Shown: positions 1-64,000 of the stretch, piece after piece | How the letters are laid out: the number at the start of each line of letters is the position of its first letter | Position numbering within the stretch: the stretch's first letter is position 1 | Assembly (NCBI GenBank): GCA_017429425.1 | Contig: JAFROY010000002.1 | Span: 495,317-559,316 of the forward strand | Reading direction: 5' to 3' | Length of the DNA stretch: 64,000 nt | Origin: Bacteroidales bacterium | GTDB taxonomy: Bacteria; Bacteroidota; Bacteroidia; Bacteroidales; UBA932 | Program-made: the position numbers and the translations under genes | The notes under the pieces: generated by a model | Databases searched by the model: none | The model's input: only the letters and a program-made list of their open reading frames with translations | Told to the model about the DNA's origin: nothing

Positions 1-43
1 ACCTATTTAACATAATATAAATTGTGTTAAAAACACCATGGTA

Positions 44-3000
44 TTATTTAAGTTGGTTCAAAACCTCTTTTATAGCTGTATCCAGCTGAGGATCAGCCCC
101 CGTAATCTTATCTTTAAATGTATCTTTTACGTAAATATCCGGTTTCACGCCGAGGAATTCCAGATCCTGCCCTGCGTTGTTGTAACATCCCCAGGCCGGC
201 ATGCGCGACGACGAACCGTCAATCAATCCTACCGACGAAGTGAAAATAATCCAGCGATACGTCTCCGTTCCGATCAGTTTTGCAATGCCGAGGGTTTGGA
301 TACCGTTGGACGTCACCTCTGCATCGCTCAGACTGTGCTCGTTGACCAGCACGACGATCGGCTTGTCGGCCGGCGTGATGTTGGGATGCGATACTTTCGG
401 AAAATCGCGGTAACTCCACTGAAAATGTTGCTTTTGTCGCAGAAAATCAATGACTTCCTGATGAACATTACCACCATTGTTATAGCGAAGGTCCAGAATC
501 AGGGCGTCTTTATTCACTGCATACGTGTGCATCTTCATCAGGAAATTATCCAGGTCGTCACCGCCCATTGCACGCATGTGGATATAGGCAATCCGGCCAT
601 TTCCTTTCTTCTCAACCCGCTCTTTACAAGCATCTTCCCACTGTTTGTACTGAAGATTGCGGAATCGCATCTGCGGCATCGTATGCAGCTTGACGTCGAA
701 CTCTTTGCCGCCGCGGGCAAACGTCAGTTTCACCTCGTCTTTCTTCAGCGGTGTGGAGAGATATTTCTCGCGGTTGACCGCCGGATCGATCCGGACGCCG
801 TCCACGGCAACCAGTTTATCGCCCTTTCGGATATCCACTTCCACCTTGTCGGCCTCGGATTCCGGAAGAATCGAATTTACCACGTAAGGATCCTGATTAT
901 CAAATAGAACGCCCGTTATGATGGAATGAATCTTGGTCTCGGTCTTCTCTTCATTGCCGGAAGAGTAGAATCCCAGGTGTGAAGAGTTCAGTTCACCCAG
1001 CAGGTCGGCCATCAGCGTGCGCAACTGGTCGCGGCTCTTGATGTAAGGCAGGAACGCTGCATAACGGTCGCGGACGGCCGTCCAGTCGGCACTGTGGTAT
1101 TTCACGTCGTAGAAGTTCTGGGCAAGGATGGCCCAGGCCTCATAGAACATCTGCGAGAACTCGTCGGAGAGCACTTTTTCCACTTCGATTGAGACCGGAA
1201 CCTCCGTCACGTTGAGCGACATCGGATCGATCTTGTTGATCTTGGAGCGGGAAATGTGGTAAAGCCCCTCTTTGGATCCGAAGAACGAACCCGGCATCAA
1301 ACCTTTGATAGTCTTTGGTTTAGCTTCCGGATCATCAATGTCGAGTGCCCGCACTTCGCGGCCGGCGTTGGAAAAATGGCTGTAGAGCAGCAGCGTCTTT
1401 CCCTTGGCCGGATAGATGTAGGCACCCATCTGCCAACCATTGGATTCGACCATCTCCAGACGGTCAAAAATATCTTTCGGATCAATGCGTACAACCGAAT
1501 CTTTGTCGTTCTTCTTGCCGTCGAACAGCTGGTCGTAGGTATCGGACTTGAACTGCCTGTCGTATTTCTGCAAAGGCAGTTTGAAGAGCCGCCCGCTCGA
1601 TCCGCGCGGGAAAGAACTGCTCGTGGGATTGGCAATCATATAGAGATATTTGCCGTCGGGCGTAAAGACAGGTCCCAGCTCCGTGGAGGCGGAGTTTGTC
1701 AGGTTGGTCACCTTTTTGTCGGCAAGCGAATAGAGGTAAATGTCCGGTTCAAAGCGGTCCATTGCCTCGAAAGCCAGCCACTTGTCGTCCCAGGAGAATG
1801 AGAGCCCGTAATTCGAGAACGACCAGAACTGGGCATCGGAAACCTTTTCAATCGCGCCGGAAGCGGTGTCGTACATCATGACGCTGTTGCTGCCGTCGAT
1901 GAACGCCATCTTGTCACCCTTGTGCGAAAGGGTCAGACTCTTGATGTTGCTCTCCGGGGTATAGATCGGGGTCTCTCCCCCATTTTCGTCAGCCTTGATG
2001 CTGAAGAGTCCGGTCCAGCCTTTCCGGGTGCGCGTGTAGTAGATGGTTTTATTGTCGCTCCCCCACTCCACTTCGTGGACGCGCTCGTCGTTCGGCGTAT
2101 TCAACCGTTTGAAATACTTACCCTTTGCATCTGATATATAAAGAAGTCCACGAATTGCGTAGGCCAACTTCTTTCCATCAGGTGAAACGGCTGCTGCGGA
2201 AGGAGTCTGTTTCTCGAACGAACGGCGGACGGCCGGATCTCCGGAGGCCACAACAATCTGCGGAACGGCATCCGCACCCGTGGCGGGATTCAATACATGG
2301 ATTTCATAATCAAGCAGATAGCATATCTTAGAACCGTTCCATGCAATCCGGGGATACTGCACCGAACTCTCGAAACGGGTCAGCTGTTCCGGTTTGCCGC
2401 CGGAGACGTATTTCACGATATTGGATTCCTGGTTCAGCTCGTCGGAAACGTAGTAGAGCGTACCTTTGGAGTCAACCATGGGCCAGGCGTCCTTGCCTAT
2501 GTAATCGGTCAGTTCGGCATACTGTTTCTTCCTGGGATTCCATGAAATGATATTGGGGTTGTGGTCCCCCACATAGCGCTTTCGGGTCGGGAAATTGATA
2601 CTTTCCGCCGATTCGTTGAAGTAGAAAGTGCCGTTCCTGGGATTCTCCACCAGATTGACGACCGTGGTGAAGTAGCCGTCGAACATCAGCTGCGGCGTAC
2701 CGCCGGTTGCCGCCACCCGGTAAGTGGTCCGACGGGAGCCGGAGCGCTGCGATTCAAAGTAGATGTACTTGGAATCGGGCGACCAGGAGACCGGGAAGTC
2801 GCTGGCCTCGTGGAAAGTAAGCTGTATCGCCTGCCCGCCGGAGAGCGGAATGACGAATACGTCCTGGTTGCCGTTGATATCCGACGAAAAGGCCAGTAGC
2901 TTGCCGTCGGGCGAAACGATCGGATGGTTCTCCTGCCCCTGCATCGCGACCAGGCTCATCGCCCGCCCGCCGGTGGTGGGAACCGTGTAGATATCACCAA

Positions 3001-3124
3001 GATAAGAGAAGTAGAGGGTTTCTCCGTCCGGGGAAAGCGAGGGACGGCTCGCAAATCGGAGATTCTGCCCGTCCGCAGCTATATAGGTCAGCAAAAGGGC
3101 AGTCAGGGTCAGGAAACGTTTCAT
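44..3124 (-). CDS. Tricorn-protease-like secreted S41 peptidase (beta-propeller repeats + PDZ + S41 core)
   Basis: 1026-aa ORF with ATG at 3124 and an N-terminal signal-like MKRFLTLTALLL. Repeated SPDGKxLAF / SPDGKKLAY propeller-type segments. The C-terminal LILDLRYNNGGN block is typical of S41/tricorn cores. Confidence 0.85.
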   Translation of the reverse strand: MKRFLTLTALLLTYIAADGQNLRFASRPSLSPDGETLYFSYLGDIYTVPTTGGRAMSLVAMQGQENHPIVSPDGKLLAFSSDINGNQDVFVIPLSGGQAIQLTFHEASDFPVSWSPDSKYIYFESQRSGSRRTTYRVAATGGTPQLMFDGYFTTVVNLVENPRNGTFYFNESAESINFPTRKRYVGDHNPNIISWNPRKKQYAELTDYIGKDAWPMVDSKGTLYYVSDELNQESNIVKYVSGGKPEQLTRFESSVQYPRIAWNGSKICYLLDYEIHVLNPATGADAVPQIVVASGDPAVRRSFEKQTPSAAAVSPDGKKLAYAIRGLLYISDAKGKYFKRLNTPNDERVHEVEWGSDNKTIYYTRTRKGWTGLFSIKADENGGETPIYTPESNIKSLTLSHKGDKMAFIDGSNSVMMYDTASGAIEKVSDAQFWSFSNYGLSFSWDDKWLAFEAMDRFEPDIYLYSLADKKVTNLTNSASTELGPVFTPDGKYLYMIANPTSSSFPRGSSGRLFKLPLQKYDRQFKSDTYDQLFDGKKNDKDSVVRIDPKDIFDRLEMVESNGWQMGAYIYPAKGKTLLLYSHFSNAGREVRALDIDDPEAKPKTIKGLMPGSFFGSKEGLYHISRSKINKIDPMSLNVTEVPVSIEVEKVLSDEFSQMFYEAWAILAQNFYDVKYHSADWTAVRDRYAAFLPYIKSRDQLRTLMADLLGELNSSHLGFYSSGNEEKTETKIHSIITGVLFDNQDPYVVNSILPESEADKVEVDIRKGDKLVAVDGVRIDPAVNREKYLSTPLKKDEVKLTFARGGKEFDVKLHTMPQMRFRNLQYKQWEDACKERVEKKGNGRIAYIHMRAMGGDDLDNFLMKMHTYAVNKDALILDLRYNNGGNVHQEVIDFLRQKQHFQWSYRDFPKVSHPNITPADKPIVVLVNEHSLSDAEVTSNGIQTLGIAKLIGTETYRWIIFTSSVGLIDGSSSRMPAWGCYNNAGQDLEFLGVKPDIYVKDTFKDKITGADPQLDTAIKEVLNQLK

Positions 3125-3129
3125 ACAGG

Positions 3130-4395
3130 TTATTCGAGATTGTGTTTTTTCAGTTGTCTTACGATTTTGCGGATGATGGCTTCGATGTCCGTATCCGGTT
3201 CGATCACGTTATAGTTTTCCCAGAAATTATCGTCGGTAAATGCGGAGACTTTCTCCGTCAGCTGGTCCCGGAAGCGGACGCGTGCATCTTTTTCAATCAC
3301 GGCGGGGACCGTCTTGTGGTCCGTAACGGCGATTTCCGACATGATGGTGTAGTGGTTCTTGAACAGGGCGTATTTTCTCCGGGATTCAAACTTCAGCTCC
3401 ATCTTGGCATAGTCGTAATACCACTTACCGTCAACAAGTTTGTAATTGACGGAATAGGCTGCACTCTCGACCTCGAAACGCGTATTTCGGGGCCTGCGCA
3501 CCAGAAAGATGGGGACGGCGTCCTCCCTGCCCTCTACGTTCATCCACATGTCAACGTGGCCGATGGCCAGGCTCTCGCTGTCTATGAAGACCTTGCCGCG
3601 CATGTAGATGTCGTCCATTACGGGTTTCTGGTTGAAAGCGACCACATAAAACATGCGGTCATCCTGGTAGACGGCCGGTTCCATCGTGAATTCGTAATAG
3701 GCCGGGACGTTCTGGACGGAAACGGTGGCAAAGGGATACTTTGCCTGGTCGATCTCGAGGATCGAGACAATACCGCCCTGGTAGCGGATAAAGAGCGTGT
3801 CGGACGAATCATAATTCAGGCTTCCGCGGCCCTTGTATATTCCAATCCGGTCCGACTGATACGAGGTATAGGGAGCCTTGTCTATATCCAGGATCGCCTC
3901 GTTCATGGTGAGGTATTTCGTGTTCCCCTTCTTGACCATTTCCCGGTAAAAAGCGGTCATTCCCACGTGTTTATCAGGGTAATTCTGCTTGATCCGGTCC
4001 AGGGCGGCCATCAGCAGTTCGCCGGGATCCTGTGCCCGGACCAGTGCGGGATCGAGCGTCAGCGAGACCGGTTGCAGCCTGATGGTCAGTGGTTTATCAG
4101 AACCGGTAGGAAAATCCGAAATCTTGCACGTAGAGGTGGCGTAGCCGAGATAACTGACGGTCAGCAGGGCGTCCGGAGATGTCTCGGCGCCAACTTTCAG
4201 GGTAAAGAAGCCTTCGGCATTCGTAACATTGGAAATGCCGGTTCCAACCAGATTGATGGAGGCATAGTGCAGCGGCTTACCGCTGCGCGCATCCACGACC
4301 TTTCCGGCGACAGTCTGGAAATCCCCATTCTGCGCCAGGAGCACCTGTGCCGCAAATAGCAGCATGACAGACAGATAGAAAGAGATCTTTTTCAT
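3130..4395 (-). CDS. Carboxypeptidase-like regulatory-domain protein, secreted, function unknown
   Basis: 421 aa with a signal peptide (MKKISFYLSVMLLFAAQVLLAQ). GKVVDARSGKPLHYASINLVGTGISNVTNAEGFFTL matches the CarboxypepD_reg fold. A -7 box lies 25 nt upstream. Confidence 0.7.
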   Translation of the reverse strand: MKKISFYLSVMLLFAAQVLLAQNGDFQTVAGKVVDARSGKPLHYASINLVGTGISNVTNAEGFFTLKVGAETSPDALLTVSYLGYATSTCKISDFPTGSDKPLTIRLQPVSLTLDPALVRAQDPGELLMAALDRIKQNYPDKHVGMTAFYREMVKKGNTKYLTMNEAILDIDKAPYTSYQSDRIGIYKGRGSLNYDSSDTLFIRYQGGIVSILEIDQAKYPFATVSVQNVPAYYEFTMEPAVYQDDRMFYVVAFNQKPVMDDIYMRGKVFIDSESLAIGHVDMWMNVEGREDAVPIFLVRRPRNTRFEVESAAYSVNYKLVDGKWYYDYAKMELKFESRRKYALFKNHYTIMSEIAVTDHKTVPAVIEKDARVRFRDQLTEKVSAFTDDNFWENYNVIEPDTDIEAIIRKIVRQLKKHNLE

Positions 4396-4420
4396 CGGGA
4401 CGCAATTTTAACCGTTTTCA

Positions 4421-4428
4421 CAAAGATA
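4421..4428 (-). promoter_or_regulatory. Bacteroidota sigma-A -7 box (TATCTTTG on minus strand)
   Basis: Matches the TAnnTTTG consensus, 25 nt upstream of ATG 4395. Confidence 0.45.
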
Positions 4429-4442
4429 GGGAAATAATTGGT

Positions 4443-4450
4443 TATCTTTG
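4443..4450 (+). promoter_or_regulatory. Bacteroidota -7 box TATCTTTG for rlmD
   Basis: TAnnTTTG 19 nt upstream of ATG 4470. Confidence 0.5.
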
Positions 4451-4469
4451 CGCAGCAAAACTATTTTTT

Positions 4470-5930
4470 ATGAGCCGCAAACCGAAACCGTTTCTGGAAG
4501 GCGTCCGGATGGAATCCGTGGCCGCTGAAGGCAACTCCCTGGCCCATGTGAACGGCAAGGTTTTGTTCGTTTCGCAGACAATGCCGGGCGACCTGGTGGA
4601 CGTACAGGTCAACAAGGTCCGAAAGGGCTATATGGAAGGTTACGTGGTCCGGATGGTGGAGCCCTCCCCCGACCGGATTGCCCCGTTCTGCAGCCATTTC
4701 GGCGTTTGCGGCGGCTGTTCGTGGCAGTTTATGCCCTATCAGCAGCAGTTGGACTTCAAGCGGCAGCAGGTGGTGGACCAGCTGGTCCGGATCGGCCATC
4801 TGGACATTCCTCAAGTCCGCCCTACCCTCAGTTCCGAGCGCATTACGGAATACCGCAACAAGCTGGAATTCACCTTTTCACGGCGGCGCTGGGTGCTTAC
4901 GGGTGAAGATCCTGAAGCGCTTTCAGATACGCAGCGGCTGGGACTGGGCTTTCACGTTTTAGGCTTTTTCGACAAGGTGCTCGATATTGAACACTGTCAT
5001 CTGCAGGGCGGACCATCCAATGCCATTCGCCTTTTTATCAAGCAGTACGCGGTTGATAACAACCTCTCGTTCTTTGACCTGCGCGAGCAAAAGGGCTTTT
5101 TGCGCAATGTAACGGTCCGCACTGCTTCGACCGGGGAAGTTATGCTTTTGGTGGCGTTCGGCCCCGAGGCGCTCGAAAAAGGGGCAAAAAAGCGCATATC
5201 TGCCCTGCTTGATGCGATTGCCGCTCGTTTTCCGGAGATTACGTCTCTCTATTACGTGGTGAATCCCAAATGCAACGACGCCCTGGGAGATCTTTCCTGT
5301 ACCCTGTACGCCGGGAATGAGGCCATTTACGAGCAGATGGAGTCGCTTCGCTTCAAGATCGGTCCCAAATCTTTCTACCAGACAAATTCCGCGCAGGCCT
5401 ACCGCCTCTACGGCGTTGTCCGCGACCGCGTACGCGAAGCGATTGCCAGTTTACAGATGTATAATAATGCTGCTGGAGGCTCCTGGAAACCGGTTATATA
5501 CGATTTGTACACCGGTACGGGAACCATCGCGCTCTTCCTGTCTTCGCTCGCAGCAAAGGTAATCGGAATCGAATATGTGCCCGAGGCGATCGAAGATGCC
5601 AAGGTCAATGCCGCTGAAAACGGGATTACGAACGCGGAATTCGTGGCCGGCGATATGAAAGATATCCTCACAAGAGAGTTTATCGAAGTGCACGGTACCC
5701 CCGATATCGTGGTTCTGGACCCTCCCAGGGCCGGTATTCACCCCGACGTAGCGCAAGTACTGCTGGAAGCCGCCCCCAAACGGATGGTCTATGTCAGCTG
5801 CAATCCCGCCACCCAGGCCCGCGACCTGGCCATATTCGCTCCGCAATACGATATTGATTTCGTGCAGCCGGTAGATATGTTCCCCCACACCACCCACGTG
5901 GAAAACGTGGTCAGTCTCGTACGCAAATGA
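4470..5930 (+). CDS. rlmD: 23S rRNA (uracil-5-)-methyltransferase RlmD/RumA
   Basis: TRAM-like N-terminus, Fe-S cysteine cluster CSHFGVCGGCSWQ, SAM-MTase blocks DLYTGTGTIAL and VLDPPRAG, and C-terminal YVSCNPAT. Confidence 0.85.
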   Translation: MSRKPKPFLEGVRMESVAAEGNSLAHVNGKVLFVSQTMPGDLVDVQVNKVRKGYMEGYVVRMVEPSPDRIAPFCSHFGVCGGCSWQFMPYQQQLDFKRQQVVDQLVRIGHLDIPQVRPTLSSERITEYRNKLEFTFSRRRWVLTGEDPEALSDTQRLGLGFHVLGFFDKVLDIEHCHLQGGPSNAIRLFIKQYAVDNNLSFFDLREQKGFLRNVTVRTASTGEVMLLVAFGPEALEKGAKKRISALLDAIAARFPEITSLYYVVNPKCNDALGDLSCTLYAGNEAIYEQMESLRFKIGPKSFYQTNSAQAYRLYGVVRDRVREAIASLQMYNNAAGGSWKPVIYDLYTGTGTIALFLSSLAAKVIGIEYVPEAIEDAKVNAAENGITNAEFVAGDMKDILTREFIEVHGTPDIVVLDPPRAGIHPDVAQVLLEAAPKRMVYVSCNPATQARDLAIFAPQYDIDFVQPVDMFPHTTHVENVVSLVRK

Positions 5931-7216
5931 TCCGTCTTTATACGCTTACTTCCGATTTGCACCGGGAAATGACAGCCTGCGCTGCCGACGAACCTTTCAT
6001 CCAGGCCATTCAAAACGCACTTGGCGAGGCTTTTATCTACCGGGGCGAAGATTACTCCGATTACGGCTCCGGAGACGCCATGGACTTGATTTATGTCCGT
6101 ACAGGCGGCACGGAAGGCTTGTTCCTCAAGGAATTCCGGCCGGATTGGATGAAGGTACGGCTGTTGGCAAGCGGTGAAAGCAACTCCCTGGCGGCCTCGA
6201 TGGAGATTCTCTCGTTCCTGAACCGGAACGGCCTCTCCGGCGAAATCCTGCACGGTACGCCTCAGGAGATTGCCGCCCGCCTGAAAGGCAGCGCCTCCTG
6301 CCCTTCTGCGGATTTCATCAAGCCTTTACACCCCTCAAAGATTCTTGCCGGCACACGCTACGGCGTGATCGGAAAACCTTCTGACTGGCTGATCAGCAGC
6401 GATGTAGACTACGCCAAAGCCAAAGAAGTGCTTGGAGCCGAGCTCATAGATATTCCTATCGAGGAATTAGTGTCTATCTGGAAGGAATCTGCCGCTACGG
6501 CTACGGAGTTCCGCACGGCGGAATGGAAAGAGCCTTCGGCGAATTCCGCCTTAGCGGATTCTCCTTGCCGATACGCGGCAAATGCGCTCAAGCCGTTAAA
6601 CGTTCCCAAGTACGGTAATCCTATTTCGGAAGCGGCGTTCGAGAAGGCTGTACGGGTCTATAAAGCCCTGTGTACAATCATAGACAAGTATAAGCTTAAC
6701 GGACTGACGTTACGGTGTTTCGACCTGCTCACTTCAATCGGCACTACCGGTTGCCTGGGACTGGCGCTGTTGAACAGTCAAGGGATTGTCGCCACCTGTG
6801 AAGGAGATGTTCCGGCGATGCTTTCGATGGCCGTGGCGCAGCGCGTAACGGGTACACCCGGGTTTCAGGTCAATCTTTCGAGGATTACCGGCGATGACCT
6901 GCTGTTCGCCCACTGCACCGTTCCGCTCAATATCGTCCGGGATTACTGCTACGACACCCATTTCGAATCGGGAATCGGCGTAGCCGTCCACGGCGAGTTC
7001 ACAGAAGGCCCCATGACCCTCTTCAAGATTGGAGCTAAGCTGGACAACTTTGTAGCAGAAGATGTTACGCTTACCGCGAACCAATACGGCGACAACCTCT
7101 GCCGCACGCAGGTTCACATTCAGGGACCGGGACTGTCAGGTTATCTGCTCCGCAACCCGCTCGGCAACCACCACATCCTCCTCCCCGGCCATCACGCCAA
7201 GGATCTCTCTCGCTAG
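5927..7216 (+). CDS. L-fucose/L-arabinose isomerase-family protein (short form)
   Basis: 429 aa. Its ATG overlaps the rlmD stop (ATGA at 5927-5930). The C-terminal half (TCEGDVPAMLSM ... GNHHILLPGHH) resembles the sugar isomerase family. The family call is from memory only. Confidence 0.45.
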   Translation: MIRLYTLTSDLHREMTACAADEPFIQAIQNALGEAFIYRGEDYSDYGSGDAMDLIYVRTGGTEGLFLKEFRPDWMKVRLLASGESNSLAASMEILSFLNRNGLSGEILHGTPQEIAARLKGSASCPSADFIKPLHPSKILAGTRYGVIGKPSDWLISSDVDYAKAKEVLGAELIDIPIEELVSIWKESAATATEFRTAEWKEPSANSALADSPCRYAANALKPLNVPKYGNPISEAAFEKAVRVYKALCTIIDKYKLNGLTLRCFDLLTSIGTTGCLGLALLNSQGIVATCEGDVPAMLSMAVAQRVTGTPGFQVNLSRITGDDLLFAHCTVPLNIVRDYCYDTHFESGIGVAVHGEFTEGPMTLFKIGAKLDNFVAEDVTLTANQYGDNLCRTQVHIQGPGLSGYLLRNPLGNHHILLPGHHAKDLSR

Positions 7217-8751
7217 AAGCCCATTCCGAACTGGAGCCAGTATTTGTCTTCCAGGAGTTTCCAGCGGCGGACGCCTTCCTGGTAGATGTATTCGGTGTAG
7301 GCGTTCAGTGCGGCGGTAGAAGTTCCGGCAACGGGAAGGCCACCCAGGGCCAATTCTTCCATCTTAAGGATTTCTTCGTTGAACCCCTTTTTTGTGGTCT
7401 GCCAAGAGAGGGTAGCAAGTTTGTTGGCACGACGGAACTGCCAGAGTGCACAATCGGGCACATATTGCTTCTGGCCGCAGGTTTCGAAGGCTTTCGGGAG
7501 CTGCGTGGTACCGCAGAATACCGGAACGCGAGGGCTCTGGCCGGGATTGTCCAGGGAAAGCCAGCATACGCCGCCCACCTCGTCAGGAAGCCAGTTGCGA
7601 AGCTGCGTGATATGCGAATAAGCACACCAGGCTACGGCTACGGTGCGGCGGAAAACGACCGTTCCGGGGGCGATGGTATTGAGAGTGTTCCGTAGGGTCG
7701 TTGTCAGCCAGGGGTTGGCGACGGGACTCACGACGGTGTCTGCCGGATGCTGCTTGTTGGCGGGACGGGCCATCTTGACGTTCTGCGTCATGTCGAAGTC
7801 CGTTCCCTCATAGGTTTCGCGATAGAGCGCCATCACCTCCTGGACGGTAACAGGCTTCTCCGGCTTGACGGAGAAGGGAATCTCGTCCATATCGTAGGTG
7901 AGCTTGAGCGAGGGGGCGAAGTGGTTCAGGATGAACCAGTCGCGATCGTGGAAATTGCGGCCCTTGGCATAGTCGGTATTGAAGCATTTCCAGAAGATGA
8001 AGGTGCCCTTCCCATCCCAGAGCCCGTTCTCGAAAGCAACCTGCTCTACGTTGGAAGAAGCCATTATATCCTTGTTCTTACGGTCGATCCGGCCGATTCG
8101 GGGGATGTTGGCCGATATGGCTACGTGATCGTCAGGAACCCGCTGTGCGACCCAGGCAGCACCGATTCTGTTTTTGCCGATACCCACAATCTCAAACTGC
8201 CAGACCTCGTTCTTGTCGGCTACCGTCAGACATTCACCGCCGTCACCGTAGCCATACTTTTCCGCCAGGGAACCCATCAGGCGGATGGCGTCACGGGCGT
8301 TGTCGCAACGCTGCAGTGCGACTCTTTCCAACTCCTCGATGGTGAACCATCCGGCTTCGTTTACAAGTGTATCCGGTCCGCCGAAGGTGGTTTCGCCGAT
8401 TGCTAACTGCTTCTCATTCAGGCAGGGATAGGCAGTATTAAGGTAAGCGTAGGTATGCGCAACCTCGGGGATCTCCCCCATCAGTTTCACACCCGTCGTG
8501 TCACCGCGGAACTTGGTCTGCATGGTGCCGCGAAGGATCTGATGCATGGTACCGGGTTCGTGGTCGGCGGCGGGTTCCATCTGGACCCAGGTACGGTAGC
8601 GGCCGTCGCAGGTGTGCGAAGTGATGACCGAACCGTCTGCAGAGGCCTTCCGGCCTACCATAATGGAGGTACAGCTCTGTCCGTCATACTCCTGAGCGGA
8701 GAGCGGGAAGAAGATGACAAGCGATACGAAAAGTGCAAGGATTTTCTTCAT
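7213..8751 (-). CDS. Peptidase family C69 dipeptidase, secreted
   Basis: A signal peptide is followed by QSCTSIMVGRKASADGSVITSHTCDG, the C69 nucleophile-Cys block. The track start at 8760 is TTG, so I use ATG 8751 (MKKILALF). Confidence 0.85.
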   Translation of the reverse strand: MKKILALFVSLVIFFPLSAQEYDGQSCTSIMVGRKASADGSVITSHTCDGRYRTWVQMEPAADHEPGTMHQILRGTMQTKFRGDTTGVKLMGEIPEVAHTYAYLNTAYPCLNEKQLAIGETTFGGPDTLVNEAGWFTIEELERVALQRCDNARDAIRLMGSLAEKYGYGDGGECLTVADKNEVWQFEIVGIGKNRIGAAWVAQRVPDDHVAISANIPRIGRIDRKNKDIMASSNVEQVAFENGLWDGKGTFIFWKCFNTDYAKGRNFHDRDWFILNHFAPSLKLTYDMDEIPFSVKPEKPVTVQEVMALYRETYEGTDFDMTQNVKMARPANKQHPADTVVSPVANPWLTTTLRNTLNTIAPGTVVFRRTVAVAWCAYSHITQLRNWLPDEVGGVCWLSLDNPGQSPRVPVFCGTTQLPKAFETCGQKQYVPDCALWQFRRANKLATLSWQTTKKGFNEEILKMEELALGGLPVAGTSTAALNAYTEYIYQEGVRRWKLLEDKYWLQFGMGF

Positions 8752-8756
8752 AACAA

Positions 8757-10232
8757 TCAATTCATTCGTTCAAGGGTATTATTCTTACGCCAGCGTGCAT
8801 AGACTGCCATTGCCAGGATAACGGCGGCAAAACCGATCGAATAGCAGATCCACAGATTCATGCCGAAGGCCTTCATCATCAGGAAGGTGGTGCAGACCCA
8901 GGTCATCCAGAGCGCCGGAATCAGCGTGATCAAGACGGGCTTGTGATTCAGCGTCAGGTAGACCGTCAGTGCCCAGAGGGTGAAGACGGAGAGCGCCTGG
9001 TTGGACCATCCGAACCAGCTCCAGATCAGGTTGAAACCGTTTGCATCGTTCATCTGCCACATCAGGATGGCGAATACCACCGCAAAGAGCGGAATACAGA
9101 TATACAGACGCTTGCGGACGGGTTTTTGGTCTAGGTGCAGGAAGTCTGCAATAATCAGGCGCGCGCTGCGCAGGGCGGTGTCACCGCTGGTAATCGGGGC
9201 TGCGACCACACCCAGCAGCGCCAGAATGCCGCCGAAGATGCCCAGCCAGTTGCGGCAGACAATGTTGACGATGCTCGGAGCGTCGTTCAGCGCCGCAGCG
9301 CCGCCGGCCATCAGTTCATAGGCAGGTTCGGGCTTGCCGTAGAAGAAATAGCTGGCTACAGCGGCCCAGATCAAGGCTACGATACCTTCCGTAATCATGG
9401 CGCCGTAAAAGATAGGCCTCCCCTGTTTCTCGTGCGTGATGCAACGGGCCATCAACGGACTCTGCGTAGCATGGAAACCGCTGATTGCGCCGCAGGCAAT
9501 CGAGATAAAGAGACACGGGAAGATGGGGCTGGTGGACATGGAGCCGCCCGGGGTATTGCCGAGGCCCTCCCAGATTTCCGGCATCGAAGGGAACTTGAAA
9601 AGAATCACCACCAGCAGCGAAAGCGCCATGAATATCAGCGCAAAAGCAAACAGCGGATAGATGCGGCCTATGATTTTGTCCACCGGCAGCATCGTTGCGA
9701 TGATATAGTAGGCAAAGACGATGATAATCCAGAAACTGTTCGCGCCCAGGTGGTTCACGAAGAATTCCGGCTCCCAGATGCCGCCCAGGATCTTGGCGGG
9801 GCTGAATACGAACACCGCCCCCACCATCATCAGCAGGAAGATGCTGAAAATGAGCATGACCGTCTTGGTAGTCTTGCCCAGGTAGGTACCGATCAGATCC
9901 GGCAGGTTGGCGCCGCCGTGGCGGACCGAAAGCATTCCGGAAAGATAGTCGTGCACCGCACCGGCGAAGATGCAGCCGAAAACAATCCACAGATAGGCTG
10001 CCGGGCCGAATTTGGCGCCCATGATGGCGCCGAAGATAGGTCCCGTGCCCGCAATGTTCAGGAATTGAATCATGTAGATCTTCCAGGCAGGCAGCGGTGT
10101 GTAGTCCACGCCGTCCCGCTTGGAGATGGCCGGAGTCGGACGGTCGTCCGGTCCGAATACCCGTTCCACGAACCGGCCGTAGAGCAGATATCCCAGTACG
10201 AGCGCAGCCAGTGAGATGAGAAATGAAATCAT
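8757..10232 (-). CDS. cstA: Carbon starvation protein A (peptide/pyruvate transporter family)
   Basis: 491-aa polytopic membrane protein. The N-terminus LGYLLYGRFVERVFGPDD and the block FGCIFAGAVHDYLSGM are typical of CstA. Confidence 0.9.
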   Translation of the reverse strand: MISFLISLAALVLGYLLYGRFVERVFGPDDRPTPAISKRDGVDYTPLPAWKIYMIQFLNIAGTGPIFGAIMGAKFGPAAYLWIVFGCIFAGAVHDYLSGMLSVRHGGANLPDLIGTYLGKTTKTVMLIFSIFLLMMVGAVFVFSPAKILGGIWEPEFFVNHLGANSFWIIIVFAYYIIATMLPVDKIIGRIYPLFAFALIFMALSLLVVILFKFPSMPEIWEGLGNTPGGSMSTSPIFPCLFISIACGAISGFHATQSPLMARCITHEKQGRPIFYGAMITEGIVALIWAAVASYFFYGKPEPAYELMAGGAAALNDAPSIVNIVCRNWLGIFGGILALLGVVAAPITSGDTALRSARLIIADFLHLDQKPVRKRLYICIPLFAVVFAILMWQMNDANGFNLIWSWFGWSNQALSVFTLWALTVYLTLNHKPVLITLIPALWMTWVCTTFLMMKAFGMNLWICYSIGFAAVILAMAVYARWRKNNTLERMN

Positions 10233-10242
10233 ACCAACCTAA

Positions 10243-11346
10243 TTATTCACTGTAATTGTGGTCAATCACGATGCTGACAGGGACATCCGGGAGCGCGACC
10301 TTCAGCTGGTCCTGAAGCAGATCCACAAACGCAGCATCGTTGGTAACGCTCCAGTCTGGAACGACATCCACCGAAACGGCGTTCCGCTCCTCATCATAGT
10401 AAAACGCGTGCACCTGCGTGACGTGTTCCTGTGCGGCAATCGTCTGGGTAACAATCCGCTGCAGTTCCGCATTCTTATTGTCTCCGGTCGCGACGGCGTA
10501 GGTACCGACCGTCATTACGATTCCATATTTGGCGTACATCAGCTCCGAAATCCGGCGCGAAAGGCCGTGAATCCGGTGTGCCGACATAGTATCGGGGACT
10601 GCCACGTGCAGCGATCCGATTGAGAGATTGGGGCCGTATCCGTGCAGAATGATATCGTATACCCCCTGCACTTCATCCATGGATGTAATATCATCCTTGA
10701 TCTGCTGAATCAGGTCGGGCGGTGCCGATGCTCCCAGCAGCTGGTTGATGGGTGAAGAGAGCATCTCCACGCCGGCTTTGATGATCACCAGCGAGATGAT
10801 GGCGCCCAGATAACCGTCCAGCGAGACGTTCCAGATAAGCATGATGCCGGCCGAAACCAAGGTTGCCAGCGTGATGACCGCATCGAAAAGCGCATCCGAA
10901 CCGGAAGCGATCAGGGCGTCGCTGCTGAGCTTTTTACCCGTCTTGCGGACATACAGGCCCAGCACCAGCTTGGTCAGGATGGCCACCACAATCACAATGA
11001 GGGTGACAGTGGTATAGTCCGGTTCCGTGGGGGTGATGATCTTTTTGATGGATTCTACCAGCGACGTCACACCCGTCGTGAGTACGATGACGGCAATGAT
11101 AATGGCGCTGAAGTACTCCACGCGGCCGTGGCCGAAGGGATGCTTGGCGTCGGCCGGACGGCCGGAGAGTTTGGTACCGATGATCGTGATAACGCTGGAA
11201 AGCGCGTCACTGAGGTTGTTGACGGCATCGAGCACGACGGCAACGGAATTCGCCAGCAGGCCTACGATGGCCTTGAACGATGCCAGAAACACGTTGGCAA
11301 CGATTCCGATCACGCTGGTCCGGATAATCTGTTTGGAGCGGTTCAT
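10243..11346 (-). CDS. Cation diffusion facilitator family metal efflux transporter
   Basis: 367 aa, with a six-TM domain followed by a cytoplasmic C-terminal domain. NLSDALSSVITIIGTK and HPFGHGRVEYF are CDF-type blocks. Confidence 0.85.
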   Translation of the reverse strand: MNRSKQIIRTSVIGIVANVFLASFKAIVGLLANSVAVVLDAVNNLSDALSSVITIIGTKLSGRPADAKHPFGHGRVEYFSAIIIAVIVLTTGVTSLVESIKKIITPTEPDYTTVTLIVIVVAILTKLVLGLYVRKTGKKLSSDALIASGSDALFDAVITLATLVSAGIMLIWNVSLDGYLGAIISLVIIKAGVEMLSSPINQLLGASAPPDLIQQIKDDITSMDEVQGVYDIILHGYGPNLSIGSLHVAVPDTMSAHRIHGLSRRISELMYAKYGIVMTVGTYAVATGDNKNAELQRIVTQTIAAQEHVTQVHAFYYDEERNAVSVDVVPDWSVTNDAAFVDLLQDQLKVALPDVPVSIVIDHNYSE

Positions 11347-11355
11347 TCTTTTATA

Positions 11356-13890
11356 CTATTTTGTCCAGATTTCGTCGGTAAAGATGAAGCCGGGATTGCC
11401 GGCGCCCGGGTGCCAGGAAGGGATGGTGCCGATATTCTTGGCAAATACCTTCACGTAGCGGGCGGTACAGCCAACCGGCAGTTCTGCGTCCCAAACCTGC
11501 ACTTCCCGGTCGGTTTCGTCGACCTTGTTTTCCAGACGGCCTGCGACCGTATAGTTCTCGCCGTCAGAGGAGACGGAAAACTCCACGTACTGCGGCATCC
11601 AGATCCAGGAACGGGAATCCTGCAGGAATCCTGCGCCAATGATGCTTATTTCGCGTTCTGAGAGCAGATCCAGTACCGCTTCGAAGTCGGTATCCACATA
11701 ACCCTGCCAGCCGCCGGTACGCCAGTTTTTAGGGCCGCGGATGCCGTCGATCAGTCCTTCGTCGCCGCCAGCAGTGTATTGACGGCTGTAGCGCGAATGG
11801 ATGGCGATTTTCCGGTCGGAAAGCACCTTGCGCACGCGGCAGGTGGTCAGGAAACTGCGCTCGCCGTCCCTTTCGGACCATGTGGTGAGCAAACAAGGTT
11901 CATAGACCGTAAAGGGCCCTTCGTAACGCCGGGCCTCATCATCGCCCACCGTATAATAGATATCCCCTTCTCCCTGGATGGAAACGCTGAGGGAGTCCCG
12001 GAACAGGTCATTCTCCATCACGAAGGCCGGATTGGTCACGAGGGTTGCCGGCATCGAAGTGGTGACAGCGCCCGGTGCCGCGGGGCAAACCGGGTATTTT
12101 CCGAGTGCGGAGAGCACATACCAGGCACTCGTCTGGCCGCAGTCGTCGTTGCCGCAAAGACCGTCTGGTGCTGAGGTATAGAGCGTTTCGAGAATCCTGT
12201 CGACGATTGCCTGCCGTTTGTCGGGACGGCCGATGGCATCATAAAGATAGGCGATATGGTGGCTGGGCTCGTTGCCGTGGGCATACTGGCCAATCTGGCC
12301 GGTAATATCGACCTGCGTACGGCCGGTAGTCTGCTCCGGAGCGGAGAAGAGCGCATCCAGCCGCGCTTCAAAGGCCTCCGGACCGCCCAGCGCGCGGATC
12401 AGCCCTTCGATATCCTGCGGCACGAAGAAGCTGTACTGCCAGGAATTGGCCTCGGTGTAGTTGTTGTTGACTTCCCGGGGATCAAAGGGGCTGAACCAGC
12501 GCCCGTTGAGCCGTGCCCGCATGAAACGGGTCTCCGGATCGAGCACGTTCTTCCAGTACTGCGCGCTCTTCATGTAGCGCCCGTACTCTTCCGTTTTGCC
12601 CAGCAGTTTGGCTGCCTGGGCCACGCACCAGTCATCGTAGGCATACTCCAGGGTCTTGGAGACGCTTTCATGCTCGTCATCGGCCAGCACCAGGCCGTTT
12701 TTGCGGAAACTCTCCAGCCCGAACTCCTTGGTGAGCGAAGAAGCGACCATTGCCTCGAAGGCTTTTTCGTAGTCGAATCCCTTCAATCCGCGAACCATGG
12801 CGTCCGCAATCACCGGAACGGCGTTGTAACCGATCATGCAGTTGGTTTCGTAGCCCGAAAGCTCCCAGACAGGCAATTTGCCGGCCTCTTCGTAGATGGA
12901 GATCATCGAACGGATGAAATCCACCGTGCGCTCCGGCTCGATTTCCGTGAGCAGCGGATGTTCGGCGCGGAAGGTATCCCACAGCGAAAAGACGGTGTAA
13001 CGCTCCCACCCTTCCGCCTTGTGCACCTTGCGATCCATGCCCAGATATTCCCCGTTCACATCACTGTAGAGGGTCGGATGAATGGCGGTATGGTAGAGCG
13101 CCGTATAGAACCGGATGCGGTGATCGCGGTCTTTATACGGGCACGGGACTTTCTTCAGGTAAGCCTCCCAGGCCTTTTCCGTGCGCTTTTTCAGCGCTTT
13201 CAGGGAGGTCATCGCTTCGCTGCGCATGTTCTCGCGCGCATTTTCCCAACTGACGGACGAAATGCCGGCACGGATGGTAAGCGTATTGCCGGAGAAGACG
13301 ATTTCCGCCTTTTCCCCGTCAATATGGGACTCCTTTACCGGTTTGTCGAACTCCAGATAGAAGAAAACCTGTTGTCCCTGCGCCCACCAGGAAGAGGTGC
13401 GGTGGCCGTAACAGCAGTTCGCACCGACTTCCAGCGCGCAGGCGTCCAGAATCTCGCGAAAACCGAGATCGATCGTGATGCTGGCATCGGTTCCCTTCGG
13501 GAATGTATACTGATGCATCGCACCGCGACGGCCGGTGGCCAGTTCAACCTGCACCCCGGGATCGTCCAGATAGACGCTGTAATAGCCCGGAGAGGCATTT
13601 TCGTTGGCATGCGAGAAACGGGAAGGCTTGCCGCCCGGAACGACCAGGATGTCGCACCAGTCCTGGCAGCCCGTGCCGCTGAGATGCGTGTGGGAAAAAC
13701 CGTAAATGAGGCTGTCGCTGTAATGATAGCCGCTGCACCCGTCCCAATCATTGGCGTCGGGACGGGTGTCAGGACTCAGCTGAATCATTCCAAAGGGATA
13801 TGCCGCTCCGGGGAAAGTGTGCCCGTGTGCGTCTGTCCCTATGATGGGGTTTACAAATGGCAACAGCGATAGGAACAGCGCGAGTAGCAT
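11356..13890 (-). CDS. GH92 alpha-mannosidase with C-terminal discoidin (F5/8 type C)-like domain
   Basis: N-terminal FVNPIIGTDAHGHTFPGAAYPFGMIQLSPDT and catalytic-region YAHGNEPSHHIAYLY are GH92 hallmarks. An extra C-terminal beta-sandwich-like tail of about 140 aa follows. Confidence 0.85.
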   Translation of the reverse strand: MLLALFLSLLPFVNPIIGTDAHGHTFPGAAYPFGMIQLSPDTRPDANDWDGCSGYHYSDSLIYGFSHTHLSGTGCQDWCDILVVPGGKPSRFSHANENASPGYYSVYLDDPGVQVELATGRRGAMHQYTFPKGTDASITIDLGFREILDACALEVGANCCYGHRTSSWWAQGQQVFFYLEFDKPVKESHIDGEKAEIVFSGNTLTIRAGISSVSWENARENMRSEAMTSLKALKKRTEKAWEAYLKKVPCPYKDRDHRIRFYTALYHTAIHPTLYSDVNGEYLGMDRKVHKAEGWERYTVFSLWDTFRAEHPLLTEIEPERTVDFIRSMISIYEEAGKLPVWELSGYETNCMIGYNAVPVIADAMVRGLKGFDYEKAFEAMVASSLTKEFGLESFRKNGLVLADDEHESVSKTLEYAYDDWCVAQAAKLLGKTEEYGRYMKSAQYWKNVLDPETRFMRARLNGRWFSPFDPREVNNNYTEANSWQYSFFVPQDIEGLIRALGGPEAFEARLDALFSAPEQTTGRTQVDITGQIGQYAHGNEPSHHIAYLYDAIGRPDKRQAIVDRILETLYTSAPDGLCGNDDCGQTSAWYVLSALGKYPVCPAAPGAVTTSMPATLVTNPAFVMENDLFRDSLSVSIQGEGDIYYTVGDDEARRYEGPFTVYEPCLLTTWSERDGERSFLTTCRVRKVLSDRKIAIHSRYSRQYTAGGDEGLIDGIRGPKNWRTGGWQGYVDTDFEAVLDLLSEREISIIGAGFLQDSRSWIWMPQYVEFSVSSDGENYTVAGRLENKVDETDREVQVWDAELPVGCTARYVKVFAKNIGTIPSWHPGAGNPGFIFTDEIWTK

Positions 13891-13895
13891 AATCT

Positions 13896-15191
13896 CTAAA
13901 TTTTAAGTCTCAGGAAACTGTATCCGAAGCGCTTGCAAGCGGCTTTTTCGAGCTCTTCACGGTCGTCCGGATGGGCGATTCCGATGAGGGCTTTGGCGCG
14001 TTGCGCCAGGTTCTTGCCGCGGAGGTAGGCGATGCCCCACTCCGTAGCGACATACTGCGTCTGGAAGCGGGTCGTCACCACACCGGCGCCCGGCGTCAGG
14101 GTCGGGACAATCTTTCCTTTGCCCTTGTTCGTACGCGAAGGCAGCGCAATGAAGCACTTGCCCCCTTCCGAAAGCGAGCAGCCGTACATAAAGTCGTGCT
14201 GTCCGCCGACGCCGGAGAAGATCATCTCACCGATCGAATCGGCGCAGATCTGACCGGTCAGGTCGACCTCCAGGGCGGAATTGATGGCGCAGGCCTTGGG
14301 GTTCTGCGCAATCAGGAACGGATTGTTGGTGTAGGCCACGTCGTAGAACTCCATCGTCTTGTTGTGGTCGATGAATTCGTACATCTCCTTGGAGCCCAGG
14401 GCGAGCGCAGCGATACTGACGCCCGGATGGACCTTCTTCAGGGAGTTGTCTATCACACCCTCTTTCATCAGGCGGATTACGCCGTCGGTCATGGCCTCGG
14501 TATGCAGACCCAGGTGCTTGTGGTGCTTGATGCCGTTCAAAATGGCGTTGGGAATGCCTCCCACGCCGATCTGGAGGCAGGCACCGTCCGGAATCTCGGC
14601 CGCCACGTTGGCCCCGATCGCCTTTTCAATCTCCGTAGGTTCACCGAACTGCATCGCGATGGGCGGCACATTGCAGCGGACCGCAGCGGAAATCTTGGAC
14701 TCATGGATAAGGCAACCGCCATAGAGATACGGGATTGCCTCGTTGACCTGTGCGATCACCACCTTTGCGCATTCGACGGCCGCCACGGAGATATCGCAAC
14801 CGATACCATAGCTGCAATAACCGTTTTCATCCGGCAGCGAGCAGTTGATAAAGGCCACGTCTACGGGCAGTTCGTTGTTGCGGAAAAGGGCCGGCACTTC
14901 GCTCAGGAAACAGGGCGTCAGCGATCCGTAACCCTCCGCCACGTGCTTGCGCTGGTCGGCGCAGAGGAAGATGCTGTTCACCAGGAAAGAATCCTTGTAC
15001 TCCGGTTTGCAGAACGGGGCCGGTCCTTCGGTGATGTTGAAACCCGAAACGATCTGCACGTCGCGCAGTTCATCCGCACGGCGGGCCAGGGCTTCCTGAA
15101 GGATTACGGGGACGGAGGTGCTACCCTGGCAGCATACGGTATCACCGCTTTTGACCAGGCGTACGGCTTCGTCGGCTGTTACATATTTCAT
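13896..15191 (-). CDS. Acetyl-CoA hydrolase/transferase family protein (4-hydroxybutyrate / acyl-CoA:acetate CoA-transferase type)
   Basis: 431 aa with MKYVTADEAVRLVKSGDTV at the N-terminus and the SGVGGQHDFMYG block typical of this CoA-transferase family. Confidence 0.8.
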   Translation of the reverse strand: MKYVTADEAVRLVKSGDTVCCQGSTSVPVILQEALARRADELRDVQIVSGFNITEGPAPFCKPEYKDSFLVNSIFLCADQRKHVAEGYGSLTPCFLSEVPALFRNNELPVDVAFINCSLPDENGYCSYGIGCDISVAAVECAKVVIAQVNEAIPYLYGGCLIHESKISAAVRCNVPPIAMQFGEPTEIEKAIGANVAAEIPDGACLQIGVGGIPNAILNGIKHHKHLGLHTEAMTDGVIRLMKEGVIDNSLKKVHPGVSIAALALGSKEMYEFIDHNKTMEFYDVAYTNNPFLIAQNPKACAINSALEVDLTGQICADSIGEMIFSGVGGQHDFMYGCSLSEGGKCFIALPSRTNKGKGKIVPTLTPGAGVVTTRFQTQYVATEWGIAYLRGKNLAQRAKALIGIAHPDDREELEKAACKRFGYSFLRLKI

Positions 15192-15197
15192 AAGGCG

Positions 15198-16508
15198 CTA
15201 ACCAACAAGTTTTACGAAGAGTTTGAGGTTCTCGTCGAGTTTGCGGAAGTCATCGTCGGTCACCAGGCGGGAGACGCAGACGCGGATACCGGCCTGGCCG
15301 CTGCCCGTGGTGTTGAGCGGAATGGCGATAATGCCGCAGCGCAGCAGCGCCTCGAGCAGTTCGCGGTTCCCCATCGACTTGTATTCCACCGTGTAGAAGA
15401 AACCGTCGCTGATGGTCTGCTCGATATCCTTGTCATAAACCAGATGGAATCCGTTCTTCTCGAACAGTTCGCGGGAACGGTGTGCGCGGAGAGCGTATTC
15501 ACGCAGTTCCTTCACGAAGTTGTACTTGCCTTCCGCAGCAGCCTTGAACATGGCCGAAAGCGCATACTGTGCGGAATGCGAGGTTCCCGAAGTATTGATA
15601 TAGAGGTAATTCAGAATGAAGTTGTCGCCGAAACGGCCGATCCCCCACTTCTCTTTGAGCGCCGGATATTCGCGGTCGTAGAGTTTGTTGGAGATACAGC
15701 TGATACCGATGCGCTCGCCTGCATAGCTGAAGATCTTGGAACCGGAGAGCAGCAGCACGTAGTTGTCGGTGTAGCGTGCCACGGTGCTCTGGAACGGCGG
15801 CTGGTACGGCACGGACATATCTTTGCGGAAGTCCATGCAGAGGTAAGCCATATCTTCGAGAATGATGACGTCGTACTTGTTGGCCAGATCGCCGATAATG
15901 GCCAGTTCCTCCTCCGAGAGGCAGATCCACGCGGGATTGTTCGGGTTGGAATAGAGAATGGCGGCGATGTTGCCCTCCTTGAGGTACGATTCCAGTTTCT
16001 CGCGCAGGCGCTCGGAACGGTACTCGTAAACGTCGAAGTAGAGGTTCTTGATGCCCAGAATGTCCGGCTGACGGCCGTGTGCCGAGAAACCGGGGCAGAT
16101 ATAGAGAATCGTGTCTTTCTTCTTGTCAATCTGCGAGCACTCCAGGACGCTGGTCATACTGCCCTGCATGGAACCCACGGTGGGAACGATGCACTTCGGG
16201 TCGATGTCCACGTCGATGAAAGCTTTGACGAAAGCGGCGGCGTTCTTCTTCAGCTCGGGAATACCCTGAACCGGGGGATAGATGGCGGAGAGGCCTTTGT
16301 CAAGCGCTTCCTTCTGTGCCGCGATACCGATCGGGCAGGCAGGGATACCGGGCACGCCGATCTCCAGGTGGGAGAATGATTCACCTTTGGCCTCTTCCAG
16401 TTTGTTGCCGAGCATCTGGCACTGGCGGATGGAGGTGCGGGAGACATCGTCGATGTCCATCTCCGCGAGAATCTTATGGAATACTTCCTGCGAAACGGGT
16501 TCTTTCAT
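15198..16508 (-). CDS. PLP-dependent aminotransferase, class I/II
   Basis: 436 aa. SGSKIFSYAGERIG carries the PLP-lysine motif. It is 6 nt from both neighbours in the ior train. Confidence 0.8.
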   Translation of the reverse strand: MKEPVSQEVFHKILAEMDIDDVSRTSIRQCQMLGNKLEEAKGESFSHLEIGVPGIPACPIGIAAQKEALDKGLSAIYPPVQGIPELKKNAAAFVKAFIDVDIDPKCIVPTVGSMQGSMTSVLECSQIDKKKDTILYICPGFSAHGRQPDILGIKNLYFDVYEYRSERLREKLESYLKEGNIAAILYSNPNNPAWICLSEEELAIIGDLANKYDVIILEDMAYLCMDFRKDMSVPYQPPFQSTVARYTDNYVLLLSGSKIFSYAGERIGISCISNKLYDREYPALKEKWGIGRFGDNFILNYLYINTSGTSHSAQYALSAMFKAAAEGKYNFVKELREYALRAHRSRELFEKNGFHLVYDKDIEQTISDGFFYTVEYKSMGNRELLEALLRCGIIAIPLNTTGSGQAGIRVCVSRLVTDDDFRKLDENLKLFVKLVG

Positions 16509-16514
16509 AGCGGA

Positions 16515-17093
16515 TTATTTACGTGCCGATGCGAAGCCTGCATCGAAGGCTTTGAGGTTGGCTGCGACAATATCCTCGCCCTTGCGGCCGAAGATCCGGC
16601 GGATGCCGTCGCGAAGCTTCTCGGGTTCAAGAATCTGGAGCATAGCGGCCATTGCGCCCAGCAGAATCATATTGGCGCTGCGGGGGGAATGGATTTCCTG
16701 TGCCATCGCATCCACGTCGATAGCTACGCAGTGCGGGAACTTCTTGAGCTCGGCCATCACGGCGTTCATATCGGGATAGTTGGGGATATTGACGAACGGC
16801 GCGGTGTTGGTCACGATCCAGCCGTCCTTGGCCAGCCAGGGCACATAACGCAGCGCTTCCATCGGCTCGAGCGAAACGATCAGGTCAGCGTGGCCGTGCG
16901 GAATCAGGTCGCTGTGGATGGGATTGGATGAAAGGCGGAGGTGCGACTGCACGTCGCCACCGCGCTGGCTCATTCCGTGAACCTCAGCCTGTTTCAGGTA
17001 AAGTCCCTGCTCGAGAGCGGCGGAACCGATAACCGTGGCGATCGAGAGGATGCCTTGTCCTCCCACGCCTGCAAGTATGATATCTTGTTTCAT
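16515..17093 (-). CDS. iorB: Indolepyruvate:ferredoxin oxidoreductase subunit beta
   Basis: MKQDIILAGVGGQGILS start at ATG 17093 (the track start is further upstream). Only a 2-nt gap separates it from iorA. It has the gamma-like OFOR fold. Confidence 0.85.
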   Translation of the reverse strand: MKQDIILAGVGGQGILSIATVIGSAALEQGLYLKQAEVHGMSQRGGDVQSHLRLSSNPIHSDLIPHGHADLIVSLEPMEALRYVPWLAKDGWIVTNTAPFVNIPNYPDMNAVMAELKKFPHCVAIDVDAMAQEIHSPRSANMILLGAMAAMLQILEPEKLRDGIRRIFGRKGEDIVAANLKAFDAGFASARK

Positions 17094-17095
17094 AA

Positions 17096-18691
17096 TTACT
17101 TCTTTGCGTGACGTTTGGCGGTTTGGATGCATTCGCGGCGGCTCACGATGACGGAAACGCCGTGGTATTCGATTTCTTCACGGATAACCTTCTCCATGTC
17201 GGGATAGTTCTTCGGAAGCGGGACAATCGTGCGGATATGGGCCGGATCCACGCCCAGACCGGCGCAGATGGCCTCAATGCGGCCGGTGCCGGCGGAATCC
17301 TGTCCGCCCGTCATACCGGTGGTGAGGTTGTCCGAGATACAGAGGGTGACGTCGGCGTTGCTGTTGACTGCGTCGAGCAGGCCGGTCATACCGCTGTGGG
17401 TGAAGGTGGAATCACCGATCACGCCGACAGCCGGCCAGAGACCGCAGTATGCTGCGCCCTGTGCCATCGTGAAGGAGGCGCCCATCTCCACGCAGGTGTC
17501 CACAGCGTTGAGCGGAGCCATATAACCCAGCGTGTAGCAGCCGATATCGCTGAATACGCGGGCATTGGGGTAATCTTTCTTGATAACGTTGTTCAGCGCC
17601 GTGTAGAAATCGCGGTGGCCGCAGCCCTGGCAAAGCGCCGGCGGACGCGGTGCCACGACCTCGGATGCGGGATATTCGGGCAGCGCCGGCAGGCCGAGCG
17701 CCTTGCGTACTGCATCCGGGTTGAGCTCGCCGTCGCGGTTGACGGTGTTGTCGATACGGCCCACGATCTTGGTTTCGATGGGGAATACGCCGCGCAGACG
17801 CTCCTCCACCATCGGCTGGCCCTCTTCCAATACGAGGATGGTCGGGACCATCTGGGAGAGTTTGAGCGCCAGTTCACGCGGGAACGGATACTGGGAAACC
17901 TTGAGAACCGGATACGGGCAGCCGTTCGGGAAGTTCTCCATCAGGTAATTGTACGCAATACCGCAGGCGATGACGCCCAGGGTGTGGTCCGGCCCGTCGG
18001 TCAGACTGTTGAACGGCGAAGCGACTGCGTCAGCCTCGAAGGTTGCATAGTCTTTGATGAGCTGGCGGTTGCGCACGCGGGCGTTGACCGGGAGGGTCAC
18101 CCACTGGCGCGGAGCGGCCGGCGTATGCATCTCGTTCTGCGGACGGTAGTTGGGATCTTCCGTAACCACGGCGCGGGAGTGAGCCATACGGGTGGTGAGA
18201 CGCATCATGACGGGGATGCCGCGTTTCTCGGAATAATCGAAAGCGGCGCGGGTCATTTCGTAAGCTTCCTGCTGATTGGACGGTTCAAAGACCGGAATCA
18301 TGGCAAAGGAGCCAAGAATGCGGCTGTCCTGCTCGTTCTGGGAGCTGTGCATGGAAGGATCGTCGCAGGCAGCAACGACGAGACCGCCGTTTGCGCCGGT
18401 CATCGCGGAGCCCATGAACGGGTCCATACAGACGTTCATACCCACGTGTTTCATGCAGACAAGCGCGCGCTTGCCGGCGTAGGACATACCCAGAGCGCCC
18501 TCCATCGCGGTCTTTTCGTTGCACGACCAGACGCGGTGGACATTGCCCTCTTTGGCCATCGGTTGGGCCTGGATAAATTCGGTGATTTCGGTGGACGGTG
18601 TGCCCGGGTAGGCATAGACACCGCTCAGGCCAGCGTGCAGCGCGCCCAGCGCCACAGCTTCGTCACCCAAAAGTAATTGTTTGTCAGCCAT
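17096..18691 (-). CDS. iorA: Indolepyruvate:ferredoxin oxidoreductase subunit alpha
   Basis: 531 aa with YPGTPSTEI, the Cys motif CQGCGHRDFY and the TPP-binding GDSTFTHSG. Confidence 0.9.
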   Translation of the reverse strand: MADKQLLLGDEAVALGALHAGLSGVYAYPGTPSTEITEFIQAQPMAKEGNVHRVWSCNEKTAMEGALGMSYAGKRALVCMKHVGMNVCMDPFMGSAMTGANGGLVVAACDDPSMHSSQNEQDSRILGSFAMIPVFEPSNQQEAYEMTRAAFDYSEKRGIPVMMRLTTRMAHSRAVVTEDPNYRPQNEMHTPAAPRQWVTLPVNARVRNRQLIKDYATFEADAVASPFNSLTDGPDHTLGVIACGIAYNYLMENFPNGCPYPVLKVSQYPFPRELALKLSQMVPTILVLEEGQPMVEERLRGVFPIETKIVGRIDNTVNRDGELNPDAVRKALGLPALPEYPASEVVAPRPPALCQGCGHRDFYTALNNVIKKDYPNARVFSDIGCYTLGYMAPLNAVDTCVEMGASFTMAQGAAYCGLWPAVGVIGDSTFTHSGMTGLLDAVNSNADVTLCISDNLTTGMTGGQDSAGTGRIEAICAGLGVDPAHIRTIVPLPKNYPDMEKVIREEIEYHGVSVIVSRRECIQTAKRHAKK

Positions 18692-18710
18692 ATTTTTAAT
18701 CTTAAATTGT

Positions 18711-18718
18711 TATCTTTG
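18711..18718 (+). promoter_or_regulatory. -7 box TATCTTTG for mnmE
   Basis: TAnnTTTG 105 nt upstream of ATG 18824. It lies to the left of the minus-strand box, so the divergent transcripts would overlap by a few tens of nt. Confidence 0.35.
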
Positions 18719-18750
18719 CACGATGATATACATCATCGTATGTCAAACTA

Positions 18751-18758
18751 CAAAGTTA
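18751..18758 (-). promoter_or_regulatory. -7 box TAACTTTG (minus strand) for the iorA-led gene train
   Basis: TAnnTTTG 59 nt upstream of ATG 18691. It is the only match in the 123-nt divergent intergenic region on this strand. Confidence 0.4.
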
Positions 18759-18823
18759 ATGAATTGAAGGCTATTTCCAAATTTGATTTGAATTTGTAGT
18801 CATTTTCAGCTTTTTTGCAAGGG

Positions 18824-20248
18824 ATGCAAACAGTTTTCGACGATACGATTTGTGCTCCGGCAACCGCGACAGGCGGTGCGCTGGCCATCGTCCGTGTAAG
18901 CGGCCCGAATGCGGTCGCCAAGGTGGCGGAGCGTTTCCGCCCTGCCCGACGCGCCGACGGCACGCCCGGTCCCAAGCTTACTGACGCTTCCGGTTTTACG
19001 CTGCATTACGGTACGGTCTGCGATGGCGAAACCGTTCTGGACGAAGTGGTTGCAGCCGTTTATCGCGGCCCGCGCTCTTATACCGGGGAGGACTGTGTGG
19101 AGATTTCCTGCCACGGCTCCCCGTATATCGTTGAACGGATGCTGGAGCTGCTGACAGCCTCCGGCGTCCGGATGGCCGCTCCCGGCGAATTTACGCAGCG
19201 CGCATTTCTTGCAGGCAAAATGGACCTGGCGCAGGCGGAGGCCGTGGCCGACGTGATTGCATCGCAAACCGCTGCTGCACATCGTGTTGCGCTCAACCAA
19301 CTTCGGGGCGGATTCAGCGACCGTCTCTCCGAAATGCGCGACGAACTGCTGGAGATTGCCTCCCTCATTGAACTCGAGCTCGACTTCGGCGAAGAAGATG
19401 TGGAATTTGCCGACCGCAAACGGCTCGGCAACCTGCTTTCCCTGGTGCGGTCGCACATCGGACGGCTGATCGAAAGTTTTCGTTTGGGTAACGCCATCAA
19501 AAACGGTGTGCCCGTGGCAATTGTCGGCAAGACAAATGCCGGTAAAAGTACCCTGTTGAACGCGCTCCTGGGTGAGGATCGGGCCATCGTTTCCGAGATT
19601 CCCGGAACCACACGCGATACGATTGAAGAAACGTTCAATATCGAGGGTACGCTCTACCGCCTGATCGACACCGCCGGCCTGCGCGAAAGTGACGATCGGA
19701 TTGAGCAAATCGGCATTTCCCGCGCCCTCGAGAAGCTTTCTTCCGCGCAGATTGTGATCGGGATGCTCGACCTGACGGCTCCCCTGCCCGATTTGACGGC
19801 CAGCGCCTGGCAGATTGCCGACGCACTCACCGCGGGCCAGCAGTTGATTCTCTGGCTGAACAAGGCCGATGCCGTGACGCCGGAAATCCTCGCTTTGGCT
19901 CAAAAATCTCTTACAGAGTTAACTGCAGCGCACGAAGCCGTTCTGCTTTCCGGTTCAGCAAAGCAAGGTGCCGGACTTGAAGATCTTCGCAAGAGTCTTT
20001 CGGATATTTGGGGCAGGATGGGCAGCGCATCCGAGTCCGTTTTGGTTACCAACACCCGCCATCTGGAGGCGCTCCGTAATGCAAACGATGCCCTCGGCCG
20101 TGTAGAATCCGGCATGGGCAATGTTCCCACCGATCTCCTGGCCCAGGATCTTCGCGAAGCGCTCTACCACATCGGCTCAATCACAGGCCAAGTAACTACA
20201 GATGAGATACTTGGCAACATATTCCGAAACTTCTGCATCGGAAAGTAG
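18824..20248 (+). CDS. mnmE: tRNA modification GTPase MnmE
   Basis: DTICAPATATGGALAIVRVSG N-domain, G-domain GKTNAGKSTLLNAL / DTAGLR, and a C-terminal CIGK tail. The track start 18815 is TTG, so ATG 18824 is used. Confidence 0.9.
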   Translation: MQTVFDDTICAPATATGGALAIVRVSGPNAVAKVAERFRPARRADGTPGPKLTDASGFTLHYGTVCDGETVLDEVVAAVYRGPRSYTGEDCVEISCHGSPYIVERMLELLTASGVRMAAPGEFTQRAFLAGKMDLAQAEAVADVIASQTAAAHRVALNQLRGGFSDRLSEMRDELLEIASLIELELDFGEEDVEFADRKRLGNLLSLVRSHIGRLIESFRLGNAIKNGVPVAIVGKTNAGKSTLLNALLGEDRAIVSEIPGTTRDTIEETFNIEGTLYRLIDTAGLRESDDRIEQIGISRALEKLSSAQIVIGMLDLTAPLPDLTASAWQIADALTAGQQLILWLNKADAVTPEILALAQKSLTELTAAHEAVLLSGSAKQGAGLEDLRKSLSDIWGRMGSASESVLVTNTRHLEALRNANDALGRVESGMGNVPTDLLAQDLREALYHIGSITGQVTTDEILGNIFRNFCIGK

Positions 20249-20392
20249 TTGATAATCAATAACTTACGGAATCAATCGACAGGTTCGGCTAACTACGGTT
20301 TATTGAATACAAATCTAAGCAAAAACTGCCCGTTCGGCAATATGACAACGAAAAGTAGTATGAAAACCGTTTAAAAGTTGGGAGAAAAGTAT

Positions 20393-20400
20393 TATCTTTG
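20393..20400 (+). promoter_or_regulatory. -7 box TATCTTTG for the fic gene
   Basis: TAnnTTTG 15 nt upstream of ATG 20416. Confidence 0.5.
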
Positions 20401-20415
20401 CATTGTTAAGTTACT

Positions 20416-21444
20416 ATGGCAATGGACAGGATGGATCAACTGATGGCTCTGATTGAGCGTTATAAGCAATTGGGTATTGACTCGCAGATAGACTATGAGA
20501 AGTTCTACCTGTACTCGATCATCACACACTCCACAGCCATTGAAGGGTCGACGGTGACTGAGATTGAGAACCAGTTGCTTTTCGATGAAGGCATTTCAGC
20601 CAAAGGGAAAACCATCGTTGAGCAGATGATGAACCTTGACCTGAAGCGAGCCTACGAAGAGAGCATCCGACTGGCGAAGCATCATACTGATATTACCATA
20701 GACATTTTAAAAGAGTTGTCGCACCTGGTGATGCAGAATACCGGATCCACGTACAAGACGGCTCTTGGGGACTTCTCTTCCGCCAATGGTGACCTTCGTC
20801 TGGTGAATGTGACCGCTGGCGTCGGTGGGAGATCCTACATGAGTTACCAGAAGGTTCCTGCCAAACTGCAGGACTTTTGTGACTGGCTCAATGAGAAGCG
20901 AAAACGTCCGATGTCCTTACAGGAGCGCTATAACTTGAGTTTTGAGGCACATTATCGCCTGGTGACTATCCATCCCTGGGCAGACGGGAACGGCCGTATG
21001 GCACGGCTCATCATGAATTTTATCCAGTTCGAATTCGGACTGGTTCAGGCCAAGGTCCTCAAAGAAGATAAAGGCGATTATATCAATGCACTCATAACTA
21101 CCCGGGACACGGATGACATCTCCCATTTCCTGGAATTCATGACCGGGGAAATGATAAAGACCCTGTATTCAGACATCGATGCCTTCCTCAAGTCGATGAA
21201 TGGAGGTGGGGAGATAACCCGAGTTAGTGGGAAGAAAAAGCCGAAAAGTAGGGAGAAAATCCTCTACCTTCTCGAGGAGCATTCAGACTACTCAGCGCGT
21301 AAGTTGTCGGAAGTTATAGGGATAACGCAGAAAGCTGTCGAGAAGCATCTTTCCAAACTGAAGGCTGAAGGGCTAATCAGGCGTGACGGCCCTGACAAGG
21401 GCGGGAAATGGGTTGTGATATCCAGCTCAAAGAGAACCAAATAA
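20416..21444 (+). CDS. Fic-family AMPylase with N-terminal inhibitory-type motif and C-terminal wHTH
   Basis: Core HPWADGNGRMAR (HxFx[DE]GNGRxxR with W for F). Upstream STAIEG fits the [ST]xxxE[GN] inhibitory helix. The C-terminal segment of about 80 aa looks like a winged helix. Confidence 0.85.
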   Translation: MAMDRMDQLMALIERYKQLGIDSQIDYEKFYLYSIITHSTAIEGSTVTEIENQLLFDEGISAKGKTIVEQMMNLDLKRAYEESIRLAKHHTDITIDILKELSHLVMQNTGSTYKTALGDFSSANGDLRLVNVTAGVGGRSYMSYQKVPAKLQDFCDWLNEKRKRPMSLQERYNLSFEAHYRLVTIHPWADGNGRMARLIMNFIQFEFGLVQAKVLKEDKGDYINALITTRDTDDISHFLEFMTGEMIKTLYSDIDAFLKSMNGGGEITRVSGKKKPKSREKILYLLEEHSDYSARKLSEVIGITQKAVEKHLSKLKAEGLIRRDGPDKGGKWVVISSSKRTK

Positions 21445-21560
21445 TAATACTGAAAACGGGTTTTCCGCACGAATAAGTAGCGGAGTCGCCACCTTGACAC
21501 AAAGCGCCCCGGCAATCCTCCTGGACTGTCGGGGCCTAGGTTACACCGATAAATGGGAAT

Positions 21561-21863
21561 TTAACTGTTTTTCTTTTTTGCCCATGTATTGGCAAGAATG
21601 ACCACAACGATAATCAAAACCAAAGTAAGACCAAAGAAAGCACCTGTCGCCGCAAAAGACTCATCTCCAAGCAAGAGTAACATCATTGGAGCCAATACAA
21701 TCAACAAGCCGCCAATCAAACCCCGAAGACGCTTGACATTGTATAGCGACCGTTCTTCTTTTGATGCGGTGTTGTAACCGGCAATCAGATTATCCCCCTT
21801 ACCGATAAGTACGATTATGCCCATGATGAGAAAGATGGCAGCAAGAATAATCAAAACAATCAT
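21561..21863 (-). CDS. Small three-TM membrane protein (DUF3784-like)
   Basis: 100 aa with the pattern GDNLIAGYNTASKEERSLYNVKRL between hydrophobic helices. A -7 box lies 22 nt upstream. Confidence 0.6.
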   Translation of the reverse strand: MIVLIILAAIFLIMGIIVLIGKGDNLIAGYNTASKEERSLYNVKRLRGLIGGLLIVLAPMMLLLLGDESFAATGAFFGLTLVLIIVVVILANTWAKKKNS

Positions 21864-21884
21864 ATCAATTCCGATTTATCGAAG

Positions 21885-21892
21885 CAAAGTTA
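21885..21892 (-). promoter_or_regulatory. -7 box TAACTTTG (minus strand) for the DUF3784-like gene
   Basis: TAnnTTTG 21 nt upstream of ATG 21863. Confidence 0.45.
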
Positions 21893-22182
21893 CGCAATTT
21901 CTACCACATACCCAAGCGGTCACCATAGCGGAAGCGCTCTATGCTTCTCGATGAAATTTCGTACCATTGCCACCGGAGGTCTGATGCCAGACTTCTATTG
22001 TTAACACCCGGTGCGTTTCTGCTGCCATGCGGGGACGCACCTTATTACCTGCATCGGTAAATGGAGGGGTTTTTGTGGCATTATTTTTGCAGCACGATTC
22101 TTTGAGATTTCCCGAACTGGATTTGGACTAAGAATCATTTTACAACCGTGTGCGACTGGACGCCGGCATCCCCAATGTCAAC

Positions 22183-23187
22183 ATGAAAAGATTATATATC
22201 ATAACAGGAGCTAACGGACACCTGGCGAGTACGATAATAAGATATCTCTCCCGGGAAAACTGTCTGGTTAGAGGATTGCTGCTGCCGAAGGAAAGCCACG
22301 AAGACACGGGGAGCATTACCTATTTCAAAGGGGATGTCACCGATCCCGTCTCAATGGAAGAGATCTTTTCCGGAATGGATGGTTACGAAGTAACCGTTAT
22401 CCATGCGGCGGGTCTGGTGTCGATTGAAGACAATATTACACCTGAGCTTTATTCCGTCAACGTCAACGGGACGAGGAATGTAATATCGATGTGCCGGAAG
22501 CATCATGTGCGGCGGATGCTTTATGTCAGTTCGGTGCATGCGATTCCCGAAGGCGATGGACAGTCGGTGATACATGAAATCAATTCCTTCTCGAAAGAAA
22601 GAGTCAAAGGGGGATATGCCATCACCAAGGCAGAAGCGACCCAATCTGTTATGGACGCGGTCAACGATGGTCTTGACGCAGTTGTCGTACACCCATCCGG
22701 TATCGTCGGACCGTTTGACGACGGGCGGAATCATATCATCCAACTGATTAAGACATTTCTGGACGGAAAACTGCTTGGAAGTGTTACCGGCGGTTATGAC
22801 TTTGTAGATGTCCGGGATGTCGCCAAGGGTTGTCTCTTCGCAGCAGACAAAGGCAGAAGAGGCGAGTGTTACATCCTTTCCAATCAGTATATTACCATTT
22901 CAGAACTCATCAATTATCTAGGTGTGTTGACTGGCAAGAGAGTGCCACCCTGTTTCCCGCTCTCAGCCATCAAATGCCTCGCACCTGTCTTCAGTTGGAT
23001 TGGAAAGATCACACACAAACGCCCCTTATTCACACGTTACTCCCTGAACGTCCTGGGAGAGAATGCGCATTTTTCACACGAGAAGGCAACAAGGGAATGG
23101 GGATACTCCCCAATAGATATCTGGGACTCCATTCGCGACACCGTCCGGTATTTGCGATACGGTGAAAAATCAATTGCCCTGGTGTGA
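22183..23187 (+). CDS. NAD-dependent epimerase/dehydratase-family SDR (dihydroflavonol-reductase-like)
   Basis: ITGANGHLAS Rossmann block and catalytic YAITK (YxxxK). The track start 22150 is GTG, so ATG 22183 (MKRLYIITGANG) is used. Confidence 0.8.
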   Translation: MKRLYIITGANGHLASTIIRYLSRENCLVRGLLLPKESHEDTGSITYFKGDVTDPVSMEEIFSGMDGYEVTVIHAAGLVSIEDNITPELYSVNVNGTRNVISMCRKHHVRRMLYVSSVHAIPEGDGQSVIHEINSFSKERVKGGYAITKAEATQSVMDAVNDGLDAVVVHPSGIVGPFDDGRNHIIQLIKTFLDGKLLGSVTGGYDFVDVRDVAKGCLFAADKGRRGECYILSNQYITISELINYLGVLTGKRVPPCFPLSAIKCLAPVFSWIGKITHKRPLFTRYSLNVLGENAHFSHEKATREWGYSPIDIWDSIRDTVRYLRYGEKSIALV

Positions 23188-23739
23188 ATGTTCAGTAATT
23201 ATTTAAGAGTAACTCGACCAATGGATTATACCTGGCATTATGAGTCCCCGCTTGGAGGGATTACACTCGGCAGCGATGGAGAAGCACTTGTCGGGCTGTG
23301 GTTCGACGGGCAGAAACACTTCGCTGATGTACTGGAAACGGAGCATCAGGAGAAGTTGTTGCCAGTCTTTGAAGACGCCTGCAGATGGCTGGATATCTAT
23401 TTTGGCGGCAAGGCCCCGGACTTTACGCCAAAGCTAAAGATGCGCACGACGCCTTTCCGCAAAGCGGTGTGGGAGATTTTGCTTTCCATTCCGTTCGGAC
23501 ACGCCATGACTTACGGCGAAATCGCCGCACGGATAGCAAAGGATAACGGTCTGAAACAAATGTCTGCACGTGCTGTAGGTGGCGCCGTAGGGCACAATGC
23601 CATCTCCCTTATCATTCCGTGCCATCGGGTGATAGGATCCAGTGGAAATCTCACGGGTTACGCGGGTGGCATTGACAAGAAAGTCCGCTTACTCCAGATG
23701 GAACGGTTTACTTTTTCGCTCAGGTGTTGGCCAGGATAA
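23188..23739 (+). CDS. ogt: Methylated-DNA--protein-cysteine methyltransferase
   Basis: Active site PCHRVIGSSG and the TYGEIAARIA helix. ATG 23221 (MDYTWHYESPLG) is an alternative start. Confidence 0.85.
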   Translation: MFSNYLRVTRPMDYTWHYESPLGGITLGSDGEALVGLWFDGQKHFADVLETEHQEKLLPVFEDACRWLDIYFGGKAPDFTPKLKMRTTPFRKAVWEILLSIPFGHAMTYGEIAARIAKDNGLKQMSARAVGGAVGHNAISLIIPCHRVIGSSGNLTGYAGGIDKKVRLLQMERFTFSLRCWPG

Positions 23740-23764
23740 GCACAACAGTACAAGCCACCAGCGT

Positions 23765-24397
23765 TTAGTTATGTTCGAACCTTCTCTTCAGGAATACTTT
23801 TGCTTTGGCGAAAGACTTTCTTGGAGTGCTTCCCATCAGGTAATGGACGCTGAACTGCAGGCACATAAAGCCTCCGATGAAGCACAAAATTCCCCAGAGC
23901 CACTGTAAGCCGAGATAATCAACATTGCGGTTAATCAGAATAATAGCCCAGATGGAATAGCCCGCCATCAGCATGGCGGTATACCAGCCCGGTGAAACGC
24001 CCTTAAGATGGAACAGAAAGATGCCCATATTGTGGACAAAACCCTCGAAGAGTCCCAGGATGAGGACTGCGAATGTGAGCCACAACTGATTAGGAAACAA
24101 GAGTGCCAGCGAGAATATAACTGTGATATAGACTGCCTGCCCGATGTGTGTTCGCCCTGCCGGAGTAAGTGCCCGATGGTCTATCTGCAGCATCCTTCCT
24201 GCCATCAAATCCAGAAATCTGCCCTTATACCCCTCTTCATACTCGTGAACAATCAACCAAGCGTACATGCCGAGCGCAATCTTTTGGACCAGCAGCAGAT
24301 TCTGCCAGTTGCATATGCCCCATACAGCCCATCCCAGAAAGATGAGCGTCATGATATAGATATTCTTCTTAAGTAGCCAGAGCCCAAGCTTTTTCAT
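23765..24397 (-). CDS. HXXEE-domain membrane protein
   Basis: Polytopic protein with a HEYEEGY (HXXEE) motif. The track start is TTG, so ATG 24397 (MKKLGLW) is used. Confidence 0.6.
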   Translation of the reverse strand: MKKLGLWLLKKNIYIMTLIFLGWAVWGICNWQNLLLVQKIALGMYAWLIVHEYEEGYKGRFLDLMAGRMLQIDHRALTPAGRTHIGQAVYITVIFSLALLFPNQLWLTFAVLILGLFEGFVHNMGIFLFHLKGVSPGWYTAMLMAGYSIWAIILINRNVDYLGLQWLWGILCFIGGFMCLQFSVHYLMGSTPRKSFAKAKVFLKRRFEHN

Positions 24398-24409
24398 AAT
24401 TATCAAGTT

Positions 24410-24934
24410 CTATTCGATGCTTTTAAGCCACTTTTCTACTTTGGATTTTCCAGTGCGGACTTCGTGACCGTAAATAGCGAAGCCTTTGGTGACTTTTGCT
24501 CCGGGGAATGCTTCTTTCACATCCTCGACGCAATTCGCCAAACCACTGCCTTCGTGGGTCGTAAACGGAATGACGGTCTTCCCGTCCAGATTGATATCCT
24601 TGAACAGCGTAAACATCACCTGAGGATAGGTTCCCCACCAGACGGGACCTCCTATAAAGACTGTATCATATTTCGACAGATCCGGCGCCTCACCCTCGTA
24701 GGGCGGCAATTCGCCTTTGCGCGCTTCCTCTTTGGCCAGTTTGATGAGCGGATTGTATGACATCCCGTCATACTTATGAGTAACAATTTCAAACTGGTCT
24801 GCTCCAGTGATTTCACTAATGTAGTCAGCTACAATTTTCGTATTGCCGACCTCGATGTTTCCCACGCTGTAGTTATCGCCTGCGTGAGAAAAGAAAATAA
24901 CAATTGCAGTCATCAGAGAAAAGAAATAATTCAT
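24410..24934 (-). CDS. Flavodoxin-family protein (cytoplasmic; start uncertain, 24934 or 24913)
   Basis: VIFFSHAGDNYSVGNIEVGNTKIVADYI corresponds to the beta1/P-loop of long flavodoxin-like proteins. GGPVWWGTYP and TTHEGSG blocks are also present. Confidence 0.75.
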   Translation of the reverse strand: MNYFFSLMTAIVIFFSHAGDNYSVGNIEVGNTKIVADYISEITGADQFEIVTHKYDGMSYNPLIKLAKEEARKGELPPYEGEAPDLSKYDTVFIGGPVWWGTYPQVMFTLFKDINLDGKTVIPFTTHEGSGLANCVEDVKEAFPGAKVTKGFAIYGHEVRTGKSKVEKWLKSIE

Positions 24935-24946
24935 AAACAAAACAGT

Positions 24947-25249
24947 TTACTCGATTGTTTCAAGATAGAAGCTGAACGGACGGAAGCCGTCGTTGCAGCT
25001 GATCATTGCGCTCATCGGGTTTTTCATCCAGCCGTCGAAGAAGTTGCCCTCTCCCCTTGCCAGGGATTCAACAAATTCGCGCATTGAACTCCACGCGGAC
25101 GGGCACATGCCTTCTGGGCACTTGCCGTCCAGGGAGATCCACGTCTGCCCCTCCACCACATCGCACGTGTGCTCGATAGGGTTCTCATATTTCGCCATCA
25201 AATCGGGATAAACGGTCTGACGGACGGCCGTGATTCTGACCTTATTCAT
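24947..25249 (-). CDS. TIGR04076-family small Cys-rich protein
   Basis: MNKVRITAVRQTVYPDL...CPEGMCPSAW...CNDGFRPFSF matches my recollection of TIGR04076. A longer ORF from ATG 25300 is possible. Confidence 0.55.
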   Translation of the reverse strand: MNKVRITAVRQTVYPDLMAKYENPIEHTCDVVEGQTWISLDGKCPEGMCPSAWSSMREFVESLARGEGNFFDGWMKNPMSAMISCNDGFRPFSFYLETIE

Positions 25250-25273
25250 GTCTACAAATATACGTTTTTTCTG

Positions 25274-25281
25274 TATTTTTG
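25274..25281 (+). promoter_or_regulatory. -7 box TATTTTTG for the lipoprotein flavin-reductase / DUF362 pair
   Basis: TAnnTTTG 27 nt upstream of ATG 25309. Confidence 0.5.
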
Positions 25282-25308
25282 CAGAGTACATCAAATACAT
25301 AATGCGTC

Positions 25309-25980
25309 ATGAAACGTCTCACTTTTATCTGCCTGATGGCATCGATCCTGCTCTCAGGCTGCAAAACGAGCAATAACAACACTCCGCCTATGAATATGAA
25401 TCAACCCCTTCAGGAGGTGGCCGGGCGCAAGAATTTCGGCGCACAGCACGCTCTTGTAACCACCCCCCAGCCCTGCGTGATGATTGCAACCTGGGATGAG
25501 AACAAGACACCCGACGTAATGATGGCAGCCTGGGCCGGCCAACTGGATTACAATCAGATTGTCATCAGCCTGTCCCCGCACAAAACCACCGACAACCTTG
25601 CTTTGACCGGCGCTTTCACCATCAGCTTTGCCGATGAGCGCACGGTGGCCGAATCCGACTATTTCGGAATCGTCAGCGGCAACAAGGTGCCCGACAAAGT
25701 GGCCCGCGCAGGCTTCACCTTCATCCCCAGTCCCAACGTGGACGCGCCTATTATCAATGAGTATCCCCTCACCCTCGAGTGCAAGGTTGTCAGCTTTGAG
25801 GACGGCATGCTGATCGGCGAAGTGATCAACCAGAGTGCCGACGAGAGCATTCTCACCGATGGAAAGGTGGATCTCGCCAAACTGAAACCCGTCGTCTTTG
25901 ACGCGGCCGGAATGTGCTATCGCGCTCTCGGTGAGGTCGTTGGTCAGGCATGGGGATCCGGAAAAGCATTTATCAAATAA
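25309..25980 (+). CDS. Flavin-reductase-domain protein with lipoprotein signal peptide
   Basis: MKRLTFICLMASILLSGC has the lipobox LSGC, followed by a KTSNNNTPP linker. The rest resembles the FMN-binding split-barrel flavin reductase family. A -7 box lies 27 nt upstream. Confidence 0.7.
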   Translation: MKRLTFICLMASILLSGCKTSNNNTPPMNMNQPLQEVAGRKNFGAQHALVTTPQPCVMIATWDENKTPDVMMAAWAGQLDYNQIVISLSPHKTTDNLALTGAFTISFADERTVAESDYFGIVSGNKVPDKVARAGFTFIPSPNVDAPIINEYPLTLECKVVSFEDGMLIGEVINQSADESILTDGKVDLAKLKPVVFDAAGMCYRALGEVVGQAWGSGKAFIK

Positions 25981-25992
25981 TCCCGCCATACG

Positions 25993-26967
25993 ATGAAAAA
26001 GTTACTGATTGTACTGGCAGCGATGGCAATGGCATTGTCATCCTGCAAGCCCGCGACTTCTGTCGTATATTTCACGAAAGACATCTCTCCCGAAGGCCTG
26101 ATCAAAGTGTATGAGGCAATCGGCCTGGAAGCAACCGGAAAAGTTGCGGTCAAAATCTCCACGGGTGAATCCATGCAGAGCAACCACCTCCGCCCTGAAC
26201 TGATTGCTCCCTTCGTCAAGAGGGTGAACGGTACGCTGGTCGAGTGCAATACGGCGTATGCCGGCAACCGTCAGCAGTCAGCTGACCACTGGAGAACCAT
26301 TGAAGAACATGGCTATCTGGCCATCGCTCCGGTCGATATTATGGATGAGTACGCTGAAATCAGGATTCCGGTCAAAGACGACAAGTGGATCAAGTACGAT
26401 CTCGTAGGTTCACATATCCAGAACTATGACTTCATGATTAATCTGGCTCACTTCAAAGGCCATGCGATGGGTGGATTCGGCGGTGTGCTCAAGAACGCCT
26501 CCATCGGTGTGGCTTCCCGCAACGGCAAGACCTATATCCATACGGCCGGGAAGGCGGATGACTATAACCAGCTGTGGCAGAACCTGCCTGAAGGCTGGAT
26601 GGAGTCGCCTGAGAACAATACTCCTTTTATCGAATCCATGTCTGCGGCAGCACAGGCTGTTCACGATTATTTCAAGGGCAAAAAGGGAATCATCTACATC
26701 AACGTGATGAACAACCTCTCGATTGACTGTGACTGCGACGGCAACCCGCACGCCCCCACGATTCAGGATATCGGTATTGCCGCATCGCTCGACCCGGTTG
26801 CGCTCGACAAGTTCTGTCTGGACCAGGTCTTCAACCTGCCGAATGACGAGAACAACGACACCAAGGCCCTGCTTGAGCGCATCAACCAACGACACGGCAT
26901 CCGGATCGTCTATCGCGGCGAAGAAACCGGCCTGGGTACCACAAAGTACAAAGTGGTTGAACTATAG
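25993..26967 (+). CDS. DUF362-domain protein with lipoprotein signal peptide
   Basis: MKKLLIVLAAMAMALSSC has the lipobox LSSC. VVYFTKDISPEGLIKVYEAIG and HFKGHAMGGFGG are DUF362-type blocks, and a DCDCDG motif is present. The gap to the upstream gene is 12 nt. Confidence 0.65.
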   Translation: MKKLLIVLAAMAMALSSCKPATSVVYFTKDISPEGLIKVYEAIGLEATGKVAVKISTGESMQSNHLRPELIAPFVKRVNGTLVECNTAYAGNRQQSADHWRTIEEHGYLAIAPVDIMDEYAEIRIPVKDDKWIKYDLVGSHIQNYDFMINLAHFKGHAMGGFGGVLKNASIGVASRNGKTYIHTAGKADDYNQLWQNLPEGWMESPENNTPFIESMSAAAQAVHDYFKGKKGIIYINVMNNLSIDCDCDGNPHAPTIQDIGIAASLDPVALDKFCLDQVFNLPNDENNDTKALLERINQRHGIRIVYRGEETGLGTTKYKVVEL

Positions 26968-26981
26968 AAGATTCAGATAGT

Positions 26982-27704
26982 TTATCTGATAAAATGCATC
27001 GGCTCCCAAGGTTCGTCTGCACGGCCGGGAGCCGTTTTTCCGTTAGTTGCTTTCAGCAGCCAGGCCATATTGTTGGCCAGCGCCCGGACGGTCTGCAGTC
27101 CCTCTTTATCCAGTGAGGCGTCACCGGCCTCCATGCCATAAACGATGTTCCAGTACTGGGAGGTGACCACGGTCATATTCATCATCTCGAAGGGCATGTT
27201 CAATGTGTTGTAAGCCGCTGTGGCGCCGCCCCTGCGGCACACTGCAATAGCAGCGGCAGGCTTCCCGGCGATATTCGCGCCGTTGGAGTAGAATGCCCGC
27301 TGGATGACCGACATCACAGCGCCGTTGGGCTGTCCCCAATAAACGGGTGAACCTACGATCAGCGCATCACACTCTGCAAACTTGGCACTGATGCGGTTGC
27401 AGACATCGTCGTCAAAAATGCAGGCGCCCGGGGTTACCTTGCACTTGTTGCATGCGATACAGCCGCGGATGGGTTTCGTTCCTATCCAGAGCGTCTCACT
27501 GTCTATACCATTCTTTTTCAGCTGCTTGGCCACTTCGGCCAAAGCGATGGAAGTATTTCCCTTGGGCCTGGGGCTACCATTAATCAAAAGAACCTTCATA
27601 TGTTTCTTAACTTCATTGTTTGCAAGTGCTTCAGCGCCGGCAGCTGTGAGTAACATTCCCCCTGCAGCCAGGGCCGATTTTTCGATAAACTCTCTTCTGT
27701 CCAT
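26982..27704 (-). CDS. Tat-signal NADPH-dependent FMN reductase / iron-sulfur-flavoprotein-like protein
   Basis: MDRREFIEKSALAAGGMLLTAAGAEA is a twin-arginine signal. It is followed by KVLLINGSPRPKGNTS and the Cys block CIACNKCKVTPGAC. The track start is GTG, so ATG 27704 is used. Confidence 0.75.
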   Translation of the reverse strand: MDRREFIEKSALAAGGMLLTAAGAEALANNEVKKHMKVLLINGSPRPKGNTSIALAEVAKQLKKNGIDSETLWIGTKPIRGCIACNKCKVTPGACIFDDDVCNRISAKFAECDALIVGSPVYWGQPNGAVMSVIQRAFYSNGANIAGKPAAAIAVCRRGGATAAYNTLNMPFEMMNMTVVTSQYWNIVYGMEAGDASLDKEGLQTVRALANNMAWLLKATNGKTAPGRADEPWEPMHFIR

Positions 27705-27794
27705 AATCGATATTCGTTTCGCGAATATAACAATTATTCCACTCACAAGTTAACTACTAAACCTGCAAGAAGAGAATACCTGTTTATGAGGGTT

Positions 27795-28664
27795 CTAAAC
27801 GTTTGAGAGTATTTGTGAATTCCTGTACTCCAGCGGGGCAAGCCCCAAATGCTTCTTTACATACTTGCAAAAGAAACTGACATCCGGGAAATCCAACTTG
27901 AATGCGATTTCCTTGACGGAAAGGTCAGTTTGCAACAGGTAATACTTGATATGCCGGACGGTGTTTTCCGTAATCCAGTCCATGGCTGTACGTCCGCTCT
28001 TTTCCTTGCAGACTGCACTGAGGTACTTTGGGGTCACCACCAGCTGTTCGGCGTAGGCGCTGACCACCCGTTTGGTATTGTCAGGATGACTGAGCATGAC
28101 GATAAAGCGCTGGAACAGGCTGTCCTTCTTCGAAGTCTCCAGCAGCACCTGGTCCTCAATGCCTTCTTCCAGAAACTTCCAGTTGTCGAATTCGTGTAAA
28201 ATCTCGATGGCAGCAGCTTGCGACGTGAGTCTGATAATGCGCTGACGGTATGGATTGTCACTGTCTTCCATGTATGCCTTCAGGAGATTGAAATAGGCCA
28301 GGAACAGCTTTCGCTTGAACTCCGGGGCATGGATGACAGGGTTTTGCTTCAGGTAGAAAAACTTCTTCCAGCAATTTGGATCGATATGAAAAACATTGGG
28401 TAAAGTCTCGTCATACAGAGACTCCCCCACACAAATAACCTTCCCCTGTAAATCGGGCGTCCGCATATACATTCCCAGAATGTTGCGGGGTGCACAAACC
28501 ACCAGGTCTCCTTCTTCGGCACGATACATTTTCCCTTCAAGTGAAAACTGCAACACGCCTCTCTCGCAATAAAACGAGATGAAGAAGCTGGACATGGTCT
28601 CCGGCGCGATGTTGACCTCATCAATGTTATCTGAAATGACAAGGTCATTGAATGATTTCAGCAT
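27795..28664 (-). CDS. AraC-family transcriptional regulator
   Basis: 289 aa. The N-terminal part is cupin-like. The C-terminal double HTH includes YAEQLVVTPKYLSAVCKE and FPDVSFFCKYVKKHLG. Confidence 0.85.
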   Translation of the reverse strand: MLKSFNDLVISDNIDEVNIAPETMSSFFISFYCERGVLQFSLEGKMYRAEEGDLVVCAPRNILGMYMRTPDLQGKVICVGESLYDETLPNVFHIDPNCWKKFFYLKQNPVIHAPEFKRKLFLAYFNLLKAYMEDSDNPYRQRIIRLTSQAAAIEILHEFDNWKFLEEGIEDQVLLETSKKDSLFQRFIVMLSHPDNTKRVVSAYAEQLVVTPKYLSAVCKEKSGRTAMDWITENTVRHIKYYLLQTDLSVKEIAFKLDFPDVSFFCKYVKKHLGLAPLEYRNSQILSNV

Positions 28665-28811
28665 GATTGGTCATTTTTCTACAAAGAAACGAACATTTTT
28701 CCGAGAGGCCAATGGCATAAAACTCCTTTTATGTTTTCCTTATTTCTTCTCTGCGAAATAAAGACTATAAAAAAGGAAGTTTGGGCATGGCAGTTTCCAT
28801 ATGAATGACCC

Positions 28812-28819
28812 TACTTTTG
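28812..28819 (+). promoter_or_regulatory. -7 box TACTTTTG for the CDP-alcohol-PT operon
   Basis: TAnnTTTG 20 nt upstream of ATG 28840. Confidence 0.5.
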
Positions 28820-28839
28820 TATCATTCAATTAGATAGGG

Positions 28840-29544
28840 ATGAAAATGAAATCGTCAGAACAATCCGTAAGAATCCAAACTTCGCTGCTGAACGGGGTCG
28901 AGAAGAAGGTCTTGCTGTGGCTGGCAAAGCGCCAGCCGAAGTGGGTTGACCCCGACTTCCTGACGCTTATAGGATTCATAGGCGCGCTGGTCATTGCAGC
29001 AGGCTACATCTTATCGAACTGCAATGCGAACTACTTGTGGCTGGCCTCACTGGGTTTCGTCATCAACTGGTACGGCGATTCGCTTGACGGAACATTGGCC
29101 CGCTATCGGAAACGGCAGCGTCCCGTATACGGCTTTTATCTCGATCACACCATGGACGCCATCAATGAGACGATTATGTTCATGGGGGTGGGAATATCCC
29201 CTTTCATGCGTTTCGACCTGTCGTGTATCCTTTTGATCCTGTACCTGATGCTGACCCTCAATGTCGCGATGAATGCGCACCTCAGAGGCGAATTCCGCTT
29301 AACATATGCCAAATTGGGCCCTACTGAATTCCGTCTGATCTGCATCATTGCCAACACCGTGCTGGTGTTCTCACAACGGCTGAGAACCTGGGCGATGGAA
29401 CTACAGTGGTTCTCTTCAAGGTTTGAACTGCATATCCTTGATATTCTTGGGGGCTTCATTCTTCTCGTACTGGTGTTGATTTATCTCGTGACCATCATCC
29501 AGGATGCCCGCTATTATGCGAAAACCGATCCGAAGAACAAATAA
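28840..29544 (+). CDS. CDP-alcohol phosphatidyltransferase-family membrane protein
   Basis: The signature GDSLDGTLARYRKRQRPVYGFYLDHTMD is the D-x2-DG-x2-AR...G-x3-D-x3-D motif. The protein is polytopic. A -7 box lies 20 nt upstream. Confidence 0.8.
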   Translation: MKMKSSEQSVRIQTSLLNGVEKKVLLWLAKRQPKWVDPDFLTLIGFIGALVIAAGYILSNCNANYLWLASLGFVINWYGDSLDGTLARYRKRQRPVYGFYLDHTMDAINETIMFMGVGISPFMRFDLSCILLILYLMLTLNVAMNAHLRGEFRLTYAKLGPTEFRLICIIANTVLVFSQRLRTWAMELQWFSSRFELHILDILGGFILLVLVLIYLVTIIQDARYYAKTDPKNK

Positions 29545-30005
29545 TGAATAAATCGGCGAAAGCATTGTTGCTCCGATTCCCCAAGTTCGTTGCAGGCAAC
29601 TTGTCGGGGACTCTCGTGGACACACTCGTTCTGTGGGTTTTCTCACACCTCGTGTTTCATTCTTACGTCGGCAAAATGATTGTCTCCCCCGCCATCTCTT
29701 TTGAGTTTGCGGTCTTTACCAACTTTGTCGTTTCCTACAATATGACATGGAGAGACCGTATCTCGCAACGGTCAATCAAATCGTTCTTCAGGCACTACGG
29801 GGCTTACAATATCTCCTGTACGGTGGGATTCCTGATCAAAATGGGTATGCTTCTGTTGATACAGGCGCTGTCGAAATGGGATGTAGTGATATGTAACTTA
29901 TTGGCACTGTGTGTGTCAGGAACCTATAACTTCATGATGAACGAAATGGTTGTTTTCAGAAAAAGAAAGACATGCAATGACGCTGATTACGATGGAAGAT
30001 ATTGA
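29544..30005 (+). CDS. GtrA-family membrane protein
   Basis: 153 aa with four TM segments, starting FPKFVAGNLSGTLVDTLVLWVF, which is typical of GtrA. TAATG overlap with the upstream stop. Confidence 0.75.
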   Translation: MNKSAKALLLRFPKFVAGNLSGTLVDTLVLWVFSHLVFHSYVGKMIVSPAISFEFAVFTNFVVSYNMTWRDRISQRSIKSFFRHYGAYNISCTVGFLIKMGMLLLIQALSKWDVVICNLLALCVSGTYNFMMNEMVVFRKRKTCNDADYDGRY

Positions 30006-30810
30006 AAGCGTTTTACCGGTATTCAAAGGAAAAGTCGGAAACGGACTCGCACGTTCGCTGACGCGGATTACGGGAATCGATCAGTTGTCGGACCGCTATG
30101 ACCGGCACGAAAACCTCGCCGGTCCGGAATTCGTCAGCGCCTTCTTGAAGGACCTGGACCTGAATTACCAGGTACAGGGCCTGGAACACTTGGAGCAGGT
30201 GCTCGACGGCCCCTTCATTACCGTCAGCAACCACCCCTACGGAGGCCTGGACGGGTTGGTCCTTATTGATCTGTTCGGGAAATATCGGAAAGATTATAAA
30301 GTACTGGCCAACAAGTTTCTTTCAACGGTGGGTACAATCAAGGACAATTTTATCTGCGTAGTACCGAATACGGGTAGATCCAGCGGAATAGCGAGAGAAA
30401 GCATCTCCGGTACAAAGAAGGCGATTGAACATATTAACGGAGGCCACCCTCTCGGTCTCTTTCCTTCGGGTGCGGTGTCAGATTACAGTTTCAAGGATTG
30501 TTGTGTGCGGGACCGGGAATGGCAAAAGGGATCGCTCCGTCTTGTCAGAAAGATGATGGTGCCCGTCGTTCCCGTGCATTTCTTTGACCAAAACTCAAGC
30601 CTCTTTTACTTTTTAGGCTTGATAAGCTGGAAAATCCGGGTCTTGCGCCTCCCCAGGGAAATACTCAACAAGAAAGGCAAAACCATCCGTCTGGGTATAG
30701 GCCCCATTATCTCAGTGGAAGAGCAAAGTCGATATGGACGGATTGAAGAATATGGCAGGATGTTGAGAAATTCTGTCTATGGCATCGAGTATCATTTGAA
30801 CAATACATGA
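29977..30810 (+). CDS. Lysophospholipid acyltransferase-family protein (GlsA/OlsA-like O-acyltransferase)
   Basis: The SNHPYGGLDG block is an acyltransferase His-Asp motif, and FPSGAVS lies downstream. The track start 29950 is TTG, so ATG 29977 is used. It overlaps the end of gtrA by 29 nt. Confidence 0.7.
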   Translation: MTLITMEDIESVLPVFKGKVGNGLARSLTRITGIDQLSDRYDRHENLAGPEFVSAFLKDLDLNYQVQGLEHLEQVLDGPFITVSNHPYGGLDGLVLIDLFGKYRKDYKVLANKFLSTVGTIKDNFICVVPNTGRSSGIARESISGTKKAIEHINGGHPLGLFPSGAVSDYSFKDCCVRDREWQKGSLRLVRKMMVPVVPVHFFDQNSSLFYFLGLISWKIRVLRLPREILNKKGKTIRLGIGPIISVEEQSRYGRIEEYGRMLRNSVYGIEYHLNNT

Positions 30811-31949
30811 ATATGATAGTGACCATTAAAGAAGTTAAGACAATGAAGGATCTGCGGGCGTTTGTCCATTTCCCCAACGAACTATACAAGGACAACCCCT
30901 ATTACGTTCCGCAAATTGAGTCGATGGAGAGGGACACCCTGACTCCGTCAAAGAACAGAGCGTTTGAAGTCTGTGAAGGAAAATATTGGCTGGCATTCAA
31001 CGACAAAGGAAAGATTGTCGGGCGTGTGGCAGGGATTATTAATCACAAGTACAACAATAAGATCAAAGAAAAAACCTGCCGCTTCGGCTGGATTGATTTC
31101 GTGGATGATTGCAATGTTTCCAGGGCATTGATGCAGAAGGTTGAGCAATATGCGCGCGAAAACGGAATGAATACCATCAGCGGACCGATGGGATTTCTGG
31201 AGTTTGACGCGGCCGGAATCCTGGTGGAGGGTTTCGATAAACTCCCAACTGCGTACGGAAAATACAATGCGCCCTACTATGAATCACATCTTCTGGCCTT
31301 GGGTTATCTGAAAGAGGTCGATTTTGTGGAGTATCTCATCCTGATTCCTGAAGTTATTCCGGACCGCTACGCGCAAATGTCCAAGATTGTTGAAGAAAAA
31401 TTCGGTTTGCGACAGGCTGTTCTCCGTCGGCATAGCGATATCAATCAGTACGCGGACGGAGTCTTCAGATGCCTGAATTCAGCCTATTCACATCTCCATG
31501 GTTTCTCAGAACTGACGCCCGGTCAATGTGAAGATTTGAAAAAACAATTTCTGAGCAATATAAGCGTAGACTACCTTTCCATCATTCTCGACTCCCATGG
31601 ACAAGTCGTAGCATTCGGCGTTGCACTGCCCTCGCTCTCCAAGGCTATGCAAAAAGCCAACGGGAATCTCTTGCCGTTTGGTTTTGTACACATCTTGAAA
31701 GCCTTACGGCAAAACGACACTCTGGATGTACTTCTAATAGCGATTGATAACCAGTACAAAAACAAAGGAGTAATCGCAATGATTTTTGACAAGTTCGCTC
31801 AGGGTGTAACAAAAAACGGCATCAAGTATATCGAATCTACGCGGGAACTGGAAGACAACACCAGCGTACAGAACCTCTGGCGCTACTTTGAACGCGATTT
31901 GACCAAGCGGGCCAGAATCTATAAAAAGAACCTGAAAACCAGGCGCTAA
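30807..31949 (+). CDS. Uncharacterised 380-aa protein, probable GNAT-fold acyltransferase
   Basis: ATGA overlap with the upstream stop. The N-terminal FVHFPNELYKDNPYYVPQI block and internal GRVAGIINHKYN / IAIDNQYKNKG recall a GNAT-like family that I cannot name. The functional call is weak. Confidence 0.4.
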   Translation: MNMIVTIKEVKTMKDLRAFVHFPNELYKDNPYYVPQIESMERDTLTPSKNRAFEVCEGKYWLAFNDKGKIVGRVAGIINHKYNNKIKEKTCRFGWIDFVDDCNVSRALMQKVEQYARENGMNTISGPMGFLEFDAAGILVEGFDKLPTAYGKYNAPYYESHLLALGYLKEVDFVEYLILIPEVIPDRYAQMSKIVEEKFGLRQAVLRRHSDINQYADGVFRCLNSAYSHLHGFSELTPGQCEDLKKQFLSNISVDYLSIILDSHGQVVAFGVALPSLSKAMQKANGNLLPFGFVHILKALRQNDTLDVLLIAIDNQYKNKGVIAMIFDKFAQGVTKNGIKYIESTRELEDNTSVQNLWRYFERDLTKRARIYKKNLKTRR

Positions 31950-32896
31950 GGACGGGGTTCGCCGTAGAAGCGCATCCAGACGGCATCCTGAAGCTCCTCC
32001 GGGAGGCCGCGGAGGAAGGAACGGGTCGTATTCTTGGGAAAATCGCTGTAACGCAGGAAAATCAAGCCCGGAAGGGTGTTGTTGAAGTACGGATCCACTT
32101 CGAAACAGACGAGTTTCGCGCCGTTTTCCAGATAGATGCGCACCAGGACCGGCATCCGGTATTTTCCGTCAGAGAGCTTTTTCATCGTGATATCGAGTTC
32201 CCCGATTTCTCCGGGAGGAATCTGCAGATCGTCCGGATTCAAAGAGCCGAAATCCGGCACGAAGGGGTGCTCGGGCGTGGCAATCTGATCGGCATCCGGC
32301 ATCCGGTAATACTTCTGGATATAGTCAGCCATCAGGCTCTTGTAGAGATCAGGAATGTCGTTGCTGATGCTGACTGGCCCCGAAAAGAACTCCATTTCCG
32401 GATATCTCAGCGATGATACGCCGAGTCCGGTCAGCAGCATGCGCAGCGGCTGGATTTCACGCTGGTATTTCTGAACGATAAAGGAACGGCCGAGTTCCAT
32501 GGTTTTGTTAAGCAGCGAAGGGGCCTTCTCCCCATATTTATAGAGCGTAGAGGTATAGAAACCGGATACGCCGCCGTGATCTTTCATGATCTCCGGACCG
32601 AATCCCAGACGGTATGCGCCGACGATTTCCCGCTTCGAAATGTTCCAGAGAATCATCTGCTCATAGTAGGCGTCGAATTCGTCCGTATCCATGGCATGTC
32701 CTGTCCCCTCGCCGACTGCGCGGAAAGTCTTCTCGCGGAGCCGGTACAGCTCACGCATGACAAGCGGAGCTTCCGAAGTCGGAATCAGGTAAGCCCTGTA
32801 GTCTCCAATCTCAAAAAGAATCCGGTGATCCAGTTTGGCCATTTCGGCGCGGATTTCTTTCGCGGGGGTCTTTTTTGCCAGCCGTTCTTTTTTCAT
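31946..32896 (-). CDS. OlsB/GlsB-type N-acyl amino-acid synthase (Acetyltransf_5 GNAT)
   Basis: LYRLREKTFRAVGEGTGHAMDTDEFDAYYEQMILWN...IVGAYRLGFG is the LRxxxF...D.DxFD...vGxYRL pattern of OlsB-like N-acyltransferases. Length is 316 aa. Confidence 0.65.
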   Translation of the reverse strand: MKKERLAKKTPAKEIRAEMAKLDHRILFEIGDYRAYLIPTSEAPLVMRELYRLREKTFRAVGEGTGHAMDTDEFDAYYEQMILWNISKREIVGAYRLGFGPEIMKDHGGVSGFYTSTLYKYGEKAPSLLNKTMELGRSFIVQKYQREIQPLRMLLTGLGVSSLRYPEMEFFSGPVSISNDIPDLYKSLMADYIQKYYRMPDADQIATPEHPFVPDFGSLNPDDLQIPPGEIGELDITMKKLSDGKYRMPVLVRIYLENGAKLVCFEVDPYFNNTLPGLIFLRYSDFPKNTTRSFLRGLPEELQDAVWMRFYGEPRP

Positions 32897-32908
32897 ATAC
32901 TTTAACTT

Positions 32909-33748
32909 TCAATCAATCAAAATATTGCCTTCAGCCACAATGGCAGCTGTGCCACCTACGTAAAGGGTTCCGTCAGATTTCAGACGCGTGGTGATTACGG
33001 AAGGTCTTCCCATAACTTCACCCTGAAGAAAACGGTAATCACCGGGACAGGAAACATGCATATTTTGCGCCAAAAAACAGGTAAGCGCAGCATTGGCCGT
33101 ACCGGTGGCAGACTCTTCAGGGACGCCGTAAAGCGGTGCAAAATCCCGCACATGTGCGGTATAGCCATCTCCAGCCTGTACAAAAGCGTGAATACTGACG
33201 GCATTAAGACGCTTTGTGAGGTCCGAAACGGCCTTCATGTCCGGTTGCAGGGCATTCAGTTCTTCCAGCGTGGCGACGGGCAGCATGATGTCAGGCAGGC
33301 CGGCATATACGATCTGCGGTCGCAACGCGGTGGGTTTTGCTCCGACGGCCCGGTAGGCTGCCGCAATATCTGTTTCGCTCAAAGTGCTGACGATGCGCGG
33401 GGCGGCCATCTGCATCAGTACCTGGGGGCCGGCCTCGATGGTCAGATCGCCCGCAAGGGTGTGGCAGAGGCAGTTACCCTGCACATTCTTCCGCTGATGA
33501 AGCAGATGAAAGGAGGCAATCGTAGCATGTCCGCACAATTCCACTTCCGCTTTGGGGGTGAAATAGCGGAGCGTAAACTCACGGCCGGCATCCTGGCGCA
33601 CGAAAGCCGTCTCGCTGAACCGCAGTTCCGCCGCGACCAGAAGCATCAGCCTCTCTTCCGGATAGTCTTTCCCCTCCAGCAGCACTACGCCAGCTGGATT
33701 ACCGCCGAAAGGACGGTCCGTAAAAGCGTCGACAATGAAGAATTTCAT
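32909..33748 (-). CDS. PhzF-family isomerase
   Basis: MKFFIVDAFTDRPFGGNPAGVVLL start and a SETAFV block. The track start is TTG, so ATG 33748 is used. Confidence 0.85.
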   Translation of the reverse strand: MKFFIVDAFTDRPFGGNPAGVVLLEGKDYPEERLMLLVAAELRFSETAFVRQDAGREFTLRYFTPKAEVELCGHATIASFHLLHQRKNVQGNCLCHTLAGDLTIEAGPQVLMQMAAPRIVSTLSETDIAAAYRAVGAKPTALRPQIVYAGLPDIMLPVATLEELNALQPDMKAVSDLTKRLNAVSIHAFVQAGDGYTAHVRDFAPLYGVPEESATGTANAALTCFLAQNMHVSCPGDYRFLQGEVMGRPSVITTRLKSDGTLYVGGTAAIVAEGNILID

Positions 33749-33772
33749 CGTCACAAAAATAAAAAAAGATTG

Positions 33773-33780
33773 CAAAAATA
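33773..33780 (-). promoter_or_regulatory. -7 box TATTTTTG (minus strand) for phzF-like gene
   Basis: TAnnTTTG 24 nt upstream of ATG 33748. Confidence 0.4.
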
Positions 33781-33783
33781 GAG

Positions 33784-33791
33784 TAACTTTG
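33784..33791 (+). promoter_or_regulatory. -7 box TAACTTTG for the guaA-like gene
   Basis: TAnnTTTG 37 nt upstream of ATG 33829. Confidence 0.45.
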
Positions 33792-33828
33792 CGCGGTTAA
33801 AACTGAATCACGCAAAATCATTCCCATT

Positions 33829-34812
33829 ATGACAACAGGTAACGTCCGTCCCGCAGACATGGAGCGCATCACTACGTCCGCTCTGGCCAAGAAATTCATT
33901 GATGAACAGATTAAGGAGCTTCGCGCTCAGATTGGTGACAAAAAGGTGCTGCTGGCACTCTCCGGCGGTGTAGACTCATCGGTCGTAGCTGCGCTGCTGA
34001 TCAAGGCTGTCGGCAAACAGCTCGTCTCCGTGCACGTGAACCACGGTCTGCTTCGCAAGGGTGAACCCGAGCAGGTAATCAAGGTGTTCCGCGACGAACT
34101 GCACGCAAATCTCGTTTATGTGGACGCTACGGACCGTTTCCTGGACAAACTCGCCGGCGTGGCCGATCCCGAGCAGAAGCGCAAGATTATCGGCGCAGAA
34201 TTCATCCGCGTATTCGAGGAAGAGGCCCGCAAGCTGGAAGGCATCAGCTTCCTGGCGCAGGGTACCATCTATCCCGATATCGTGGAATCCGGTCCTGTGA
34301 AGTCGCACCACAACGTGGGCGGTTTGCCGGACGATCTCCAGTTTGAGCTCGTCGAGCCTATCAAGCTGCTGTTCAAGGATGAGGTGCGTGTAGTCGGCAA
34401 GGAACTGGGGCTCCCCGACAATATGGTCTTCCGCCAGCCGTTCCCCGGCCCGGGCCTGGGTGTACGCTGCACGGGTGCCATCACCCGCGACCGTCTGGCC
34501 GCACTGCGTGAAGCGGATGCGATTCTGCGTGAAGAATTCGCAAAGAACGGCCTGGAGGGCAAGGTCTGGCAATATTTCACCATCGTGCCGGACTTTAAGT
34601 CAACTGGCGTCAAAAACGACAAGCGCAGCTGGGACTGGCCAGTGATTATCCGCGCCGTCAACACCCGCGACGCGATGACCGCCACCATCGAAGAGATCCC
34701 CTACAAACTGCTGCACCATATCACGCAGCGTATCGTGACGGAGGTTCCCGGCGTAAACCGTGTCCTCTACGACCTTACCCCGAAGCCTACCGGAACCATT
34801 GAGTGGGAATAA
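33829..34812 (+). CDS. guaA: GMP synthase ATP-pyrophosphatase + dimerisation domains only (no glutamine amidotransferase domain)
   Basis: PP-loop [19 protein letters not shown], and C-terminal KPTGTIEWE. At 327 aa it corresponds to the C-terminal two thirds of a canonical GuaA. A -7 box lies 37 nt upstream. Confidence 0.85.
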
Positions 34813-34815
34813 TCC

Positions 34816-35469
34816 ATGAAACGTTTGTTACTGATAATCAGTGTTCTGCTCCTGGCGGTCAGCTGCGGGCAGAAAGTTGATACGCTCCGTACCGGTGACC
34901 TCATTTTCGTGGGGCTTCCGATGGACTATGACGCGGAAGGCGATTCGATGGATGCAGCCATTTCGGCGGCTACCGGAGAGGAAGGCGCACTGAACCTGAT
35001 TCATGTGGCGATTGCCGAAGTCGACGCGGACAGCATCTGGATTATCGACGCGACCATCGCCCACGGCGTAGACCGCCATCCGCTGGCCGTTTTTCTCAAG
35101 GATTTCACCCTGAAAGACGGCACCTATCCGGAGTTCATCATCAAACGGGTAAAAGGCATTGACGCGGAAGCAGCTGTCGGCAGAGCGAAAACCTACTGCG
35201 GCCGCGGCTATGACGTCCGTTTCCTTCCTGACAACGAAGATCAGTATTGCACGGAACTGGTGCAGAACAGCTATCTGGACGCTTCAGGCAACGAGCTCTT
35301 CCACAGCGAACCCATGAATTTCTGCGCACCGGACGGCACGATGCCGCCCTATTGGGAATGGCTGTTCGGCAAGCTGGGAATGGAGGTTCCGCAGGGCGTG
35401 CCCGGTACGAACCCGCAGCGGATGGCTCAATCCGACCTGCTTTACGACGTCCCGGTCAAGTTGTATTAA
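34816..35469 (+). CDS. YiiX-like permuted papain/NlpC-P60 superfamily lipoprotein
   Basis: Lipobox LAVSC, then LRTGDLIFVG and a QYCTELVQNSY cysteine block typical of the YiiX family. Confidence 0.6.
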   Translation: MKRLLLIISVLLLAVSCGQKVDTLRTGDLIFVGLPMDYDAEGDSMDAAISAATGEEGALNLIHVAIAEVDADSIWIIDATIAHGVDRHPLAVFLKDFTLKDGTYPEFIIKRVKGIDAEAAVGRAKTYCGRGYDVRFLPDNEDQYCTELVQNSYLDASGNELFHSEPMNFCAPDGTMPPYWEWLFGKLGMEVPQGVPGTNPQRMAQSDLLYDVPVKLY

Positions 35470-35486
35470 TACCCCGTAATCCAAAC

Positions 35487-35526
35487 AGAAAAGCGGACCA
35501 GCCGAAAGACTGGTCCGCTTCTTTTT
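35487..35526. terminator. Intrinsic terminator hairpin between convergent genes (stronger for the plus strand)
   Basis: Perfect 11-bp stem AAGCGGACCAG / CTGGTCCGCTT (35491-35501 / 35510-35520) with an 8-nt loop. TTCTTTTT follows on the plus strand and TTTTCTG on the minus strand. Confidence 0.65.
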
Positions 35527-35540
35527 GAACAGATATACCG

Positions 35541-36641
35541 TTAGACGTCGGCGCGAGCCATTGCGTCTTTGTAGTACTTCTGGTTGACGAACACATCCTC
35601 TTTGTAAGGGTTGATGTGACGCTTGCGGGAGACGCAGATGATGTAGCCCAGTGCGATTACGTTGACTGCGAGAGCCAGGGCGCTGATGACAATCATCATC
35701 GTAGGATTTGCGGCCACGACGGAAGGATCGACCGTAGTACCTACGATACCGTCAGCTGCAGCCTGACCGCCGGCAGCGTAGAGCTGCTCGATGGTAGCGG
35801 TGCCTTCCGGATAGAGAACGGGCAGCGTTGCCCAGCTGAACCACTGACGGCCGTCTTTGAAGGTCTCCTGGAAGAGCGGGAATACCTGAGCGAACATACA
35901 CCAGAGAGCCAGGGTGTTGGCACGGTTCTGAATCCAACCGCCACGGTTCCAGAGGAGAGCGGCTACGGTCGGAGCAAGAAGCAGTGCGATACCGCAATAC
36001 CAGCTGTGGGTCGGCAGGCAGTTGTAGGTGTAAGCGAAGTTCCAGATGTCGTAGATCACGATATAAACCCAGGTCATATCGGCCCAGATCATATCTTTCT
36101 TATCCTTGGAAGCATAGACGTTCCACCAGGCGGTCATACAGAAGATGTTGAGCAGACCGGCCACGCCGTTCATCACGTTGTGCCAGCCGCCGAACTGCCA
36201 TACGCCTTCGGAGGTGAGCCACCACTTGTTCCAGCCCATTGCAGCGCTCTCGAAGTCGGAGACGCAGGCAATCAGGATGTTGATGGCCACGATGATGAAC
36301 GGGAACGGTTTGAACCAGTGTTTTGCGCCGATACCCCATTTGTACTTGATCATCATGAAGCCGATACACCCGGCCGTGGCGGCGTAAAGCTTGGCATAAT
36401 GGAACCAGCCCTGCATGTAAACATGGGTCTGATTTTCCAGCGCCCACTGCGCACCTGCCCGGACACCGAGCCAGATGGCAATGAAGTATGCGCTGAGAGC
36501 CAGCGGAACTACCAGGAAAGAGATAATGCCGCCGAGTTTGGTACGGCGTGCAAACTCATTGAGAAGAATGAGCCCCAGGAGGACGACAAGCATCATCCCC
36601 CACTGGGAGAGGGCGTTAGCCCCGTAAACATTAAAAAACAT
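35541..36641 (-). CDS. Polytopic membrane protein of unknown function, Trp-rich
   Basis: 366 aa with about 10 hydrophobic segments. ATG at 36641, 20 nt downstream of the preceding gene. A hairpin terminator follows its 3' end. Confidence 0.6.
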   Translation of the reverse strand: MFFNVYGANALSQWGMMLVVLLGLILLNEFARRTKLGGIISFLVVPLALSAYFIAIWLGVRAGAQWALENQTHVYMQGWFHYAKLYAATAGCIGFMMIKYKWGIGAKHWFKPFPFIIVAINILIACVSDFESAAMGWNKWWLTSEGVWQFGGWHNVMNGVAGLLNIFCMTAWWNVYASKDKKDMIWADMTWVYIVIYDIWNFAYTYNCLPTHSWYCGIALLLAPTVAALLWNRGGWIQNRANTLALWCMFAQVFPLFQETFKDGRQWFSWATLPVLYPEGTATIEQLYAAGGQAAADGIVGTTVDPSVVAANPTMMIVISALALAVNVIALGYIICVSRKRHINPYKEDVFVNQKYYKDAMARADV

Positions 36642-36661
36642 AGTAGATGAAAACTAAAAAG

Positions 36662-36955
36662 TTACTTGGTCTGAAGTTTGGGCGCGCGGGCCTTTACCAG
36701 CACGAAGATGGCCCAGACGGCGGTCACGACCACCGACATGGGTAAGCCTACGGTGAGCAGCTCCTTCCAATTCACGGGCAGGAAGAGTTCACCGTTCACG
36801 GCATGATCGACGAGCAGCATCGCGGTACCGCCCCACAGCATCAGTTCCAGGGAGTGAAGATTGCGGGAGAACACAGAGTTTCCCGGGCGGCGGTTGAGCT
36901 TACGATAGGCACTGGTAACGACGGCCTGCGTCAAGGGAACTAAAAAACAAGACAT
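36662..36955 (-). CDS. Small (97 aa) two/three-TM membrane protein, unknown function
   Basis: ATG at 36955, 18 nt after the hypA stop on the same strand. It has hydrophobic segments and I recognise no motif. Confidence 0.45.
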   Translation of the reverse strand: MSCFLVPLTQAVVTSAYRKLNRRPGNSVFSRNLHSLELMLWGGTAMLLVDHAVNGELFLPVNWKELLTVGLPMSVVVTAVWAIFVLVKARAPKLQTK

Positions 36956-36973
36956 GTTGTTGATTATTAATAA

Positions 36974-37315
36974 TTATACTTCTATTTCTTTGATTTCCAC
37001 TTCATTGCCTTGCAGCAACCAAGTGTTTTCGCTCTTGCAGTGCGGGCAGGTTTTACCATATCGGACCGTTTCGTATTCAGCGCCGCAGCCGTCGCAATGG
37101 GTAACCGCGGGGATGATATTGGCTTTCAGCTCGCATCCCCGGAGCAGGTCCTCCTTGTCGGTAGCCCAGCGCCAGCAGTCGGTAAGGTATTCAGGAACGA
37201 TCGTGGAGACCTCTCCGATGTTCATGACAACGGACGAGACGTGCTCCACCTGATGTTCCTCCGCCACCTTCTTGACGTCACGGATGATATAGAAAACGAT
37301 GCCCAGTTCGTGCAT
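36974..37315 (-). CDS. hypA: Hydrogenase/urease nickel metallochaperone HypA
   Basis: MHELGIV N-terminus (the MHE nickel site) and a zinc site CDGCG...CPHC. Length is 113 aa. Confidence 0.8.
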   Translation of the reverse strand: MHELGIVFYIIRDVKKVAEEHQVEHVSSVVMNIGEVSTIVPEYLTDCWRWATDKEDLLRGCELKANIIPAVTHCDGCGAEYETVRYGKTCPHCKSENTWLLQGNEVEIKEIEV

Positions 37316-37324
37316 GGCCGAAGT

Positions 37325-40153
37325 TTACTTCTTCTTGCCGACGATAATCTTGCCGGTACGCTTGAGCATATACGGCAGGATGCCGCTGAACTTGGCCTCG
37401 GAAGTGCGCATCACGCTGGCTTCCGGGTTGTCGCGGTGAAGGTGGATGGCGTCGAATGCACACTTGGTGGTGCAGATACCGCAACCGATGCAGCGGTTTT
37501 CATCCACAACGGAAGCGCCGCAGGAGAGGCAGCGCGCCGTCTCCTTGCGCACCTGTTCTTCCGTCAGGGTCTGCGTGTATTCGCGGAACGGGCCGTTCGC
37601 ATTGTCGTGACCTTCCACCTGGCGGGAACCGTTGTCGTAGGATTCCACCAGGATATCGTCTTTGTCGAGTTCGATGAAGTCGCGGCGGTTGCGGCCGATG
37701 GTCATATGGCCGTGCTGCACATAGCGGTGCAGGCTTTCTGCCGCCTCCTTGCCGGCTGCGATGGCATCGATCGCGAACTTCGGACCGGTGAAGAGGTCAC
37801 CGCCCACGAAGATATCTTCTTCTGCCGTCTGATAGGTCAGTTTGTCGGCCACCGGATAGACACCGCGGACGAATTCCACCTTGGTGTTTTTCAGCAGATC
37901 CTTCAGGATGACGGTCTGGCCGATTGCGAAGATTACCAGGTCTGCATCCAGCGTAATGAGCTGGGATTCATCATATTTCGGAGCGAACTTGTGATCTGCG
38001 TCGAACACGGAAGTACACTTCTTGAAGACAATGCCGGTGACCTTGTCGGTGCCGAGCACCTCCTTCGGGCCCCAGCCGGGATTGATGACCACGCCGTCTT
38101 CGCGTGCTTCGCGGCGTTCTTCGAGCGATGCGGGCATGATATCTTCCGTCTCGAGCGAAAGCATCGTAACAGATGCTGCACCGCTGCGTTTTGCCACGCG
38201 TGCGGCATCGATGGCCACATTACCGCCACCCACCACGACCACGTTGCCGGTGACCTTCTTGTCACCGCAGTTGGCATCGTGAAGGAAATCGATGGCTGTC
38301 GTGGTGCCCTTCAGGGTCTCGCCGCTGATACCGGGCAGACGTCCGCCCTGGCAGCCGATCGCCACGTAGAAGCCCTTGTAGCCCTCTTTGCGAAGGCTTT
38401 CGATGGTAACATCCTTGCCGACCTCCATGCCGCAGCGGATATCCACGCCGATCTCGCGCATGATGTCGATTTCAGCGTCGATTACCTTCTTCTCCAGTTT
38501 ATAGGAAGGAATACCGTAGCGGAGCATACCGCCGGGGAATTCGTTCTTTTCGAATACGGTGGGCTTGTAACCCATCGTGGCCAGGTAGTATGCGCAGCTC
38601 AGGCCGGCCGGGCCGCCGCCGATGATGGCGATCTTCTCTTCCCAGCGGTCCTGCACGTTGGAGCAGATGTTCACCTCGGGAATGAAACGGGTATCGGCAT
38701 TGAGATCCTGCTCTGCGATAAACTTCTTGACAGCATCGATCGCGATGGGCTGGTCAATCGTACCGCGGGTGCAGGCATCCTCGCAACGGCGGTTACAGAC
38801 GCGTCCGCAGACTGCCGGGAACGGGTTTTCACGCTTGATGAGCTCCAGCGCTTCGGTGTATTTGCCTTCTGCAGCCTTCTTCAGGTAGCCCTGAACGGCG
38901 ATATGAGCCGGGCAGGCCGTCTTGCAGGGCGCCGTACCGGTCGGATAGCAGTTGATACGGTTCTTGTCGCGGTAATCCTCATCCCATTTGTGCTTGCCCC
39001 ACTTGCGTGCATCGGGCAGTTCCTGTTTGGGATAGGTCTGCTCGCCATGCTTGGTGCAGAGTTTCTGGCCCAGTTTCACCGCACCGGCGGGGCAGTATTC
39101 CACGCATCGGCCGCAGGCAACACAGTTTTCGGTTTTTACCTTGGCGACGTAGGCGCTGCGCGAGAGATTCGGTGTATTGAAGAGCTGCGAAGTACGCAGA
39201 GCGTTGCAAATCTTGACGTTGCAGTTGCAGATGGCGAAGATCTTGCCCTCGCCGTCGATATTTGTGATCTGGTGAACGAAGCCGTGATCCTCCGCTTTCT
39301 TGAGGATGGCCATCGCCTCGTCGTAGGTGATGTCGTGACCGCGGCCCGTCTCACGGCAATAGTCAGCCATGTCGCCGATACTGATGCACCAGTCACGGTA
39401 GTCGTCTGCACAGCCCTCGTCCAGCTTCTTGCGGCCGTAACGGCAGGAGCAGATACCAACACCCAGGTGGCCCTCATAGCGTTTGAGCCAGTATGAGAGG
39501 TGCTCGATATCCATGGTCTGGTTCTCCATCGAGATGGCTTTCTCCACCGGAATCACGTGCATGCCGATACCGGAGCCGCCCATCGGAATCATGGGGGTGA
39601 TCTTCTCCAGCGGCAGGAAGGTCATGCGCTCGAAGAACATGGCCAGTTCCGGATGGCGGTCCATCAGGTCCTTGTTCATGTTGGTGTATTCGGCGCTGCC
39701 CGGGACGAACATCGGCACCCAGTAGATGCGGTCTTCGCGGTTATACGTGGTACCCGGAATCGGGCCGTCCTTCGTGTATTTGTCGCCGTAGTCGTACTCG
39801 ACCATACCGAAGTAGGAGAGTTTGTCCATCAGTTCATCCAGGGATGCGTCGTCCGGGGTGTAATGCTTCTTGGCATTCATCTCGTGCAGCATCTGGTAGG
39901 TGTGGTGCTTGCGGACCTTGAAATAGTTGCGCGGAAGCATATCCAGCAGCAGGTCCAGAGCGGCCTCGCGGGTTACGGCGTCCATTTCGTCTTCGAAGAT
40001 GCAGGCCAGGCCCCAGTATTCCGGAGCGTCGGTGGTCATCTTGATCTTTCCCGGAATGCGGTCCGTGACGTGGCGGACAAATTTCAGCAGTTTCGGGTTC
40101 GGGTTTTTGTCACCCATGTGTTTGGGGACAAACTTTTTTGACATTTCAGGCAT
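37325..40153 (-). CDS. 942-aa multidomain Fe-S / FAD oxidoreductase (Cys-rich N-module + 4Fe-4S + GltD-like NAD(P)H:FAD module + C-terminal 2x4Fe-4S)
   Basis: Blocks in order: CSCRYGRKKLDEGC...CNCNVKIC; CVACGRCVEYCP; CPAHIAVQGY...FPAVCGRVCNRRCEDAC (GltD-type); IAIIGGGPAGLSCAYYL and VVVVGGGNVAIDAAR Rossmann folds; CLSCGAS...CIGCGICTTKC. Confidence 0.8.
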   Translation of the reverse strand: MPEMSKKFVPKHMGDKNPNPKLLKFVRHVTDRIPGKIKMTTDAPEYWGLACIFEDEMDAVTREAALDLLLDMLPRNYFKVRKHHTYQMLHEMNAKKHYTPDDASLDELMDKLSYFGMVEYDYGDKYTKDGPIPGTTYNREDRIYWVPMFVPGSAEYTNMNKDLMDRHPELAMFFERMTFLPLEKITPMIPMGGSGIGMHVIPVEKAISMENQTMDIEHLSYWLKRYEGHLGVGICSCRYGRKKLDEGCADDYRDWCISIGDMADYCRETGRGHDITYDEAMAILKKAEDHGFVHQITNIDGEGKIFAICNCNVKICNALRTSQLFNTPNLSRSAYVAKVKTENCVACGRCVEYCPAGAVKLGQKLCTKHGEQTYPKQELPDARKWGKHKWDEDYRDKNRINCYPTGTAPCKTACPAHIAVQGYLKKAAEGKYTEALELIKRENPFPAVCGRVCNRRCEDACTRGTIDQPIAIDAVKKFIAEQDLNADTRFIPEVNICSNVQDRWEEKIAIIGGGPAGLSCAYYLATMGYKPTVFEKNEFPGGMLRYGIPSYKLEKKVIDAEIDIMREIGVDIRCGMEVGKDVTIESLRKEGYKGFYVAIGCQGGRLPGISGETLKGTTTAIDFLHDANCGDKKVTGNVVVVGGGNVAIDAARVAKRSGAASVTMLSLETEDIMPASLEERREAREDGVVINPGWGPKEVLGTDKVTGIVFKKCTSVFDADHKFAPKYDESQLITLDADLVIFAIGQTVILKDLLKNTKVEFVRGVYPVADKLTYQTAEEDIFVGGDLFTGPKFAIDAIAAGKEAAESLHRYVQHGHMTIGRNRRDFIELDKDDILVESYDNGSRQVEGHDNANGPFREYTQTLTEEQVRKETARCLSCGASVVDENRCIGCGICTTKCAFDAIHLHRDNPEASVMRTSEAKFSGILPYMLKRTGKIIVGKKK

Positions 40154-40165
40154 AACGTCTGTGTT

Positions 40166-40840
40166 TTATCGATTTTTCCAATTGTTTACTTCCTGCAGGA
40201 GCCACTCTGCGAAGTGCTCCATCCCCTCACCTGTCTTGGCACAGATGGGAATCACCTGCGCCTTGGGATTGCGCATGCGCACGTTCGCACGGCACTTCTC
40301 CATATCAAAGTCGAAATAAGGCTGTACGTCAATCTTGTTGACGAGCACCAGGTCGCACACGGAGAACATCAGGGGGTATTTCAGAGGTTTGTCGTCGCCT
40401 TCCGGGACTGAGAGAATCATGGCGTTGCGCACCGATCCGGTATCGAATTCGGCCGGGCAGACCAGGTTGCCCACATTTTCCAGAATCACGAGGTCTACGC
40501 TGTCCATGGGCAGATTGTCCAGTCCCTGGCGCGTCATTTCAGCGTCCAGGTGGCACATGCCGCCCGTGTGAAGCTGGATAGCCTCCACGCCGGTGGCTTC
40601 CGCAAGCTTGCGGGCATCCACGTCGCTGTCGATATCCGCTTCCATCACGGCAATCCGGAGTTTCTCTTTCAAAAGATTGACCAGGCGGATCAGGGTGGTG
40701 GTTTTTCCGCTGCCCGGAGAGGACATTAAGTTGAGGAGGAAGACGCCGCGGGCCTTGAGTTCCCGCCGGAGCGCATCCGCGTCGTTCTGGTTTTCAGCGA
40801 ATACGCTCTTCTTTATCTCAATGATTTTCACTTCGTCCAT
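40166..40840 (-). CDS. hypB: Nickel-inserting GTPase HypB
   Basis: P-loop SSPGSGKTT, the CH motif GGMCHLDA, ENVGNLVCPA and NKID. The track start is TTG, so ATG 40840 (MDEVKII) is used. There is no His-rich N-terminus. Confidence 0.85.
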   Translation of the reverse strand: MDEVKIIEIKKSVFAENQNDADALRRELKARGVFLLNLMSSPGSGKTTTLIRLVNLLKEKLRIAVMEADIDSDVDARKLAEATGVEAIQLHTGGMCHLDAEMTRQGLDNLPMDSVDLVILENVGNLVCPAEFDTGSVRNAMILSVPEGDDKPLKYPLMFSVCDLVLVNKIDVQPYFDFDMEKCRANVRMRNPKAQVIPICAKTGEGMEHFAEWLLQEVNNWKNR

Positions 40841-40952
40841 AAGGTCGATTATAATCAGCAATAATACGAAATCTCCGGCAGATAACCAAATTCTCAGGAA
40901 AATGACGATATTTGTGACACAAAAAAGGAATCAACTACTAATTATCTTGAAT

Positions 40953-41330
40953 ATGAAAGCAATACAGACAGAAAAGGCCCCGGCGGCTATCGGACCGTAC
41001 AGCCAGGCTATTGACAGCGGTGCAGGCATCGTTTTCGTTTCGGGCCAGTTGCCCATCAACCCCGCAACAGGGACATTTCCGGAAGGCGGCGTCAAGGAAC
41101 AGACGCGCCAGAGCCTGCTCAACGCAAAGGCTATCCTGGAGGCAGCGGGACTGGGGCTGGACAATGTTGTCAAAACCACCGTTTTCCTTGCGTCCATGTC
41201 GGACTTCGCAGCCATGAACGAAGTCTATGCACAGTTCTTTACCGCCCCCTTCCCTGCACGCAGCGCAGTGGCAGTGAAAACCCTCCCCAAAGAGGCGCTG
41301 GTCGAGATCGAGTGTATCGCAGCGAAGTAA
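40953..41330 (+). CDS. ridA: RidA/YjgF-family reactive enamine/imine deaminase
   Basis: 125 aa: MKAIQTEKAPAAIGPYSQAI...VFVSGQLP...ARSAVAVKTLPKEALVEIECIA. The track ORF 40593-41330 is an in-frame upstream extension with no credible coding content. Confidence 0.9.
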   Translation: MKAIQTEKAPAAIGPYSQAIDSGAGIVFVSGQLPINPATGTFPEGGVKEQTRQSLLNAKAILEAAGLGLDNVVKTTVFLASMSDFAAMNEVYAQFFTAPFPARSAVAVKTLPKEALVEIECIAAK

Positions 41331-41344
41331 CGGACGAAGTGCCG

Positions 41345-41389
41345 CATCAAAAAAGAAAAGCGCTGGATCAGCGCTTTTCTTTTTTGATG
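41345..41389. terminator. Bidirectional intrinsic terminator (21-bp perfect inverted repeat, 3-nt loop)
   Basis: CATCAAAAAAGAAAAGCGCTG-GAT-CAGCGCTTTTCTTTTTTGATG has a GC core flanked by A and T tracts on both strands. It lies between convergent ridA and the acyltransferase-3 gene. The right arm encodes the last 7 codons of the acyltransferase. Confidence 0.7.
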
Positions 41390-42489
41390 CCGAATACGCA
41401 CCAGCGTATGAACGGGATCCTTCGCAGGAGTTCGTAGATGGCCGGAGAGAGCGTAAAGACAGCCACAATTAGAATCAGGTACATCGCAGTGGGCGGAAGC
41501 GTCGTGTGAACCTTCATCATGTAGCCGAAACTTGCAATGACTGAATAGTGCACGATATAGAGACCGTAGCTGCTGCGGGTCATCCAGCCTGCGAAGCGCG
41601 AAGTCTTGTCGAAACGTGCGGCAAACAACCCCATCAGCGCGATGCAGGTCAGCCAGCCGTAGATATTATTCAGAGGAGACTGCAGATATTGGGGCGAGGT
41701 ATTGTCTTGACCGAACATGGTGGCAATCAGTACGCTGCCTGCCGCTACAGCAGCGAAGATCAAGAGAATCCACCATTTGCGCAGCATCTCCTGCACTTTG
41801 TCGTGCGCGAAGATAAAGTATCCCATCATGAATGGAATCAGGTAGAACAGCGGCTTATAGAGGTTGAGCAAGCCATCCATGGAGTTTTCGCGGGGATGTC
41901 GGACAAGCGTTTGTTCTCCCAGCCAGAAGAGTACCCCGAGAAGCAGAATCCAGAGGATGCCTGCTTTCCCGCCGAAAACGCGGCCGCAGCCCTCGTAAAA
42001 CTTGTTTTGCGGATCCGCCTTTCGGATAAGCAGGAGTAACGCAGAGAAACCCAGCAAGTTCTGGATGAACCAGAGCGGACCGGTGCCGGATCCGGCCCAA
42101 ATGAGATATTTGATTGGCTGGGGCACCTCCTGCAGGACATCCACACCGGCTATGTGCGTGTTGAAATAGCCTGTAATCCACTGATAGACGAAGAGACCCA
42201 GTGTGGCGGGCAGCAACAACTTTCGAACCCGGCTGTTAAACCACTCTTTCGTTGTGCGGTGTTCCAGTGCATAGCGGGAGCTGATGCCCGCCAGGATGAA
42301 GAGCAGCGGCATAAAGAACGGATAGAGGATGTACATCACCACGTCCTGGTACTGATGGCACTCCGGATAGGGACCGAAGCCGCCGATACCGCCGAACACA
42401 CCTTTGTTATTATAGAAGTAGAATACGTGATAGAGGAGCACCAAGAGCACGGTCACCCAGCGCAGGTTGTCAACCCAGTGCTTTCTCAT
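41368..42489 (-). CDS. Acyltransferase-3 family integral membrane O-acyltransferase
   Basis: The WVDNLRWVTVLLVLLYHVFYF start is typical of the OafA/OpgC-like acyltransferase_3 family. About 10 TM segments. Confidence 0.8.
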   Translation of the reverse strand: MRKHWVDNLRWVTVLLVLLYHVFYFYNNKGVFGGIGGFGPYPECHQYQDVVMYILYPFFMPLLFILAGISSRYALEHRTTKEWFNSRVRKLLLPATLGLFVYQWITGYFNTHIAGVDVLQEVPQPIKYLIWAGSGTGPLWFIQNLLGFSALLLLIRKADPQNKFYEGCGRVFGGKAGILWILLLGVLFWLGEQTLVRHPRENSMDGLLNLYKPLFYLIPFMMGYFIFAHDKVQEMLRKWWILLIFAAVAAGSVLIATMFGQDNTSPQYLQSPLNNIYGWLTCIALMGLFAARFDKTSRFAGWMTRSSYGLYIVHYSVIASFGYMMKVHTTLPPTAMYLILIVAVFTLSPAIYELLRRIPFIRWCVFGIKKEKR

Positions 42490-42695
42490 TTGGTAAGGCC
42501 CTCCATCGTCTGGTTGATTGCATTCTGAAAGATTTCTGTCTTCAAGAGTGCCATCCCCTTCTCGTCGCCCAGCAGAATCAGTGCGTCGCCCGGGTTGATC
42601 TTGTAAACGTTTCTGGCGTCCTTGGGGATGACGATCTGGCCTTTGTCACCTACCTTCACTACGCCGAAGATGTATTTTCCGTCTTTTTCCTGCAT
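42486..42695 (-). CDS. AbrB/MazE/SpoVT-family DNA-binding protein
   Basis: GVVKVGDKGQIVIPKDARNVYKINPGDALILL is a swapped-hairpin barrel motif. ATG 42695 is preceded by a -7 box. Its stop overlaps the downstream start (TCAT on the plus strand). Confidence 0.7.
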   Translation of the reverse strand: MQEKDGKYIFGVVKVGDKGQIVIPKDARNVYKINPGDALILLGDEKGMALLKTEIFQNAINQTMEGLTK

Positions 42696-42720
42696 AGTAT
42701 AAATAGTTAGAATTTTCCCA

Positions 42721-42728
42721 CAAATATA
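42721..42728 (-). promoter_or_regulatory. -7 box TATATTTG (minus strand) for the abrB-like/acyltransferase pair
   Basis: TAnnTTTG 25 nt upstream of ATG 42695 and just downstream of the OFOR operon terminator. Confidence 0.5.
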
Positions 42729-42750
42729 ACAATTCCCACTAAAAGGCAAG

Positions 42751-42791
42751 AAAAAAGAACAAAAAAAGAGTCCGGATTGCGTCCGGACTCT
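42751..42791 (-). terminator. Intrinsic terminator after the OFOR gamma gene
   Basis: 10-bp stem AGAGTCCGGA / TCCGGACTCT (42767-42776 / 42782-42791) with a 5-nt loop. On the minus strand it is followed by TTTTTTTGTTCTTTTTT. It sits 22 nt after the stop at 42813. Confidence 0.65.
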
Positions 42792-42812
42792 CTCTGAAAG
42801 GGAAGCGATACC

Positions 42813-43355
42813 CTACTGCTCGCGGATGATGTCCATACCCAGACGGATAGCCTCTTCATTCACCGGAATCAGGTGATGATGGCGCTCCGGAAGGGTTTTG
42901 CGGAGAGCTTTGAGCACGCTTTCGATGGAAACGATGGGGTGAACCTTCAGCAGACCGCCCAGCACGATCATGTTGAAAACCTTGATCATGTTCTTCTCGG
43001 CAGCCGTATCCATCGCGTCGATGCGATAGACGTGAATATCCTTACGAGTCGGCGGGTTGTTGATGCCGTTGCCGTCGTAGATAAGGGTTCCGCCGGGTTT
43101 GACCTTCGGTTCGAACTTATCCAGCGAAGGCTGGTTGAGCACGATAACCGAGTCGTAGGAGCTGAGGATCGGCGAAGAAACCGGTTCGTCGCTGACGATG
43201 ACCGTCACGTTGGCGGTACCGCCGCGCTGTTCCGGACCGTAAGCCGGCATCCAGGTCACTTCCTTGTCTTCCATCAGGCCGGAATAGGCAAGAATCTTGC
43301 CCATCGAGAGGACGCCCTGTCCTCCGAAACCGGAAATAATGATTTCGTGTGTCAT
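42813..43355 (-). CDS. 2-oxoacid:ferredoxin oxidoreductase gamma subunit
   Basis: IIISGFGGQGVLSMGKIL start, 180 aa. It is the last gene of a 4-subunit OFOR set. Confidence 0.85.
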   Translation of the reverse strand: MTHEIIISGFGGQGVLSMGKILAYSGLMEDKEVTWMPAYGPEQRGGTANVTVIVSDEPVSSPILSSYDSVIVLNQPSLDKFEPKVKPGGTLIYDGNGINNPPTRKDIHVYRIDAMDTAAEKNMIKVFNMIVLGGLLKVHPIVSIESVLKALRKTLPERHHHLIPVNEEAIRLGMDIIREQ

Positions 43356-43364
43356 AATTCTTGC

Positions 43365-44135
43365 TTATTGTTGTCCGTTGTCCTTGAGGTCCCCGAGCTG
43401 GTAGTACGGGAACATGTTCTCTTCCATCCACTTGTTGGCCTTTTCAGGGGTCATCTTCCAGTTGGTGTTGCACGTAGAGACGATTTCCACCAGGTTGGAA
43501 CCTTTGCCCTGCATCGAATACTCGAATGCCTTGCGGATGGCCTTTTTAGCCTTGAGGATTGCACCCACGCTCTGTACGCTCTGACGCGTAACGTAGCAGG
43601 TACCTTCGAGCGTTGCGGCGATCTCAGTCATCTTCAAAGGATAACCGTGAAGTTTCGGGTCGCGGCCGTACGGGCACGTGACGGTCTTCATGCCGATCAG
43701 GGTGGTCGGAGCCATCTGACCGCCGGTCATACCGTAAATCGCGTTGTTTACGAAGATGATGGTAATGTTCTCACCGCGGTTGAGTGCGTGGATGGTTTCA
43801 GCGGTACCGATGCAGGCCATATCGCCGTCACCCTGGTAGGTGAAGACGAGACGGTCGGGCCAGAGGCGCTTGATAGCGGTAGCCACAGCCGGAGCACGGC
43901 CGTGAGCAGCTTCTTCCCAGTCGATATCGATATAGTTGTATGCGAAGACGGCGCAACCCACCGGGGAGACGCCTACGGTCTTCTCCTGCATGCCCATCTC
44001 GGCAATCACTTCGGACACCAGTTTGTGGACGACGCCGTGGCTGCAGCCCGGGCAGTAGTGCATCGGGGTGTCGTTCAGAAGTTCCGGTTTTTTGTAAACC
44101 AGGTTTTCGGGCTGTATGATTTGTTCTTTCGTCAT
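43365..44135 (-). CDS. 2-oxoacid:ferredoxin oxidoreductase beta subunit (TPP-binding)
   Basis: CPGCSHG and the TPP motif TYQGDGDMACIG...NNAIYGMTGGQ. Confidence 0.9.
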   Translation of the reverse strand: MTKEQIIQPENLVYKKPELLNDTPMHYCPGCSHGVVHKLVSEVIAEMGMQEKTVGVSPVGCAVFAYNYIDIDWEEAAHGRAPAVATAIKRLWPDRLVFTYQGDGDMACIGTAETIHALNRGENITIIFVNNAIYGMTGGQMAPTTLIGMKTVTCPYGRDPKLHGYPLKMTEIAATLEGTCYVTRQSVQSVGAILKAKKAIRKAFEYSMQGKGSNLVEIVSTCNTNWKMTPEKANKWMEENMFPYYQLGDLKDNGQQ

Positions 44136-44148
44136 AAGGCAATGCAGA

Positions 44149-45231
44149 TTAACGGGTCATTTTCTTGAGTTCTTCTACAACCTCTTCAGGTTCGGGGATG
44201 ATACCGCCCAGACGGCCGTACCACTTGACGGGAACCTTGCATTCGACGGCGAGGCGGATGTCTTCCACCATCTGGCCGGCGTTGATTTCGAGCGAGAGGA
44301 TACCCTTCATCCGGCTGCCCAGTTCAGCGATACGCTTGGTCGGGAACGGCCAGAGGGTGATAGGACGGAGCAGACCGACCTTGATGCCCTGTTCGCGCGC
44401 GATGGCAATCACCTTCTTGGAGATGCGGGCTGCGCTGCCGAAAGCGACAATCAGGTACTCTGCATCTTCGGTCATATACTCTTCGTAACGGACCTCCGTC
44501 TTCTCAATCTCGCGGTACTTCGCCTGGATACGGAGGTTGATGACCTCCATAGCCTCGGAGCGGAGCTCGAGCGAGGTGATGATATTGGGCTTGCGGCCCT
44601 TCTTGCGGCCGTTGGCTGCCCAGGGGCACTGCTTGATGACTTCTTCTTCGGTACGGCGGGGCTTGAACGGAGGAAGGACGACCTTTTCCATCATCTGGCC
44701 GATTGCACCGTCGGAGAGAATCATAGCCGGGTTGCGATACTTGAATGCGAGTTCAAAGGCGAGATCTACGAAATCTGCCATCTCCTGCACGGAAGCCGGA
44801 GCGAGCGTGATGAGACGATAGTCACCGTGACCGCCGCCCTTGACCGTCTGGAAATAGTCGGCCTGGCTCGGCTGGATGGTACCCAGACCGGGGCCGCCGC
44901 GCGACACGTTCACGACGAGGGCCGGAAGCTCGGCACCTGCCAGATAGGAGATACCCTCCTGCATCAGGCTGACGCCCGGGCTGGAGGAGGAGGTCATGAC
45001 GCGCTTGCCGGTAGCGGCACCGCCATAGACCATGTTGATGGAAGAGACTTCGCTCTCTGCCTGGACTACGACCATGCCGGTCGTTTCCCAGGGTTTCTCA
45101 GCTGCGAGGGTTTCGAGGACCTCGGACTGCGGGGTGATAGGATAGCCGAAGTATCCGTCGCAACCGCAACGGATGGCGGCGTGGGCAATGGCCTCATTGC
45201 CTTTCATCAGGGTAATTTCTTTCTCTGCCAT
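44149..45231 (-). CDS. 2-oxoacid:ferredoxin oxidoreductase alpha subunit
   Basis: MKGNEAIAHAAIRCGCDGYFGYPITPQSEV start. Length is 360 aa. Confidence 0.9.
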   Translation of the reverse strand: MAEKEITLMKGNEAIAHAAIRCGCDGYFGYPITPQSEVLETLAAEKPWETTGMVVVQAESEVSSINMVYGGAATGKRVMTSSSSPGVSLMQEGISYLAGAELPALVVNVSRGGPGLGTIQPSQADYFQTVKGGGHGDYRLITLAPASVQEMADFVDLAFELAFKYRNPAMILSDGAIGQMMEKVVLPPFKPRRTEEEVIKQCPWAANGRKKGRKPNIITSLELRSEAMEVINLRIQAKYREIEKTEVRYEEYMTEDAEYLIVAFGSAARISKKVIAIAREQGIKVGLLRPITLWPFPTKRIAELGSRMKGILSLEINAGQMVEDIRLAVECKVPVKWYGRLGGIIPEPEEVVEELKKMTR

Positions 45232-45234
45232 AGA

Positions 45235-45465
45235 TCAGTCCTCCTTTTTGCGGTAAACGGTGATACATCCGTCGGGGCAGACGATGGCGCACGATGCACA
45301 GCCCGTGCAGGTGTCTTCCAGGACGGCTTCAGCGTAGTTGTAGCCCTTCTGGTTCACGCTCTTCTCCGTGAGGTTCAGGACGTGAAGCGGGCAGGCGACC
45401 ACGCAGAGACGGCATCCTTTGCAACGTTCGATGTCAACGACAGTTGCGCCTTTCATTTTAGCCAT
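45235..45465 (-). CDS. 2x[4Fe-4S] ferredoxin (OFOR delta subunit)
   Basis: 76 aa with CKGCRLCVVACP and CTGCASCAIVCP. Confidence 0.85.
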   Translation of the reverse strand: MAKMKGATVVDIERCKGCRLCVVACPLHVLNLTEKSVNQKGYNYAEAVLEDTCTGCASCAIVCPDGCITVYRKKED

Positions 45466-45489
45466 ATCGGTGGTTGTGTTATTAGTTGG

Positions 45490-45759
45490 TTATTGGTTGT
45501 ACATATCCTTGTTGTAGAAAGCCAGGATCTCGTTGGCGATCTCCAGGGCCTGTTTGGCGGGGCTTTCCGGGTTCAGGGCGATGGCCTCAAGGTAATTGTT
45601 GATGGCCATCTGCCACGATCCCTTCTTGCGCCAGGCGTTGCCCTGCAGATAGAAGAGGGTATCGGTCATGACGCCTCCTCCCTGCCGGAACTCCTCCAGA
45701 AGCGCGATGGCTTCGTCGGCCCGGCTCGCATCGAGCAAATCCTTGACTTTCTGTTCCAT
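45490..45759 (-). CDS. Small tetratricopeptide-repeat protein
   Basis: 89 aa. FYLQGNAWRKKGSWQMAINNYLEAIALNP is a TPR unit. It sits between ilvE and the OFOR genes. Confidence 0.6.
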   Translation of the reverse strand: MEQKVKDLLDASRADEAIALLEEFRQGGGVMTDTLFYLQGNAWRKKGSWQMAINNYLEAIALNPESPAKQALEIANEILAFYNKDMYNQ

Positions 45760-45762
45760 CGG

Positions 45763-46809
45763 TTACTTGCGGTCTACGAAGAGGCACCAGTTGTAGGTAT
45801 CTTCTTCCAGGCCCTTCTGGATACCGACGATCCGGTTGTAGAGCTTCTCGCTGTACGGACCGCAGTGGTCGGGAGAACCGATCTTGTAGGTCTTGAGGAC
45901 CTTGTCGCCCTCGAGCGTCTCTTTGTCGTCGATGCTGCAGATCGGGGTGATGACCACAGCCGTACCGCAGGAGTTGACCTCCTCGAAGGTTGCGAGTTCT
46001 TCAACCATGATCTTGCGGCGGACCACCTTCAGTCCGAACTCCTCTGCAACGGTGCGGAGGCTCTTGTTGGTGATGGAGGGCAACACGCTGTCGGAATCCG
46101 GCGTGATGTACATGCCGTCCTTGATGGCGAAGAAGTTGGAGGAACCGAACTCTTCGATGTGCGTATGGGTAGCAGTATCGAGGAAGAGCAGTTCGCGATA
46201 ACCGAGACCGTGAGCCAGATTGTAAGCGTGAAGCGACTGTGCGTAGTTTGCGCCGAGTTTGTAACCGCCGGAGCCGTGGGTGGCTGCGCGGTCATAGTTG
46301 CGCGAGATGACTGCCGTGCCGGGCACGAGGCTCTTGGCGCCGGAGTAGGTACCCACGCCGGAGCACATCACTGCGAAGAGAACATCCTTTGCGGAGTTGA
46401 TACCGAGCTGCGGGTTGATACCGATCAGAATCGGACGCAGGTAGAGCGAGGCACCGCTTGCATAGGGCGGAATGTGCTCCCAGTTCTCCTGGACGCAACG
46501 GATGCAAGCCTCGATGAACATCTCCACGGAGGGAGCTGCCATATCAAGGTATTTTGCGCTGCTGATCATACGCTTTGCATTCTCGTCCGGGCGGAAGAGG
46601 CGGACCTTGCCGTCAGCGCCTTCGTAAGCCTTCAGGCCCTCGAAGCAGGACGGAGCGTAGTGGAAAATACCTGCGAAGCAGTTCAGCTCCAGGTTGAAGT
46701 TGTCCGTAGCGGTAATCGGCGACCATTTACCGTCGATGTACTTGCTGTAAACGATAGCGTTCGTCGGATAGTAAGCGAACTTACGTTTCGAATAATCGAT
46801 TTCTGCCAT
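45763..46809 (-). CDS. ilvE: Branched-chain amino-acid aminotransferase (class IV)
   Basis: CFEGLKAYEGADGKVRLFRPDENAKRM and SGGYKLGANY blocks. Length is 348 aa. Confidence 0.9.
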   Translation of the reverse strand: MAEIDYSKRKFAYYPTNAIVYSKYIDGKWSPITATDNFNLELNCFAGIFHYAPSCFEGLKAYEGADGKVRLFRPDENAKRMISSAKYLDMAAPSVEMFIEACIRCVQENWEHIPPYASGASLYLRPILIGINPQLGINSAKDVLFAVMCSGVGTYSGAKSLVPGTAVISRNYDRAATHGSGGYKLGANYAQSLHAYNLAHGLGYRELLFLDTATHTHIEEFGSSNFFAIKDGMYITPDSDSVLPSITNKSLRTVAEEFGLKVVRRKIMVEELATFEEVNSCGTAVVITPICSIDDKETLEGDKVLKTYKIGSPDHCGPYSEKLYNRIVGIQKGLEEDTYNWCLFVDRK

Positions 46810-46853
46810 GTCTGAAAATGAGTTATTTGATTTAAAAAGTATCTGAAAAAAGA

Positions 46854-48020
46854 TTAGTCTTCAATCACGTTGTCCTTGTTGTAGGTGTGAACCTTGGCTG
46901 CGCCGGCGAGAATCAGGTAGCCGTTCTCGGCCAATGCCTCAAGTTCGTCTTCTCCCGGATAGATCTTGACCGGAGCGACCCAGCCGACCCGTTCTGCGAT
47001 GCCGCCGGTCACCGTCTTGCTGTGCGCGATACCGCCGGTGATCAGGATGGCGTCAACCTTTCCGTTGACCACGGTTGCCAGTGCTGCGATATATTTACTG
47101 ATATTCAGCACGAAAGCTTTCATGAAGAGGACGTATTCCTCTTTGCCTTCCGCTGCGCGCTGCTCCACGATGCGCATGTCGTTGGTACCGAACCAGGCCA
47201 CCGCGCCGCCGCGGCCGACCAGTTTCTTCTTGATCTCCTCTTTGGTGTATTTACCGCTGAAGCACATGTCTACCAGCGGGAAAGGAGGGCAACCGCCGGC
47301 ACGTTCCGGGGTGATGGGGCCGTCGCCGCCCAGCGCATTGGTCGTGTCGATGATACGGCCTTTGCTGTGAAGCGAAACGGAGACGCCGCCGCCCATGTGG
47401 CATACGATGGCCGTGGTCTCTTCCGCCTTCTTGCCGGTTTCACGCAGGTAACGTCGCACGATTGCGCGGGAGTTGAGCGTATGGAGGACCGAAGTGCGCT
47501 GGAATTCGGGAACGCCGGTAATACGGCATTCGGCAATCATCTCATCTGCCATCGGCGCGTCGGCGATAAAGGCTTCGCAAGGGCGGAAGCGGGGTGCAAT
47601 CCCCTTCTTGTCGCGCAGTGCGTTGACGCGGGCTGCAATCTCCTCTCCGATCAGGGCGCTCAGGTTGCAGGCGTGCTTGCCGTCGCGGCAGGAGACGAGT
47701 ACCTCCCTCATTTCTTCGTTCACGCTGTAGACGCCGGCTACACAGGGGACGAAAAGGCCGCCGCGGGCCATGATCAGGTCGATGGAGTCCAGTTCGATGC
47801 CGGCCTCGTCAAGCGCCGAGAGGATAGCCTCTGCACGCATCTTGTCTTGCTGCATCACGTCGGAGAAGGCGGCGAGGTCTTCTGCGGCATGGTCCAGCTT
47901 CTTCACGAAAGCCGATTCGCCGTCTTTGAAAAGTGCGAATTTGGTGGTGGTGGAACCTGTATTGATGACAAGGATGTTGCCTACAGGTGCCTTTCCGTTG
48001 ATATTGTCAATTGCGCTCAT
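46854..48020 (-). CDS. buk: Butyrate (short/branched-chain acyl) kinase
   Basis: ILVINTGSTTTKFALF N-terminal ASKHA block and HMGGGVSVSLH. Length is 388 aa. Confidence 0.85.
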   Translation of the reverse strand: MSAIDNINGKAPVGNILVINTGSTTTKFALFKDGESAFVKKLDHAAEDLAAFSDVMQQDKMRAEAILSALDEAGIELDSIDLIMARGGLFVPCVAGVYSVNEEMREVLVSCRDGKHACNLSALIGEEIAARVNALRDKKGIAPRFRPCEAFIADAPMADEMIAECRITGVPEFQRTSVLHTLNSRAIVRRYLRETGKKAEETTAIVCHMGGGVSVSLHSKGRIIDTTNALGGDGPITPERAGGCPPFPLVDMCFSGKYTKEEIKKKLVGRGGAVAWFGTNDMRIVEQRAAEGKEEYVLFMKAFVLNISKYIAALATVVNGKVDAILITGGIAHSKTVTGGIAERVGWVAPVKIYPGEDELEALAENGYLILAGAAKVHTYNKDNVIED

Positions 48021-48143
48021 ATTGTGCTTTAAATTAATTCACAATATTAGCGATTATTCTTGAATTGACAATCGACAAATCGTTATTTCTTCAATAATTT
48101 TTTAACGAAAACGGCCAAAAACGTGAAAAACTGCAAGATAAAA

Positions 48144-48977
48144 CTACAGCCGTGCGGAAAGGTCCCTGTAGACGGCACGCGAAACGGGGATCGAAATCCC
48201 GTCCGTGTCCAGCTCCACGGTGATCAGATCCTCCGGATCTTTTCTCAAGGCAACGATATGGGAAAGGTTGACGAACCACGAACGCTGGCAGCGGAAAAGG
48301 TTGTGCGGTTCCACCAGCGGAGCAATGGAATTCATCGTGGCGCGCAGCAGGTAATCCTTAACCTTTCCATTGTCCAGATAGTGGATCTTGACATAGTTGT
48401 CTTCTGCACGGATAAAGAGAATTGACTTGGCAGCCAGGACGATCCGTACCTGATTGTTGGAATCGGTGAAACGGATGTGGTCTTTGGCCACCTCCGCATC
48501 GTCCTCCTGATCCTTGGCGCCGATCAACACGCAGATGACGGTAATGCCGAAATAGGGATAGACGAGAATCAGGAAACTGTATTGGAGGCAGATGGCAACC
48601 TGTTGAAAATAAGGCGTGACACCACCGCCCATCAGGCAGAGGTAGAGCGCCATGAAATAGGTCACCACTGAGATTTCGCCCAAACACCAGAAACTGTAAC
48701 CCAGCCAATTTCTTTGAAGATGGCGGAAGAGCCCCCAGAAAAGCAGCCGGGTCAACAGAAGTGTTACCAGGATGATACACATGAGCATCGTGGTGTTGAA
48801 ATAGAAGAGCCCGCGGCCCATGTCAAGCGCTTCACTCATCTCGAATGGCCGGTAAACAGCCACGACAAAGAAAAAAAAGTAAGCCGACAAGAGAATATAC
48901 CACAACTGCGTACCGAACGACCCGAAGATCGAGGGCAGCGTTTTCAGGTTTGTGGCGGATTGCGTCTTTGCACTCAT
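48144..48977 (-). CDS. Membrane-anchored LytTR-domain DNA-binding protein
   Basis: Four or five TM segments, then IRFTDSNNQVRIVLAAKSILFIRAEDNYVKIHYLD...CQRSWFVNLSHI (LytTR). The track start 49007 is TTG. ATG 48977 lies 27 nt downstream of a minus-strand TATATTTG box, so I prefer it. Confidence 0.8.
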   Translation of the reverse strand: MSAKTQSATNLKTLPSIFGSFGTQLWYILLSAYFFFFVVAVYRPFEMSEALDMGRGLFYFNTTMLMCIILVTLLLTRLLFWGLFRHLQRNWLGYSFWCLGEISVVTYFMALYLCLMGGGVTPYFQQVAICLQYSFLILVYPYFGITVICVLIGAKDQEDDAEVAKDHIRFTDSNNQVRIVLAAKSILFIRAEDNYVKIHYLDNGKVKDYLLRATMNSIAPLVEPHNLFRCQRSWFVNLSHIVALRKDPEDLITVELDTDGISIPVSRAVYRDLSARL

Positions 48978-48981
48978 TTCG

Positions 48982-49051
48982 TCCCAAATTTTAATATTTT
49001 GCCACAAATATACGGTTTTTACGGAATTCTCACCCCAAATATCCCAAATTT
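48982..49051. repeat. Four phased 10-nt direct repeats (two pairs) in the LytTR / C-domain-operon control region
   Basis: R1 is TCCCAAATTT at 48982-48991 and R4 is the identical TCCCAAATTT at 49042-49051. R2 is CCACAAATAT at 49002-49011 and R3 is CCCCAAATAT at 49033-49042. Start-to-start spacings are 20, 31 and 9 nt. Confidence 0.7.
49005..49012 (-). promoter_or_regulatory. -7 box TATATTTG (minus strand) for the LytTR gene
   Basis: TAnnTTTG 27 nt upstream of ATG 48977. It overlaps repeat R2 of the CCCAAAT-type array. Confidence 0.45.
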
Positions 49052-49073
49052 CGCCACCGACCTATTAATAAAA

Positions 49074-49081
49074 TACCTTTG
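49074..49081 (+). promoter_or_regulatory. -7 box TACCTTTG for the helical-repeat / C-domain / ligase / carrier operon
   Basis: TAnnTTTG 19 nt upstream of ATG 49101. Confidence 0.5.
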
Positions 49082-49100
49082 CATCACATTTTTAACAATA

Positions 49101-49952
49101 ATGATAAAATACCTTTTCATCATTCTGGCCATCAATTTCGCCGAACTCGACCGGGCCTTCCAGAAGACCGGTGACATGGCGGCGATCCGCACCCAGTTGG
49201 AGCAGACGCTTCCCGCTGCGGAAAACGATGCCGAGAAGGCGGAAGTCTATTGGCGCATTTCCCGCGCCTGCCTGCTGCAGGGCCAGGAGGCCGCTACGAG
49301 AAAGGAAAAGCGCGAATTCTTTGCGGAAGGGATTCAATATGCAGAAGAGGCCATCAAAGCCGACCCGAACAATCCGCAGGGCTACCTCTGGCGCTGTGCC
49401 AACACCGGACGCGATGCGGAAACCCGCAAACTGATGGAACAGGCTGCGCTTGCTCCAAAGATGAGCGACGACCTGGCAACCGTCCTGGACAAGCTGGGAC
49501 GTACGGACTGCTCCGAAGCCTGGCACACGCTTGCCGAAATCTGGATTCATCACCCGTTCAAGTCGAAAGATGCAGCCATCAATTTCGGCCGGAAGGCAGC
49601 GCTGACGATTCCTGAAAACGATTTGAGGCTCGTCACTCTCTCCTTCCTCGCGCAGAGCCTCTACAAGCGGAACTGGAGCGCAGCGCAACGCCGCAACGCC
49701 GCTGCTACAAACGCCAAGAAGTTCTTGAACGCCAAGAAGAATATTGATAAATTCGCCGCTTTCGACGGGGCGCCACAGGATCTCCTTCGCGCTCCCTGGA
49801 ATGCAGAAGGGCTGGGCGCCCTCTCCGATCGCGAAGAGGCGCTTGCCATCCTAGAGTATGCCATCGGGCGCTACCGCGCCTGCACCAGTCCTACCAAATT
49901 GGATCAGGACGATTATAAACAACTATTAAGTCTCAAAGATCAATGGAAATGA
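49101..49952 (+). CDS. Helical-repeat (TPR-like) protein with hydrophobic N-terminus, unknown function
   Basis: ATG 49101 (MIKYLFIILAINFA) lies 19 nt after a TACCTTTG box. The remainder is alpha-helical repeat-like (AEKAEVYWRISRACLL...NPQGYLWRCANTG). The upstream part of track ORF 48714-49952 runs antisense to the LytTR gene and is rejected. Confidence 0.5.
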   Translation: MIKYLFIILAINFAELDRAFQKTGDMAAIRTQLEQTLPAAENDAEKAEVYWRISRACLLQGQEAATRKEKREFFAEGIQYAEEAIKADPNNPQGYLWRCANTGRDAETRKLMEQAALAPKMSDDLATVLDKLGRTDCSEAWHTLAEIWIHHPFKSKDAAINFGRKAALTIPENDLRLVTLSFLAQSLYKRNWSAAQRRNAAATNAKKFLNAKKNIDKFAAFDGAPQDLLRAPWNAEGLGALSDREEALAILEYAIGRYRACTSPTKLDQDDYKQLLSLKDQWK

Positions 49953-51304
49953 ATTCCAACCCGACGCTCTACCATTTTACCTATTCCCAGGACGTCATTC
50001 GCCTTCAAAGCAAATATGCGCTCTTCAAGCGCGTGCTCAATATCCTGTTTTCCGTAACCTGCGACGAGGGTTTCGATGAAGCGCTCATGGAAAAGGCGCT
50101 CAACCTGCTCTACGAACGCAACGACTGCCTCCGCCTCCGCTTTGTCAAGCAGGGCAAGGAGACCATGCAGTACTTCGAACCCGTTCGCACCGTGGGCCGT
50201 ATCCGCCGTGAAAAGTTCACGACCAGCGCACAGATGCAACGATTCTTCCGCTGCTTCCGCCGCAAACCCACCAACCTGGCCAAGGGCGACGCACTGCGCG
50301 TAGTGTTTGCCGTCAATCCGGAAGGAAAACAGATGATTATCTTCAAGATCAGCCACTATGTAGCAGATACTTACGGAATCGGCATTCTCATTAACGACCT
50401 TTTCGGCATCTACAACGCCCTGCGCGACGGCAAGGAACTTCCGGCCGCTCCCGGCAGTTTTGAGGAGATTGTCCGCAAAGACAACGAGTATCGCAACGAC
50501 GAGGCGGCTACGACACGTGACAAGGAGTTCTTCCTTGACTATTATAAGAACCGCCATGCGCAACACCCCGTCTACTGCGGCCCTCACGGCAACGGCAGCG
50601 ACCGCTGGCTCAAGCTCAAACGCAAGGGCAAGTATTCCCTGCCCTACCTGATGGTCCGCTGTGACACAGAGGGTTACCAGTTTGTTATCCCCAGCGCAAT
50701 CACGGAAAAGGTGGTAAAATGGTGCACGGATCACGGTGTCTCCATGAACGCCTTCTTCTTCTTCAACTTCTCGCTGGCCCTCTCGCTGATCAATGACCGC
50801 GAGACCCGCCTGGCCTCCGTCGAAATCCTTAACTGCCGCGGCACGGTCGCCGACCGCAAGGCTGCCGGCACCAAGGCTCAGGGTGTGTGTGTATGCACGG
50901 AGATCGATTACGCCAAATCCTTTGCTGAAAATGTAGCCATACTCGCACAGGAGCAGAACGAACTCTACCGGCATACCCGCCTGACCTATCTGGAAGGCGA
51001 GGCCTATCAGCACGAGACATGGAAACACTCCATGCTGGGAAGCGTGAACTGCGCCGGTTTCTCCTTCATTCCCTTTATGGCTCCCGAAGGCATCAACCTG
51101 CAGATTCACAGCAACGGAAAGGGCGCGCTGGTTACCTACGTCGCCATGATGCACGACCTTCGCCGGAACGAAACCTTCGTCAACTATGACGTTCAGCGCC
51201 TGATGATCACTCCCTGGCAGCTGATCGACTTCCAGAATGTCTACGTACGCACCATCGAGGCGGTACTCGCAGACTCGGAATCCCCCCTTGAAAGGCTCTT
51301 TTAG
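49943..51304 (+). CDS. Free-standing NRPS-type condensation-domain protein
   Basis: 453 aa. The active-site block IFKISHYVADTYGIG is an HHxxxDG variant (SHxxxDT). Length and layout fit a single C domain. The start overlaps the upstream stop (ATGA at 49949-49952 if the second ATG is used). Confidence 0.7.
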   Translation: MEMNSNPTLYHFTYSQDVIRLQSKYALFKRVLNILFSVTCDEGFDEALMEKALNLLYERNDCLRLRFVKQGKETMQYFEPVRTVGRIRREKFTTSAQMQRFFRCFRRKPTNLAKGDALRVVFAVNPEGKQMIIFKISHYVADTYGIGILINDLFGIYNALRDGKELPAAPGSFEEIVRKDNEYRNDEAATTRDKEFFLDYYKNRHAQHPVYCGPHGNGSDRWLKLKRKGKYSLPYLMVRCDTEGYQFVIPSAITEKVVKWCTDHGVSMNAFFFFNFSLALSLINDRETRLASVEILNCRGTVADRKAAGTKAQGVCVCTEIDYAKSFAENVAILAQEQNELYRHTRLTYLEGEAYQHETWKHSMLGSVNCAGFSFIPFMAPEGINLQIHSNGKGALVTYVAMMHDLRRNETFVNYDVQRLMITPWQLIDFQNVYVRTIEAVLADSESPLERLF

Positions 51305-51316
51305 CAGAAACTTACT

Positions 51317-53056
51317 ATGAATAAATACCGTACAGAACGCGAATATCTCGGTTTGACCCTCCTGAAAGACGGTGACTACGGCAGCATCCGCGAGATGCTG
51401 GAGCGCATCAACCGCCTCATCCCCGGCAATCAGGTGTTGGCAGAACTGGACCAGGAAAAGAAAATCAAATACTATACGGCGCACGACGTTTACGAAGAGG
51501 TGATGTGCCTCGGCGACGGCCTGATTGACGCCGGCCTGAAAGGCGGTCATATCGCCATCATTTCCGAAAACTGCTGCCGTTATGTCCTTGCTGACATTAC
51601 CGTTTCCTGCGGCGTGGGCGTAGTCACCCCGATCGACTGCAACGCTCCGCTCCCGCTGATGAGTACGCTGTTGCAGAAATGTGAGGCGACGGCTGTCTTC
51701 TGCGGCGCAGGCTACCTGGATATCGTCCGCGAGGCGCAGAAGAACTGCCCCCTGATCAAAACCGTCATCACGATGGACCGCAAGACCACCGGCGATCTGC
51801 ACTACGACGACCTCGTGGAACGCGGCCGTGCACTGGCTTCCAAGAGCGTTTACCGTACGATTGACCTGGACCTGGACGCTCCGGCCAAGATTCTCTTTAC
51901 CAGCGGCACGACCGGCGCCAACAAGGGCGTGGTCTTGACCAACCGAAACCTTGCTGCGAATATGGTCAACTGCCTGGATGTCATTCAGGTAGAAGAGAAC
52001 GAAGAGAACACTTCGATGAGTGTGCTCCCCATGCACCATGCCACGGAAATCAATACCCACATCATGGCGCGTATCGGCGCAGGCCGTCTGACCTACATCA
52101 ACGACAACATGCGCAACATGATGGCGAACATCAAGATCTTCCAGCCGACGGTCATCACCGTGGTACCGATGATTGCGAACGCATTCTACAAAAACATCTG
52201 GGCGGCAGCCAAGAAAGCCGGCAAGGACGAAAAGCTTCGCAAAGGCATCAAACTCTGCAACCTGCTGCGCAAATTCGGCGTGGACAAAACGCACGATCTC
52301 TTCAAAGACGTCTATGCTCCTTTCGGCGGCAAGCTAAAGCTGATCGTCTGCGGCGGCTCCATGCTGAACCCCGTCGTTATCAAAGGAATGAATGACCTCG
52401 GTATCCGCATCCACAACGGTTACGGAATCACCGAGTGCGGTCCGCTGATCTCCATGAACGCAGATACGCTGGACGAACACTTGAGCGTCGGCCGCGCCTG
52501 CCCGCAACTGGAAGTCCGTCTCGAAGGCGTGAACGAAGAAGGCGTAGGCGAACTCTGCGTCAAGGGCGCCAGCGTGGCAAAGGGTTACTACAATGACCCG
52601 GAAGCGACCGCAGCCGTATTCGGCGCCGACGGCTTCTTCAACACGGGCGACAGCGCCCGCATCGACGCCAAGGGCCGCATTTTCCTGGTAGGCCGCAAGA
52701 AGAACACCATCGTGCTTCAGAACGGCAAGAACATCTGCCCGGAAGAGGTAGAAAACGTGCTGGAAACCGTGCTGGACTACGCCAAAGACATCGTAGTCTA
52801 CCAGGCTGAACTCCGCACCGGCAATGCCGTCCGCGAGACGCTCTGCGCCGGTATCTTCATTGAAGATGAGGCACAGCGGAAGGACCGTGAAAAGATTGCC
52901 GCCGACATCCGTCGCGCCAACATGCAGTTGCCCGACTACAAACGTATTGAGTACGTCGAGCTCCCTGCTCAGGAATACGAAAAGACATCTACCCGCAAGA
53001 TCCGCCGCACGCAGCTTCCCGCCGCTTGCTCCGGTGAGGGCATTTCACTGATATAA
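51317..53056 (+). CDS. Adenylate-forming enzyme, long-chain fatty-acid ligase type (acyl-AMP/acyl-carrier ligase candidate)
   Basis: LFTSGTTGANKGV, NGYGITECG, GELCVKGASVAKGYYNDPEAT and GDSARIDAKGRIFLVGRKKN. It looks FadD-like rather than like an amino-acid A domain. Confidence 0.85.
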   Translation: MNKYRTEREYLGLTLLKDGDYGSIREMLERINRLIPGNQVLAELDQEKKIKYYTAHDVYEEVMCLGDGLIDAGLKGGHIAIISENCCRYVLADITVSCGVGVVTPIDCNAPLPLMSTLLQKCEATAVFCGAGYLDIVREAQKNCPLIKTVITMDRKTTGDLHYDDLVERGRALASKSVYRTIDLDLDAPAKILFTSGTTGANKGVVLTNRNLAANMVNCLDVIQVEENEENTSMSVLPMHHATEINTHIMARIGAGRLTYINDNMRNMMANIKIFQPTVITVVPMIANAFYKNIWAAAKKAGKDEKLRKGIKLCNLLRKFGVDKTHDLFKDVYAPFGGKLKLIVCGGSMLNPVVIKGMNDLGIRIHNGYGITECGPLISMNADTLDEHLSVGRACPQLEVRLEGVNEEGVGELCVKGASVAKGYYNDPEATAAVFGADGFFNTGDSARIDAKGRIFLVGRKKNTIVLQNGKNICPEEVENVLETVLDYAKDIVVYQAELRTGNAVRETLCAGIFIEDEAQRKDREKIAADIRRANMQLPDYKRIEYVELPAQEYEKTSTRKIRRTQLPAACSGEGISLI

Positions 53057-53068
53057 AACAGATTGACA

Positions 53069-53314
53069 ATGGATATTAAAAAAGAACTGCTGGATATCAT
53101 CCAGGACTACGTAGACTTTCCGGTAGCCGAAATCAACACCGCGGCATCCTTCGCGGAATCTGCCGGACTCGACTCGTTCGTCTTTATTGAAATGGTGAGC
53201 GCGATTGAAGAGCACTTCGGGATTTCCATCCCCAACGGTGATCTGATCGGCTTCCGTTCCATCGACGATATCGTCACCTACCTGAGCGGCCGGCTCTCCC
53301 TCGCGAGCGCATAG
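53069..53314 (+). CDS. Acyl/peptidyl carrier protein
   Basis: 81 aa. AGLDSFVFIEMV carries the phosphopantetheine serine motif. The gap to the ligase is 12 nt. The track start 53063 is TTG. Confidence 0.8.
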   Translation: MDIKKELLDIIQDYVDFPVAEINTAASFAESAGLDSFVFIEMVSAIEEHFGISIPNGDLIGFRSIDDIVTYLSGRLSLASA

Positions 53315-53350
53315 CGGGATAAGCATTTTTTCACTATCTTTGGGGTTCGT

Positions 53351-55624
53351 ATGACGGAAGAACTCCATTTGGTACGTGATCTGGCAATTATCCTGGTTTC
53401 CGCCGGGGTATTCACCATTATCTCGAAGGCGCTCAAGCAGCCCCTGATTCTGGGCTATATAATCGCCGGTTTCCTGATCGGACCGCACGTTACCTTCTTC
53501 CCGGGCATCACCAGCGAAGAGACCGTGCACCAATGGTCGGAAATCGGCATTATCTTTCTGATGTTCGGTCTGGGCCTGGAGTTCAGTTTCAAGAAACTGC
53601 TCAAAGTGGGCAGCAGCGCCCTCCTGGCCGCGGGGACCAAGTTCCTCGGGGTCTTCGTGCTGGGCTATCTCACGGGACAGGCCATGAACTGGAGCGCCAT
53701 GGAGAGTATTTTCCTGGGCGGACTGCTCTCGATGTCCTCCACGATGGTCGTGCTCAAGTCTTACGACGACATGGGCCTCAAAAAGAAGCCCTACGCCGGA
53801 ATGGTATTCGGTACGCTGGTCGTAGAAGACCTGATTGCCATCCTGCTGATGGTGCTGCTCTCCACGATGGCCGTTTCCAACCAGTTCGCCGGCAAGGAGA
53901 TGCTCTTCAACCTGGCCAAGCTGGCCTTTTTCCTGGTTCTGTGGTTCCTGGTGGGCATCTATGTCATCCCTACCCTGCTGAAAAAGGCACGCAAGTATCT
54001 CAACAGCGAAATCCTGCTGATTGTCAGCATCGGGCTCTGTTTCGGGATGGTGGCGCTGGCTGAGACGGTCGGTTTCTCCGCCGCGCTTGGCGCCTTCGTG
54101 ATGGGTTCCATCCTCTCCGAAACCGTCGAGAGCGAACATATCGAACACCTAGTCAGCCCGATCCGCGACCTGTTCGGTGCCATCTTCTTTGTATCCGTCG
54201 GTATGATGGTGGCTCCTTCCGTGATTGCGGAGAATTGGCTCGTTATCCTGATTATCACGCTGATCGTCATGATCAGCCACATCCTGTTCGCCGGAGCGGG
54301 CATCCTGATGGCCGGCAAAGGACTTGAAAATGCCGTCCATACCGGATTCAGCCTGGCTCAGCTCGGCGAATTCGGTTTCATCATTGCAGGCGTGGGCGTG
54401 AGCATGGGCGTCATGCGCGGGTTCATTTACCCGGTCATTATCGCGGTATCGGTCATCACGACCTTCACCACACCCTATATGATCAAGCTGGCCGGTCCGG
54501 CCTACCGCGGACTCGTCCGCATCCTCCCTGCCGGAGCCGTGGCGCGCCTGCAGCCGCAAAGCATCGCCTTCGTATCTGCGGCGGAAGAGAGCGAATGGAA
54601 GAAACTTCTGCGGGCCTACGCGATTCGCATCACCTTGTACGGGGTGGTTCTCGTGGCCATCATGATCGGTTCCAATCTCTACCTTTCACCGCTGGTTCAG
54701 CGGATCTTCCCCGACTGGAGCCCTTTCCTGCACAACCTGATCGATGTGGTCGTGACACTGGCCGCGATGTCGCCTTTCCTGTTCGGACTGGCCGTCAACT
54801 CCGGTTCCATCAAGACCTCCGCCGCCAAACTGCTGAAGACCAAGGGCAGCAACGCCTGGCCGATCGCCGGACTGCTGATTATCCGCTCGTTTATCGCCAT
54901 CTCTTTTGTCATTGGTGTGATTGCCAGCCATTTCCAGCTGGCGGGATGGACCCTGGTCCTGATTGCCGTAGCCGGCTTTGTCCTGATCATTTCCGCACGT
55001 CGTACCGTGCACCGCAACTCCGCACTGGAGGAGCGCTTCCTTTCCAATCTCAACGAGAAGGAAGAGCGGGAACGGCAACGGACGCCGGTTACTTCGTCGG
55101 TGCGGCAGAAAATGGCCAAATACGACGTACACATCGAATCGCTGGAGCTCTCCCCCGACTCCGAGTTCGTGGGCCAGATGCTCAAGGAAGTGCCTATCCG
55201 GGCCGCCTCCGGCGCCAATATCATCAAGGTGCAGCGCGGATCGCACAGCATCACCATTCCTACAGGCAGTTTCCGGCTCTTCCCGAACGACCGGCTGCTC
55301 GCCGTGGGTACGACCCGGCAGCTGGAAAAACTGCGCGAGCTGCTTGCGGATTCGAACCTCCAGCCGATTCCCGAACCCCGGCAGAACTTCGATGTAGTTC
55401 CCGTTACATTAACTACAACCCACTGGCTTACAGGCCGTAAACTTGACGAAACCGCCCTTCGCGAGCGACGCTGCATGATTATCAGCGTGCTTCACGAGGG
55501 AGACTTCATCACCAATCCCGCTCCGGCATACCGGTTTGCCGAGGGGGATGTCGTTTGGATCGCCGGCGAGGAGAAATCCTGCCGCGCGCTGGAAAAACCG
55601 GAAAGCGTCTTCCACAATGCCTGA
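53351..55624 (+). CDS. CPA2-family cation:proton antiporter (Kef-type) with two C-terminal RCK_C/TrkA-C domains
   Basis: LAIILVSAGVFTIISKALKQPLILGYIIAGFLIGPH start, about 12 TM segments, and two C-terminal repeats of about 80 aa (..VHIESLELSPDSEFVGQML.. and ..VPVTLTTTHWLTGRKL..). Confidence 0.85.
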   Translation: MTEELHLVRDLAIILVSAGVFTIISKALKQPLILGYIIAGFLIGPHVTFFPGITSEETVHQWSEIGIIFLMFGLGLEFSFKKLLKVGSSALLAAGTKFLGVFVLGYLTGQAMNWSAMESIFLGGLLSMSSTMVVLKSYDDMGLKKKPYAGMVFGTLVVEDLIAILLMVLLSTMAVSNQFAGKEMLFNLAKLAFFLVLWFLVGIYVIPTLLKKARKYLNSEILLIVSIGLCFGMVALAETVGFSAALGAFVMGSILSETVESEHIEHLVSPIRDLFGAIFFVSVGMMVAPSVIAENWLVILIITLIVMISHILFAGAGILMAGKGLENAVHTGFSLAQLGEFGFIIAGVGVSMGVMRGFIYPVIIAVSVITTFTTPYMIKLAGPAYRGLVRILPAGAVARLQPQSIAFVSAAEESEWKKLLRAYAIRITLYGVVLVAIMIGSNLYLSPLVQRIFPDWSPFLHNLIDVVVTLAAMSPFLFGLAVNSGSIKTSAAKLLKTKGSNAWPIAGLLIIRSFIAISFVIGVIASHFQLAGWTLVLIAVAGFVLIISARRTVHRNSALEERFLSNLNEKEERERQRTPVTSSVRQKMAKYDVHIESLELSPDSEFVGQMLKEVPIRAASGANIIKVQRGSHSITIPTGSFRLFPNDRLLAVGTTRQLEKLRELLADSNLQPIPEPRQNFDVVPVTLTTTHWLTGRKLDETALRERRCMIISVLHEGDFITNPAPAYRFAEGDVVWIAGEEKSCRALEKPESVFHNA

Positions 55625-55653
55625 TTGTCCCGATATTTCAATACGCAACCGAT

Positions 55654-56844
55654 ATGTCGCTTTTTCATAAAACAAACTGGTCCCGTCCGCAGGCCGAATG
55701 GCACAAGGCCGGAGAGATTTTGATGCATACCCCGGGCCTCGAGGCCTTTGATGCCGTCATCCACCCCGCCGCCGGCCTCTACGAAGACTATTTCGACGCC
55801 GACAAGGTATCGGCCGAGCACCGCGAATACATCCGCCGCCTGCGTGCACAGGGCATCACCGTCCACACGGTCAAAGAGATTCTGGACCGCACCGACACCG
55901 AGAGGCTGCGTGCGCTTGCTTCGCGCGTGCTCACGTACGACAGCTCGCACCTTACGGCCGCGAACGGTGCGGACATGGAGGCCTACCGCGAAGAGGTGCT
56001 CTCCAAGATGTCCCGCGCCGACCTGATCCGCTGTATCCTGCTGCGGCCCACCGTCACCCTCTTTGACAGCGACCAGAACACCGGTTACCAGGCCGAGTAC
56101 AGCTACCGCCCGCTGATGAACCTCTACTTCACGCGCGACCAGAGCGTGAATACGCCGCGCGGACTGCTGATCTGCCGCATGAATTCCGACCAGAGGGCGC
56201 CGGAAATCGACATTATTCTGCTCTGCTACGAACAGCTGGGCATCAAACCCATCCTGCAGATTACGGGAGAGGGCCGGCTCGAAGGCGGCGACTACTTCCC
56301 GGCCGGCGAAGTTTCGTTCATCGGCTGCGGCATGCGCACCAACGACGAAGGCATCCGCCAGATCATGGAAGCAGACGCTTTCGGACACGACACGGTAATC
56401 GTGGTCCGCGACCACAAGTTCTGGCAGAAACAGATGCACCTTGACACCTGGTTCAATATCATAGACAAGGATCTCTGCACGATGGTTTCCAGCCGTCTGA
56501 ACGCCCGTCCCGGAGAACCGGAATACGGCACCTGCGACATCTGGCGCCGCGCTTCCGCCGCCGAACCTTACAAGCTGATCGAGAAGGACAAACCTTTCGT
56601 GGACTATCTCCGTGAAGCCGGCTACCAGATCATCCCCATCAACCACGCCGACGAAGAGCACTACGCCAACAACTTCCTGACCGTAGGCCCGCGCCGCATC
56701 ATGGCGGTCGGCGGCCAGTCCGTGGAGCTGCAGAAAGCATTTCGCGAGGCCGGCGTCAAGGTGAACTGGGTTCCCCTGGAAAACAGCATCAAAGGCTACG
56801 GCGCCGCACACTGCATGACCCAGGTGCTCAAGCGCCGGGTCTAA
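55654..56844 (+). CDS. Arginine deiminase-family (amidinotransferase fold) protein
   Basis: 396 aa from ATG 55654. The C-terminal GYGAAHCMTQVL has the catalytic Cys position of the guanidino-modifying fold. MHLDTWFN is a His block. Confidence 0.6.
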   Translation: MSLFHKTNWSRPQAEWHKAGEILMHTPGLEAFDAVIHPAAGLYEDYFDADKVSAEHREYIRRLRAQGITVHTVKEILDRTDTERLRALASRVLTYDSSHLTAANGADMEAYREEVLSKMSRADLIRCILLRPTVTLFDSDQNTGYQAEYSYRPLMNLYFTRDQSVNTPRGLLICRMNSDQRAPEIDIILLCYEQLGIKPILQITGEGRLEGGDYFPAGEVSFIGCGMRTNDEGIRQIMEADAFGHDTVIVVRDHKFWQKQMHLDTWFNIIDKDLCTMVSSRLNARPGEPEYGTCDIWRRASAAEPYKLIEKDKPFVDYLREAGYQIIPINHADEEHYANNFLTVGPRRIMAVGGQSVELQKAFREAGVKVNWVPLENSIKGYGAAHCMTQVLKRRV

Positions 56845-56849
56845 GCCAC

Positions 56850-57875
56850 ATGTCCGAACTTTCCTTTACAGAGACACTCCTGCAATGGTACGGACGCTAC
56901 GGCCGGGATCTTCCCTGGCGCCGCGGCCGGGATCCGTATGCCATCTGGCTGAGCGAGATTATCCTTCAGCAGACCCGGATTGCGCAGGGAACCGCGTATT
57001 GGGAACGCTTCATGAAACGGTTTCCGACCGTTGATTTGCTCGCAGCGGCCTCGGAGGATGAGGTTATGCGGCTCTGGGAAGGACTGGGATACTACAGCCG
57101 TGCCCGCAACCTGCATGCCGCAGCGCAACAGATCGTGGCGGCCGGCGGCTTTCCGGAAACGCTGGAGGGCATCCGCGCGCTGAAAGGCGTCGGCGACTAT
57201 ACGGCCGCCGCAATCGGCTCCATTGCATTCGGAATTCCAGCCGCCGTGGTGGACGGCAACGTGTACCGCGTATTGGCGCGCTACTTTGGAATCGAGACGG
57301 CAGTCGGCAGTACGGCCGCCAAAAAGGAATTCACCGCACTGGCCCGGTCGCTGCTGCCTGAATCGGCGCCGGGCGACTTCAACCAGGCCCTGATGGACTT
57401 CGGCGCCATACAGTGCACGCCTCAGAATCCGGATTGCCTGACCTGTCCCCTCGCCTCCACCTGCCGTTCGCTGGCCGCCGGACGCGTGGCACAACTGCCC
57501 GTAAAGGCCCCGAAAACGGCCGTTAAAGAACGATACCTGAGCTACATCTATCTGCGCTGCGACGGAATGACCGCCATCCGCCGGCGCGGGGCCGGAGATA
57601 TCTGGCAAGGGCTTTGGGAACCTTTCGTTATTGAGCATGCCGACGCTGCGCGCTGCGACGGCTGGCCGCAGTGGCTTGACTCGCAGCGTCTGAAATCCCT
57701 GCGCAGGGGTTTCCGCCACCAGCTCACCCACCGCACGCTCCTCACCGATTTCTATGTGTACGAGGCTCCGGAGCGACCTTCCCTGAGCGACGGATACCGT
57801 TGGATAAAAGAACGCGACCTGGCAGAATATGCCAAGCCGCGTCTTTTCGAGCTCCTTCTGGAGCACCTTTCGTAA
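56850..57875 (+). CDS. mutY: A/G-specific adenine DNA glycosylase MutY
   Basis: LPWRRGRDPYAIWLSEIILQQTR, the HhH segment LKGVGDYTAAAI, the Fe-S cluster CTPQNPDCLTCPLASTC, and a C-terminal NUDIX-like domain. Confidence 0.9.
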   Translation: MSELSFTETLLQWYGRYGRDLPWRRGRDPYAIWLSEIILQQTRIAQGTAYWERFMKRFPTVDLLAAASEDEVMRLWEGLGYYSRARNLHAAAQQIVAAGGFPETLEGIRALKGVGDYTAAAIGSIAFGIPAAVVDGNVYRVLARYFGIETAVGSTAAKKEFTALARSLLPESAPGDFNQALMDFGAIQCTPQNPDCLTCPLASTCRSLAAGRVAQLPVKAPKTAVKERYLSYIYLRCDGMTAIRRRGAGDIWQGLWEPFVIEHADAARCDGWPQWLDSQRLKSLRRGFRHQLTHRTLLTDFYVYEAPERPSLSDGYRWIKERDLAEYAKPRLFELLLEHLS

Positions 57876-58799
57876 TTATTGACGGATTCTCACGTCCATC
57901 TGCGGGAATGCAAACCCGAATCCGGCCTTAGGCAGTTCTGCGTAGAAGCGGTCGTTCATGTCGAAGAAAACGCCCCAGTAATCCGCAGCATTCACCCAGC
58001 CGCGAACCGTCAGGACCACTTTGCTCTCCGAAAACTCAAGCACAGCTGCGAAAGGATCGCCGGCGCCTTCCGTCTTGGCGTCGAGTATGCGTGCGTCCGA
58101 GCGGATTATCTCGACCAGCTTCGCACGGCAGGCATCAAGATCCGTTCCTGGAGCGATAGCCACGTTCCAGTCCACGCGGCGGATGGGGTGCTTCGAGAAG
58201 TTGTTGATATTGCCGCTGGAGAGCGGGCCGTTGGGGATGATGATGGCACGGTTGTCGGGCGTAGTGAGGTGCGTATTGACGATGGTCAGGTCGGTCACCG
58301 TACCCATATAGCCCTGTGCTTCAATAAAATCGCCAACCCTGAAGGGCTTGAAGGCAAGCAGCATGATACCTCCGGCAAAATTTTGCAGTGCACCGCTCAT
58401 GGCCATGCCGATCGCCACACCGCCGGCCGCCAGTACGGCTGCCAGCGAACTGGTGTTGACGCCGAGCGTACCGACCGTGATCACGATCAGCAGGATGGTC
58501 AGCACCACGGTGGTGAGGCTCTGTACGAAGCCTGCCAGCGCCTTGTCGGTTTTTCTCTTTTCAAAAATCTTCTTGAGGAGTTTCTTTACGCGACGGATGA
58601 GCCAGGAGCCGACGATATAAATGGCCAATGCTGCCAGGACCTTGAGGCCGAAGCTAATGGCACTCTGACCGAGTTGATGAAGCATTCCGCCGGGATCCTG
58701 CACTGCCTCCTGGGCCAGTTCCACGACCGCTGTTTTAATGGAATCCGGATTGACCACCGCTTCGGCGCCTTCCGGAAGAGCTTGTAAGAATGATAACAT
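57876..58799 (-). CDS. MscS-family mechanosensitive channel
   Basis: 307 aa. The pore-helix region AGGVAIGMAMSGALQNFAGGIMLLAFKPFRVGDFIE is typical of MscS. Confidence 0.85.
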   Translation of the reverse strand: MLSFLQALPEGAEAVVNPDSIKTAVVELAQEAVQDPGGMLHQLGQSAISFGLKVLAALAIYIVGSWLIRRVKKLLKKIFEKRKTDKALAGFVQSLTTVVLTILLIVITVGTLGVNTSSLAAVLAAGGVAIGMAMSGALQNFAGGIMLLAFKPFRVGDFIEAQGYMGTVTDLTIVNTHLTTPDNRAIIIPNGPLSSGNINNFSKHPIRRVDWNVAIAPGTDLDACRAKLVEIIRSDARILDAKTEGAGDPFAAVLEFSESKVVLTVRGWVNAADYWGVFFDMNDRFYAELPKAGFGFAFPQMDVRIRQ

Positions 58800-58829
58800 A
58801 CGTATGGGGTTTGGATTTGTACCGTTACT

Positions 58830-61484
58830 TTATTGTTCTTCAATGATATGGACATCCCGCTGCGGGAACGGAATCGTAATGCCATTCTGATTCAACGCAG
58901 CGTAGATGGTCTCTTTTGCTCGGGCCGTATAGCCGAATCGTTCGGAGACCAGCACATACTGTTTGACGGCGATATCCACGGAACTCTCGCCGAAGTTCTC
59001 GAAAGTAACGTTGATCCCTCGCTTGGGATCTACGATTTCGCGGTTGAAGGCATCTTTGGTGCAAAGCGGCTTGAGCGCTTCCGAGAGCACCTCACGCACC
59101 TTCTCGACGTCGGTACCGTAGCTGACGCCCACGATAATCTTCAGGAACTCGTAGGCGTTGTTGCGCGTCAGGTTCTTGAAGTTCTTGTTGAAGAGCGAGG
59201 TATTGAGGAACGACATCACGGCACCGTCCAGGGTTTCAATCTGCGTGCTCTGGTAGCTGATGGAGGTCACCCTGCCGCGCACGCCGTCGCATTCCACCCA
59301 GTCGCCGACTCTCAGGCGGCCGGACATCAGCTGGATACCGTAGATGAAGTTGTTCAGGATATCCTTCATGGCGAGACCGAGACCGGTAGCCAGACCGGCG
59401 GCGATGATCGACACGGCACCCATCGGGATGCGCAGCAGCAGAATGGTGAGGATCACGTAGGAACCCCAGACCAGGATGCTGATGACGCTTTCGGAGAGAC
59501 TCAGGTTGATCTCGTTGGCCTCCACGTGATCTTTACCGCTTCTGCGACGGATATGACTGAACATCAAGTCTTTATAGATAAATCTCAACGCGTAGTTCAG
59601 GTAACGGAACACGAAGAACAGCGACGAAGCCAGCACGATCATATAGAACGAGAGTTTGAAGATCTCGTTGCCGTCGGCGTTCTTGAAGTCGAAGAAGGTC
59701 GTATAGAAAATCTGGTGACTGATTTCGCTGAGGTCGAATACGTCGAGCGCCATATAGACGCAGAGCGGAATCGAGCAGATGGCAGCCACGGGCACCAGTA
59801 CCTGGGAAATCAGGTCGTACCACCAGGTGACGCGGATCGTATCGCCGCGACGCTCCTTAGCCTCCGTAGTGGGATGGGCTTTGCGATACTCGGCCACCTT
59901 GCGGTCCAGATAGCGGACCTTGAACTGGTCAAGCAATACGATGACGGCCATAATGGCTTCTGCCATCGCCATCTGGAAGAGCCACCAGATGGCTATCTGG
60001 ATGCCCAGCAATACATAACCGCACCACGAAAGGATGGCAACGCCGACCAGGATGACCAGTGTAATCCATCCGATGATGATATCGGAATCAGCCTTGAATC
60101 TGCGGTTGTGCAGGCAGAGAATCAGCTGCCAGATGACCGCTATAATAATCATCGGCGGGAAGATGATGTTCATCATCCGGTTGGGCATGAAGACCACGCG
60201 GAAGATGATGATCAGGAATCCCAGCAGAATGGTGGGCTGATAGAGTTTCAGGCGGGGCGATGTCTCCTCCCCGCTGTGGCGGAGAAGTACGCTGCCCAGG
60301 ATGGCAACCATAATCCAGGCAAGCACGATCAGCAGCGAGGAGGCCACCTGGAAGAAGTTGTTGTCCACAACCTTGGAGATAATGTACTGACACAGGCCGA
60401 AGATGATGGTTCCGCACAGCAGCGTGATGCACGGCAGCCGGTGCTTGAAGACATCGGACTGCATGGCTTTGATCCTCGGACGCAGGATTGCCGCCAGCAG
60501 GAGGCTGAGCAGCGTAGCCACCAGCAGGATTCCGAACTGGGTGCCCAGGAAGCCGAATACCATGGGGCCGCGCCATTCGCTGGCTGCCAGCGTCTGGTCG
60601 AATGCCTTGGTGCGGCTGTATTTGTTGACGCAGTCGGCATAGGCACGTTTCCAGTTGCTGGAGAAACGTTTGATGATCCGGTCGTAATGGCCGGTGCCTT
60701 TGATGAACATTCGCCGCTGGATCACTTTATAGCGGTCCTGTGCATAATCGTACGACTCCTTGAGCCGCTGGCTGGCATCCTGATAATGCTCGTTGTCTTT
60801 GATAATGCGGTTCTTGGAATCCTGATACATCTTGAGCAGTGTGGCTGCATAGTGGATGCAGGAGTCACGGTCGGCCTGCCCCTGGTCGTCCAGGAAGAAG
60901 GCTGACAGGTTTCCGTTGGCATTCAGGCTGTCGAGCAACATACGGCGGCCGTTGACCATCCGGTCGCGCGTGCCGCGGCGCGGAGCGGTAGGCATCGCAT
61001 AGCTGCGGATACTGTCGTTCCTGTATTTCAGACTGTCAGGAATCTCCTTAATATCACGTAGTTCCGGCGGAAGGCGCCGCAACGATTCAATCAGGCGCGA
61101 GTAGCGGTCGATCTCCAGGTCGAGCGACGTGACAATCTCGTCGTAGGGCATCTTGCGCTCGTTGAAGGCCTCATACTGCTTCGTGACCTCCTTGAGCGCG
61201 TAGGTCATATCGAAGGTATAGTCCTGATTCTGGGAATAGAGCATCAGCGCCAGCTCGTTGCATTTCTTGAGCGTATTGACCATCACGCCGTGCTGTGAAC
61301 GGTTGCGGCTGTCGATCCGGTCCTGACGCGTGGCGCGCTTATCTACCTCCTGGCTCAATTCATAGCGGAGCACGGAGAGTGTCTTTCCCAGGTCTTTTTC
61401 GTTGAATACTGCCCCTGCCGGGATGGTCACGAGCAAGGCGGCCGCAACGAGGATAAGTCTGCGGAATTTATTCATTTTCAGCAT
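58830..61484 (-). CDS. Large MscK/MscS-family mechanosensitive channel with periplasmic N-domain
   Basis: 884 aa. A signal peptide is followed by a helical periplasmic region of about 300 aa, about 10 TM segments, and an MscS core GLATGLGLAMKDILNNFIYGIQLMSGRLRVGDWVE. Confidence 0.8.
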   Translation of the reverse strand: MLKMNKFRRLILVAAALLVTIPAGAVFNEKDLGKTLSVLRYELSQEVDKRATRQDRIDSRNRSQHGVMVNTLKKCNELALMLYSQNQDYTFDMTYALKEVTKQYEAFNERKMPYDEIVTSLDLEIDRYSRLIESLRRLPPELRDIKEIPDSLKYRNDSIRSYAMPTAPRRGTRDRMVNGRRMLLDSLNANGNLSAFFLDDQGQADRDSCIHYAATLLKMYQDSKNRIIKDNEHYQDASQRLKESYDYAQDRYKVIQRRMFIKGTGHYDRIIKRFSSNWKRAYADCVNKYSRTKAFDQTLAASEWRGPMVFGFLGTQFGILLVATLLSLLLAAILRPRIKAMQSDVFKHRLPCITLLCGTIIFGLCQYIISKVVDNNFFQVASSLLIVLAWIMVAILGSVLLRHSGEETSPRLKLYQPTILLGFLIIIFRVVFMPNRMMNIIFPPMIIIAVIWQLILCLHNRRFKADSDIIIGWITLVILVGVAILSWCGYVLLGIQIAIWWLFQMAMAEAIMAVIVLLDQFKVRYLDRKVAEYRKAHPTTEAKERRGDTIRVTWWYDLISQVLVPVAAICSIPLCVYMALDVFDLSEISHQIFYTTFFDFKNADGNEIFKLSFYMIVLASSLFFVFRYLNYALRFIYKDLMFSHIRRRSGKDHVEANEINLSLSESVISILVWGSYVILTILLLRIPMGAVSIIAAGLATGLGLAMKDILNNFIYGIQLMSGRLRVGDWVECDGVRGRVTSISYQSTQIETLDGAVMSFLNTSLFNKNFKNLTRNNAYEFLKIIVGVSYGTDVEKVREVLSEALKPLCTKDAFNREIVDPKRGINVTFENFGESSVDIAVKQYVLVSERFGYTARAKETIYAALNQNGITIPFPQRDVHIIEEQ

Positions 61485-61487
61485 CTT

Positions 61488-61955
61488 TTAGTATATCTTA
61501 TGCTGCATTTTAGCATAATCGTCAAATAGTTCCAGGCAGGCTTCGCGGTCGAGCGGGACCAGGAAGTCGCCCAGTTTGCCGCGGCCCGCGAAGAGTCCGT
61601 CAAACTTGTCGTCGCGGAATCCGATCCGGCCGTTGTCTTCAATCGTGCAGCCGTAATACACCCGGCGGATATGGCCCCAGAGGCAGGCACAGAGGCACAT
61701 CGGGCAGGGCTCGCCGGTGGTATAGAGATCGCAGCCGGAGAGGTTGTAGGTTCCCAGCCGGCGGCCGGCGTCGCGCATCGCGGAGACTTCGCCGTGGCAG
61801 GTGGGATCGTGGTCGACCAGCACGCAGTTGTGTCCGCGGCCAACGACCACGCCGTCTTTGACGATTACCGTACCGAAGGGGCCGCCGTGCTGCTGCGTGA
61901 TGCCCGCGCGCGCCTCTTCGATGGCCATTTGCATATATTTGTTGGTCGCTTTCAT
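61488..61955 (-). CDS. guaD: CDA-fold nucleoside/guanine deaminase (GuaD-like)
   Basis: 155 aa from ATG 61955. GGPFGTVIVKDG, the zinc motif CHGEVSAM (HAE variant) and EPCPMC. It closely resembles my recollection of B. subtilis GuaD. A -7 box lies 17 nt upstream. Confidence 0.75.
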   Translation of the reverse strand: MKATNKYMQMAIEEARAGITQQHGGPFGTVIVKDGVVVGRGHNCVLVDHDPTCHGEVSAMRDAGRRLGTYNLSGCDLYTTGEPCPMCLCACLWGHIRRVYYGCTIEDNGRIGFRDDKFDGLFAGRGKLGDFLVPLDREACLELFDDYAKMQHKIY

Positions 61956-61972
61956 AGCTTTACATTTTCCTA

Positions 61973-61980
61973 CAAAGATA
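61973..61980 (-). promoter_or_regulatory. -7 box TATCTTTG (minus strand) for the guaD-like gene
   Basis: TAnnTTTG 17 nt upstream of ATG 61955. Confidence 0.45.
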
Positions 61981-61995
61981 GGAAAAGTTTTTTCG

Positions 61996-62003
61996 TATTT
62001 TTG
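61996..62003 (+). promoter_or_regulatory. -7 box TATTTTTG for the nitrilase-family / HD / ahcY genes
   Basis: TAnnTTTG 18 nt upstream of ATG 62022. Confidence 0.45.
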
Positions 62004-62021
62004 TATGCTAAAACCGCGAAA

Positions 62022-62810
62022 ATGAAAGTCGTCCTCCTTCAACAAGACATCGTCTGGGCCAATCCCGCCGAGAATCTGAAACTCAATCGGATACGCATGG
62101 AATCGATGCCGGATGCAGACCTCTATCTTCTGCCGGAAATGCTTTCCACGGGCTTCGTAACAAACCCCGTCGGAGTGGCGGAAGAGTTGGTTGAAGGAAC
62201 GTGCGCTTCGCTGGAACTGATGAAGGAGTGGGCCGCCGCCAAAGATGCGGCTGTCTGCGGAAGTATCGCGGTGCACGACGGCGACCTGTATCGCAACCGG
62301 TTCTACTTCGTGAAGCCGGACGGTACTTTTTTCAGTTACGATAAACATCACCTTTTCGCCCCCGGCGGCGAGCCGGCCTTCATTACGCCCGGCAACGAGC
62401 GCGTGGTGGTCGAATGGCGCGGCATCCGCTTCCTGCTGATTGTGTGCTACGACCTGCGTTTTCCCGCATGGTGCCGGAACCGGGGGGACTTCGACGCGAT
62501 TCTCCTGACCGCGAACTGGCCCGGAATCCGCCGCTCGGCATGGGATATCCTCACGCAGGCGCGCGCCGTTGAGAATCAGTGTTATGTCCTGGCCGTCAAT
62601 CGGATCGGCAGCGACCCGAAAGATGGCTACAACGGCGGTACGCGCGCCATCAACCCCTACGGTGAAGTGATGGCGCAGGCAGAAGACAACCGGGAGGCGC
62701 TCGTAGAGGCGAAACTCAATCCTGCATTCGTCCGTCTTTACCTGGAGCGTTTTCCCGTGATCGATAACGCCGACGACACCATTCCCAATTATACGGAGGC
62801 ACGCCGATGA
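62022..62810 (+). CDS. Carbon-nitrogen hydrolase (nitrilase superfamily, omega-amidase YafV-like)
   Basis: MKVVLLQQDIVWANP..., LPEMLSTGF (Glu) and VCYDLRFP (Cys). ATG 62022 lies 18 nt after a TATTTTTG box. Confidence 0.8.
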   Translation: MKVVLLQQDIVWANPAENLKLNRIRMESMPDADLYLLPEMLSTGFVTNPVGVAEELVEGTCASLELMKEWAAAKDAAVCGSIAVHDGDLYRNRFYFVKPDGTFFSYDKHHLFAPGGEPAFITPGNERVVVEWRGIRFLLIVCYDLRFPAWCRNRGDFDAILLTANWPGIRRSAWDILTQARAVENQCYVLAVNRIGSDPKDGYNGGTRAINPYGEVMAQAEDNREALVEAKLNPAFVRLYLERFPVIDNADDTIPNYTEARR

Positions 62811-63472
62811 AGCCCATCCGCGATACCCTGCAACGCTTTGTCCGCGAGGAGATTCTTCCGCGTTACGACGCCTTTGACCCCGGTCACCGGAGAGATCACG
62901 CGGAAGCGGTGATCGCCCAGGCGCTGGAATTGGCGGAATATTACGGTGTTGATCCCGAAATCCTCTATGTAGCAGCAGCTTATCATGACCTGGGAATCGC
63001 TGAAGGCCGCGAGACGCACCACCTGGTCTCCGGACGTATCATCCGCGCCGATCAGCGATTGCTGAAGTGGCTTTCTCCCGAAGCCGTCGAACTGGCTGCC
63101 CAGGCTGCAGAAGACCATCGTGCTTCGTCCGACCGCGCACCGCGCACCCTCTACGGCCGCATCATTGCGGAAGCCGACCGCCTGATTGAACCGGAAACCG
63201 TCATCCGCCGCACGGTGGAATACGGCTTTTCGCACTATCCGGAACTGGACCGCGAAGGCCATTGGCAGCGCACGCTGAATCATCTTCACGAGAAATATGC
63301 CGAAGGCGGGTATCTGAAACTTTGGATTCCCGAATCGAGCAACGCGGAGCGGCTGGCCGAACTGCGCGCCCTAATTGCCGACGAGACGGCCCTTCGCACC
63401 CGATTTGAAAAATACTACGACTTATGCCTTACATCATCCGCAACGAATCGCTCTGGAAAGAGGGCGCACTGA
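62807..63472 (+). CDS. HD-domain phosphohydrolase
   Basis: HRRDHAEAV ... AAYHDLG (H...HD motif). ATGA overlap with the upstream stop. Confidence 0.7.
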   Translation: MKPIRDTLQRFVREEILPRYDAFDPGHRRDHAEAVIAQALELAEYYGVDPEILYVAAAYHDLGIAEGRETHHLVSGRIIRADQRLLKWLSPEAVELAAQAAEDHRASSDRAPRTLYGRIIAEADRLIEPETVIRRTVEYGFSHYPELDREGHWQRTLNHLHEKYAEGGYLKLWIPESSNAERLAELRALIADETALRTRFEKYYDLCLTSSATNRSGKRAH

Positions 63473-64000
63473 AAATAGACTGGGTCCGCCACCACATGCC
63501 GCTTCTGCGCGGCCTGGAGGCTGAATTTACTGCAGAAAAACCTTTTGCAGGCCTGCGAATCGCACTTTCCGTGCATCTGGAGGCCAAGACCGCTTACCTG
63601 TGCAAGGTGCTCGCCGCCGGCGGAGCTGAGATGTATGTTACGGGCAGCAATCCCCTCTCTACGCAGGACGACGTGGCAGCCGCCCTGGTTCACGACGGAC
63701 TGAACGTTTTCGCCTGGTACGGTGCGACTTCTGAAGAATATGAAGCCCACATCCGCCGCGTGCTGGAGGTGGGTCCGAACATCATCATCGATGACGGCGG
63801 CGACCTGGTGTCGCTGCTGCACGCCGAATACCCGCAGCTGATTCCCGGCGTGCTGGGCGGCTGCGAGGAGACCACCACGGGCATCCTGCGCCTGCAGGCG
63901 ATGGACCGCGAAGGAAAGCTCCGTTTCCCGATGATGCTGGTCAACAATGCCGACTGCAAGCACCTCTTCGACAACCGCTACGGCACAGGCCAGTCGGTCT
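63424..64000 (+). CDS. ahcY: Adenosylhomocysteinase, 5' part (truncated by window end)
   Basis: Not in the ORF track because there is no stop in the window. My own translation from ATG 63424 gives MPYIIRNESLWKEGALKIDWVRHHMPLL...VTGSNPLSTQDDVAAAL...IIDDGGDL...GCEETTTG...NNADCKHLFDNRYGTGQS, which are AhcY signatures. Confidence 0.85.
   Translation, partial: MPYIIRNESLWKEGALKIDWVRHHMPLLRGLEAEFTAEKPFAGLRIALSVHLEAKTAYLCKVLAAGGAEMYVTGSNPLSTQDDVAAALVHDGLNVFAWYGATSEEYEAHIRRVLEVGPNIIIDDGGDLVSLLHAEYPQLIPGVLGGCEETTTGILRLQAMDREGKLRFPMMLVNNADCKHLFDNRYGTGQSV

Follow-up and report, generated by a model that had tools for sequence, protein, structure and literature searches.

Operon architecture and promoter

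Four plus-strand genes that overlap or abut, with a single -7 box in front, occupy positions 28840-31949 of the window (the whole 64-kb stretch of DNA analysed here). They encode a 234-aa CDP-alcohol phosphotransferase (28840..29544), a 153-aa small membrane protein of the GtrA family (29544..30005), a 277-aa putative stand-alone GlsA/OlsA-like O-acyltransferase (29977..30810) and a 380-aa tandem-GNAT protein (30807..31949), a predicted N-acyltransferase in the family of bacterial ceramide synthases (bCerS/YghO). The gene of a 316-aa stand-alone OlsB/GlsB-like N-acyltransferase (31946..32896, minus strand) converges on the operon, and that of an AraC-family regulator (27795..28664, minus strand; PF12833, 66.9 bits) diverges from it.

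The junctions at 29544, 29977-30005 and 30807-30810, the -7 box and the stop-stop overlap, all listed in a preliminary description of this DNA, were borne out on the sequence. The transferase stop TAA (29542-29544) and the GtrA start ATG (29544-29546) have base 29544 in common, as TAATG at 29542-29546. The GtrA gene stops with TGA at 30003-30005, and the acyltransferase frame, open from a TTG at 29950, contains in-frame ATGs at 29977 and 29992, giving overlaps of 29 and 14 nt, respectively. At 30807-30810, a coupling ATGA holds both the acyltransferase stop and the start of the 380-aa gene, which has a further in-frame ATG at 30813. This last gene stops with TAA at 31947-31949 and the TAG of its convergent neighbour is the reverse complement of 31946-31948, so that two bases are common to both stops.

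The Bacteroidota -7 promoter box (TACTTTTG, 28812..28819, plus strand) lies 20 nt 5' of the first ATG and is the sole occurrence of TANNTTTG on the plus strand from 25.3 to 33.7 kb. So short a motif would be expected 19.5 times in the window and occurs 30 times, and the box by itself is therefore weak evidence. An AraC homologue is likewise found divergent beside a CDP-alcohol transferase or GtrA gene in ten other loci, and we regard the AraC gene as a candidate regulator of the operon.

Protein families encoded by the operon

The five protein families named in the preliminary description were correct, each being supported by Pfam bit scores. The transferase matches PF01066 at 34.4 bits (cut-off 22) with a complete motif (D80-x2-D83-G84-x2-A87-R88-x9-G98-x3-D102-x3-D106), and scores under the cut-offs for AIP, PIP and BT_1523 synthases. 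A profile of its family matched CEPT1/CHPT1 at E-values of 9e-13 to 9e-10, compared to 0.018-0.74 for PIP synthases. CEPT1, CHPT1 and yeast CPT1 also head the fold search with its AF2 model (pLDDT 85.6; TMq up to 0.74), with CEPT1/CHPT1 E-values only narrowly ahead of AF2299 and PIPS. Sequence and model thus suggest a distinct family of CDP-alcohol phosphotransferases, with the Kennedy-type choline/ethanolamine phosphotransferases as its closest kin. A PIP, PG or PS synthase as nearest relative was rejected, the Kennedy-type enzymes being closer, and the clustering with a housekeeping phospholipid synthase, which the preliminary description had held would count against it, was not seen. Precedents for the sphingolipid role proposed below are the Drosophila CPE synthase, itself a CDP-alcohol phosphotransferase (PMC9550178), and Caulobacter CC_1159/CpgA, a protein with a CDP-alcohol-transferase domain that acts in ceramide phosphoglycerate synthesis (PMC11324152, PMC12275187). 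CDP-DAG may be the donor; near the module there is no conserved cytidylyltransferase gene, and across the genus the numbers of PF01467 and PF12804 genes show no correspondence with the transferase.

The GtrA protein (PF04138, 51.6 bits) has its gene beside that of the transferase in many members of the Bacteroidales, and also in other Bacteroidota, and natural fusions of the two occur in both orders (P0161 and P0264). Counting against the pathway proposed below, no lipid phenotype resulted when BT_1524, a GtrA-motif protein of B. thetaiotaomicron, was deleted (PMC9246714).

The third protein (PF19576, 77.5 bits; PF01553, 40.7 bits) carries the motif NHPYGGLD, i.e. H-x5-D and no strict HX4D. 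It reaches 140.6 bits against the N-terminal half of OlsF and 116.5 bits against GlsA (cut-off 260), both under cut-off, and is 31% identical to the N-terminal half of a fused OlsF-like protein of the same genome. By these comparisons it appears to be a stand-alone GlsA/OlsA-like paralogue. Its aminolipid relatives esterify the 3-hydroxyl of the amide-linked chain on lyso-ornithine and lyso-glycine lipids. The acyltransferase gene adjoins the transferase gene in seven Bacteroidales families, while homologues with 39-44% identity adjoin MIPS in four inositol sphingolipid clusters of the B. vulgatus type and one adjoins Spt in a further locus, which agrees with a part in sphingolipid synthesis.

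The 380-aa protein matches PF00583 weakly (23.7 bits) and its alignment with YghO of E. coli extends from one end to the other (29% identity, E 2e-45); YghO is listed as the homologue of the Caulobacter ceramide N-acyltransferase CC_1154 (PMC9386255). Its AF2 model (pLDDT 85.3) has a tandem GNAT fold, and we assign it, on alignment and model, as a tandem-GNAT member of the bCerS/YghO family. This family is present in 129/151 genomes, far more often than Spt (46/151), and membership is consequently no proof of ceramide synthesis. In at least 14 families of Bacteroidales, homologues of the 380-aa protein directly adjoin Spt.

Conserved linkage and co-occurrence with Spt

Of 80 related loci, 20 have Spt (654.6 bits; cut-off 640) directly 3' of the orthologue of the 380-aa protein (71-76% identity), with a KdsR-like SDR (323.9 bits) next in line, and 47 have the transferase adjoining the orthologue, in two gene orders. 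The linkage of the four genes is thus more than chance, as it recurs in these 47 loci in both orders. The five-gene linkage envisaged in the preliminary description held for the four genes of the operon, but not for the OlsB-like gene, which is present in 0/80 loci. In five loci the genes form a six-gene operon on one strand (transferase-GtrA-acyltransferase-bCerS-Spt-KdsR), and in two others Spt-KdsR is placed between GtrA and transferase. A locus from another Bacteroidia order has, in this sequence, Spt, a bCerS-like gene, a NAD-epimerase of the CerR type, transferase and GtrA. Pairing of the transferase with either the acyltransferase or GtrA is seen repeatedly among Bacteroidales families and in other Bacteroidota.

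Presence of the transferase tracks Spt within the window's genus: among 49 genomes, 20 have both, 3 the transferase only, 4 Spt only and 22 neither (Fisher p = 5e-7), the three transferase-only genomes being 60-89% complete. Order-wide, Spt occurs in 11/14 transferase-positive genomes compared to 35/136 negative ones (p = 1.5e-4). Spt was not found in the window's own assembly, which is 55% complete.

Proposed pathway and alternative readings

We suggest, with a probability of roughly 0.6, that the genes at 28840-31949 form one operon building and decorating a sphingolipid, with a three-chain phosphorylated dihydroceramide as product. The acyl group of Bacteroidota ceramides is typically a 3-hydroxy fatty acid. 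The 380-aa enzyme would N-acylate a long-chain base to (dihydro)ceramide, the O-acyltransferase would then attach another fatty acid by an ester bond to the 3-hydroxyl of the amide-linked chain (acyloxyacyl), and the CDP-alcohol phosphotransferase, together with its GtrA partner, would use a CDP-activated donor to place a phospho-alcohol on the C1 hydroxyl of the ceramide. The analysis shows to which families the proteins belong, how the operon is built, that its linkage is conserved and that it co-occurs with Spt. Substrates, order of steps, head group, CDP donor and the part played by GtrA are given here as we infer them. The proposed product type is chemically known as acylated phosphoglycerol-DHC in Porphyromonas gingivalis and acylated phosphoinositol-DHC in Tannerella forsythia, and phospho-DHC with ester-linked third chains has been documented (PMC4587543). 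The Bacteroidetes sphingolipid steps beyond SPT were stated to be uncharacterised (Heaver 2022, PMC9246714), and the genes of this rumen Bacteroidales operon are candidates, open to testing, for two steps of bacterial sphingolipid synthesis that have no assigned enzyme in the literature searched.

It is possible, if unlikely, that the module acts on another long-chain amine lipid, be it a sulfonolipid (N-acyl capnine) or scavenged bases that stem from the rumen community, and not on sphingoid bases synthesised de novo. In the capnine variant, capnine or ketocapnine would be the amine N-acylated by the bCerS-family enzyme, and the transferase and acyltransferase would decorate the product. Canonical Spt was not found in seven carriers of the transferase and acyltransferase: six genomes (G005 and G183-G187) with the bCerS-transferase-acyltransferase trio and no Spt above cut-off, and G046 (100% complete), in which the acyltransferase-transferase pair is adjacent and bCerS-family homologues lie elsewhere in the genome. 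On detailed examination, nothing beyond Kbl and a second Spt-like gene turned up in the six, and G046 has one Spt-like gene of ~421 aa. A second Spt-like gene (~420-445 aa, roughly 275-310 bits) is present in every relative examined; the only one typed, that of G005, is a SulA/CapB-type cysteate acyltransferase with an SDR adjoining (549 bits to A. finegoldii SulA, 7u7h; 522 bits to cysteate-C-fatty acyltransferase, 28eh), so that in these Spt-less carriers the module may act on capnine-type or scavenged bases. The abundance of the bCerS/YghO family relative to Spt points the same way, and the sulfonolipid paper PMC9304779 gives no enzyme name for the N-acylation step. However, capnine carries its sulfonate at C1 and hence has no C1 hydroxyl for a phospho-alcohol, the SulA-type gene is present with or without the module and so does not co-vary with it as Spt does, and the six-gene operons join the module to Spt and KdsR, not to SulA.

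The transferase could also be a Kennedy-type glycerophospholipid synthase with diacylglycerol as acceptor, and the acyltransferase an enzyme of lysophospholipid remodelling, with only regulation or membrane homeostasis in common with the sphingolipid genes. Its nearest solved relatives (CEPT1, CHPT1 and CPT1) do use diacylglycerol, some carriers lack Spt, and four loci of close relatives contain an acyl-CoA ligase, a PlsC-like acyltransferase and a patatin-like lipase downstream. This is nevertheless quite improbable given that the transferase tracks Spt within the genus and lies in several operons with Spt-KdsR on one side and bCerS on the other, and that the acyltransferase falls in the clade of GlsA/OlsA-OlsF, whose acceptors are amide-linked 3-hydroxy fatty acids, and not with PlsC proper.

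The convergent OlsB-like gene (PF13444, 70.9 bits) scores 191.7 bits against the C-terminal half of OlsF (cut-off 620) and 119.1 against GlsB (cut-off 300); together with the GlsA score of the acyltransferase, this shows that the two are not orthologues of GlsA and GlsB, an outcome that the preliminary description had named as counting against its model. No orthologue was found in 24 same-genus genomes, where its best matches are the C-terminal halves of fused ~620-aa proteins (38-47% identity), and relatives with 70% and 50% identity each have their own O-acyltransferase-like half upstream. We judge it an unrelated neighbour outside the conserved module because of these relatives, its absence from the related loci and its differing GC content (0.537, compared to 0.45-0.50 in the operon).

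Elaboration of a GlsB/OlsB-type aminolipid (a glycine or serine-glycine lipid of the lipid 654/1256 type), in which the OlsB-like enzyme would make the N-acyl amino acid, the acyltransferase add a piggy-back chain, the GNAT protein an amino acid and the transferase a phosphatidyl or phospho-alcohol group, is very improbable: the acyltransferase and OlsB-like genes lie 1.1 kb apart, are homologous to the OlsF halves and to GlsA/GlsB, and the latter, without the O-acyl half of its relatives, could borrow the operon's enzyme, but both fall far under the cut-offs, the OlsB-like gene stands outside the module and its low-GC block, a separate, fused OlsF-like enzyme of the genome is available for aminolipids, and the 380-aa protein is no amino-acid ligase but a bCerS-family enzyme with orthologues operonic with Spt and a KdsR-like reductase. 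For this last reason, the GNAT-like protein adding or acylating an amino acid and the aminolipid class were wrongly assigned in the preliminary description, whereas its general chemistry, namely N-acylation of an amine, an ester-linked chain and a phospho-alcohol on a lipid hydroxyl, was in our judgement right.

Operon layout and the OlsB-like neighbour

We suggest, with a probability of about 0.6, that the four plus-strand genes at 28840-31949 encode sphingolipid synthesis and tailoring, by way of a bacterial ceramide synthase (bCerS), an O-acyltransferase forming acyloxyacyl chains and a ceramide phospho-alcohol transferase of Kennedy type accompanied by a GtrA-family protein. The preliminary description had read these genes, together with a convergent fifth, as elaborating the head group of an aminolipid; the type of chemistry it foresaw holds, whereas the lipid class and the inclusion of the fifth gene do not.

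The operon opens with the gene for a 234-aa CDP-alcohol transferase (28840-29544; Pfam CDP-OH_P_transf, PF01066, 34.4 bits against a cut-off of 22), followed by those for a 153-aa GtrA protein (29544-30005; PF04138, 51.6 bits against a gathering threshold of 26.1, residues 14-138 matching profile positions 1-117), a 277-aa acyltransferase (29977-30810, the frame being open from a TTG at 29950; Acyltransf_2, 77.5 bits, and Acyltransferase, 40.7 bits) and a 380-aa protein with a weak GNAT match of 23.7 bits (30807-31949). ORF calls and the junction sequences, read directly, bear out the structure first described: the four co-directional genes overlap by TAATG, by 29 nt (14 nt if the ATG at 29992 is used) and by ATGA, and the last of them has two stop-codon bases in common with the convergent gene for a 316-aa OlsB-like N-acyltransferase (31946-32896, minus strand; Acetyltransf_5, 70.9 bits). 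Upstream are the box TANNTTTG (28812-28819, the sole plus-strand copy from 25.3 to 33.7 kb) and a divergent AraC-family gene.

The window comes from an uncultured rumen Bacteroidales whose assembly is 55% complete; the relatives fetched for comparison are MAGs of Bacteroidales from the rumen, some of which bear the label 'Candidatus Limimorpha'. The four operon genes, with GC contents of 0.446-0.499, lie in a low-GC block (20249-31949; 0.485 vs 0.56 in the flanks), and the operon's transferase shares 74-80% identity with its counterparts from other GTDB families (genomes G175 and G150) and from loci L006-L009, but within its own genus identity does not exceed 64%. Low GC and this closer affinity to other families suggest lateral acquisition and fit a transfer of the AraC gene and the operon as one unit. 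In the closest operon relatives (L006:8288-11630 and L007-L009), bCerS is followed by genes for an acyl-CoA ligase, a PlsC-like acyltransferase and a patatin-like phospholipase, whose place in the window is occupied by the OlsB-like gene and a PhzF-family isomerase gene, the former lying 12 nt downstream of the latter on the same strand (31946-33775, minus).

The O- and N-acyltransferase modules of GlsA/GlsB and of OlsF/OlsA-OlsB have homologues in the operon's acyltransferase and the OlsB-like protein, respectively, and a comparison with GlsA/GlsB had been suggested. By score the two are not GlsA/GlsB, all values lying far below the cut-offs: the acyltransferase reaches 116.5 bits against the GlsA model (NF053697, cut-off 260) and 140.6 against the N-half of OlsF (cut-off 620), and the OlsB-like protein 119.1 bits against GlsB (NF053696, cut-off 300) and 191.7 against the C-half of OlsF (cut-off 620). 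Unlike the genes of known systems, the two are convergent, separated by another gene, unfused and not co-conserved, and the acyltransferase is instead co-conserved with the CDP-alcohol transferase and sphingolipid genes. On another contig the genome encodes an OlsF-like fusion of 613 aa (L001:598-2439), to whose N-half the operon's acyltransferase is 31% identical and to whose C-half the OlsB-like protein is 40% identical; in 24 same-genus genomes the OlsB-like protein finds its best matches (38-47% identity) in the C-halves of ~620-aa fusions. Such fused forms of ~600 aa are OlsF-like aminolipid enzymes. The 613-aa protein itself scores 373 bits against the OlsF model (NF052615, cut-off 620) and stays below the GlsA and GlsB cut-offs as well.

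The OlsB-like gene was found at none of 80 loci related to the operon, its GC content is 0.537, and in metagenome contigs the arrangement that includes it recurs in the same species only (99% identity). Relatives at 70% and 50% identity have their own same-strand O-acyltransferase-like part upstream in seven of eight cases, the eighth being too near a contig end, with 34-40% identity between this part and the operon's acyltransferase. The window's gene is without the O-acyltransferase half found upstream in these 50-70% identical relatives. Linkage, orthology, GC content and the gene architecture seen in its relatives led us to reject the gene as a pathway partner, and on these comparisons we regard it as a neighbour of the conserved module, not a member of it.

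The 380-aa protein and its linkage to sphingolipid genes

The 380-aa protein and E. coli K-12 YghO align over their full length (residues 2-376 with 12-390; 29% identity, E 2e-45), and yghO (ECD_02850) is listed as a homologue of the Caulobacter ceramide N-acyltransferase CC_1154 (PMC9386255). On this equivalence, and hence through YghO, we assign the protein to the bCerS/CC_1154/YghO family by sequence, with N-acylation of sphinganine or 3-ketosphinganine as its predicted activity. Its AlphaFold model (pLDDT 85.3) has a tandem GNAT fold whose closest solved structures are glucosamine N-acetyltransferase, MAB_4324, MshD, Eis and FemX, all tandem-GNAT amine N-acyltransferases, and the modelled fold is typical of that class. 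A sequence search of the PDB returned no match, no NCBIfam model recognises the protein, and among its thousands of Bacteroidales relatives of ~374 aa none carries an informative name.

The genomic setting of these relatives points to sphingolipids. We clustered the ORFs of 80 loci around relatives of the 380-aa protein, some neighbour genes being labelled solely by BLAST against typed proteins. At 20 of them an orthologue (71-76% identical) is followed directly by genes for serine palmitoyltransferase (Spt) and a short-chain dehydrogenase/reductase (SDR); the former is of CFB type (654.6 bits, cut-off 640) and the latter has 3-ketodihydrosphingosine reductase as its best model (323.9 bits, cut-off 400). 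In a draw of 151 Bacteroidales genomes, mostly from different families, homologues of the 380-aa protein adjoin Spt in at least 14 families. The reference systems are Spt-bCerS-CerR of Caulobacter (CC_1162/CC_1154/CC_1164), Spt/YghO of E. coli B, and Spt BT_0870 with the ketosphinganine (KDS) reductase BT_0972 of Bacteroides. The orthologues resemble the bacterial ceramide pathway in sharing an operon with an Spt of CFB type and an SDR like BT_0972; the window differs from it in the low identity of its 380-aa protein to YghO and in that Spt and the reductase were neither beside the operon nor found in its incomplete genome.

The other operon genes follow the same linkage. The transferase adjoins the bCerS orthologue at 47 of the 80 loci, in two gene orders, transferase-(GtrA)-acyltransferase-bCerS and bCerS-transferase-(GtrA)-acyltransferase. 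Five loci (L016, L019, L026, L031, L033) carry transferase-GtrA-acyltransferase-bCerS-Spt-KdsR on a single strand, KdsR being the ketosphinganine-reductase-like SDR, and at L030 and L110 GtrA and the transferase are separated by Spt-KdsR. Other members of the order pair the transferase with the acyltransferase (L111, L112, L118, L119, L121, L123) or with GtrA (L113, L115, L120, L122, L123). Outside Bacteroidales, L149 holds Spt, a bCerS-like gene, an NAD-epimerase, the transferase and GtrA; its reductase is of the CerR type shared with the Caulobacter-type pathway, in place of the BT_0972-like SDR. In other Bacteroidia orders a four-gene unit of SDR, PhyH-type dioxygenase, transferase and GtrA is conserved (L151, L152, L153, L155, L158), and its phytanoyl-CoA dioxygenase-like enzyme may be a lipid hydroxylase.

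Co-occurrence counts agree with this linkage. In 49 other genomes of the genus, with thresholds of E 1e-30 for the transferase and 608 bits for Spt, 20 had both genes, 3 the transferase alone (these being 60, 78 and 89% complete), 4 Spt alone and 22 neither (Fisher p = 5e-7), a pattern that implies repeated joint gain or loss. Across the order, Spt was present in 11/14 transferase-positive vs 35/136 transferase-negative genomes (p = 1.5e-4). Related genomes are not independent, and both p-values therefore overstate the significance.

Transferase, GtrA and acyltransferase

The transferase has the full CAPT motif, D-x2-DG-x2-AR-x8-16-G-x3-D-x3-D. In 13 family members D80, D83, G84, A87, G98, D102 and D106 are invariant, and R88 gives way to Y in one subfamily (L118-L123), which has AY for AR in DG-x2-AR but keeps an arginine two residues on (transferase alignment A1, columns ~100-110; window residues 80-90). 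The operonic gene belongs to a family distinct from the two further PF01066 genes of the genome, which score ~69 bits each, and a search of the ESM Atlas returned only clusters named 'CDP-alcohol phosphatidyltransferase family'.

A profile of the 13 members matched human CEPT1 and CHPT1 over ~200 residues at E-values of 8.9e-13 to 8.7e-10, vs 0.018-0.74 for phosphatidylinositol-phosphate (PIP) synthases and 0.018 or worse for CDP-DAG-dependent synthases; PgsA and PSS were absent from its matches. The AlphaFold model (pLDDT 85.6) ranks in the same way: the top four Foldseek matches are the CEPT1/CHPT1/yeast CPT1 group (TMq 0.57-0.74), among them a yeast CPT1 structure with bound diacylglycerol, followed by AF2299 and PIPS, with PgsA and PSS far lower. 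The comparison with PIP, PgsA and PSS synthases proposed in the preliminary description thus gave no grouping with any of them. By profile and model the transferase appears nearest to Kennedy-type enzymes, which transfer a phospho-alcohol from a soluble CDP-alcohol to a lipid hydroxyl, a resemblance that falls short of proving membership. It shares the CAPT motif with CEPT1/CHPT1, CPT1 and the Drosophila ceramide phosphoethanolamine synthase (CPES), an enzyme of this class with ceramide as its acceptor (PMC9550178). It is unlike these enzymes of ~380-400 aa in being short, bacterial, 17-23% identical and paired with or fused to GtrA.

Natural GtrA fusions occur in both orders, GtrA-transferase (P0161) and transferase-GtrA (P0264), both being representatives of 50%-identity clusters. 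A third representative, P0240 (553 aa), has an N-terminal CDP-alcohol transferase domain followed by ~370 residues with no Pfam match.

An inositol head group was considered, since the transferase-GtrA pairing recalls BT_1522-BT_1526 of Bacteroides, where the PIP synthase BT_1523 stands beside the GtrA-motif protein BT_1524. It was rejected. Scores fall far below the cut-offs of the PIP and archaetidylinositol-phosphate models (NF045883, 34.4 vs 170 bits; NF040950, 45.8 vs 180; NF052561, the BT_1523 model, 19 vs 350), and inositol-phosphate synthase (MIPS, PF01658), present in 21/151 order genomes, occurs in 1/15 transferase-positive genomes of the draw, the window's own included, the one overlap being a weak transferase match. 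From this rarity among carriers the head group is probably not inositol.

As to the CDP donor, neighbourhood clustering revealed no conserved cytidylyltransferase near the module, and genus counts of PF01467 and PF12804 genes did not track the transferase. One PF01467 match near the bCerS-transferase-acyltransferase trio of G175 is the N-terminal, cytidylyltransferase-like domain of a protein of 1274 aa whose gene has guanylate kinase and YicC genes as neighbours; it looks unrelated. The Caulobacter ceramide (di)phosphoglycerate pathway, composed of the kinase CpgB, the CDP-glycerate synthase CpgD and CpgA, is akin to the window by domain family: CpgA (CC_1159) is a CDP-alcohol-transferase-domain protein of the sphingolipid cluster for which the addition of a CDP-activated head-group unit has been proposed, with CDP-glycerate as the presumed donor (PMC11324152, PMC12275187). 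Unlike there, neither a ceramide kinase nor a CpgD-like cytidylyltransferase is linked to the module, and the Caulobacter transferase step extends an existing phospho-head group, which differs from the step proposed here.

For the acyltransferase, a sequence search of the PDB gave spurious matches only. OlsA, GlsA and the OlsF N-half, its characterised relatives, act on a 3-hydroxy fatty acid in amide linkage and form an ester at the 3-hydroxyl. Bacteroidota dihydroceramides carry such an acid, amide-linked iso-17:0(3-OH). By analogy, the operon's enzyme probably esterifies the 3-hydroxyl of an amide-linked fatty acid. Lipids of this kind are on record: the phosphoglycerol-dihydroceramide of P. 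gingivalis includes forms with an extra iso-15:0 esterified on the amide-linked 3-OH acid, and Tf GL2 of T. forsythia is a phosphoinositol-dihydroceramide with an ester-linked 15:0 (PMC4587543). One stand-alone homologue of the acyltransferase adjoins Spt (L129), and others (39-44% identity) adjoin MIPS in four clusters, L125-L128. These lie at G059:C66, G114:C4, G170:C136 and G138:C4, include genes for CDP-OH transferase, LPG-synthase-TM, HAD hydrolase and MIPS, and represent the alternative inositol-lipid cluster of B. vulgatus type described in Heaver 2022 (PMC9246714), whose account of that cluster does not mention a GlsA-like acyltransferase as a member.

Proposed lipid products and carriers without Spt

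We propose, tentatively and at somewhat less than even odds, that transferase-GtrA is a widespread bacterial 'ceramide phospho-alcohol synthase', and that the GlsA-like acyltransferase makes three-chain phosphorylated dihydroceramides. The transferase-GtrA pair would move a phospho-alcohol from a CDP-alcohol onto dihydroceramide in a Kennedy-type reaction, and the co-conserved stand-alone acyltransferase would add a third, acyloxyacyl chain to phosphorylated dihydroceramides, as in the lipid type of P. gingivalis and T. forsythia. Sphingolipid steps beyond SPT were described as uncharacterised by Heaver 2022 (PMC9246714); the literature searched assigned only SPT, KDS reductase, the kinase, bCerS and the inositol cluster, and named no enzyme for non-inositol phospho-head groups or for the ester-linked third acyl chain. 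The proposal, if true, would fill these two steps in Bacteroidota, for which the operon and its relatives supply co-conserved candidate genes. Phosphorylated dihydroceramides of oral Bacteroidota such as P. gingivalis are reported to be pro-inflammatory (PMC4587543), and two further reports describe Bacteroidota sphingolipids as reaching host tissues and modulating inflammation (PMC10056535, PMC11087976). For GtrA-family proteins of lipid clusters the transferase is, in addition, a candidate partner in function; knockout of BT_1524 gave no phenotype (PMC9246714).

Membership of the bCerS family is not in itself proof of ceramide synthesis, since the family is far commoner than Spt (129/151 vs 46/151 Bacteroidales genomes), has Spt-less carriers and includes a paralogue linked to fatty acid kinase genes. 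Several paralogues occur per genome. The second in the window's own genome (372 aa, 35% identical to the first; L124:4043-7716, equal to G000:C2:412042-415715) has FakA and FakB (DegV) directly upstream in what appears to be a three-gene operon, and may use acyl-phosphate or exogenous fatty acids.

Seven carriers of the module have no canonical Spt (G005, G183-G187 and the complete genome G046). All seven, and every relative examined, have a second Spt-like gene of ~420-445 aa. The G005 copy, a 421-aa alpha-oxoamine synthase (L095:608-2718, minus strand) followed by an SDR, scores 549 bits to the sulfonolipid enzyme SulA of A. finegoldii (7u7h) and 522 to cysteate-C-fatty acyltransferase (28eh), and this SulA/CapB-type match with its adjacent SDR indicates a sulfonolipid pathway. 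From such sequence matches, these rumen and gut Bacteroidales probably make sulfonolipids, with or without Spt. In some lineages the module may act on scavenged bases or capnine-type lipids, and the persistence of the bCerS family and the module without Spt but beside SulA leads one to ask if some tailoring enzymes serve both sulfonolipid and sphingolipid synthesis. Similar genes of ~420-445 aa are present in G001-G005, G183-G187, G046, G111, G129 and G177, the copy typed being that of G005.

What the first reader, a model, noticed from the sequence alone, without database searches (positions are those of the whole stretch)
35541..40840. hypB - giant FeS/FAD oxidoreductase - hypA - two unknown membrane proteins: a nickel-chaperone operon without a hydrogenase
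**Seen in sequence.** Five minus-strand genes are separated by only 12, 9, 18 and 20 nt. A hairpin terminator follows the last one.
- hypB (P-loop SSPGSGKTT, CH motif GGMCH).
- A 942-aa multi-cluster flavoprotein.
- hypA (MHE... nickel site, CxxC...CxxC zinc site).
- A 97-aa membrane protein.
- A 366-aa Trp-rich polytopic membrane protein.

No [NiFe]-hydrogenase large or small subunit, hypCDEF, urease, CODH or known Ni transporter gene occurs anywhere in the 64 kb.

**Established knowledge.** HypA and HypB act together to deliver Ni to [NiFe]-hydrogenase (and to urease in Helicobacter). They normally sit in hyp/hya-type clusters.

**Inference.** One possibility is that the oxidoreductase and/or the membrane proteins are the functional partners of the Ni chaperones. 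Examples would be a new Ni-dependent redox enzyme, a Ni uptake/storage module, or an electron-input module for a hydrogenase encoded elsewhere. The other possibility is that this is an unusual split of a hyp regulon. Either way, bracketing of a 2.8-kb oxidoreductase gene by hypB and hypA is not an arrangement I recognise.
Basis: partly seen in the sequence, partly recalled or inferred. Interest (0 to 1): 0.65.

Follow-up and report, generated by a model that had tools for sequence, protein, structure and literature searches.

The report
IsrA-type reductase with nickel chaperones
This rumen Bacteroidales operon places the nickel chaperones HypB and HypA around a large iron-sulfur flavoprotein of the published but biochemically untested "putative isoprene reductase" (IsrA) family, and relatives that carry it have no hydrogenase, urease or CO dehydrogenase, so the flavoprotein itself is the likely nickel client.

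Summary
Five minus-strand genes lie 12, 9, 18 and 20 nt apart and end in a hairpin terminator.

The 942-aa protein is a full-length homolog of IsrA, the putative isoprene reductase of Acetobacterium wieringae (45% identity, 730 bits). It keeps the six invariant cysteines with two CxC motifs.

Kronen et al. 2023 (PMC10134865) already reported that IsrA homologs sit next to HypA (73%), HypB (56%) and DUF5692 (40%). They proposed a nickel-dependent enzyme. The arrangement is therefore not new, and this scan met it in at least eight other genomes.

Findings added here:
- In 150 near-complete genomes of the same family, true HypB occurs in 10 of 10 carriers of the flavoprotein and in 0 of 140 others. 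HypA occurs in 9 of 10 and 0 of 140.
- None of the 10 carriers has a [NiFe]-hydrogenase large subunit. The five carriers searched further lack HypD, CODH, urease, CbiM and NiCoT.
- The cassette is patchily distributed and its flanks are not conserved. A four-gene version lies on a mobilizable Subdoligranulum plasmid.
- DUF5692 has no solved structural relative and also occurs alone, so a nickel-uptake role is unproven.
- The 97-aa protein is found only inside the cassette.

The substrate and the nickel dependence remain untested.

The parts
40841..40949 (.). Divergent intergenic region between hypB (minus strand) and a RidA-family gene (plus strand, 40950-41330). It presumably holds the operon promoter.
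   Evidence: Sequence read. It contains a partial Bacteroidetes-type -7 element (GAATTTG) about 40 nt upstream of the ATG. The sigma-70 scan was uninformative. The promoter is inferred, not shown.
40166..40840 (-). hypB: a Ni-binding GTPase chaperone of 224 aa from the ATG at 40840. The ORF is open up to a TTG at 40861.
   Evidence: TIGR00073 scores 244.8 bits against a cut-off of 121.2. The P-loop GSGKT and the Ni ligands GGMCH...VCPA are present. It is 60% identical to HypB of the isr operon. A match above cut-off occurs in 10 of 10 carriers and 0 of 140 non-carriers.
37325..40153 (-). IsrA-family reductase, 942 aa. It has an uncharacterised N-module (residues 1-~340) with a Cys6 site at C235, C237, C256, C309, C311 and C316. 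The rest holds a ferredoxin-type cluster motif (C344-C354), a Fer4_20 di-cluster domain (402-485), an FAD/NAD(P)H module (507-801) and a C-terminal ferredoxin-type motif (C888-C898).
   Evidence: It is 45% identical over 920 residues (730 bits) to IsrA, P0397. P0397 was confirmed as IsrA by its operon context in GCA_902175055.1. The C-terminal half resembles NfnB, StnC, DPD and GltD.
39137..40153 (-). N-module of the reductase (residues 1-339). This is the proposed catalytic or metal-site domain.
   Evidence: It has no Pfam or NCBIfam match and no PDB sequence match. A search of 1.84 billion representatives found 931 proteins at E<=0.001. The CxC motifs at 235 and 309 are spaced 74 residues apart, as in IsrA.
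36974..37315 (-). hypA: a Ni metallochaperone of 113 aa.
   Evidence: PF01155 scores 108.4 bits. TIGR00100 scores 72.5 bits, below its equivalog cut-off of 88.1. The MHE N-terminus and two CxxC motifs are present. It occurs in 9 of 10 carriers and 0 of 140 non-carriers.
36662..36955 (-). p97: a small, hydrophobic, cassette-specific protein of unknown function. Its conserved motifs are MSCF.VPL, LEKMLWGG..ML.VDH.INGEL and LTVG.PM.
   Evidence: It matches no family. It is present between hypA and DUF5692 in 62 of the related loci and absent in 5 loci where that gap is only 30-45 nt. It occurs in 7 of 10 carriers, always inside the cassette, and in 0 of 140 non-carriers. It is absent from the Firmicutes versions.
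35541..36641 (-). DUF5692: a polytopic membrane protein of 366 aa, 6% Trp. It is a candidate transporter for Ni or for the hydrophobic substrate.
   Evidence: PF18948 scores 427.5 bits. The AlphaFold2 model has pLDDT 78.9 and about 10 helices. Foldseek found no PDB match at E<=0.001, with best TM-score 0.25. A profile search of the PDB found nothing. It is 75-94% identical across the related loci that hold it.
35491..35520 (.). Bidirectional intrinsic-terminator-like hairpin shared with the convergent plus-strand gene 34816-35469.
   Evidence: It has an 11-bp stem with 7 GC pairs and an 8-nt loop. The tails are CTTTTT on the plus strand and TTCTGTTT on the minus strand.

Best explanation
The locus is a self-contained operon for an IsrA-type reductase and its maturation.

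**Proposed mechanism**
- The 942-aa protein takes electrons from NAD(P)H at an NfnB/GltD-like FAD module.
- It passes them along a chain of four [4Fe-4S] clusters to a Cys6 site with two CxC motifs in an otherwise uncharacterised N-terminal module.
- At that site it reduces a C=C bond of a hydrophobic, non-activated substrate, probably a conjugated diene. This follows the analogy with isoprene reduction by A. wieringae IsrA.
- HypB (GTPase) and HypA are dedicated chaperones. They load nickel into the Cys6 site of this enzyme, not into a hydrogenase.
- DUF5692 and the small p97 protein are membrane accessories. They either import Ni2+ or hand a membrane-soluble substrate to the enzyme.

**What is shown and what is inferred**
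- Shown: family membership, conserved cysteines, gene order, strict HypA/HypB co-occurrence, and absence of the known HypAB clients in carriers.
- Inferred: nickel in the Cys6 site, the type of substrate, and the role of the membrane proteins.
For: **Membership in the IsrA family**
- The protein is 45% identical to IsrA over 920 residues, at 730 bits.
- P0397 is IsrA itself. It sits in the A. wieringae ISORED-2 assembly followed by HypA, HypB, a ferredoxin and a second HypA, as the paper describes.
- Six N-module cysteines are invariant across 34 homologs that include IsrA. The 74-residue CxC spacing is the same as in IsrA.
- The C-terminal half matches NfnB, StnC, DPD and GltD by profile (E down to 6e-131) and by fold.

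**Dedicated chaperones**
- The order hypB-OXR-hypA-(p97)-DUF5692 is kept in essentially all 80 related species loci.
- In 150 near-complete genomes of the family, HypB above cut-off is in 10 of 10 carriers and 0 of 140 others. HypA is in 9 of 10 and 0 of 140. The one missing HypA is at a contig break.
- No [NiFe]-hydrogenase large subunit was found in 10 carriers and 9 congeners.
- No HypD, Complex1_49kDa, Prismane/CODH or urease alpha above cut-off was found in five carriers that are 95-100% complete.
- The published neighbourhood statistics for 988 IsrA homologs give HypA 0.73, HypB 0.56 and DUF5692 0.40.

**Independent expression evidence from the literature**
- The isr operon proteins are induced by isoprene in A. 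wieringae.
- hypA and hypB rise 373- and 585-fold in isoprene-reducing Pelotomaculum.

**Cross-phylum conservation**
- A Subdoligranulum plasmid carries hypB (72% identity), OXR (61%), hypA (50%) and DUF5692 (56%) in the same order.
Against: - No IsrA-family protein has been purified. Nickel content, the nature of the Cys6 site and the substrate are untested.
- The Cys6 site could hold only an unusual Fe-S cluster.
- HypA scores below the NCBIfam equivalog cut-off (72.5 against 88.1 bits).
- Nothing near the cassette hints at a substrate. The flanks differ between species, and no MCRA-family (oleate hydratase) gene was found in 19 genomes.
- DUF5692 occurs without the reductase or HypAB in five genomes. 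This argues against an obligatory link.
- The window's own genome is only 55% complete.
Confidence: 0.62

Rival explanations
1. HypA and HypB serve a conventional nickel enzyme encoded elsewhere ([NiFe]-hydrogenase, urease or CODH). The flavoprotein is only an electron-transfer (diaphorase-like) partner, or is unrelated.
For: HypA and HypB are classically hydrogenase/urease chaperones (established knowledge). The window's own assembly is only 55% complete, so absence there proves nothing. Pelotomaculum, which reduces isoprene, does have [NiFe]-hydrogenases.
Against: Carriers that are 92-100% complete have no PF00374 match. The five searched further have no HypD, no Complex1_49kDa, no Prismane and no urease alpha above cut-off. 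HypA and HypB are found only next to the flavoprotein in 150 genomes. HypCDEF, which are needed for any [NiFe] site, are missing.
Confidence: 0.05
2. The flavoprotein is an all-iron Fe-S flavoenzyme. The HypA/HypB-like proteins have been recruited for another job, for example handling Zn or Fe, assembling the unusual Cys6 cluster, or buffering nickel. Nickel is then not part of the catalytic site.
For: Kronen et al. modelled the Cys6 site primarily as a fifth Fe-S cluster. CxC motifs also bind Fe-S clusters in other proteins. HypA scores below the equivalog cut-off. No metal analysis exists for any member of the family.
Against: The HypB Ni ligands (CH...C) and the HypA Ni site (MHE) are intact. 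HypB is 60% identical to the isr HypB and passes the HypB equivalog cut-off two-fold. The strict 1:1 co-occurrence and tight operon linkage across phyla suggest a specific maturation role.
Confidence: 0.2
3. The operon's main purpose is nickel acquisition or storage. DUF5692 plus p97 form the importer and HypAB the cytoplasmic carriers. These serve an unrecognised nickel enzyme other than the flavoprotein.
For: Carriers lack CbiM and NiCoT permeases. DUF5692 has many invariant His, Cys, Asp and Glu residues in predicted helices. hypA and DUF5692 are directly adjacent in Firmicutes.
Against: The largest and best-conserved gene of the cassette (86-91% identity in 80 species) would be left unexplained. 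The A. wieringae isr operon has HypAB and the reductase but no DUF5692. Close DUF5692 copies (76-85% identity) persist alone in genomes without HypAB, and a distant paralog sits next to a class I fumarase.
Confidence: 0.08

Closest known systems
[quoted passage not shown] 2023, PMC10134865)
   Same: - The alignment runs the full length: 45% identity and 730 bits.
- The domain order is the same.
- The six cysteines with two CxC motifs 74 residues apart are the same.
- hypA and hypB are adjacent, and HypB is 60% identical.
- DUF5692 is listed among the usual neighbours of the clade.
   Different: - The gene order differs. Here hypB-reductase-hypA brackets the enzyme, whereas the isr operon runs isrA-hypA-hypB-ferredoxin-hypA.
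- This cassette has no N-module-like ferredoxin and no second hypA.
- This cassette adds p97 and DUF5692.
- The reductase has a roughly 50-residue N-terminal extension.
- The host is a rumen Bacteroidales bacterium whose near-complete relatives have none of the known nickel enzymes searched for (at most a weak LarA-like match). A. wieringae has CODH/ACS and LarA.
- The substrate here is unknown.
NfnB / NfnABC NfnA / StnC, the GltD beta subunit, and the N-terminal half of dihydropyrimidine dehydrogenase
   Same: The C-terminal ~530 residues share the FAD/NAD(P)H module and the Fer4_20 di-cluster domain. The profile E-value reaches 6e-131 and Foldseek probability is 1.0. As in DPD, NAD(P)H electrons would travel through four [4Fe-4S] clusters to a distant site that reduces a C=C bond.
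   Different: The acceptor site is not an FMN/TIM-barrel domain as in DPD, and not a partner subunit as in Nfn or GltB. It is a ~340-residue N-module with a Cys6 site that has no solved or annotated relative.
Canonical hyp operons (hypABCDEF) for [NiFe]-hydrogenase maturation, and the H. pylori HypAB-urease route
   Same: HypB has the GTPase G-domain and the CH...C Ni site. HypA has the MHE Ni site and a Zn ribbon.
   Different: Carriers have no hypCDEF, no hydrogenase subunits and no urease. HypB lacks an N-terminal high-affinity CxxCGC motif, which can be seen directly in the sequence.
Acetyl-CoA synthase A-cluster (Ni-Ni-[4Fe-4S])
   Same: A CxC-type cysteine motif lies next to an Fe-S site, and a dedicated NTPase chaperone is present. 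Kronen et al. noted this resemblance.
   Different: No sequence or fold homology was detected. The resemblance is a hypothesis about coordination chemistry only and was not tested here.

Membership tests
IsrA 'clade 9' reductases (Kronen et al. 2023) | Aligns over the whole ~900-aa IsrA, including the unannotated N-terminal ~270-330 residues | tested here: met
   BLASTP against IsrA (P0397) gives 45% identity over 920 columns and 730 bits. Other Acetobacterium clade 9 members share 47-49% with IsrA.
IsrA 'clade 9' reductases (Kronen et al. 2023) | Cys6 'cluster V' site with two CxC motifs | tested here: met
   C235, C237, C256, C309, C311 and C316 are invariant in 34 homologs that include IsrA. 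The CxC spacing is 74 residues, as for IsrA Cys180/182 and Cys254/256.
IsrA 'clade 9' reductases (Kronen et al. 2023) | FAD/NAD(P)-binding domain, DPD domain II (two [4Fe-4S]) and two ferredoxin-type motifs | tested here: met
   PF07992 scores 95 bits and PF14691 scores 75 bits. CxxCxxCxxxC motifs lie at residues 344 and 888.
IsrA 'clade 9' reductases (Kronen et al. 2023) | hypA and hypB (often also DUF5692) within a few genes | tested here: met
   All are adjacent, with gaps of 9-20 nt. The order is conserved in 80 loci.
IsrA 'clade 9' reductases (Kronen et al. 2023) | Reduces isoprene or another conjugated diene | not testable with these tools
   No biochemical data exist for any member of the family.
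IsrA 'clade 9' reductases (Kronen et al. 2023) | Contains nickel delivered by HypAB | not testable with these tools
   This is a hypothesis in the literature. Here it is supported only by co-occurrence and by the absence of other clients.
HypB (TIGR00073) | Score above the equivalog cut-off, P-loop GTPase, and CH...C Ni ligands | tested here: met
   244.8 bits against a cut-off of 121.2. GSGKT, GGMCH and VCPA are present.
HypA (PF01155 / TIGR00100) | Family score, N-terminal MHE Ni site, and two CxxC Zn motifs | tested here: inconclusive
   Pfam scores 108.4 bits against a cut-off of 28.9, which is met. The NCBIfam equivalog scores 72.5 bits against a cut-off of 88.1, which is not met. The motifs are present. 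It is a HypA-family protein but not a typical hydrogenase equivalog.
[NiFe]-hydrogenase maturation (hyp) system | Presence of hydrogenase large subunit and HypCDEF in the genome | tested here: not met
   No PF00374 match above cut-off in 19 genomes of the genus and family. No HypD or Complex1_49kDa in 5 carriers.
DUF5692 (PF18948) | Full-length match to the family model | tested here: met
   427.5 bits, covering model positions 3-304 of 304.
Known nickel permeases (NiCoT/NicO, CbiM/NikM) | Sequence or fold similarity of DUF5692 or p97 to these families | tested here: not met
   Pfam reports only DUF5692, and nothing for p97. Foldseek and a profile search found no significant PDB match. HupE/UreJ was not tested.

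The most novel reading that the evidence does not exclude
The cassette may be a horizontally mobile, fully self-sufficient nickel module. In this reading, DUF5692 (with p97 in Bacteroidales) is a new class of Ni2+ permease. It feeds HypB/HypA, which build a new kind of Ni-Fe-S active site in the N-module of the reductase. That site hydrogenates non-activated conjugated C=C bonds, such as plant terpenes, isoprene or conjugated fatty acids, and gives rumen bacteria an extra electron sink. This would add both a further class of nickel enzyme and a new transporter family.
Probability: 0.18. Interest if true: 0.8.

Novelty: new member of a known kind. Interest (0 to 1): 0.38.

Why it matters
If the IsrA family is nickel-dependent, it would be a new class of nickel enzyme. 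It would also be the first dedicated client of HypA/HypB outside hydrogenase and urease.

The rumen Bacteroidales members are useful test cases. Their near-complete relatives have no known HypAB client and no clear other nickel enzyme (only a weak LarA-like match in one of five), so any nickel requirement or chaperone phenotype can be assigned to this operon.

In the rumen, a reductase for unactivated double bonds would be an electron sink that competes with methanogenesis. It could also bear on the biohydrogenation of plant lipids or terpenes.

This locus adds no new concept beyond the 2023 paper. It adds cleaner comparative evidence, a cassette-specific small protein (p97), and evidence that DUF5692 is not strictly tied to the enzyme.

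Tried and rejected
- **Hydrogenase or another client elsewhere.** Rejected after searching near-complete relatives for PF00374, PF01924, PF00346, PF03063 and PF00449.
- **Own-genome absence as evidence.** Rejected because the assembly is only 55% complete.
- **Conjugated fatty acid lead** (from earlier scan notes and from the oleate hydratase neighbours in Acetobacterium). No MCRA-family (PF06100, oleate hydratase) gene was found in 10 carriers or 9 congeners. No gene family recurs in the flanks of the 80 loci; the commonest is in 6 of 80. The lead is therefore unsupported here, though not excluded.
- **DUF5692 as a recognisable transporter fold.** Foldseek against the PDB gave nothing at E<=0.001, and a profile search of the PDB gave nothing.
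- **N-module against the PDB by sequence.** The only hit was a chance-level one at E=0.14. A fold search of the whole model returned only the NfnB-like half.
- **Known Ni permeases in carriers.** CbiM and NiCoT were not found. LarA is weak and inconsistent.
- **GMP-synthase-like neighbour as a housekeeping yardstick for horizontal transfer.** It turned out to be an accessory paralog, so the test was abandoned.
- **Sigma-70 promoter scan.** It is uninformative for Bacteroidetes.
Full report
**1. Observation**

- hypB lies at 40166-40861. The probable ATG start is at 40840, which gives 224 aa.
- A 942-aa ORF lies at 37325-40153.
- hypA lies at 36974-37315.
- A 97-aa ORF lies at 36662-36955.
- A 366-aa ORF lies at 35541-36641.

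The gaps between them are 12, 9, 18 and 20 nt. An 11-bp perfect hairpin at 35491-35520 has T-rich tails on both strands. It closes the operon and also the convergent gene opposite it.

Profile searches confirm the gene identities.
- HypB matches TIGR00073 at 244.8 bits (cut-off 121.2).
- HypA matches PF01155 at 108.4 bits.
- The 366-aa protein is a full-length DUF5692 (PF18948, 427.5 bits).
- The 942-aa protein has Fer4_20, a pyridine-nucleotide-disulfide oxidoreductase fold and two ferredoxin motifs. Its first ~330 residues match no family.
- The 97-aa protein matches nothing.

**2. What the big protein is**

A full-text search led to Kronen et al. 2023 (PMC10134865). They describe IsrA, a 901-aa putative isoprene reductase of Acetobacterium wieringae ISORED-2. 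It is encoded with two hypA genes, hypB and a ferredoxin.

Through a distant representative (P0087) I recovered a 901-aa A. wieringae protein, P0397. In assembly GCA_902175055.1 it is followed by HypA (118 aa), HypB (225 aa), a Fer4 protein and HypA (117 aa). That is the isr operon itself.

The window's protein aligns to it over 920 columns at 45% identity and 730 bits. This is in the range the paper gives for other 'clade 9' homologs (47-49%).

In alignments that include IsrA, six N-module cysteines are invariant: C235, C237, C256, C309, C311 and C316. The two CxC motifs are 74 residues apart, exactly as IsrA's Cys180/182 and Cys254/256.

The C-terminal ~530 residues match the NfnB-like module of NfnABC/StnABC, NfnI, DPD and GltD. 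This holds by profile (E down to 6e-131) and in the AlphaFold2 model (pLDDT 76.2; Foldseek probability 1.0). The N-module has no PDB relative by sequence.

**3. The arrangement is already published**

Kronen et al. computed neighbourhoods for 988 IsrA homologs. They found HypA (0.73), HypB (0.56), TetR (0.21) and DUF5692 (0.40). They proposed that HypAB insert nickel at the Cys6 'cluster V' site.

Two 2026 preprints still treat IsrA as uncharacterised. They report 373- and 585-fold induction of hypA and hypB in isoprene-reducing Pelotomaculum.

No biochemical study was found in the library.

The scan's own notes show the same conclusion for at least eight other genomes. I consulted them only after reaching the identification.

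**4. Comparative evidence obtained here**

The window's assembly is only 55% complete, so I used relatives.

*Conservation and distribution*
- A genome-collection scan found 476 loci. The best 80 are all rumen or gut Bacteroidales MAGs, with the reductase at 85-91% identity. Essentially all keep the order hypB-reductase-hypA-(p97)-DUF5692.
- The cassette is patchy. It is in 10 of 150 near-complete genomes of the family, including 8 of 17 in the same genus.
- It is in none of 200 genomes sampled across the order. Those show only weak hits to 350-450-aa N-module-like proteins.

*Co-occurrence in the 150 family genomes*
- HypB above its cut-off is in 10 of 10 carriers and 0 of 140 others.
- HypA is in 9 of 10 and 0 of 140. 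The exception is at a contig break.
- p97 is in 7 of 10 and 0 of 140, always inside the cassette.

*Absence of known nickel enzymes and permeases*
- Carriers that are 92-100% complete have no [NiFe]-hydrogenase large subunit.
- Five carriers that are 95-100% complete lack HypD, Complex1_49kDa, Prismane/CODH, urease alpha above cut-off, CbiM and NiCoT.
- LarA is at most a weak match in one of the five.

This is cleaner than the Acetobacterium case, where CODH/ACS and LarA are present.

*Mobility*
- The flanks of the 80 loci share no recurrent gene. The commonest family is in 6 of 80.
- A mobilizable 267-kb Subdoligranulum variabile plasmid carries hypB (72%), reductase (61%), hypA (50%) and DUF5692 (56%) in the same order, without p97.
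- A Lachnospiraceae contig has hypA directly followed by DUF5692.
- The module therefore behaves as a transferable unit.

**5. The membrane proteins**

*DUF5692*
- It is very conserved: 75-94% identical within the related loci, and 68% identical to a Lachnospiraceae protein.
- Many His, Cys, Asp and Glu residues are invariant.
- Its model (pLDDT 78.9, about 10 helices) has no significant match in the PDB by fold or by profile.
- It is not strictly tied to the enzyme. Close copies stand alone in two near-complete genomes that lack the reductase and HypA. One is 85% identical and lies between a GH92 gene and a RidA gene; that genome also lacks HypB. The other is 76% identical.
- Paralogs at 32-35% identity lie elsewhere, one next to a class I fumarate hydratase.
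- Whether it imports Ni2+ is open. That reading is attractive because carriers lack CbiM and NiCoT. The alternative is that it handles a hydrophobic substrate.

*p97*
- It is a Bacteroidales-specific insertion with the conserved motifs MSCF.VPL and VDH.INGEL.
- It is missing in five loci where hypA and DUF5692 are only 30-45 nt apart.

**6. Mechanism proposed**

Electrons would pass from NAD(P)H to FAD, then through four [4Fe-4S] clusters to the Cys6 site in the N-module. There a non-activated C=C bond is reduced. This is architecturally analogous to dihydropyrimidine dehydrogenase, with a metal site in place of FMN.

HypB and HypA load nickel into that site. This step is inferred and is the literature's hypothesis. 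It is strengthened here by exclusive co-occurrence and by the absence of alternative clients.

The substrate is unknown. The conjugated fatty acid lead from earlier notes found no support in this lineage. No MCRA-family (PF06100, oleate hydratase) gene was found in 19 genomes, and there are no lipid genes in the conserved neighbourhood. The bacterium could still act on dienes made by other rumen organisms.

**7. Limits**

- There is no access to model coordinates, so Cys-Cys distances could not be measured.
- The N-module could not be folded or searched separately.
- Absences rest on MAGs of 92-100% estimated completeness, and on five genomes for most families.

**8. Verdict**

The operon is real, well conserved and probably mobile. 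It belongs to the published IsrA family, so it is a new member of a known but biochemically unproven kind. The claim that the arrangement is unrecognised is not.

Noticed in passing
window 42813-48020 (minus strand): A cluster for branched-chain amino acid / branched-chain fatty acid interconversion. It holds a 2-oxoacid:ferredoxin oxidoreductase gamma, beta and alpha (VorB-like, 558 bits), a branched-chain aminotransferase (334 bits) and a butyrate kinase (405 bits).
   Followed up: no
window 33829-34812 (plus strand): A stand-alone 327-aa protein matches only the C-terminal (ATP-pyrophosphatase) part of GMP synthase, model positions 193-512. Three of five relatives searched carry it at 92-96% identity, and all five have a full-length guaA that is only about 49% identical. 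It is therefore an accessory paralog, not the housekeeping gene.
   Followed up: partly
window 29950-30810 and 31946-32896: Two acyltransferases resemble the two halves of ornithine-lipid synthase OlsF / glycine-lipid GlsA and GlsB. They lie on opposite strands around an unannotated 380-aa ORF.
   Followed up: no
window 20001-32000: This stretch has lower G+C (0.47-0.51) than the rest of the window (0.51-0.61). Several of its ORFs have no NCBIfam match. It may be acquired DNA.
   Followed up: no
L085 (G215:C8:1-12000), L089 (G039:C126), L084 (G225:C2): DUF5692 occurs without the reductase or HypA. One copy is 85% identical and lies between a GH92 gene and a RidA gene, overlapping the RidA start. 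Another is 76% identical and stands alone. A 35% paralog sits next to a class I fumarate hydratase. A RidA gene also sits divergently next to hypB in the window (40950-41330).
   Followed up: partly
L094 (OY725877.1:187101-203869): A 267-kb circular record, typed as a mobilizable MOBV plasmid of Subdoligranulum variabile, carries hypB-reductase-hypA-DUF5692 at 50-72% protein identity. A divergent 255-aa possible regulator gene, not annotated here, lies upstream. The record itself has almost no annotation.
   Followed up: partly
G006, G077, G116 and others (one search places): Other Bacteroidales encode 350-450-aa proteins that match only residues ~140-339 of the reductase's N-module, at 24-32% identity. 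They are reminiscent of the N-module-like 'ferredoxin' of the isr operon, which matches residues 198-358 here at 25%. The Cys-rich module therefore also exists as a separate protein.
   Followed up: no
L010 (DAIOUZ010000218.1): A 5-kb contig binned as 'Candidatus Limiplasma' (Firmicutes) carries the Bacteroidales-type cassette at 85% identity. This is either a binning error or a recent transfer.
   Followed up: no

Follow-up and report, generated by a model that had tools for sequence, protein, structure and literature searches.

What might a condensation enzyme, a ligase and a carrier protein produce when each is encoded by a separate gene in a genome of the Bacteroidales? In the 64,000-nucleotide stretch of DNA analyzed here (the window), four co-directional genes occupy positions 49101–53314 of the plus strand, and a divergent LytTR gene adjoins them. 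The first gene (49101–49952) encodes a TPR-like protein of 283 aa and starts at an internal ATG within a longer TTG ORF. It is followed by genes for a stand-alone condensation (C) protein of 453 aa (49943–51304), whose start overlaps the TPR-like gene by 10 nt, a ligase (A) of 579 aa (51317–53056) and a carrier (T) of 81 aa if read from its ATG (53069–53314; the alternative TTG at 53063 gives 83 aa), the last two each after a gap of 12 nt. These ORFs, their overlap and both gaps had been described in a sequence-only reading of the same DNA and were all found. The motifs it had picked out (SHYVADT, TSGTTGANKG, GYGITECG, GELCVKGASVAKGYYNDPEAT and GLDSF) are each seen in the translations, and the Pfam domain checks it proposed gave scores far above the curated cut-offs. 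The operon stands, as had been suggested, behind one -7 box, TACCTTTG (49074–49081, plus strand), 20 nt upstream of its first ATG; each of the seven loci inspected has a TAnnTTTG box about 20 nt ahead of the gene that opens the operon. Together with this conserved box, the spacings between genes (−10, +12 and +12 nt) indicate that the three core genes and the TPR gene form one operon. We found no thioesterase gene in this cassette and no PPTase among those ORFs of the window that reach 200 aa or more.

Relatives of the three core proteins are found in the NRPS-like fatty acid amide (FAA) pathways that occur in gut Clostridia (Chang et al. 2021, summarized in PMC13310621 and PMC10871352). In the oleoyl-aminovalerate pathway of Coprococcus eutactus, OaaA activates fatty acids and the free-standing C enzyme OaaC condenses acyl-ACP with free amines (PMC13310621). 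OaaC (12KH) is the top PDB sequence match to the C protein (E 1.1e-18 with the single sequence; 25% identity), and the C family profile aligns with it end to end (25–448 against 27–461, E 3.4e-31), whereas the next profile matches, led by a PvdL C domain, cover the N-lobe only. The OaaA and OaaACP sequences were taken from the genuine oaa locus (L011). Almost the entire ligase aligns with OaaA at 33% identity (E 1.5e-78, 248 bits, compared with only 107 bits for the best solved structure); the core motifs line up, and relative to OaaA the ligase has a 27-aa insertion. The carrier shares 27% of its residues with OaaACP (E 3e-9), and its phosphopantetheine-attachment serine, in GLDSF, aligns with the OaaACP serine. 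The view that the trio has no characterized relative is therefore not supported, since its three proteins jointly have homologues in the Clostridial pathways; the route proposed along with it, in which an adenylated acid is loaded on its own carrier and a stand-alone C enzyme passes it to a soluble nucleophile to give an N-acyl amine, is supported by homology to a biochemically reconstituted system. Close orthology to a characterized system, named in the same reading as an argument against its proposal, is approached, but identities of 25–33% mark distant homologues. Because C protein, ligase and carrier match OaaC, OaaA and OaaACP, N-acyl amine synthesis is the most likely function, and we regard the cassette, with reasonable though far from full confidence, as the form that the discrete ("NRPS-like") route to fatty acid amides takes in Bacteroidales. 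Its chemistry is probably already known from the three-protein pathway of gut Clostridia; new to description are the Bacteroidales lineage, the extra lipid-binding-like partner protein and the product.

The order LytTR (minus strand)/TPR/C/A/T was found again in 11 fetched loci (L001–L008, L014, L015 and, without the TPR gene, L013), which represent at least eight flanking contexts and range in GC content from 38% to 62%. Since the same order recurs across different flanking contexts, the gene arrangement is not due to chance, and the synteny anticipated for the cassette is borne out. In every locus fetched the cassette is kept while the flanks are unrelated, i.e. it is a self-contained unit with variable flanks. 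The C-A-T gene order is new. Only 227 protein clusters among 5.8 billion matched at E ≤ 1e-5, mostly from metagenome assemblies, which indicates an accessory rather than a core trait.

Bacteroidota make N-acyl amino-lipids and sulfonolipids, employing a GNAT (PF13444) together with PlsC-type or Spt-type enzymes and housekeeping acyl-ACP. The sequence-only reading had speculated that the cassette supplies a missing N-acylation step of these membrane lipids, and aminolipid-type genes do occur in the window, 17 kb away. However, the window already contains a separate PF13444 N-acyltransferase gene (31946–32896), the self-contained cassette was never found beside lipid-biosynthesis genes in the fetched loci, and its rarity speaks for an accessory trait. 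This role thus found no support and we consider it very improbable.

The first gene of the operon had been described as encoding a helical-repeat protein with a hydrophobic N-terminus. Its AlphaFold model (pLDDT 92, 14 helices) agrees with an all-helical protein, but the description left out a resemblance to exported lipid binders. Among natural proteins, the model fits best to BstC (7t1s, TM 0.53/0.63) and to the TPR lipid-transfer domain of PTPIP51 (7cc7, TM 0.45/0.55), and both are also the best natural proteins in the profile search (E 3.6e-4 and 5.2e-6, respectively); TPR folds match one another promiscuously. BstC is a bacterial sterol binder with a hydrophobic cavity (PMC10942540). A precomputed PF21033 (RMD1-3) match exists for nearly all homologues of the TPR-like protein; in a direct hmmscan the protein itself scored under the curated cut-off. 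A hydrophobic N-terminus is present in all 35 aligned homologues, several of which carry canonical signal peptides, and the protein, whose own N-terminal segment resembles a signal peptide, is probably exported. Its likeness to lipid binders by two independent methods, fold and profile, suggests that it may bind or carry a hydrophobic ligand, and this conserved, putatively exported partner is a new feature of such a pathway. The absence of its gene from L013 implies that it is not essential to the chemistry.

The C protein matches Pfam Condensation (2.3e-24; 86 bits against a cut-off of 30.6 bits), and its catalytic block SHYVADT spans residues 137–143. The catalytic His, on which the earlier assignment hinged, is retained: His138 and Asp142 are invariant in 119/119 clade members. 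FAA C domains have a non-canonical (D/H)HxxxD(S/A/G) motif and are placed beside starter C domains (PMC13310621); SHxxxDT departs from this motif at positions 1 and 7. The predicted structure (pLDDT 90) shows a complete two-lobed C fold (TM 0.76–0.80 to C domains); CDA synthetase and RzmA supply the starter (acyl-donor) C domains on which it superposes best. In a tree with six canonical C domains as outgroup and no curated starter, VibH or PapA5 set, the Bacteroidales proteins, from rumen and gut metagenomes, form a clade with 100% bootstrap support, separate from the Oaa-like clade. Between this clade and the Clostridial enzymes, stand-alone C proteins of about 450–470 aa grade continuously into one another by way of the Firmicutes-like C-A-T trios (L009, L010, L016). 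Judged by its sequence, the 453-aa protein is a free-standing FAA-type condensation enzyme, and its distinct Bacteroidales clade with the invariant SHxxxDT variant is new. Given the low identity to the Oaa proteins and the separate C clade, substrate classes could differ.

With the same machinery, the C enzyme might instead form an ester or acylate a non-amine or macromolecular acceptor in the manner of PapA5/SgcC5, for instance a hydroxy acid or sugar, or else a membrane lipid or cell-envelope component, and handling of a lipid intermediate would then fall to the periplasm-facing TPR protein. The fetched loci have no conserved gene beside the cassette that would supply an amine, which leaves the acceptor unconstrained; the 25% identity to OaaC, the unique motif variant, the presence of ester-forming SgcC5 among the good fold matches of the model and an envelope-associated product hinted at by the partner protein all fit such an acceptor. 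Conversely, the closest characterized relative, OaaC, forms amides, PapA5 and VibH are absent from the C profile matches at E ≤ 1e-5, and the genes conserved in the cassette across the fetched loci include none for glycosyl or lipid modification. On balance, we consider a non-amine acceptor unlikely and an amine the preferred assignment.

The ligase matches Pfam AMP-binding (7.2e-55) and its top NCBIfam models are long-chain fatty-acid–CoA ligase subfamilies, all scoring under their equivalog cut-offs. It belongs to the adenylating ligases of the ANL superfamily and is akin to long-chain fatty-acid ligases; we expect it to load the adjacent carrier (Pfam PP-binding, 5.8e-14). The sub-threshold scores and further matches to o-succinylbenzoate, malonyl, oxalate and 4-coumarate ligases and to luciferases would also suit a non-fatty substrate (aromatic, short-chain or another diet- or host-derived acid) and hence a product other than a fatty acid amide. 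Such a substrate is rather improbable in view of the top-scoring models, the activation of fatty acids by its closest characterized relative, OaaA, the long insertion shared with ligases of the Firmicutes C-A-T trios, the predicted C fold nearest to lipo-initiation starter domains and the resemblance of the TPR partner to lipid binders. A stand-alone ligase beside a small stand-alone carrier with weak DltC matches (16–24 bits) also recalls a Dlt-like system that D-alanylates or aminoacylates a cell-envelope polymer. This was effectively refuted, leaving it next to no probability: the best 25 ligase matches listed include no DltA model, the model for amino-acid adenylation domains stays far under its cut-off, the DltC scores are likewise below theirs, and the cassette has a C enzyme instead of DltB or DltD genes.

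The divergent membrane-anchored LytTR regulator noted earlier is indeed present (48144–48977, minus strand, ~277 aa; Pfam LytTR 3.4e-16). Its ORF formally extends to 49007, but the ATG at 48977 appears preferable to the TTG at 49007 because the latter falls inside the putative -7 box of the gene, TATATTTG (49005–49012, minus strand). Four TM helices predicted by hydropathy scan (residues ~21–145) precede a C-terminal LytTR DNA-binding domain, which identifies a putative one-component regulator; its LytTR domain fused to four transmembrane helices is new. Each fetched Bacteroidales locus has an orthologue (47–83% identical) at the corresponding place. The promoter/operator region between this gene and the operon (48978–49100) contains four YCMCAAATWT repeats (48982, 49002, 49033 and 49042). 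The window has eight matches compared to 1.13 expected, and four of the eight lie inside 70 bp here; CGYCACAAATATA occurs once in each of L001–L008, in the intergenic region every time. We propose these repeats as candidate LytTR operators.

In the proposed fatty acid amide pathway, the ligase would adenylate a free fatty acid, probably a long-chain one and possibly of exogenous origin, and then load the acyl group onto the dedicated 81-aa carrier at its phosphopantetheine arm. Through His138, the C enzyme would catalyze attack of a diffusing small-molecule amine on the acyl thioester, setting an N-acyl amine free with no need of a thioesterase. The TPR-like protein may bind a hydrophobic ligand in the periplasm, either capturing incoming fatty acid or chaperoning the lipid product outward; its counterpart in role, not in fold, would be the SCP2-like lipid-transport protein that some Clostridial clusters encode. 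The four-helix LytTR protein may regulate the operon on a membrane or lipid cue.

Compared with known systems, the cassette is most similar to the Oaa pathway, whose product is oleoyl aminovaleric acid. Both consist of three discrete adjacent genes for C enzyme, ANL ligase and small carrier, with all three proteins detectably homologous, retain the catalytic His and Asp in a non-canonical motif that has lost the first His, lack a thioesterase and stem from gut anaerobes. They differ in host (diderm Bacteroidales versus Lachnospiraceae), gene order (C-A-T versus C-T-A) and active-site motif (SHxxxDT versus DHRLxDS). The cassette ligase is 60 aa longer than OaaA and has the 27-aa insertion, the conserved TPR-like gene is extra, and the soluble 148-aa LytTR protein of the oaa locus has no significant sequence similarity to the membrane LytTR protein. 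The ebf/ecf FAA clusters of Enterocloster bolteae and E. clostridioformis likewise combine stand-alone C, T and A proteins with a predicted lipid-binding/transport accessory, but also encode a PPTase and a hydrolase, both lacking in the cassette, and their accessory is an SCP2-like lipid-transport protein (PMC10871352), unrelated to the TPR fold of the putatively exported cassette partner. BstC/TatT T-components and PTPIP51 (RMDN3) share the predicted all-helical TPR-like fold, and BstC is both bacterial and exported, with a hydrophobic ligand; identity is 13–16%, TM 0.45–0.63 and the Pfam score below cut-off, and the 283-aa protein has no adjacent TRAP or RND transporter genes. Starter C domains (RzmA-Cs, CDA-C1, first C of PvdL) are embedded in multimodular synthetases, use acyl-CoA or in-cis acyl carriers and have a carrier-bound amino acid as acceptor, but they take fatty-acyl donors, give the best superposition of the model (TM 0.79–0.80) and include, with PvdL, the best non-OaaC sequence match. 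Finally, in the low-GC Firmicutes-like trios L009, L010 and L016 the divergent regulator is HTH_3 (XRE-type) and not LytTR, a TPR gene is missing and the motif is CHLxxD(I/T). The trios resemble the cassette in their C-A-T order and in having the long type of ligase (51–57% identical), and their C proteins (26–39% identical) form well-supported branches neighbouring the Bacteroidales clade.

Translation of the window returned the four plus-strand frames of the sequence-only reading with exactly the same ends, and every peptide motif quoted there was found in the translations. The frames encode a 283-aa TPR-like protein (49101-49952), a 453-aa condensation (C) protein whose gene shares its first 10 nt with the gene before it (49943-51304; Pfam Condensation, 2.3e-24), a 579-aa ligase (A; 51317-53056; Pfam AMP-binding, 7.2e-55) and an 81-aa carrier protein (T; 53069-53314; Pfam PP-binding, 5.8e-14), the last two each preceded by a 12-nt gap. 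A LytTR gene is encoded divergently on the minus strand (48144-49007; Pfam LytTR, 3.4e-16). Based on the window ORFs and Pfam, the C protein, the ANL ligase and the carrier are separate adjacent genes without further modules or a thioesterase, and the ORFs neighbouring the cassette belong to Pfam families unrelated to it. Long antisense ORFs of 784 aa (49940-52294, minus strand) and 899 aa (44116-46815, plus strand) lie over real genes and were discarded as artefacts of high GC and stop-codon-poor antisense frames.

In a single-sequence search, the top PDB match of the C protein was 12KH, aligned over its full length (E 1.1e-18; 70 bits vs 46 for the next match), and a 32-sequence family profile extended this to an end-to-end alignment (E 3.4e-31; 111 vs 67 bits). 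The next profile matches, C domains of PvdL, ObiF1, tyrocidine and surfactin, aligned in the N-lobe only. The 12KH structure is OaaC, a free-standing C enzyme from Coprococcus eutactus whose pathway couples ACP-bound fatty acids with free amines such as 5-aminovalerate (PMC13310621). VibH and PapA5 were absent from the PDB profile matches at E<=1e-5 and from the best 50 fold matches. An exhaustive HMMER search showed that stand-alone C proteins of 445-475 aa form a continuum, all of them alignable with OaaC over their full length.

In a bootstrapped gamma-Poisson neighbour-joining tree, the Bacteroidales C sequences formed one clade (100% bootstrap) within a 94% clade shared with C proteins of low-GC Firmicutes-like C-A-T trios; deep nodes were poorly supported and only these two clades were used. 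All stand-alone C proteins, the window protein among them, stood apart from canonical NRPS C domains in this tree, whose outgroup consisted of six canonical C domains rather than curated starter, VibH and PapA5 sets. Judged from the PDB matches and this tree, the closest kin of the C protein among C-domain classes are the C enzymes characterised from fatty acid amide (FAA) pathways. Its structural model (pLDDT 90) has the complete two-lobed C fold and, among the structures compared with Foldseek, which did not include 12KH and hence the OaaC fold itself, finds its closest superpositions in starter C domains of the lipo-initiation type (CDA-C1, TM 0.80; RzmA, TM 0.79, rmsd 3.2 Å). This agrees with the placement of FAA C domains as neighbours of starter C domains (PMC13310621).

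All 119 clade members examined retain the catalytic His and Asp, so that the C enzyme is very probably active. The catalytic block of the clade reads S-H-[YFM]-[VA]-A-D-T, with Ser at position 1 in 116 and Thr at position 7 in 110 of the 119 members, and both residues fall outside the published FAA motif, which is itself non-canonical ((D/H)HxxxD(S/A/G); PMC13310621). Other clades show DHRLxDS (Oaa-like) or CHLxxD(I/T) (intermediate). As aligned, the SH..ADT block appears to be a new form of an FAA motif that departs from the canonical one to begin with.

Using an OaaC fragment rebuilt from the printed alignment, we recovered the natural Coprococcus-type oaa locus (L011), in which a minus-strand LytTR gene (148 aa) is followed by C, T, A and a TetR-like gene; its C protein and the 12KH fragment share 98% identity. 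The window ligase shares 33% identity with OaaA (E 1.5e-78; 248 bits vs 107 bits for the best solved ANL enzyme) and the window carrier 27% with OaaACP (E 3e-9); the core motifs of the ligase and the serine of the carrier fall in line with their counterparts in OaaA and OaaACP. Among NCBIfam models, the ligase is nearest to long-chain fatty-acid--CoA ligase subfamilies, below every equivalog cut-off, and generic ACP models come closest to the carrier. A role in Dlt-like D-alanylation was rejected: no DltA model was among the top ligase matches listed in NCBIfam, DltC models reached only 24.5 and 16.1 bits on the carrier vs cut-offs of 68 and 52, and the window ORFs contain no DltB or DltD gene by Pfam. 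We assign this explanation a negligible probability, and the close DltA/DltC orthology against which the sequence-only reading had weighed its proposal was not borne out, the DltC models scoring far below their cut-offs.

Overall, the cassette probably represents an FAA-type pathway. In such a pathway, the ligase would convert a fatty acid via acyl-AMP to an acyl-S-carrier, and the C enzyme would then catalyse aminolysis of this thioester by a free amine, with a fatty acid amide as the product. With free amines as the acceptors of OaaC on one side and a distinct motif variant on the other, an O-acyl product or another kind of acceptor appears unlikely. Quite unlikely, too, is a donor other than a fatty acid, which would have to fit a ligase nearest to long-chain fatty-acid families by models whose cut-offs it does not reach; these two alternatives overlap each other.

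The LytTR gene on the minus strand, followed by the TPR-like, C, A and T genes, was found in the same order in 11 fetched loci, whose flanks represent at least eight distinct contexts, and the GC content of the fetched cassette loci ranged from 38% to 62%. Two variants were observed. In L004 (5769-9350) and L005 (1948-5529), a second C paralogue lies upstream of the TPR gene, which is thus flanked by two C genes. Their products share 67% and 59% identity with the C protein of the window, which hints that two acceptor specificities have one ligase and one carrier in common. In L013 (4043-8324), a Bacteroidales cassette encodes LytTR, C, A and T without the TPR-like gene, so that the TPR protein is a frequent but not an obligatory component. 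As the order is kept amid differing flanks across loci, with these two variants, the five genes constitute a self-contained cassette. Its most conserved protein is the ligase (68-78% identity), while the C protein (54-67%), TPR protein (40-58%), LytTR regulator (46-83%) and carrier (49-80%) are more variable; a faster evolution of the C protein would be expected if it sets acceptor specificity. In a collection of 5.8 billion sequences, 227 relatives of the C protein were detected at E<=1e-5, the named ones as "hypothetical protein" and the few with taxon labels as "Bacteroidales bacterium". A single-sequence scan of a genome collection yielded three close loci and pointed to rumen MAGs, and the wider taxonomy of the cassette is drawn from metagenome contigs.

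For the 283-aa protein, only 65 homologues were detectable, and direct Pfam and NCBIfam scans gave nothing significant. Its AlphaFold model is all-helical (pLDDT 92). The best natural fold matches (E ~6e-4) were BstC (7t1s, TM 0.53/0.63) and PTPIP51-TPR (7cc7, TM 0.45/0.55), and the same two structures were the best natural matches at sequence-profile level (7cc7, E 5e-6; 7t1s, E 3.6e-4). BstC, a T-component protein of bacteria, binds sterols and has hydrophobic cavities (PMC10942540); for the TPR domain of PTPIP51, a function in lipid transfer is under discussion (PMC10243591). Profile matches to designed consensus TPRs were disregarded as single-repeat alignments. PF21033 (RMD1-3) had no match in the window protein at E<=0.01 and reached 23.3 bits vs a cut-off of 26.7 on the orthologue in the cassette locus L007; precomputed matches to this family exist for nearly all homologues. 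Every aligned homologue has a hydrophobic N-terminal segment, and several of these N-termini look like classical signal peptides or include a Cys as a possible part of a lipobox. The protein may therefore be an exported binder of a hydrophobic ligand. Owing to the sub-threshold Pfam score, the cross-matching among TPR folds and the L013 locus lacking the gene, this is the weakest link of the argument.

LytTR DNA-binding domains are classically paired with a receiver domain. In the divergent regulator, four predicted transmembrane helices instead precede the C-terminal LytTR domain and no receiver domain is present, for which reason it is predicted to be a one-component membrane variant of LytTR regulators. 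The operon carries a TACCTTTG box at 49074-49081; a sigma-70 scan was not informative for Bacteroidota promoters. A conserved 13-mer occurs once per Bacteroidales locus, always in the LytTR/operon intergenic region, and was dropped as a LytTR operator, since its reverse complement is more simply read as the TAnnTTTG -7 box of the LytTR gene. Four YCMCAAATWT repeats lie within 70 bp of the intergenic region (8 in the window vs 1.13 expected), and the other repeats are candidate operators. The oaa locus also contains a divergent LytTR-only protein of 148 aa upstream of OaaC (38-484 in L011). It shows no BLASTP similarity to the window regulator at E<=1, and in the related locus L012 a MarR gene stands in place of LytTR; common ancestry of the two regulators found no support in this comparison, and the shared association may reflect coincidence or convergence.

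A CPA2/TrkA_C antiporter gene (53351-55624) follows the carrier gene after 36 nt, and a terminator scan found no convincing terminator in between. Despite this short gap, a TATCTTTG (TAnnTTTG) box at 53335-53342, 9 nt ahead of the antiporter ATG, suggests a promoter of its own; because of this box and its absence from other loci, the antiporter was left out of the cassette. In L006, which shares the upstream synteny of the window (aminotransferase and butyrate/acetate-kinase-like genes), the corresponding place is taken by a phospholipase A1 gene (PF02253; 11470-12375) directly after the carrier gene. A fatty-acid-releasing enzyme adjoining a fatty-acid ligase is suggestive, albeit as a single occurrence. 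Further downstream, the window encodes an ADI/amidinotransferase-family protein (55555-56844), whose gene adjoins the cassette in L006 as well, and a carbon-nitrogen hydrolase (61671-62810). Enzymes of both families take part in the metabolism of arginine, agmatine and polyamines, and these two, which are not conserved in the other loci, could supply amines.

At a distance of 17 kb from the cassette, lipid genes form a cluster (28840-32896). They encode a CDP-alcohol phosphatidyltransferase (28840-29544), an acyltransferase resembling PlsC (29950-30810), a 380-aa protein without Pfam match (30807-31949) and, on the opposite strand to the rest, a PF13444 GNAT (31946-32896). PF13444 is the N-acyl amino acid and glycine-lipid synthase family, so that N-acyl amides can probably be made by both routes in this genome. 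The sequence-only reading had speculated that the cassette performs an N-acylation step of membrane aminolipids or sulfonolipids; separate PF13444 and PlsC-like genes (29950-32896) speak against a part for the cassette in core lipid synthesis, and we rejected this role as very improbable. The region 20001-32000, edged by a Fic/DOC-HTH gene (20416-21444), has a GC content of 47-50% vs 55-60% elsewhere in the window and may have been acquired horizontally. No Pfam family was found at E<=1e-5 in ORFs 5927-7216, 18806-19903 and 23765-24406, or at E<=1e-4 in 42873-44168 (213-431 aa).

Microbial N-acyl amines are a very active topic, since human GPCRs respond to the FAA products of Clostridia and a link of these products to inflammatory bowel disease has been drawn. 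If the cassette is active, a second major gut and rumen phylum would possess FAA chemistry, its divergent C clade would lend itself to studies of acceptor specificity, and the TPR lipid-binding partner and membrane LytTR sensor would be candidate solutions for handling hydrophobic substrates in a two-membrane cell. A joint reading, unlikely as a whole, is that the cassette allows rumen and gut Bacteroidales to join fatty acids from the host, the diet or other microbes with an amine abundant in the gut, yielding a hitherto unseen family of N-acyl amines. The TPR protein would act as a chaperone handing lipids across the periplasm for release, e.g. on outer-membrane vesicles, and the membrane LytTR protein would complete a lipid-signalling circuit by sensing the substrate or the product lipid. 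If true, the FAA pathway would exist here in a form adapted to diderm cells, with export and sensing of its own, and might be a new source of lipids that act on the host.

To our knowledge, the NRPS-like FAA route has so far been described and surveyed in Clostridia only. Our literature search found no paper tying this route to Bacteroidales; the genome survey of PMC10871352 covered Clostridia genomes only, and "Bacteroid" occurs nowhere in the text of PMC13310621. Like the window, the known FAA NRPS-like pathways (Oaa, Ebf/Ecf) consist of a discrete adjacent C protein, ligase and carrier without a thioesterase. While the sequence-only reading had taken the trio for an uncharacterised minimal pathway, it is homologous to the Oaa system, whose three-protein logic and chemistry are already characterised. 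The oaa locus has the order C-T-A and a soluble 148-aa LytTR protein, in contrast to C-A-T and a membrane LytTR protein in the window, whereas the Firmicutes-like C-A-T trios (L009, L010, L016) carry an HTH_3 regulator and no TPR gene, unlike the window with LytTR and TPR. New aspects, as far as the literature searched shows, are the lineage itself (Bacteroidales), its variant of the motif, the order of the genes, the TPR partner and the membrane LytTR regulator.
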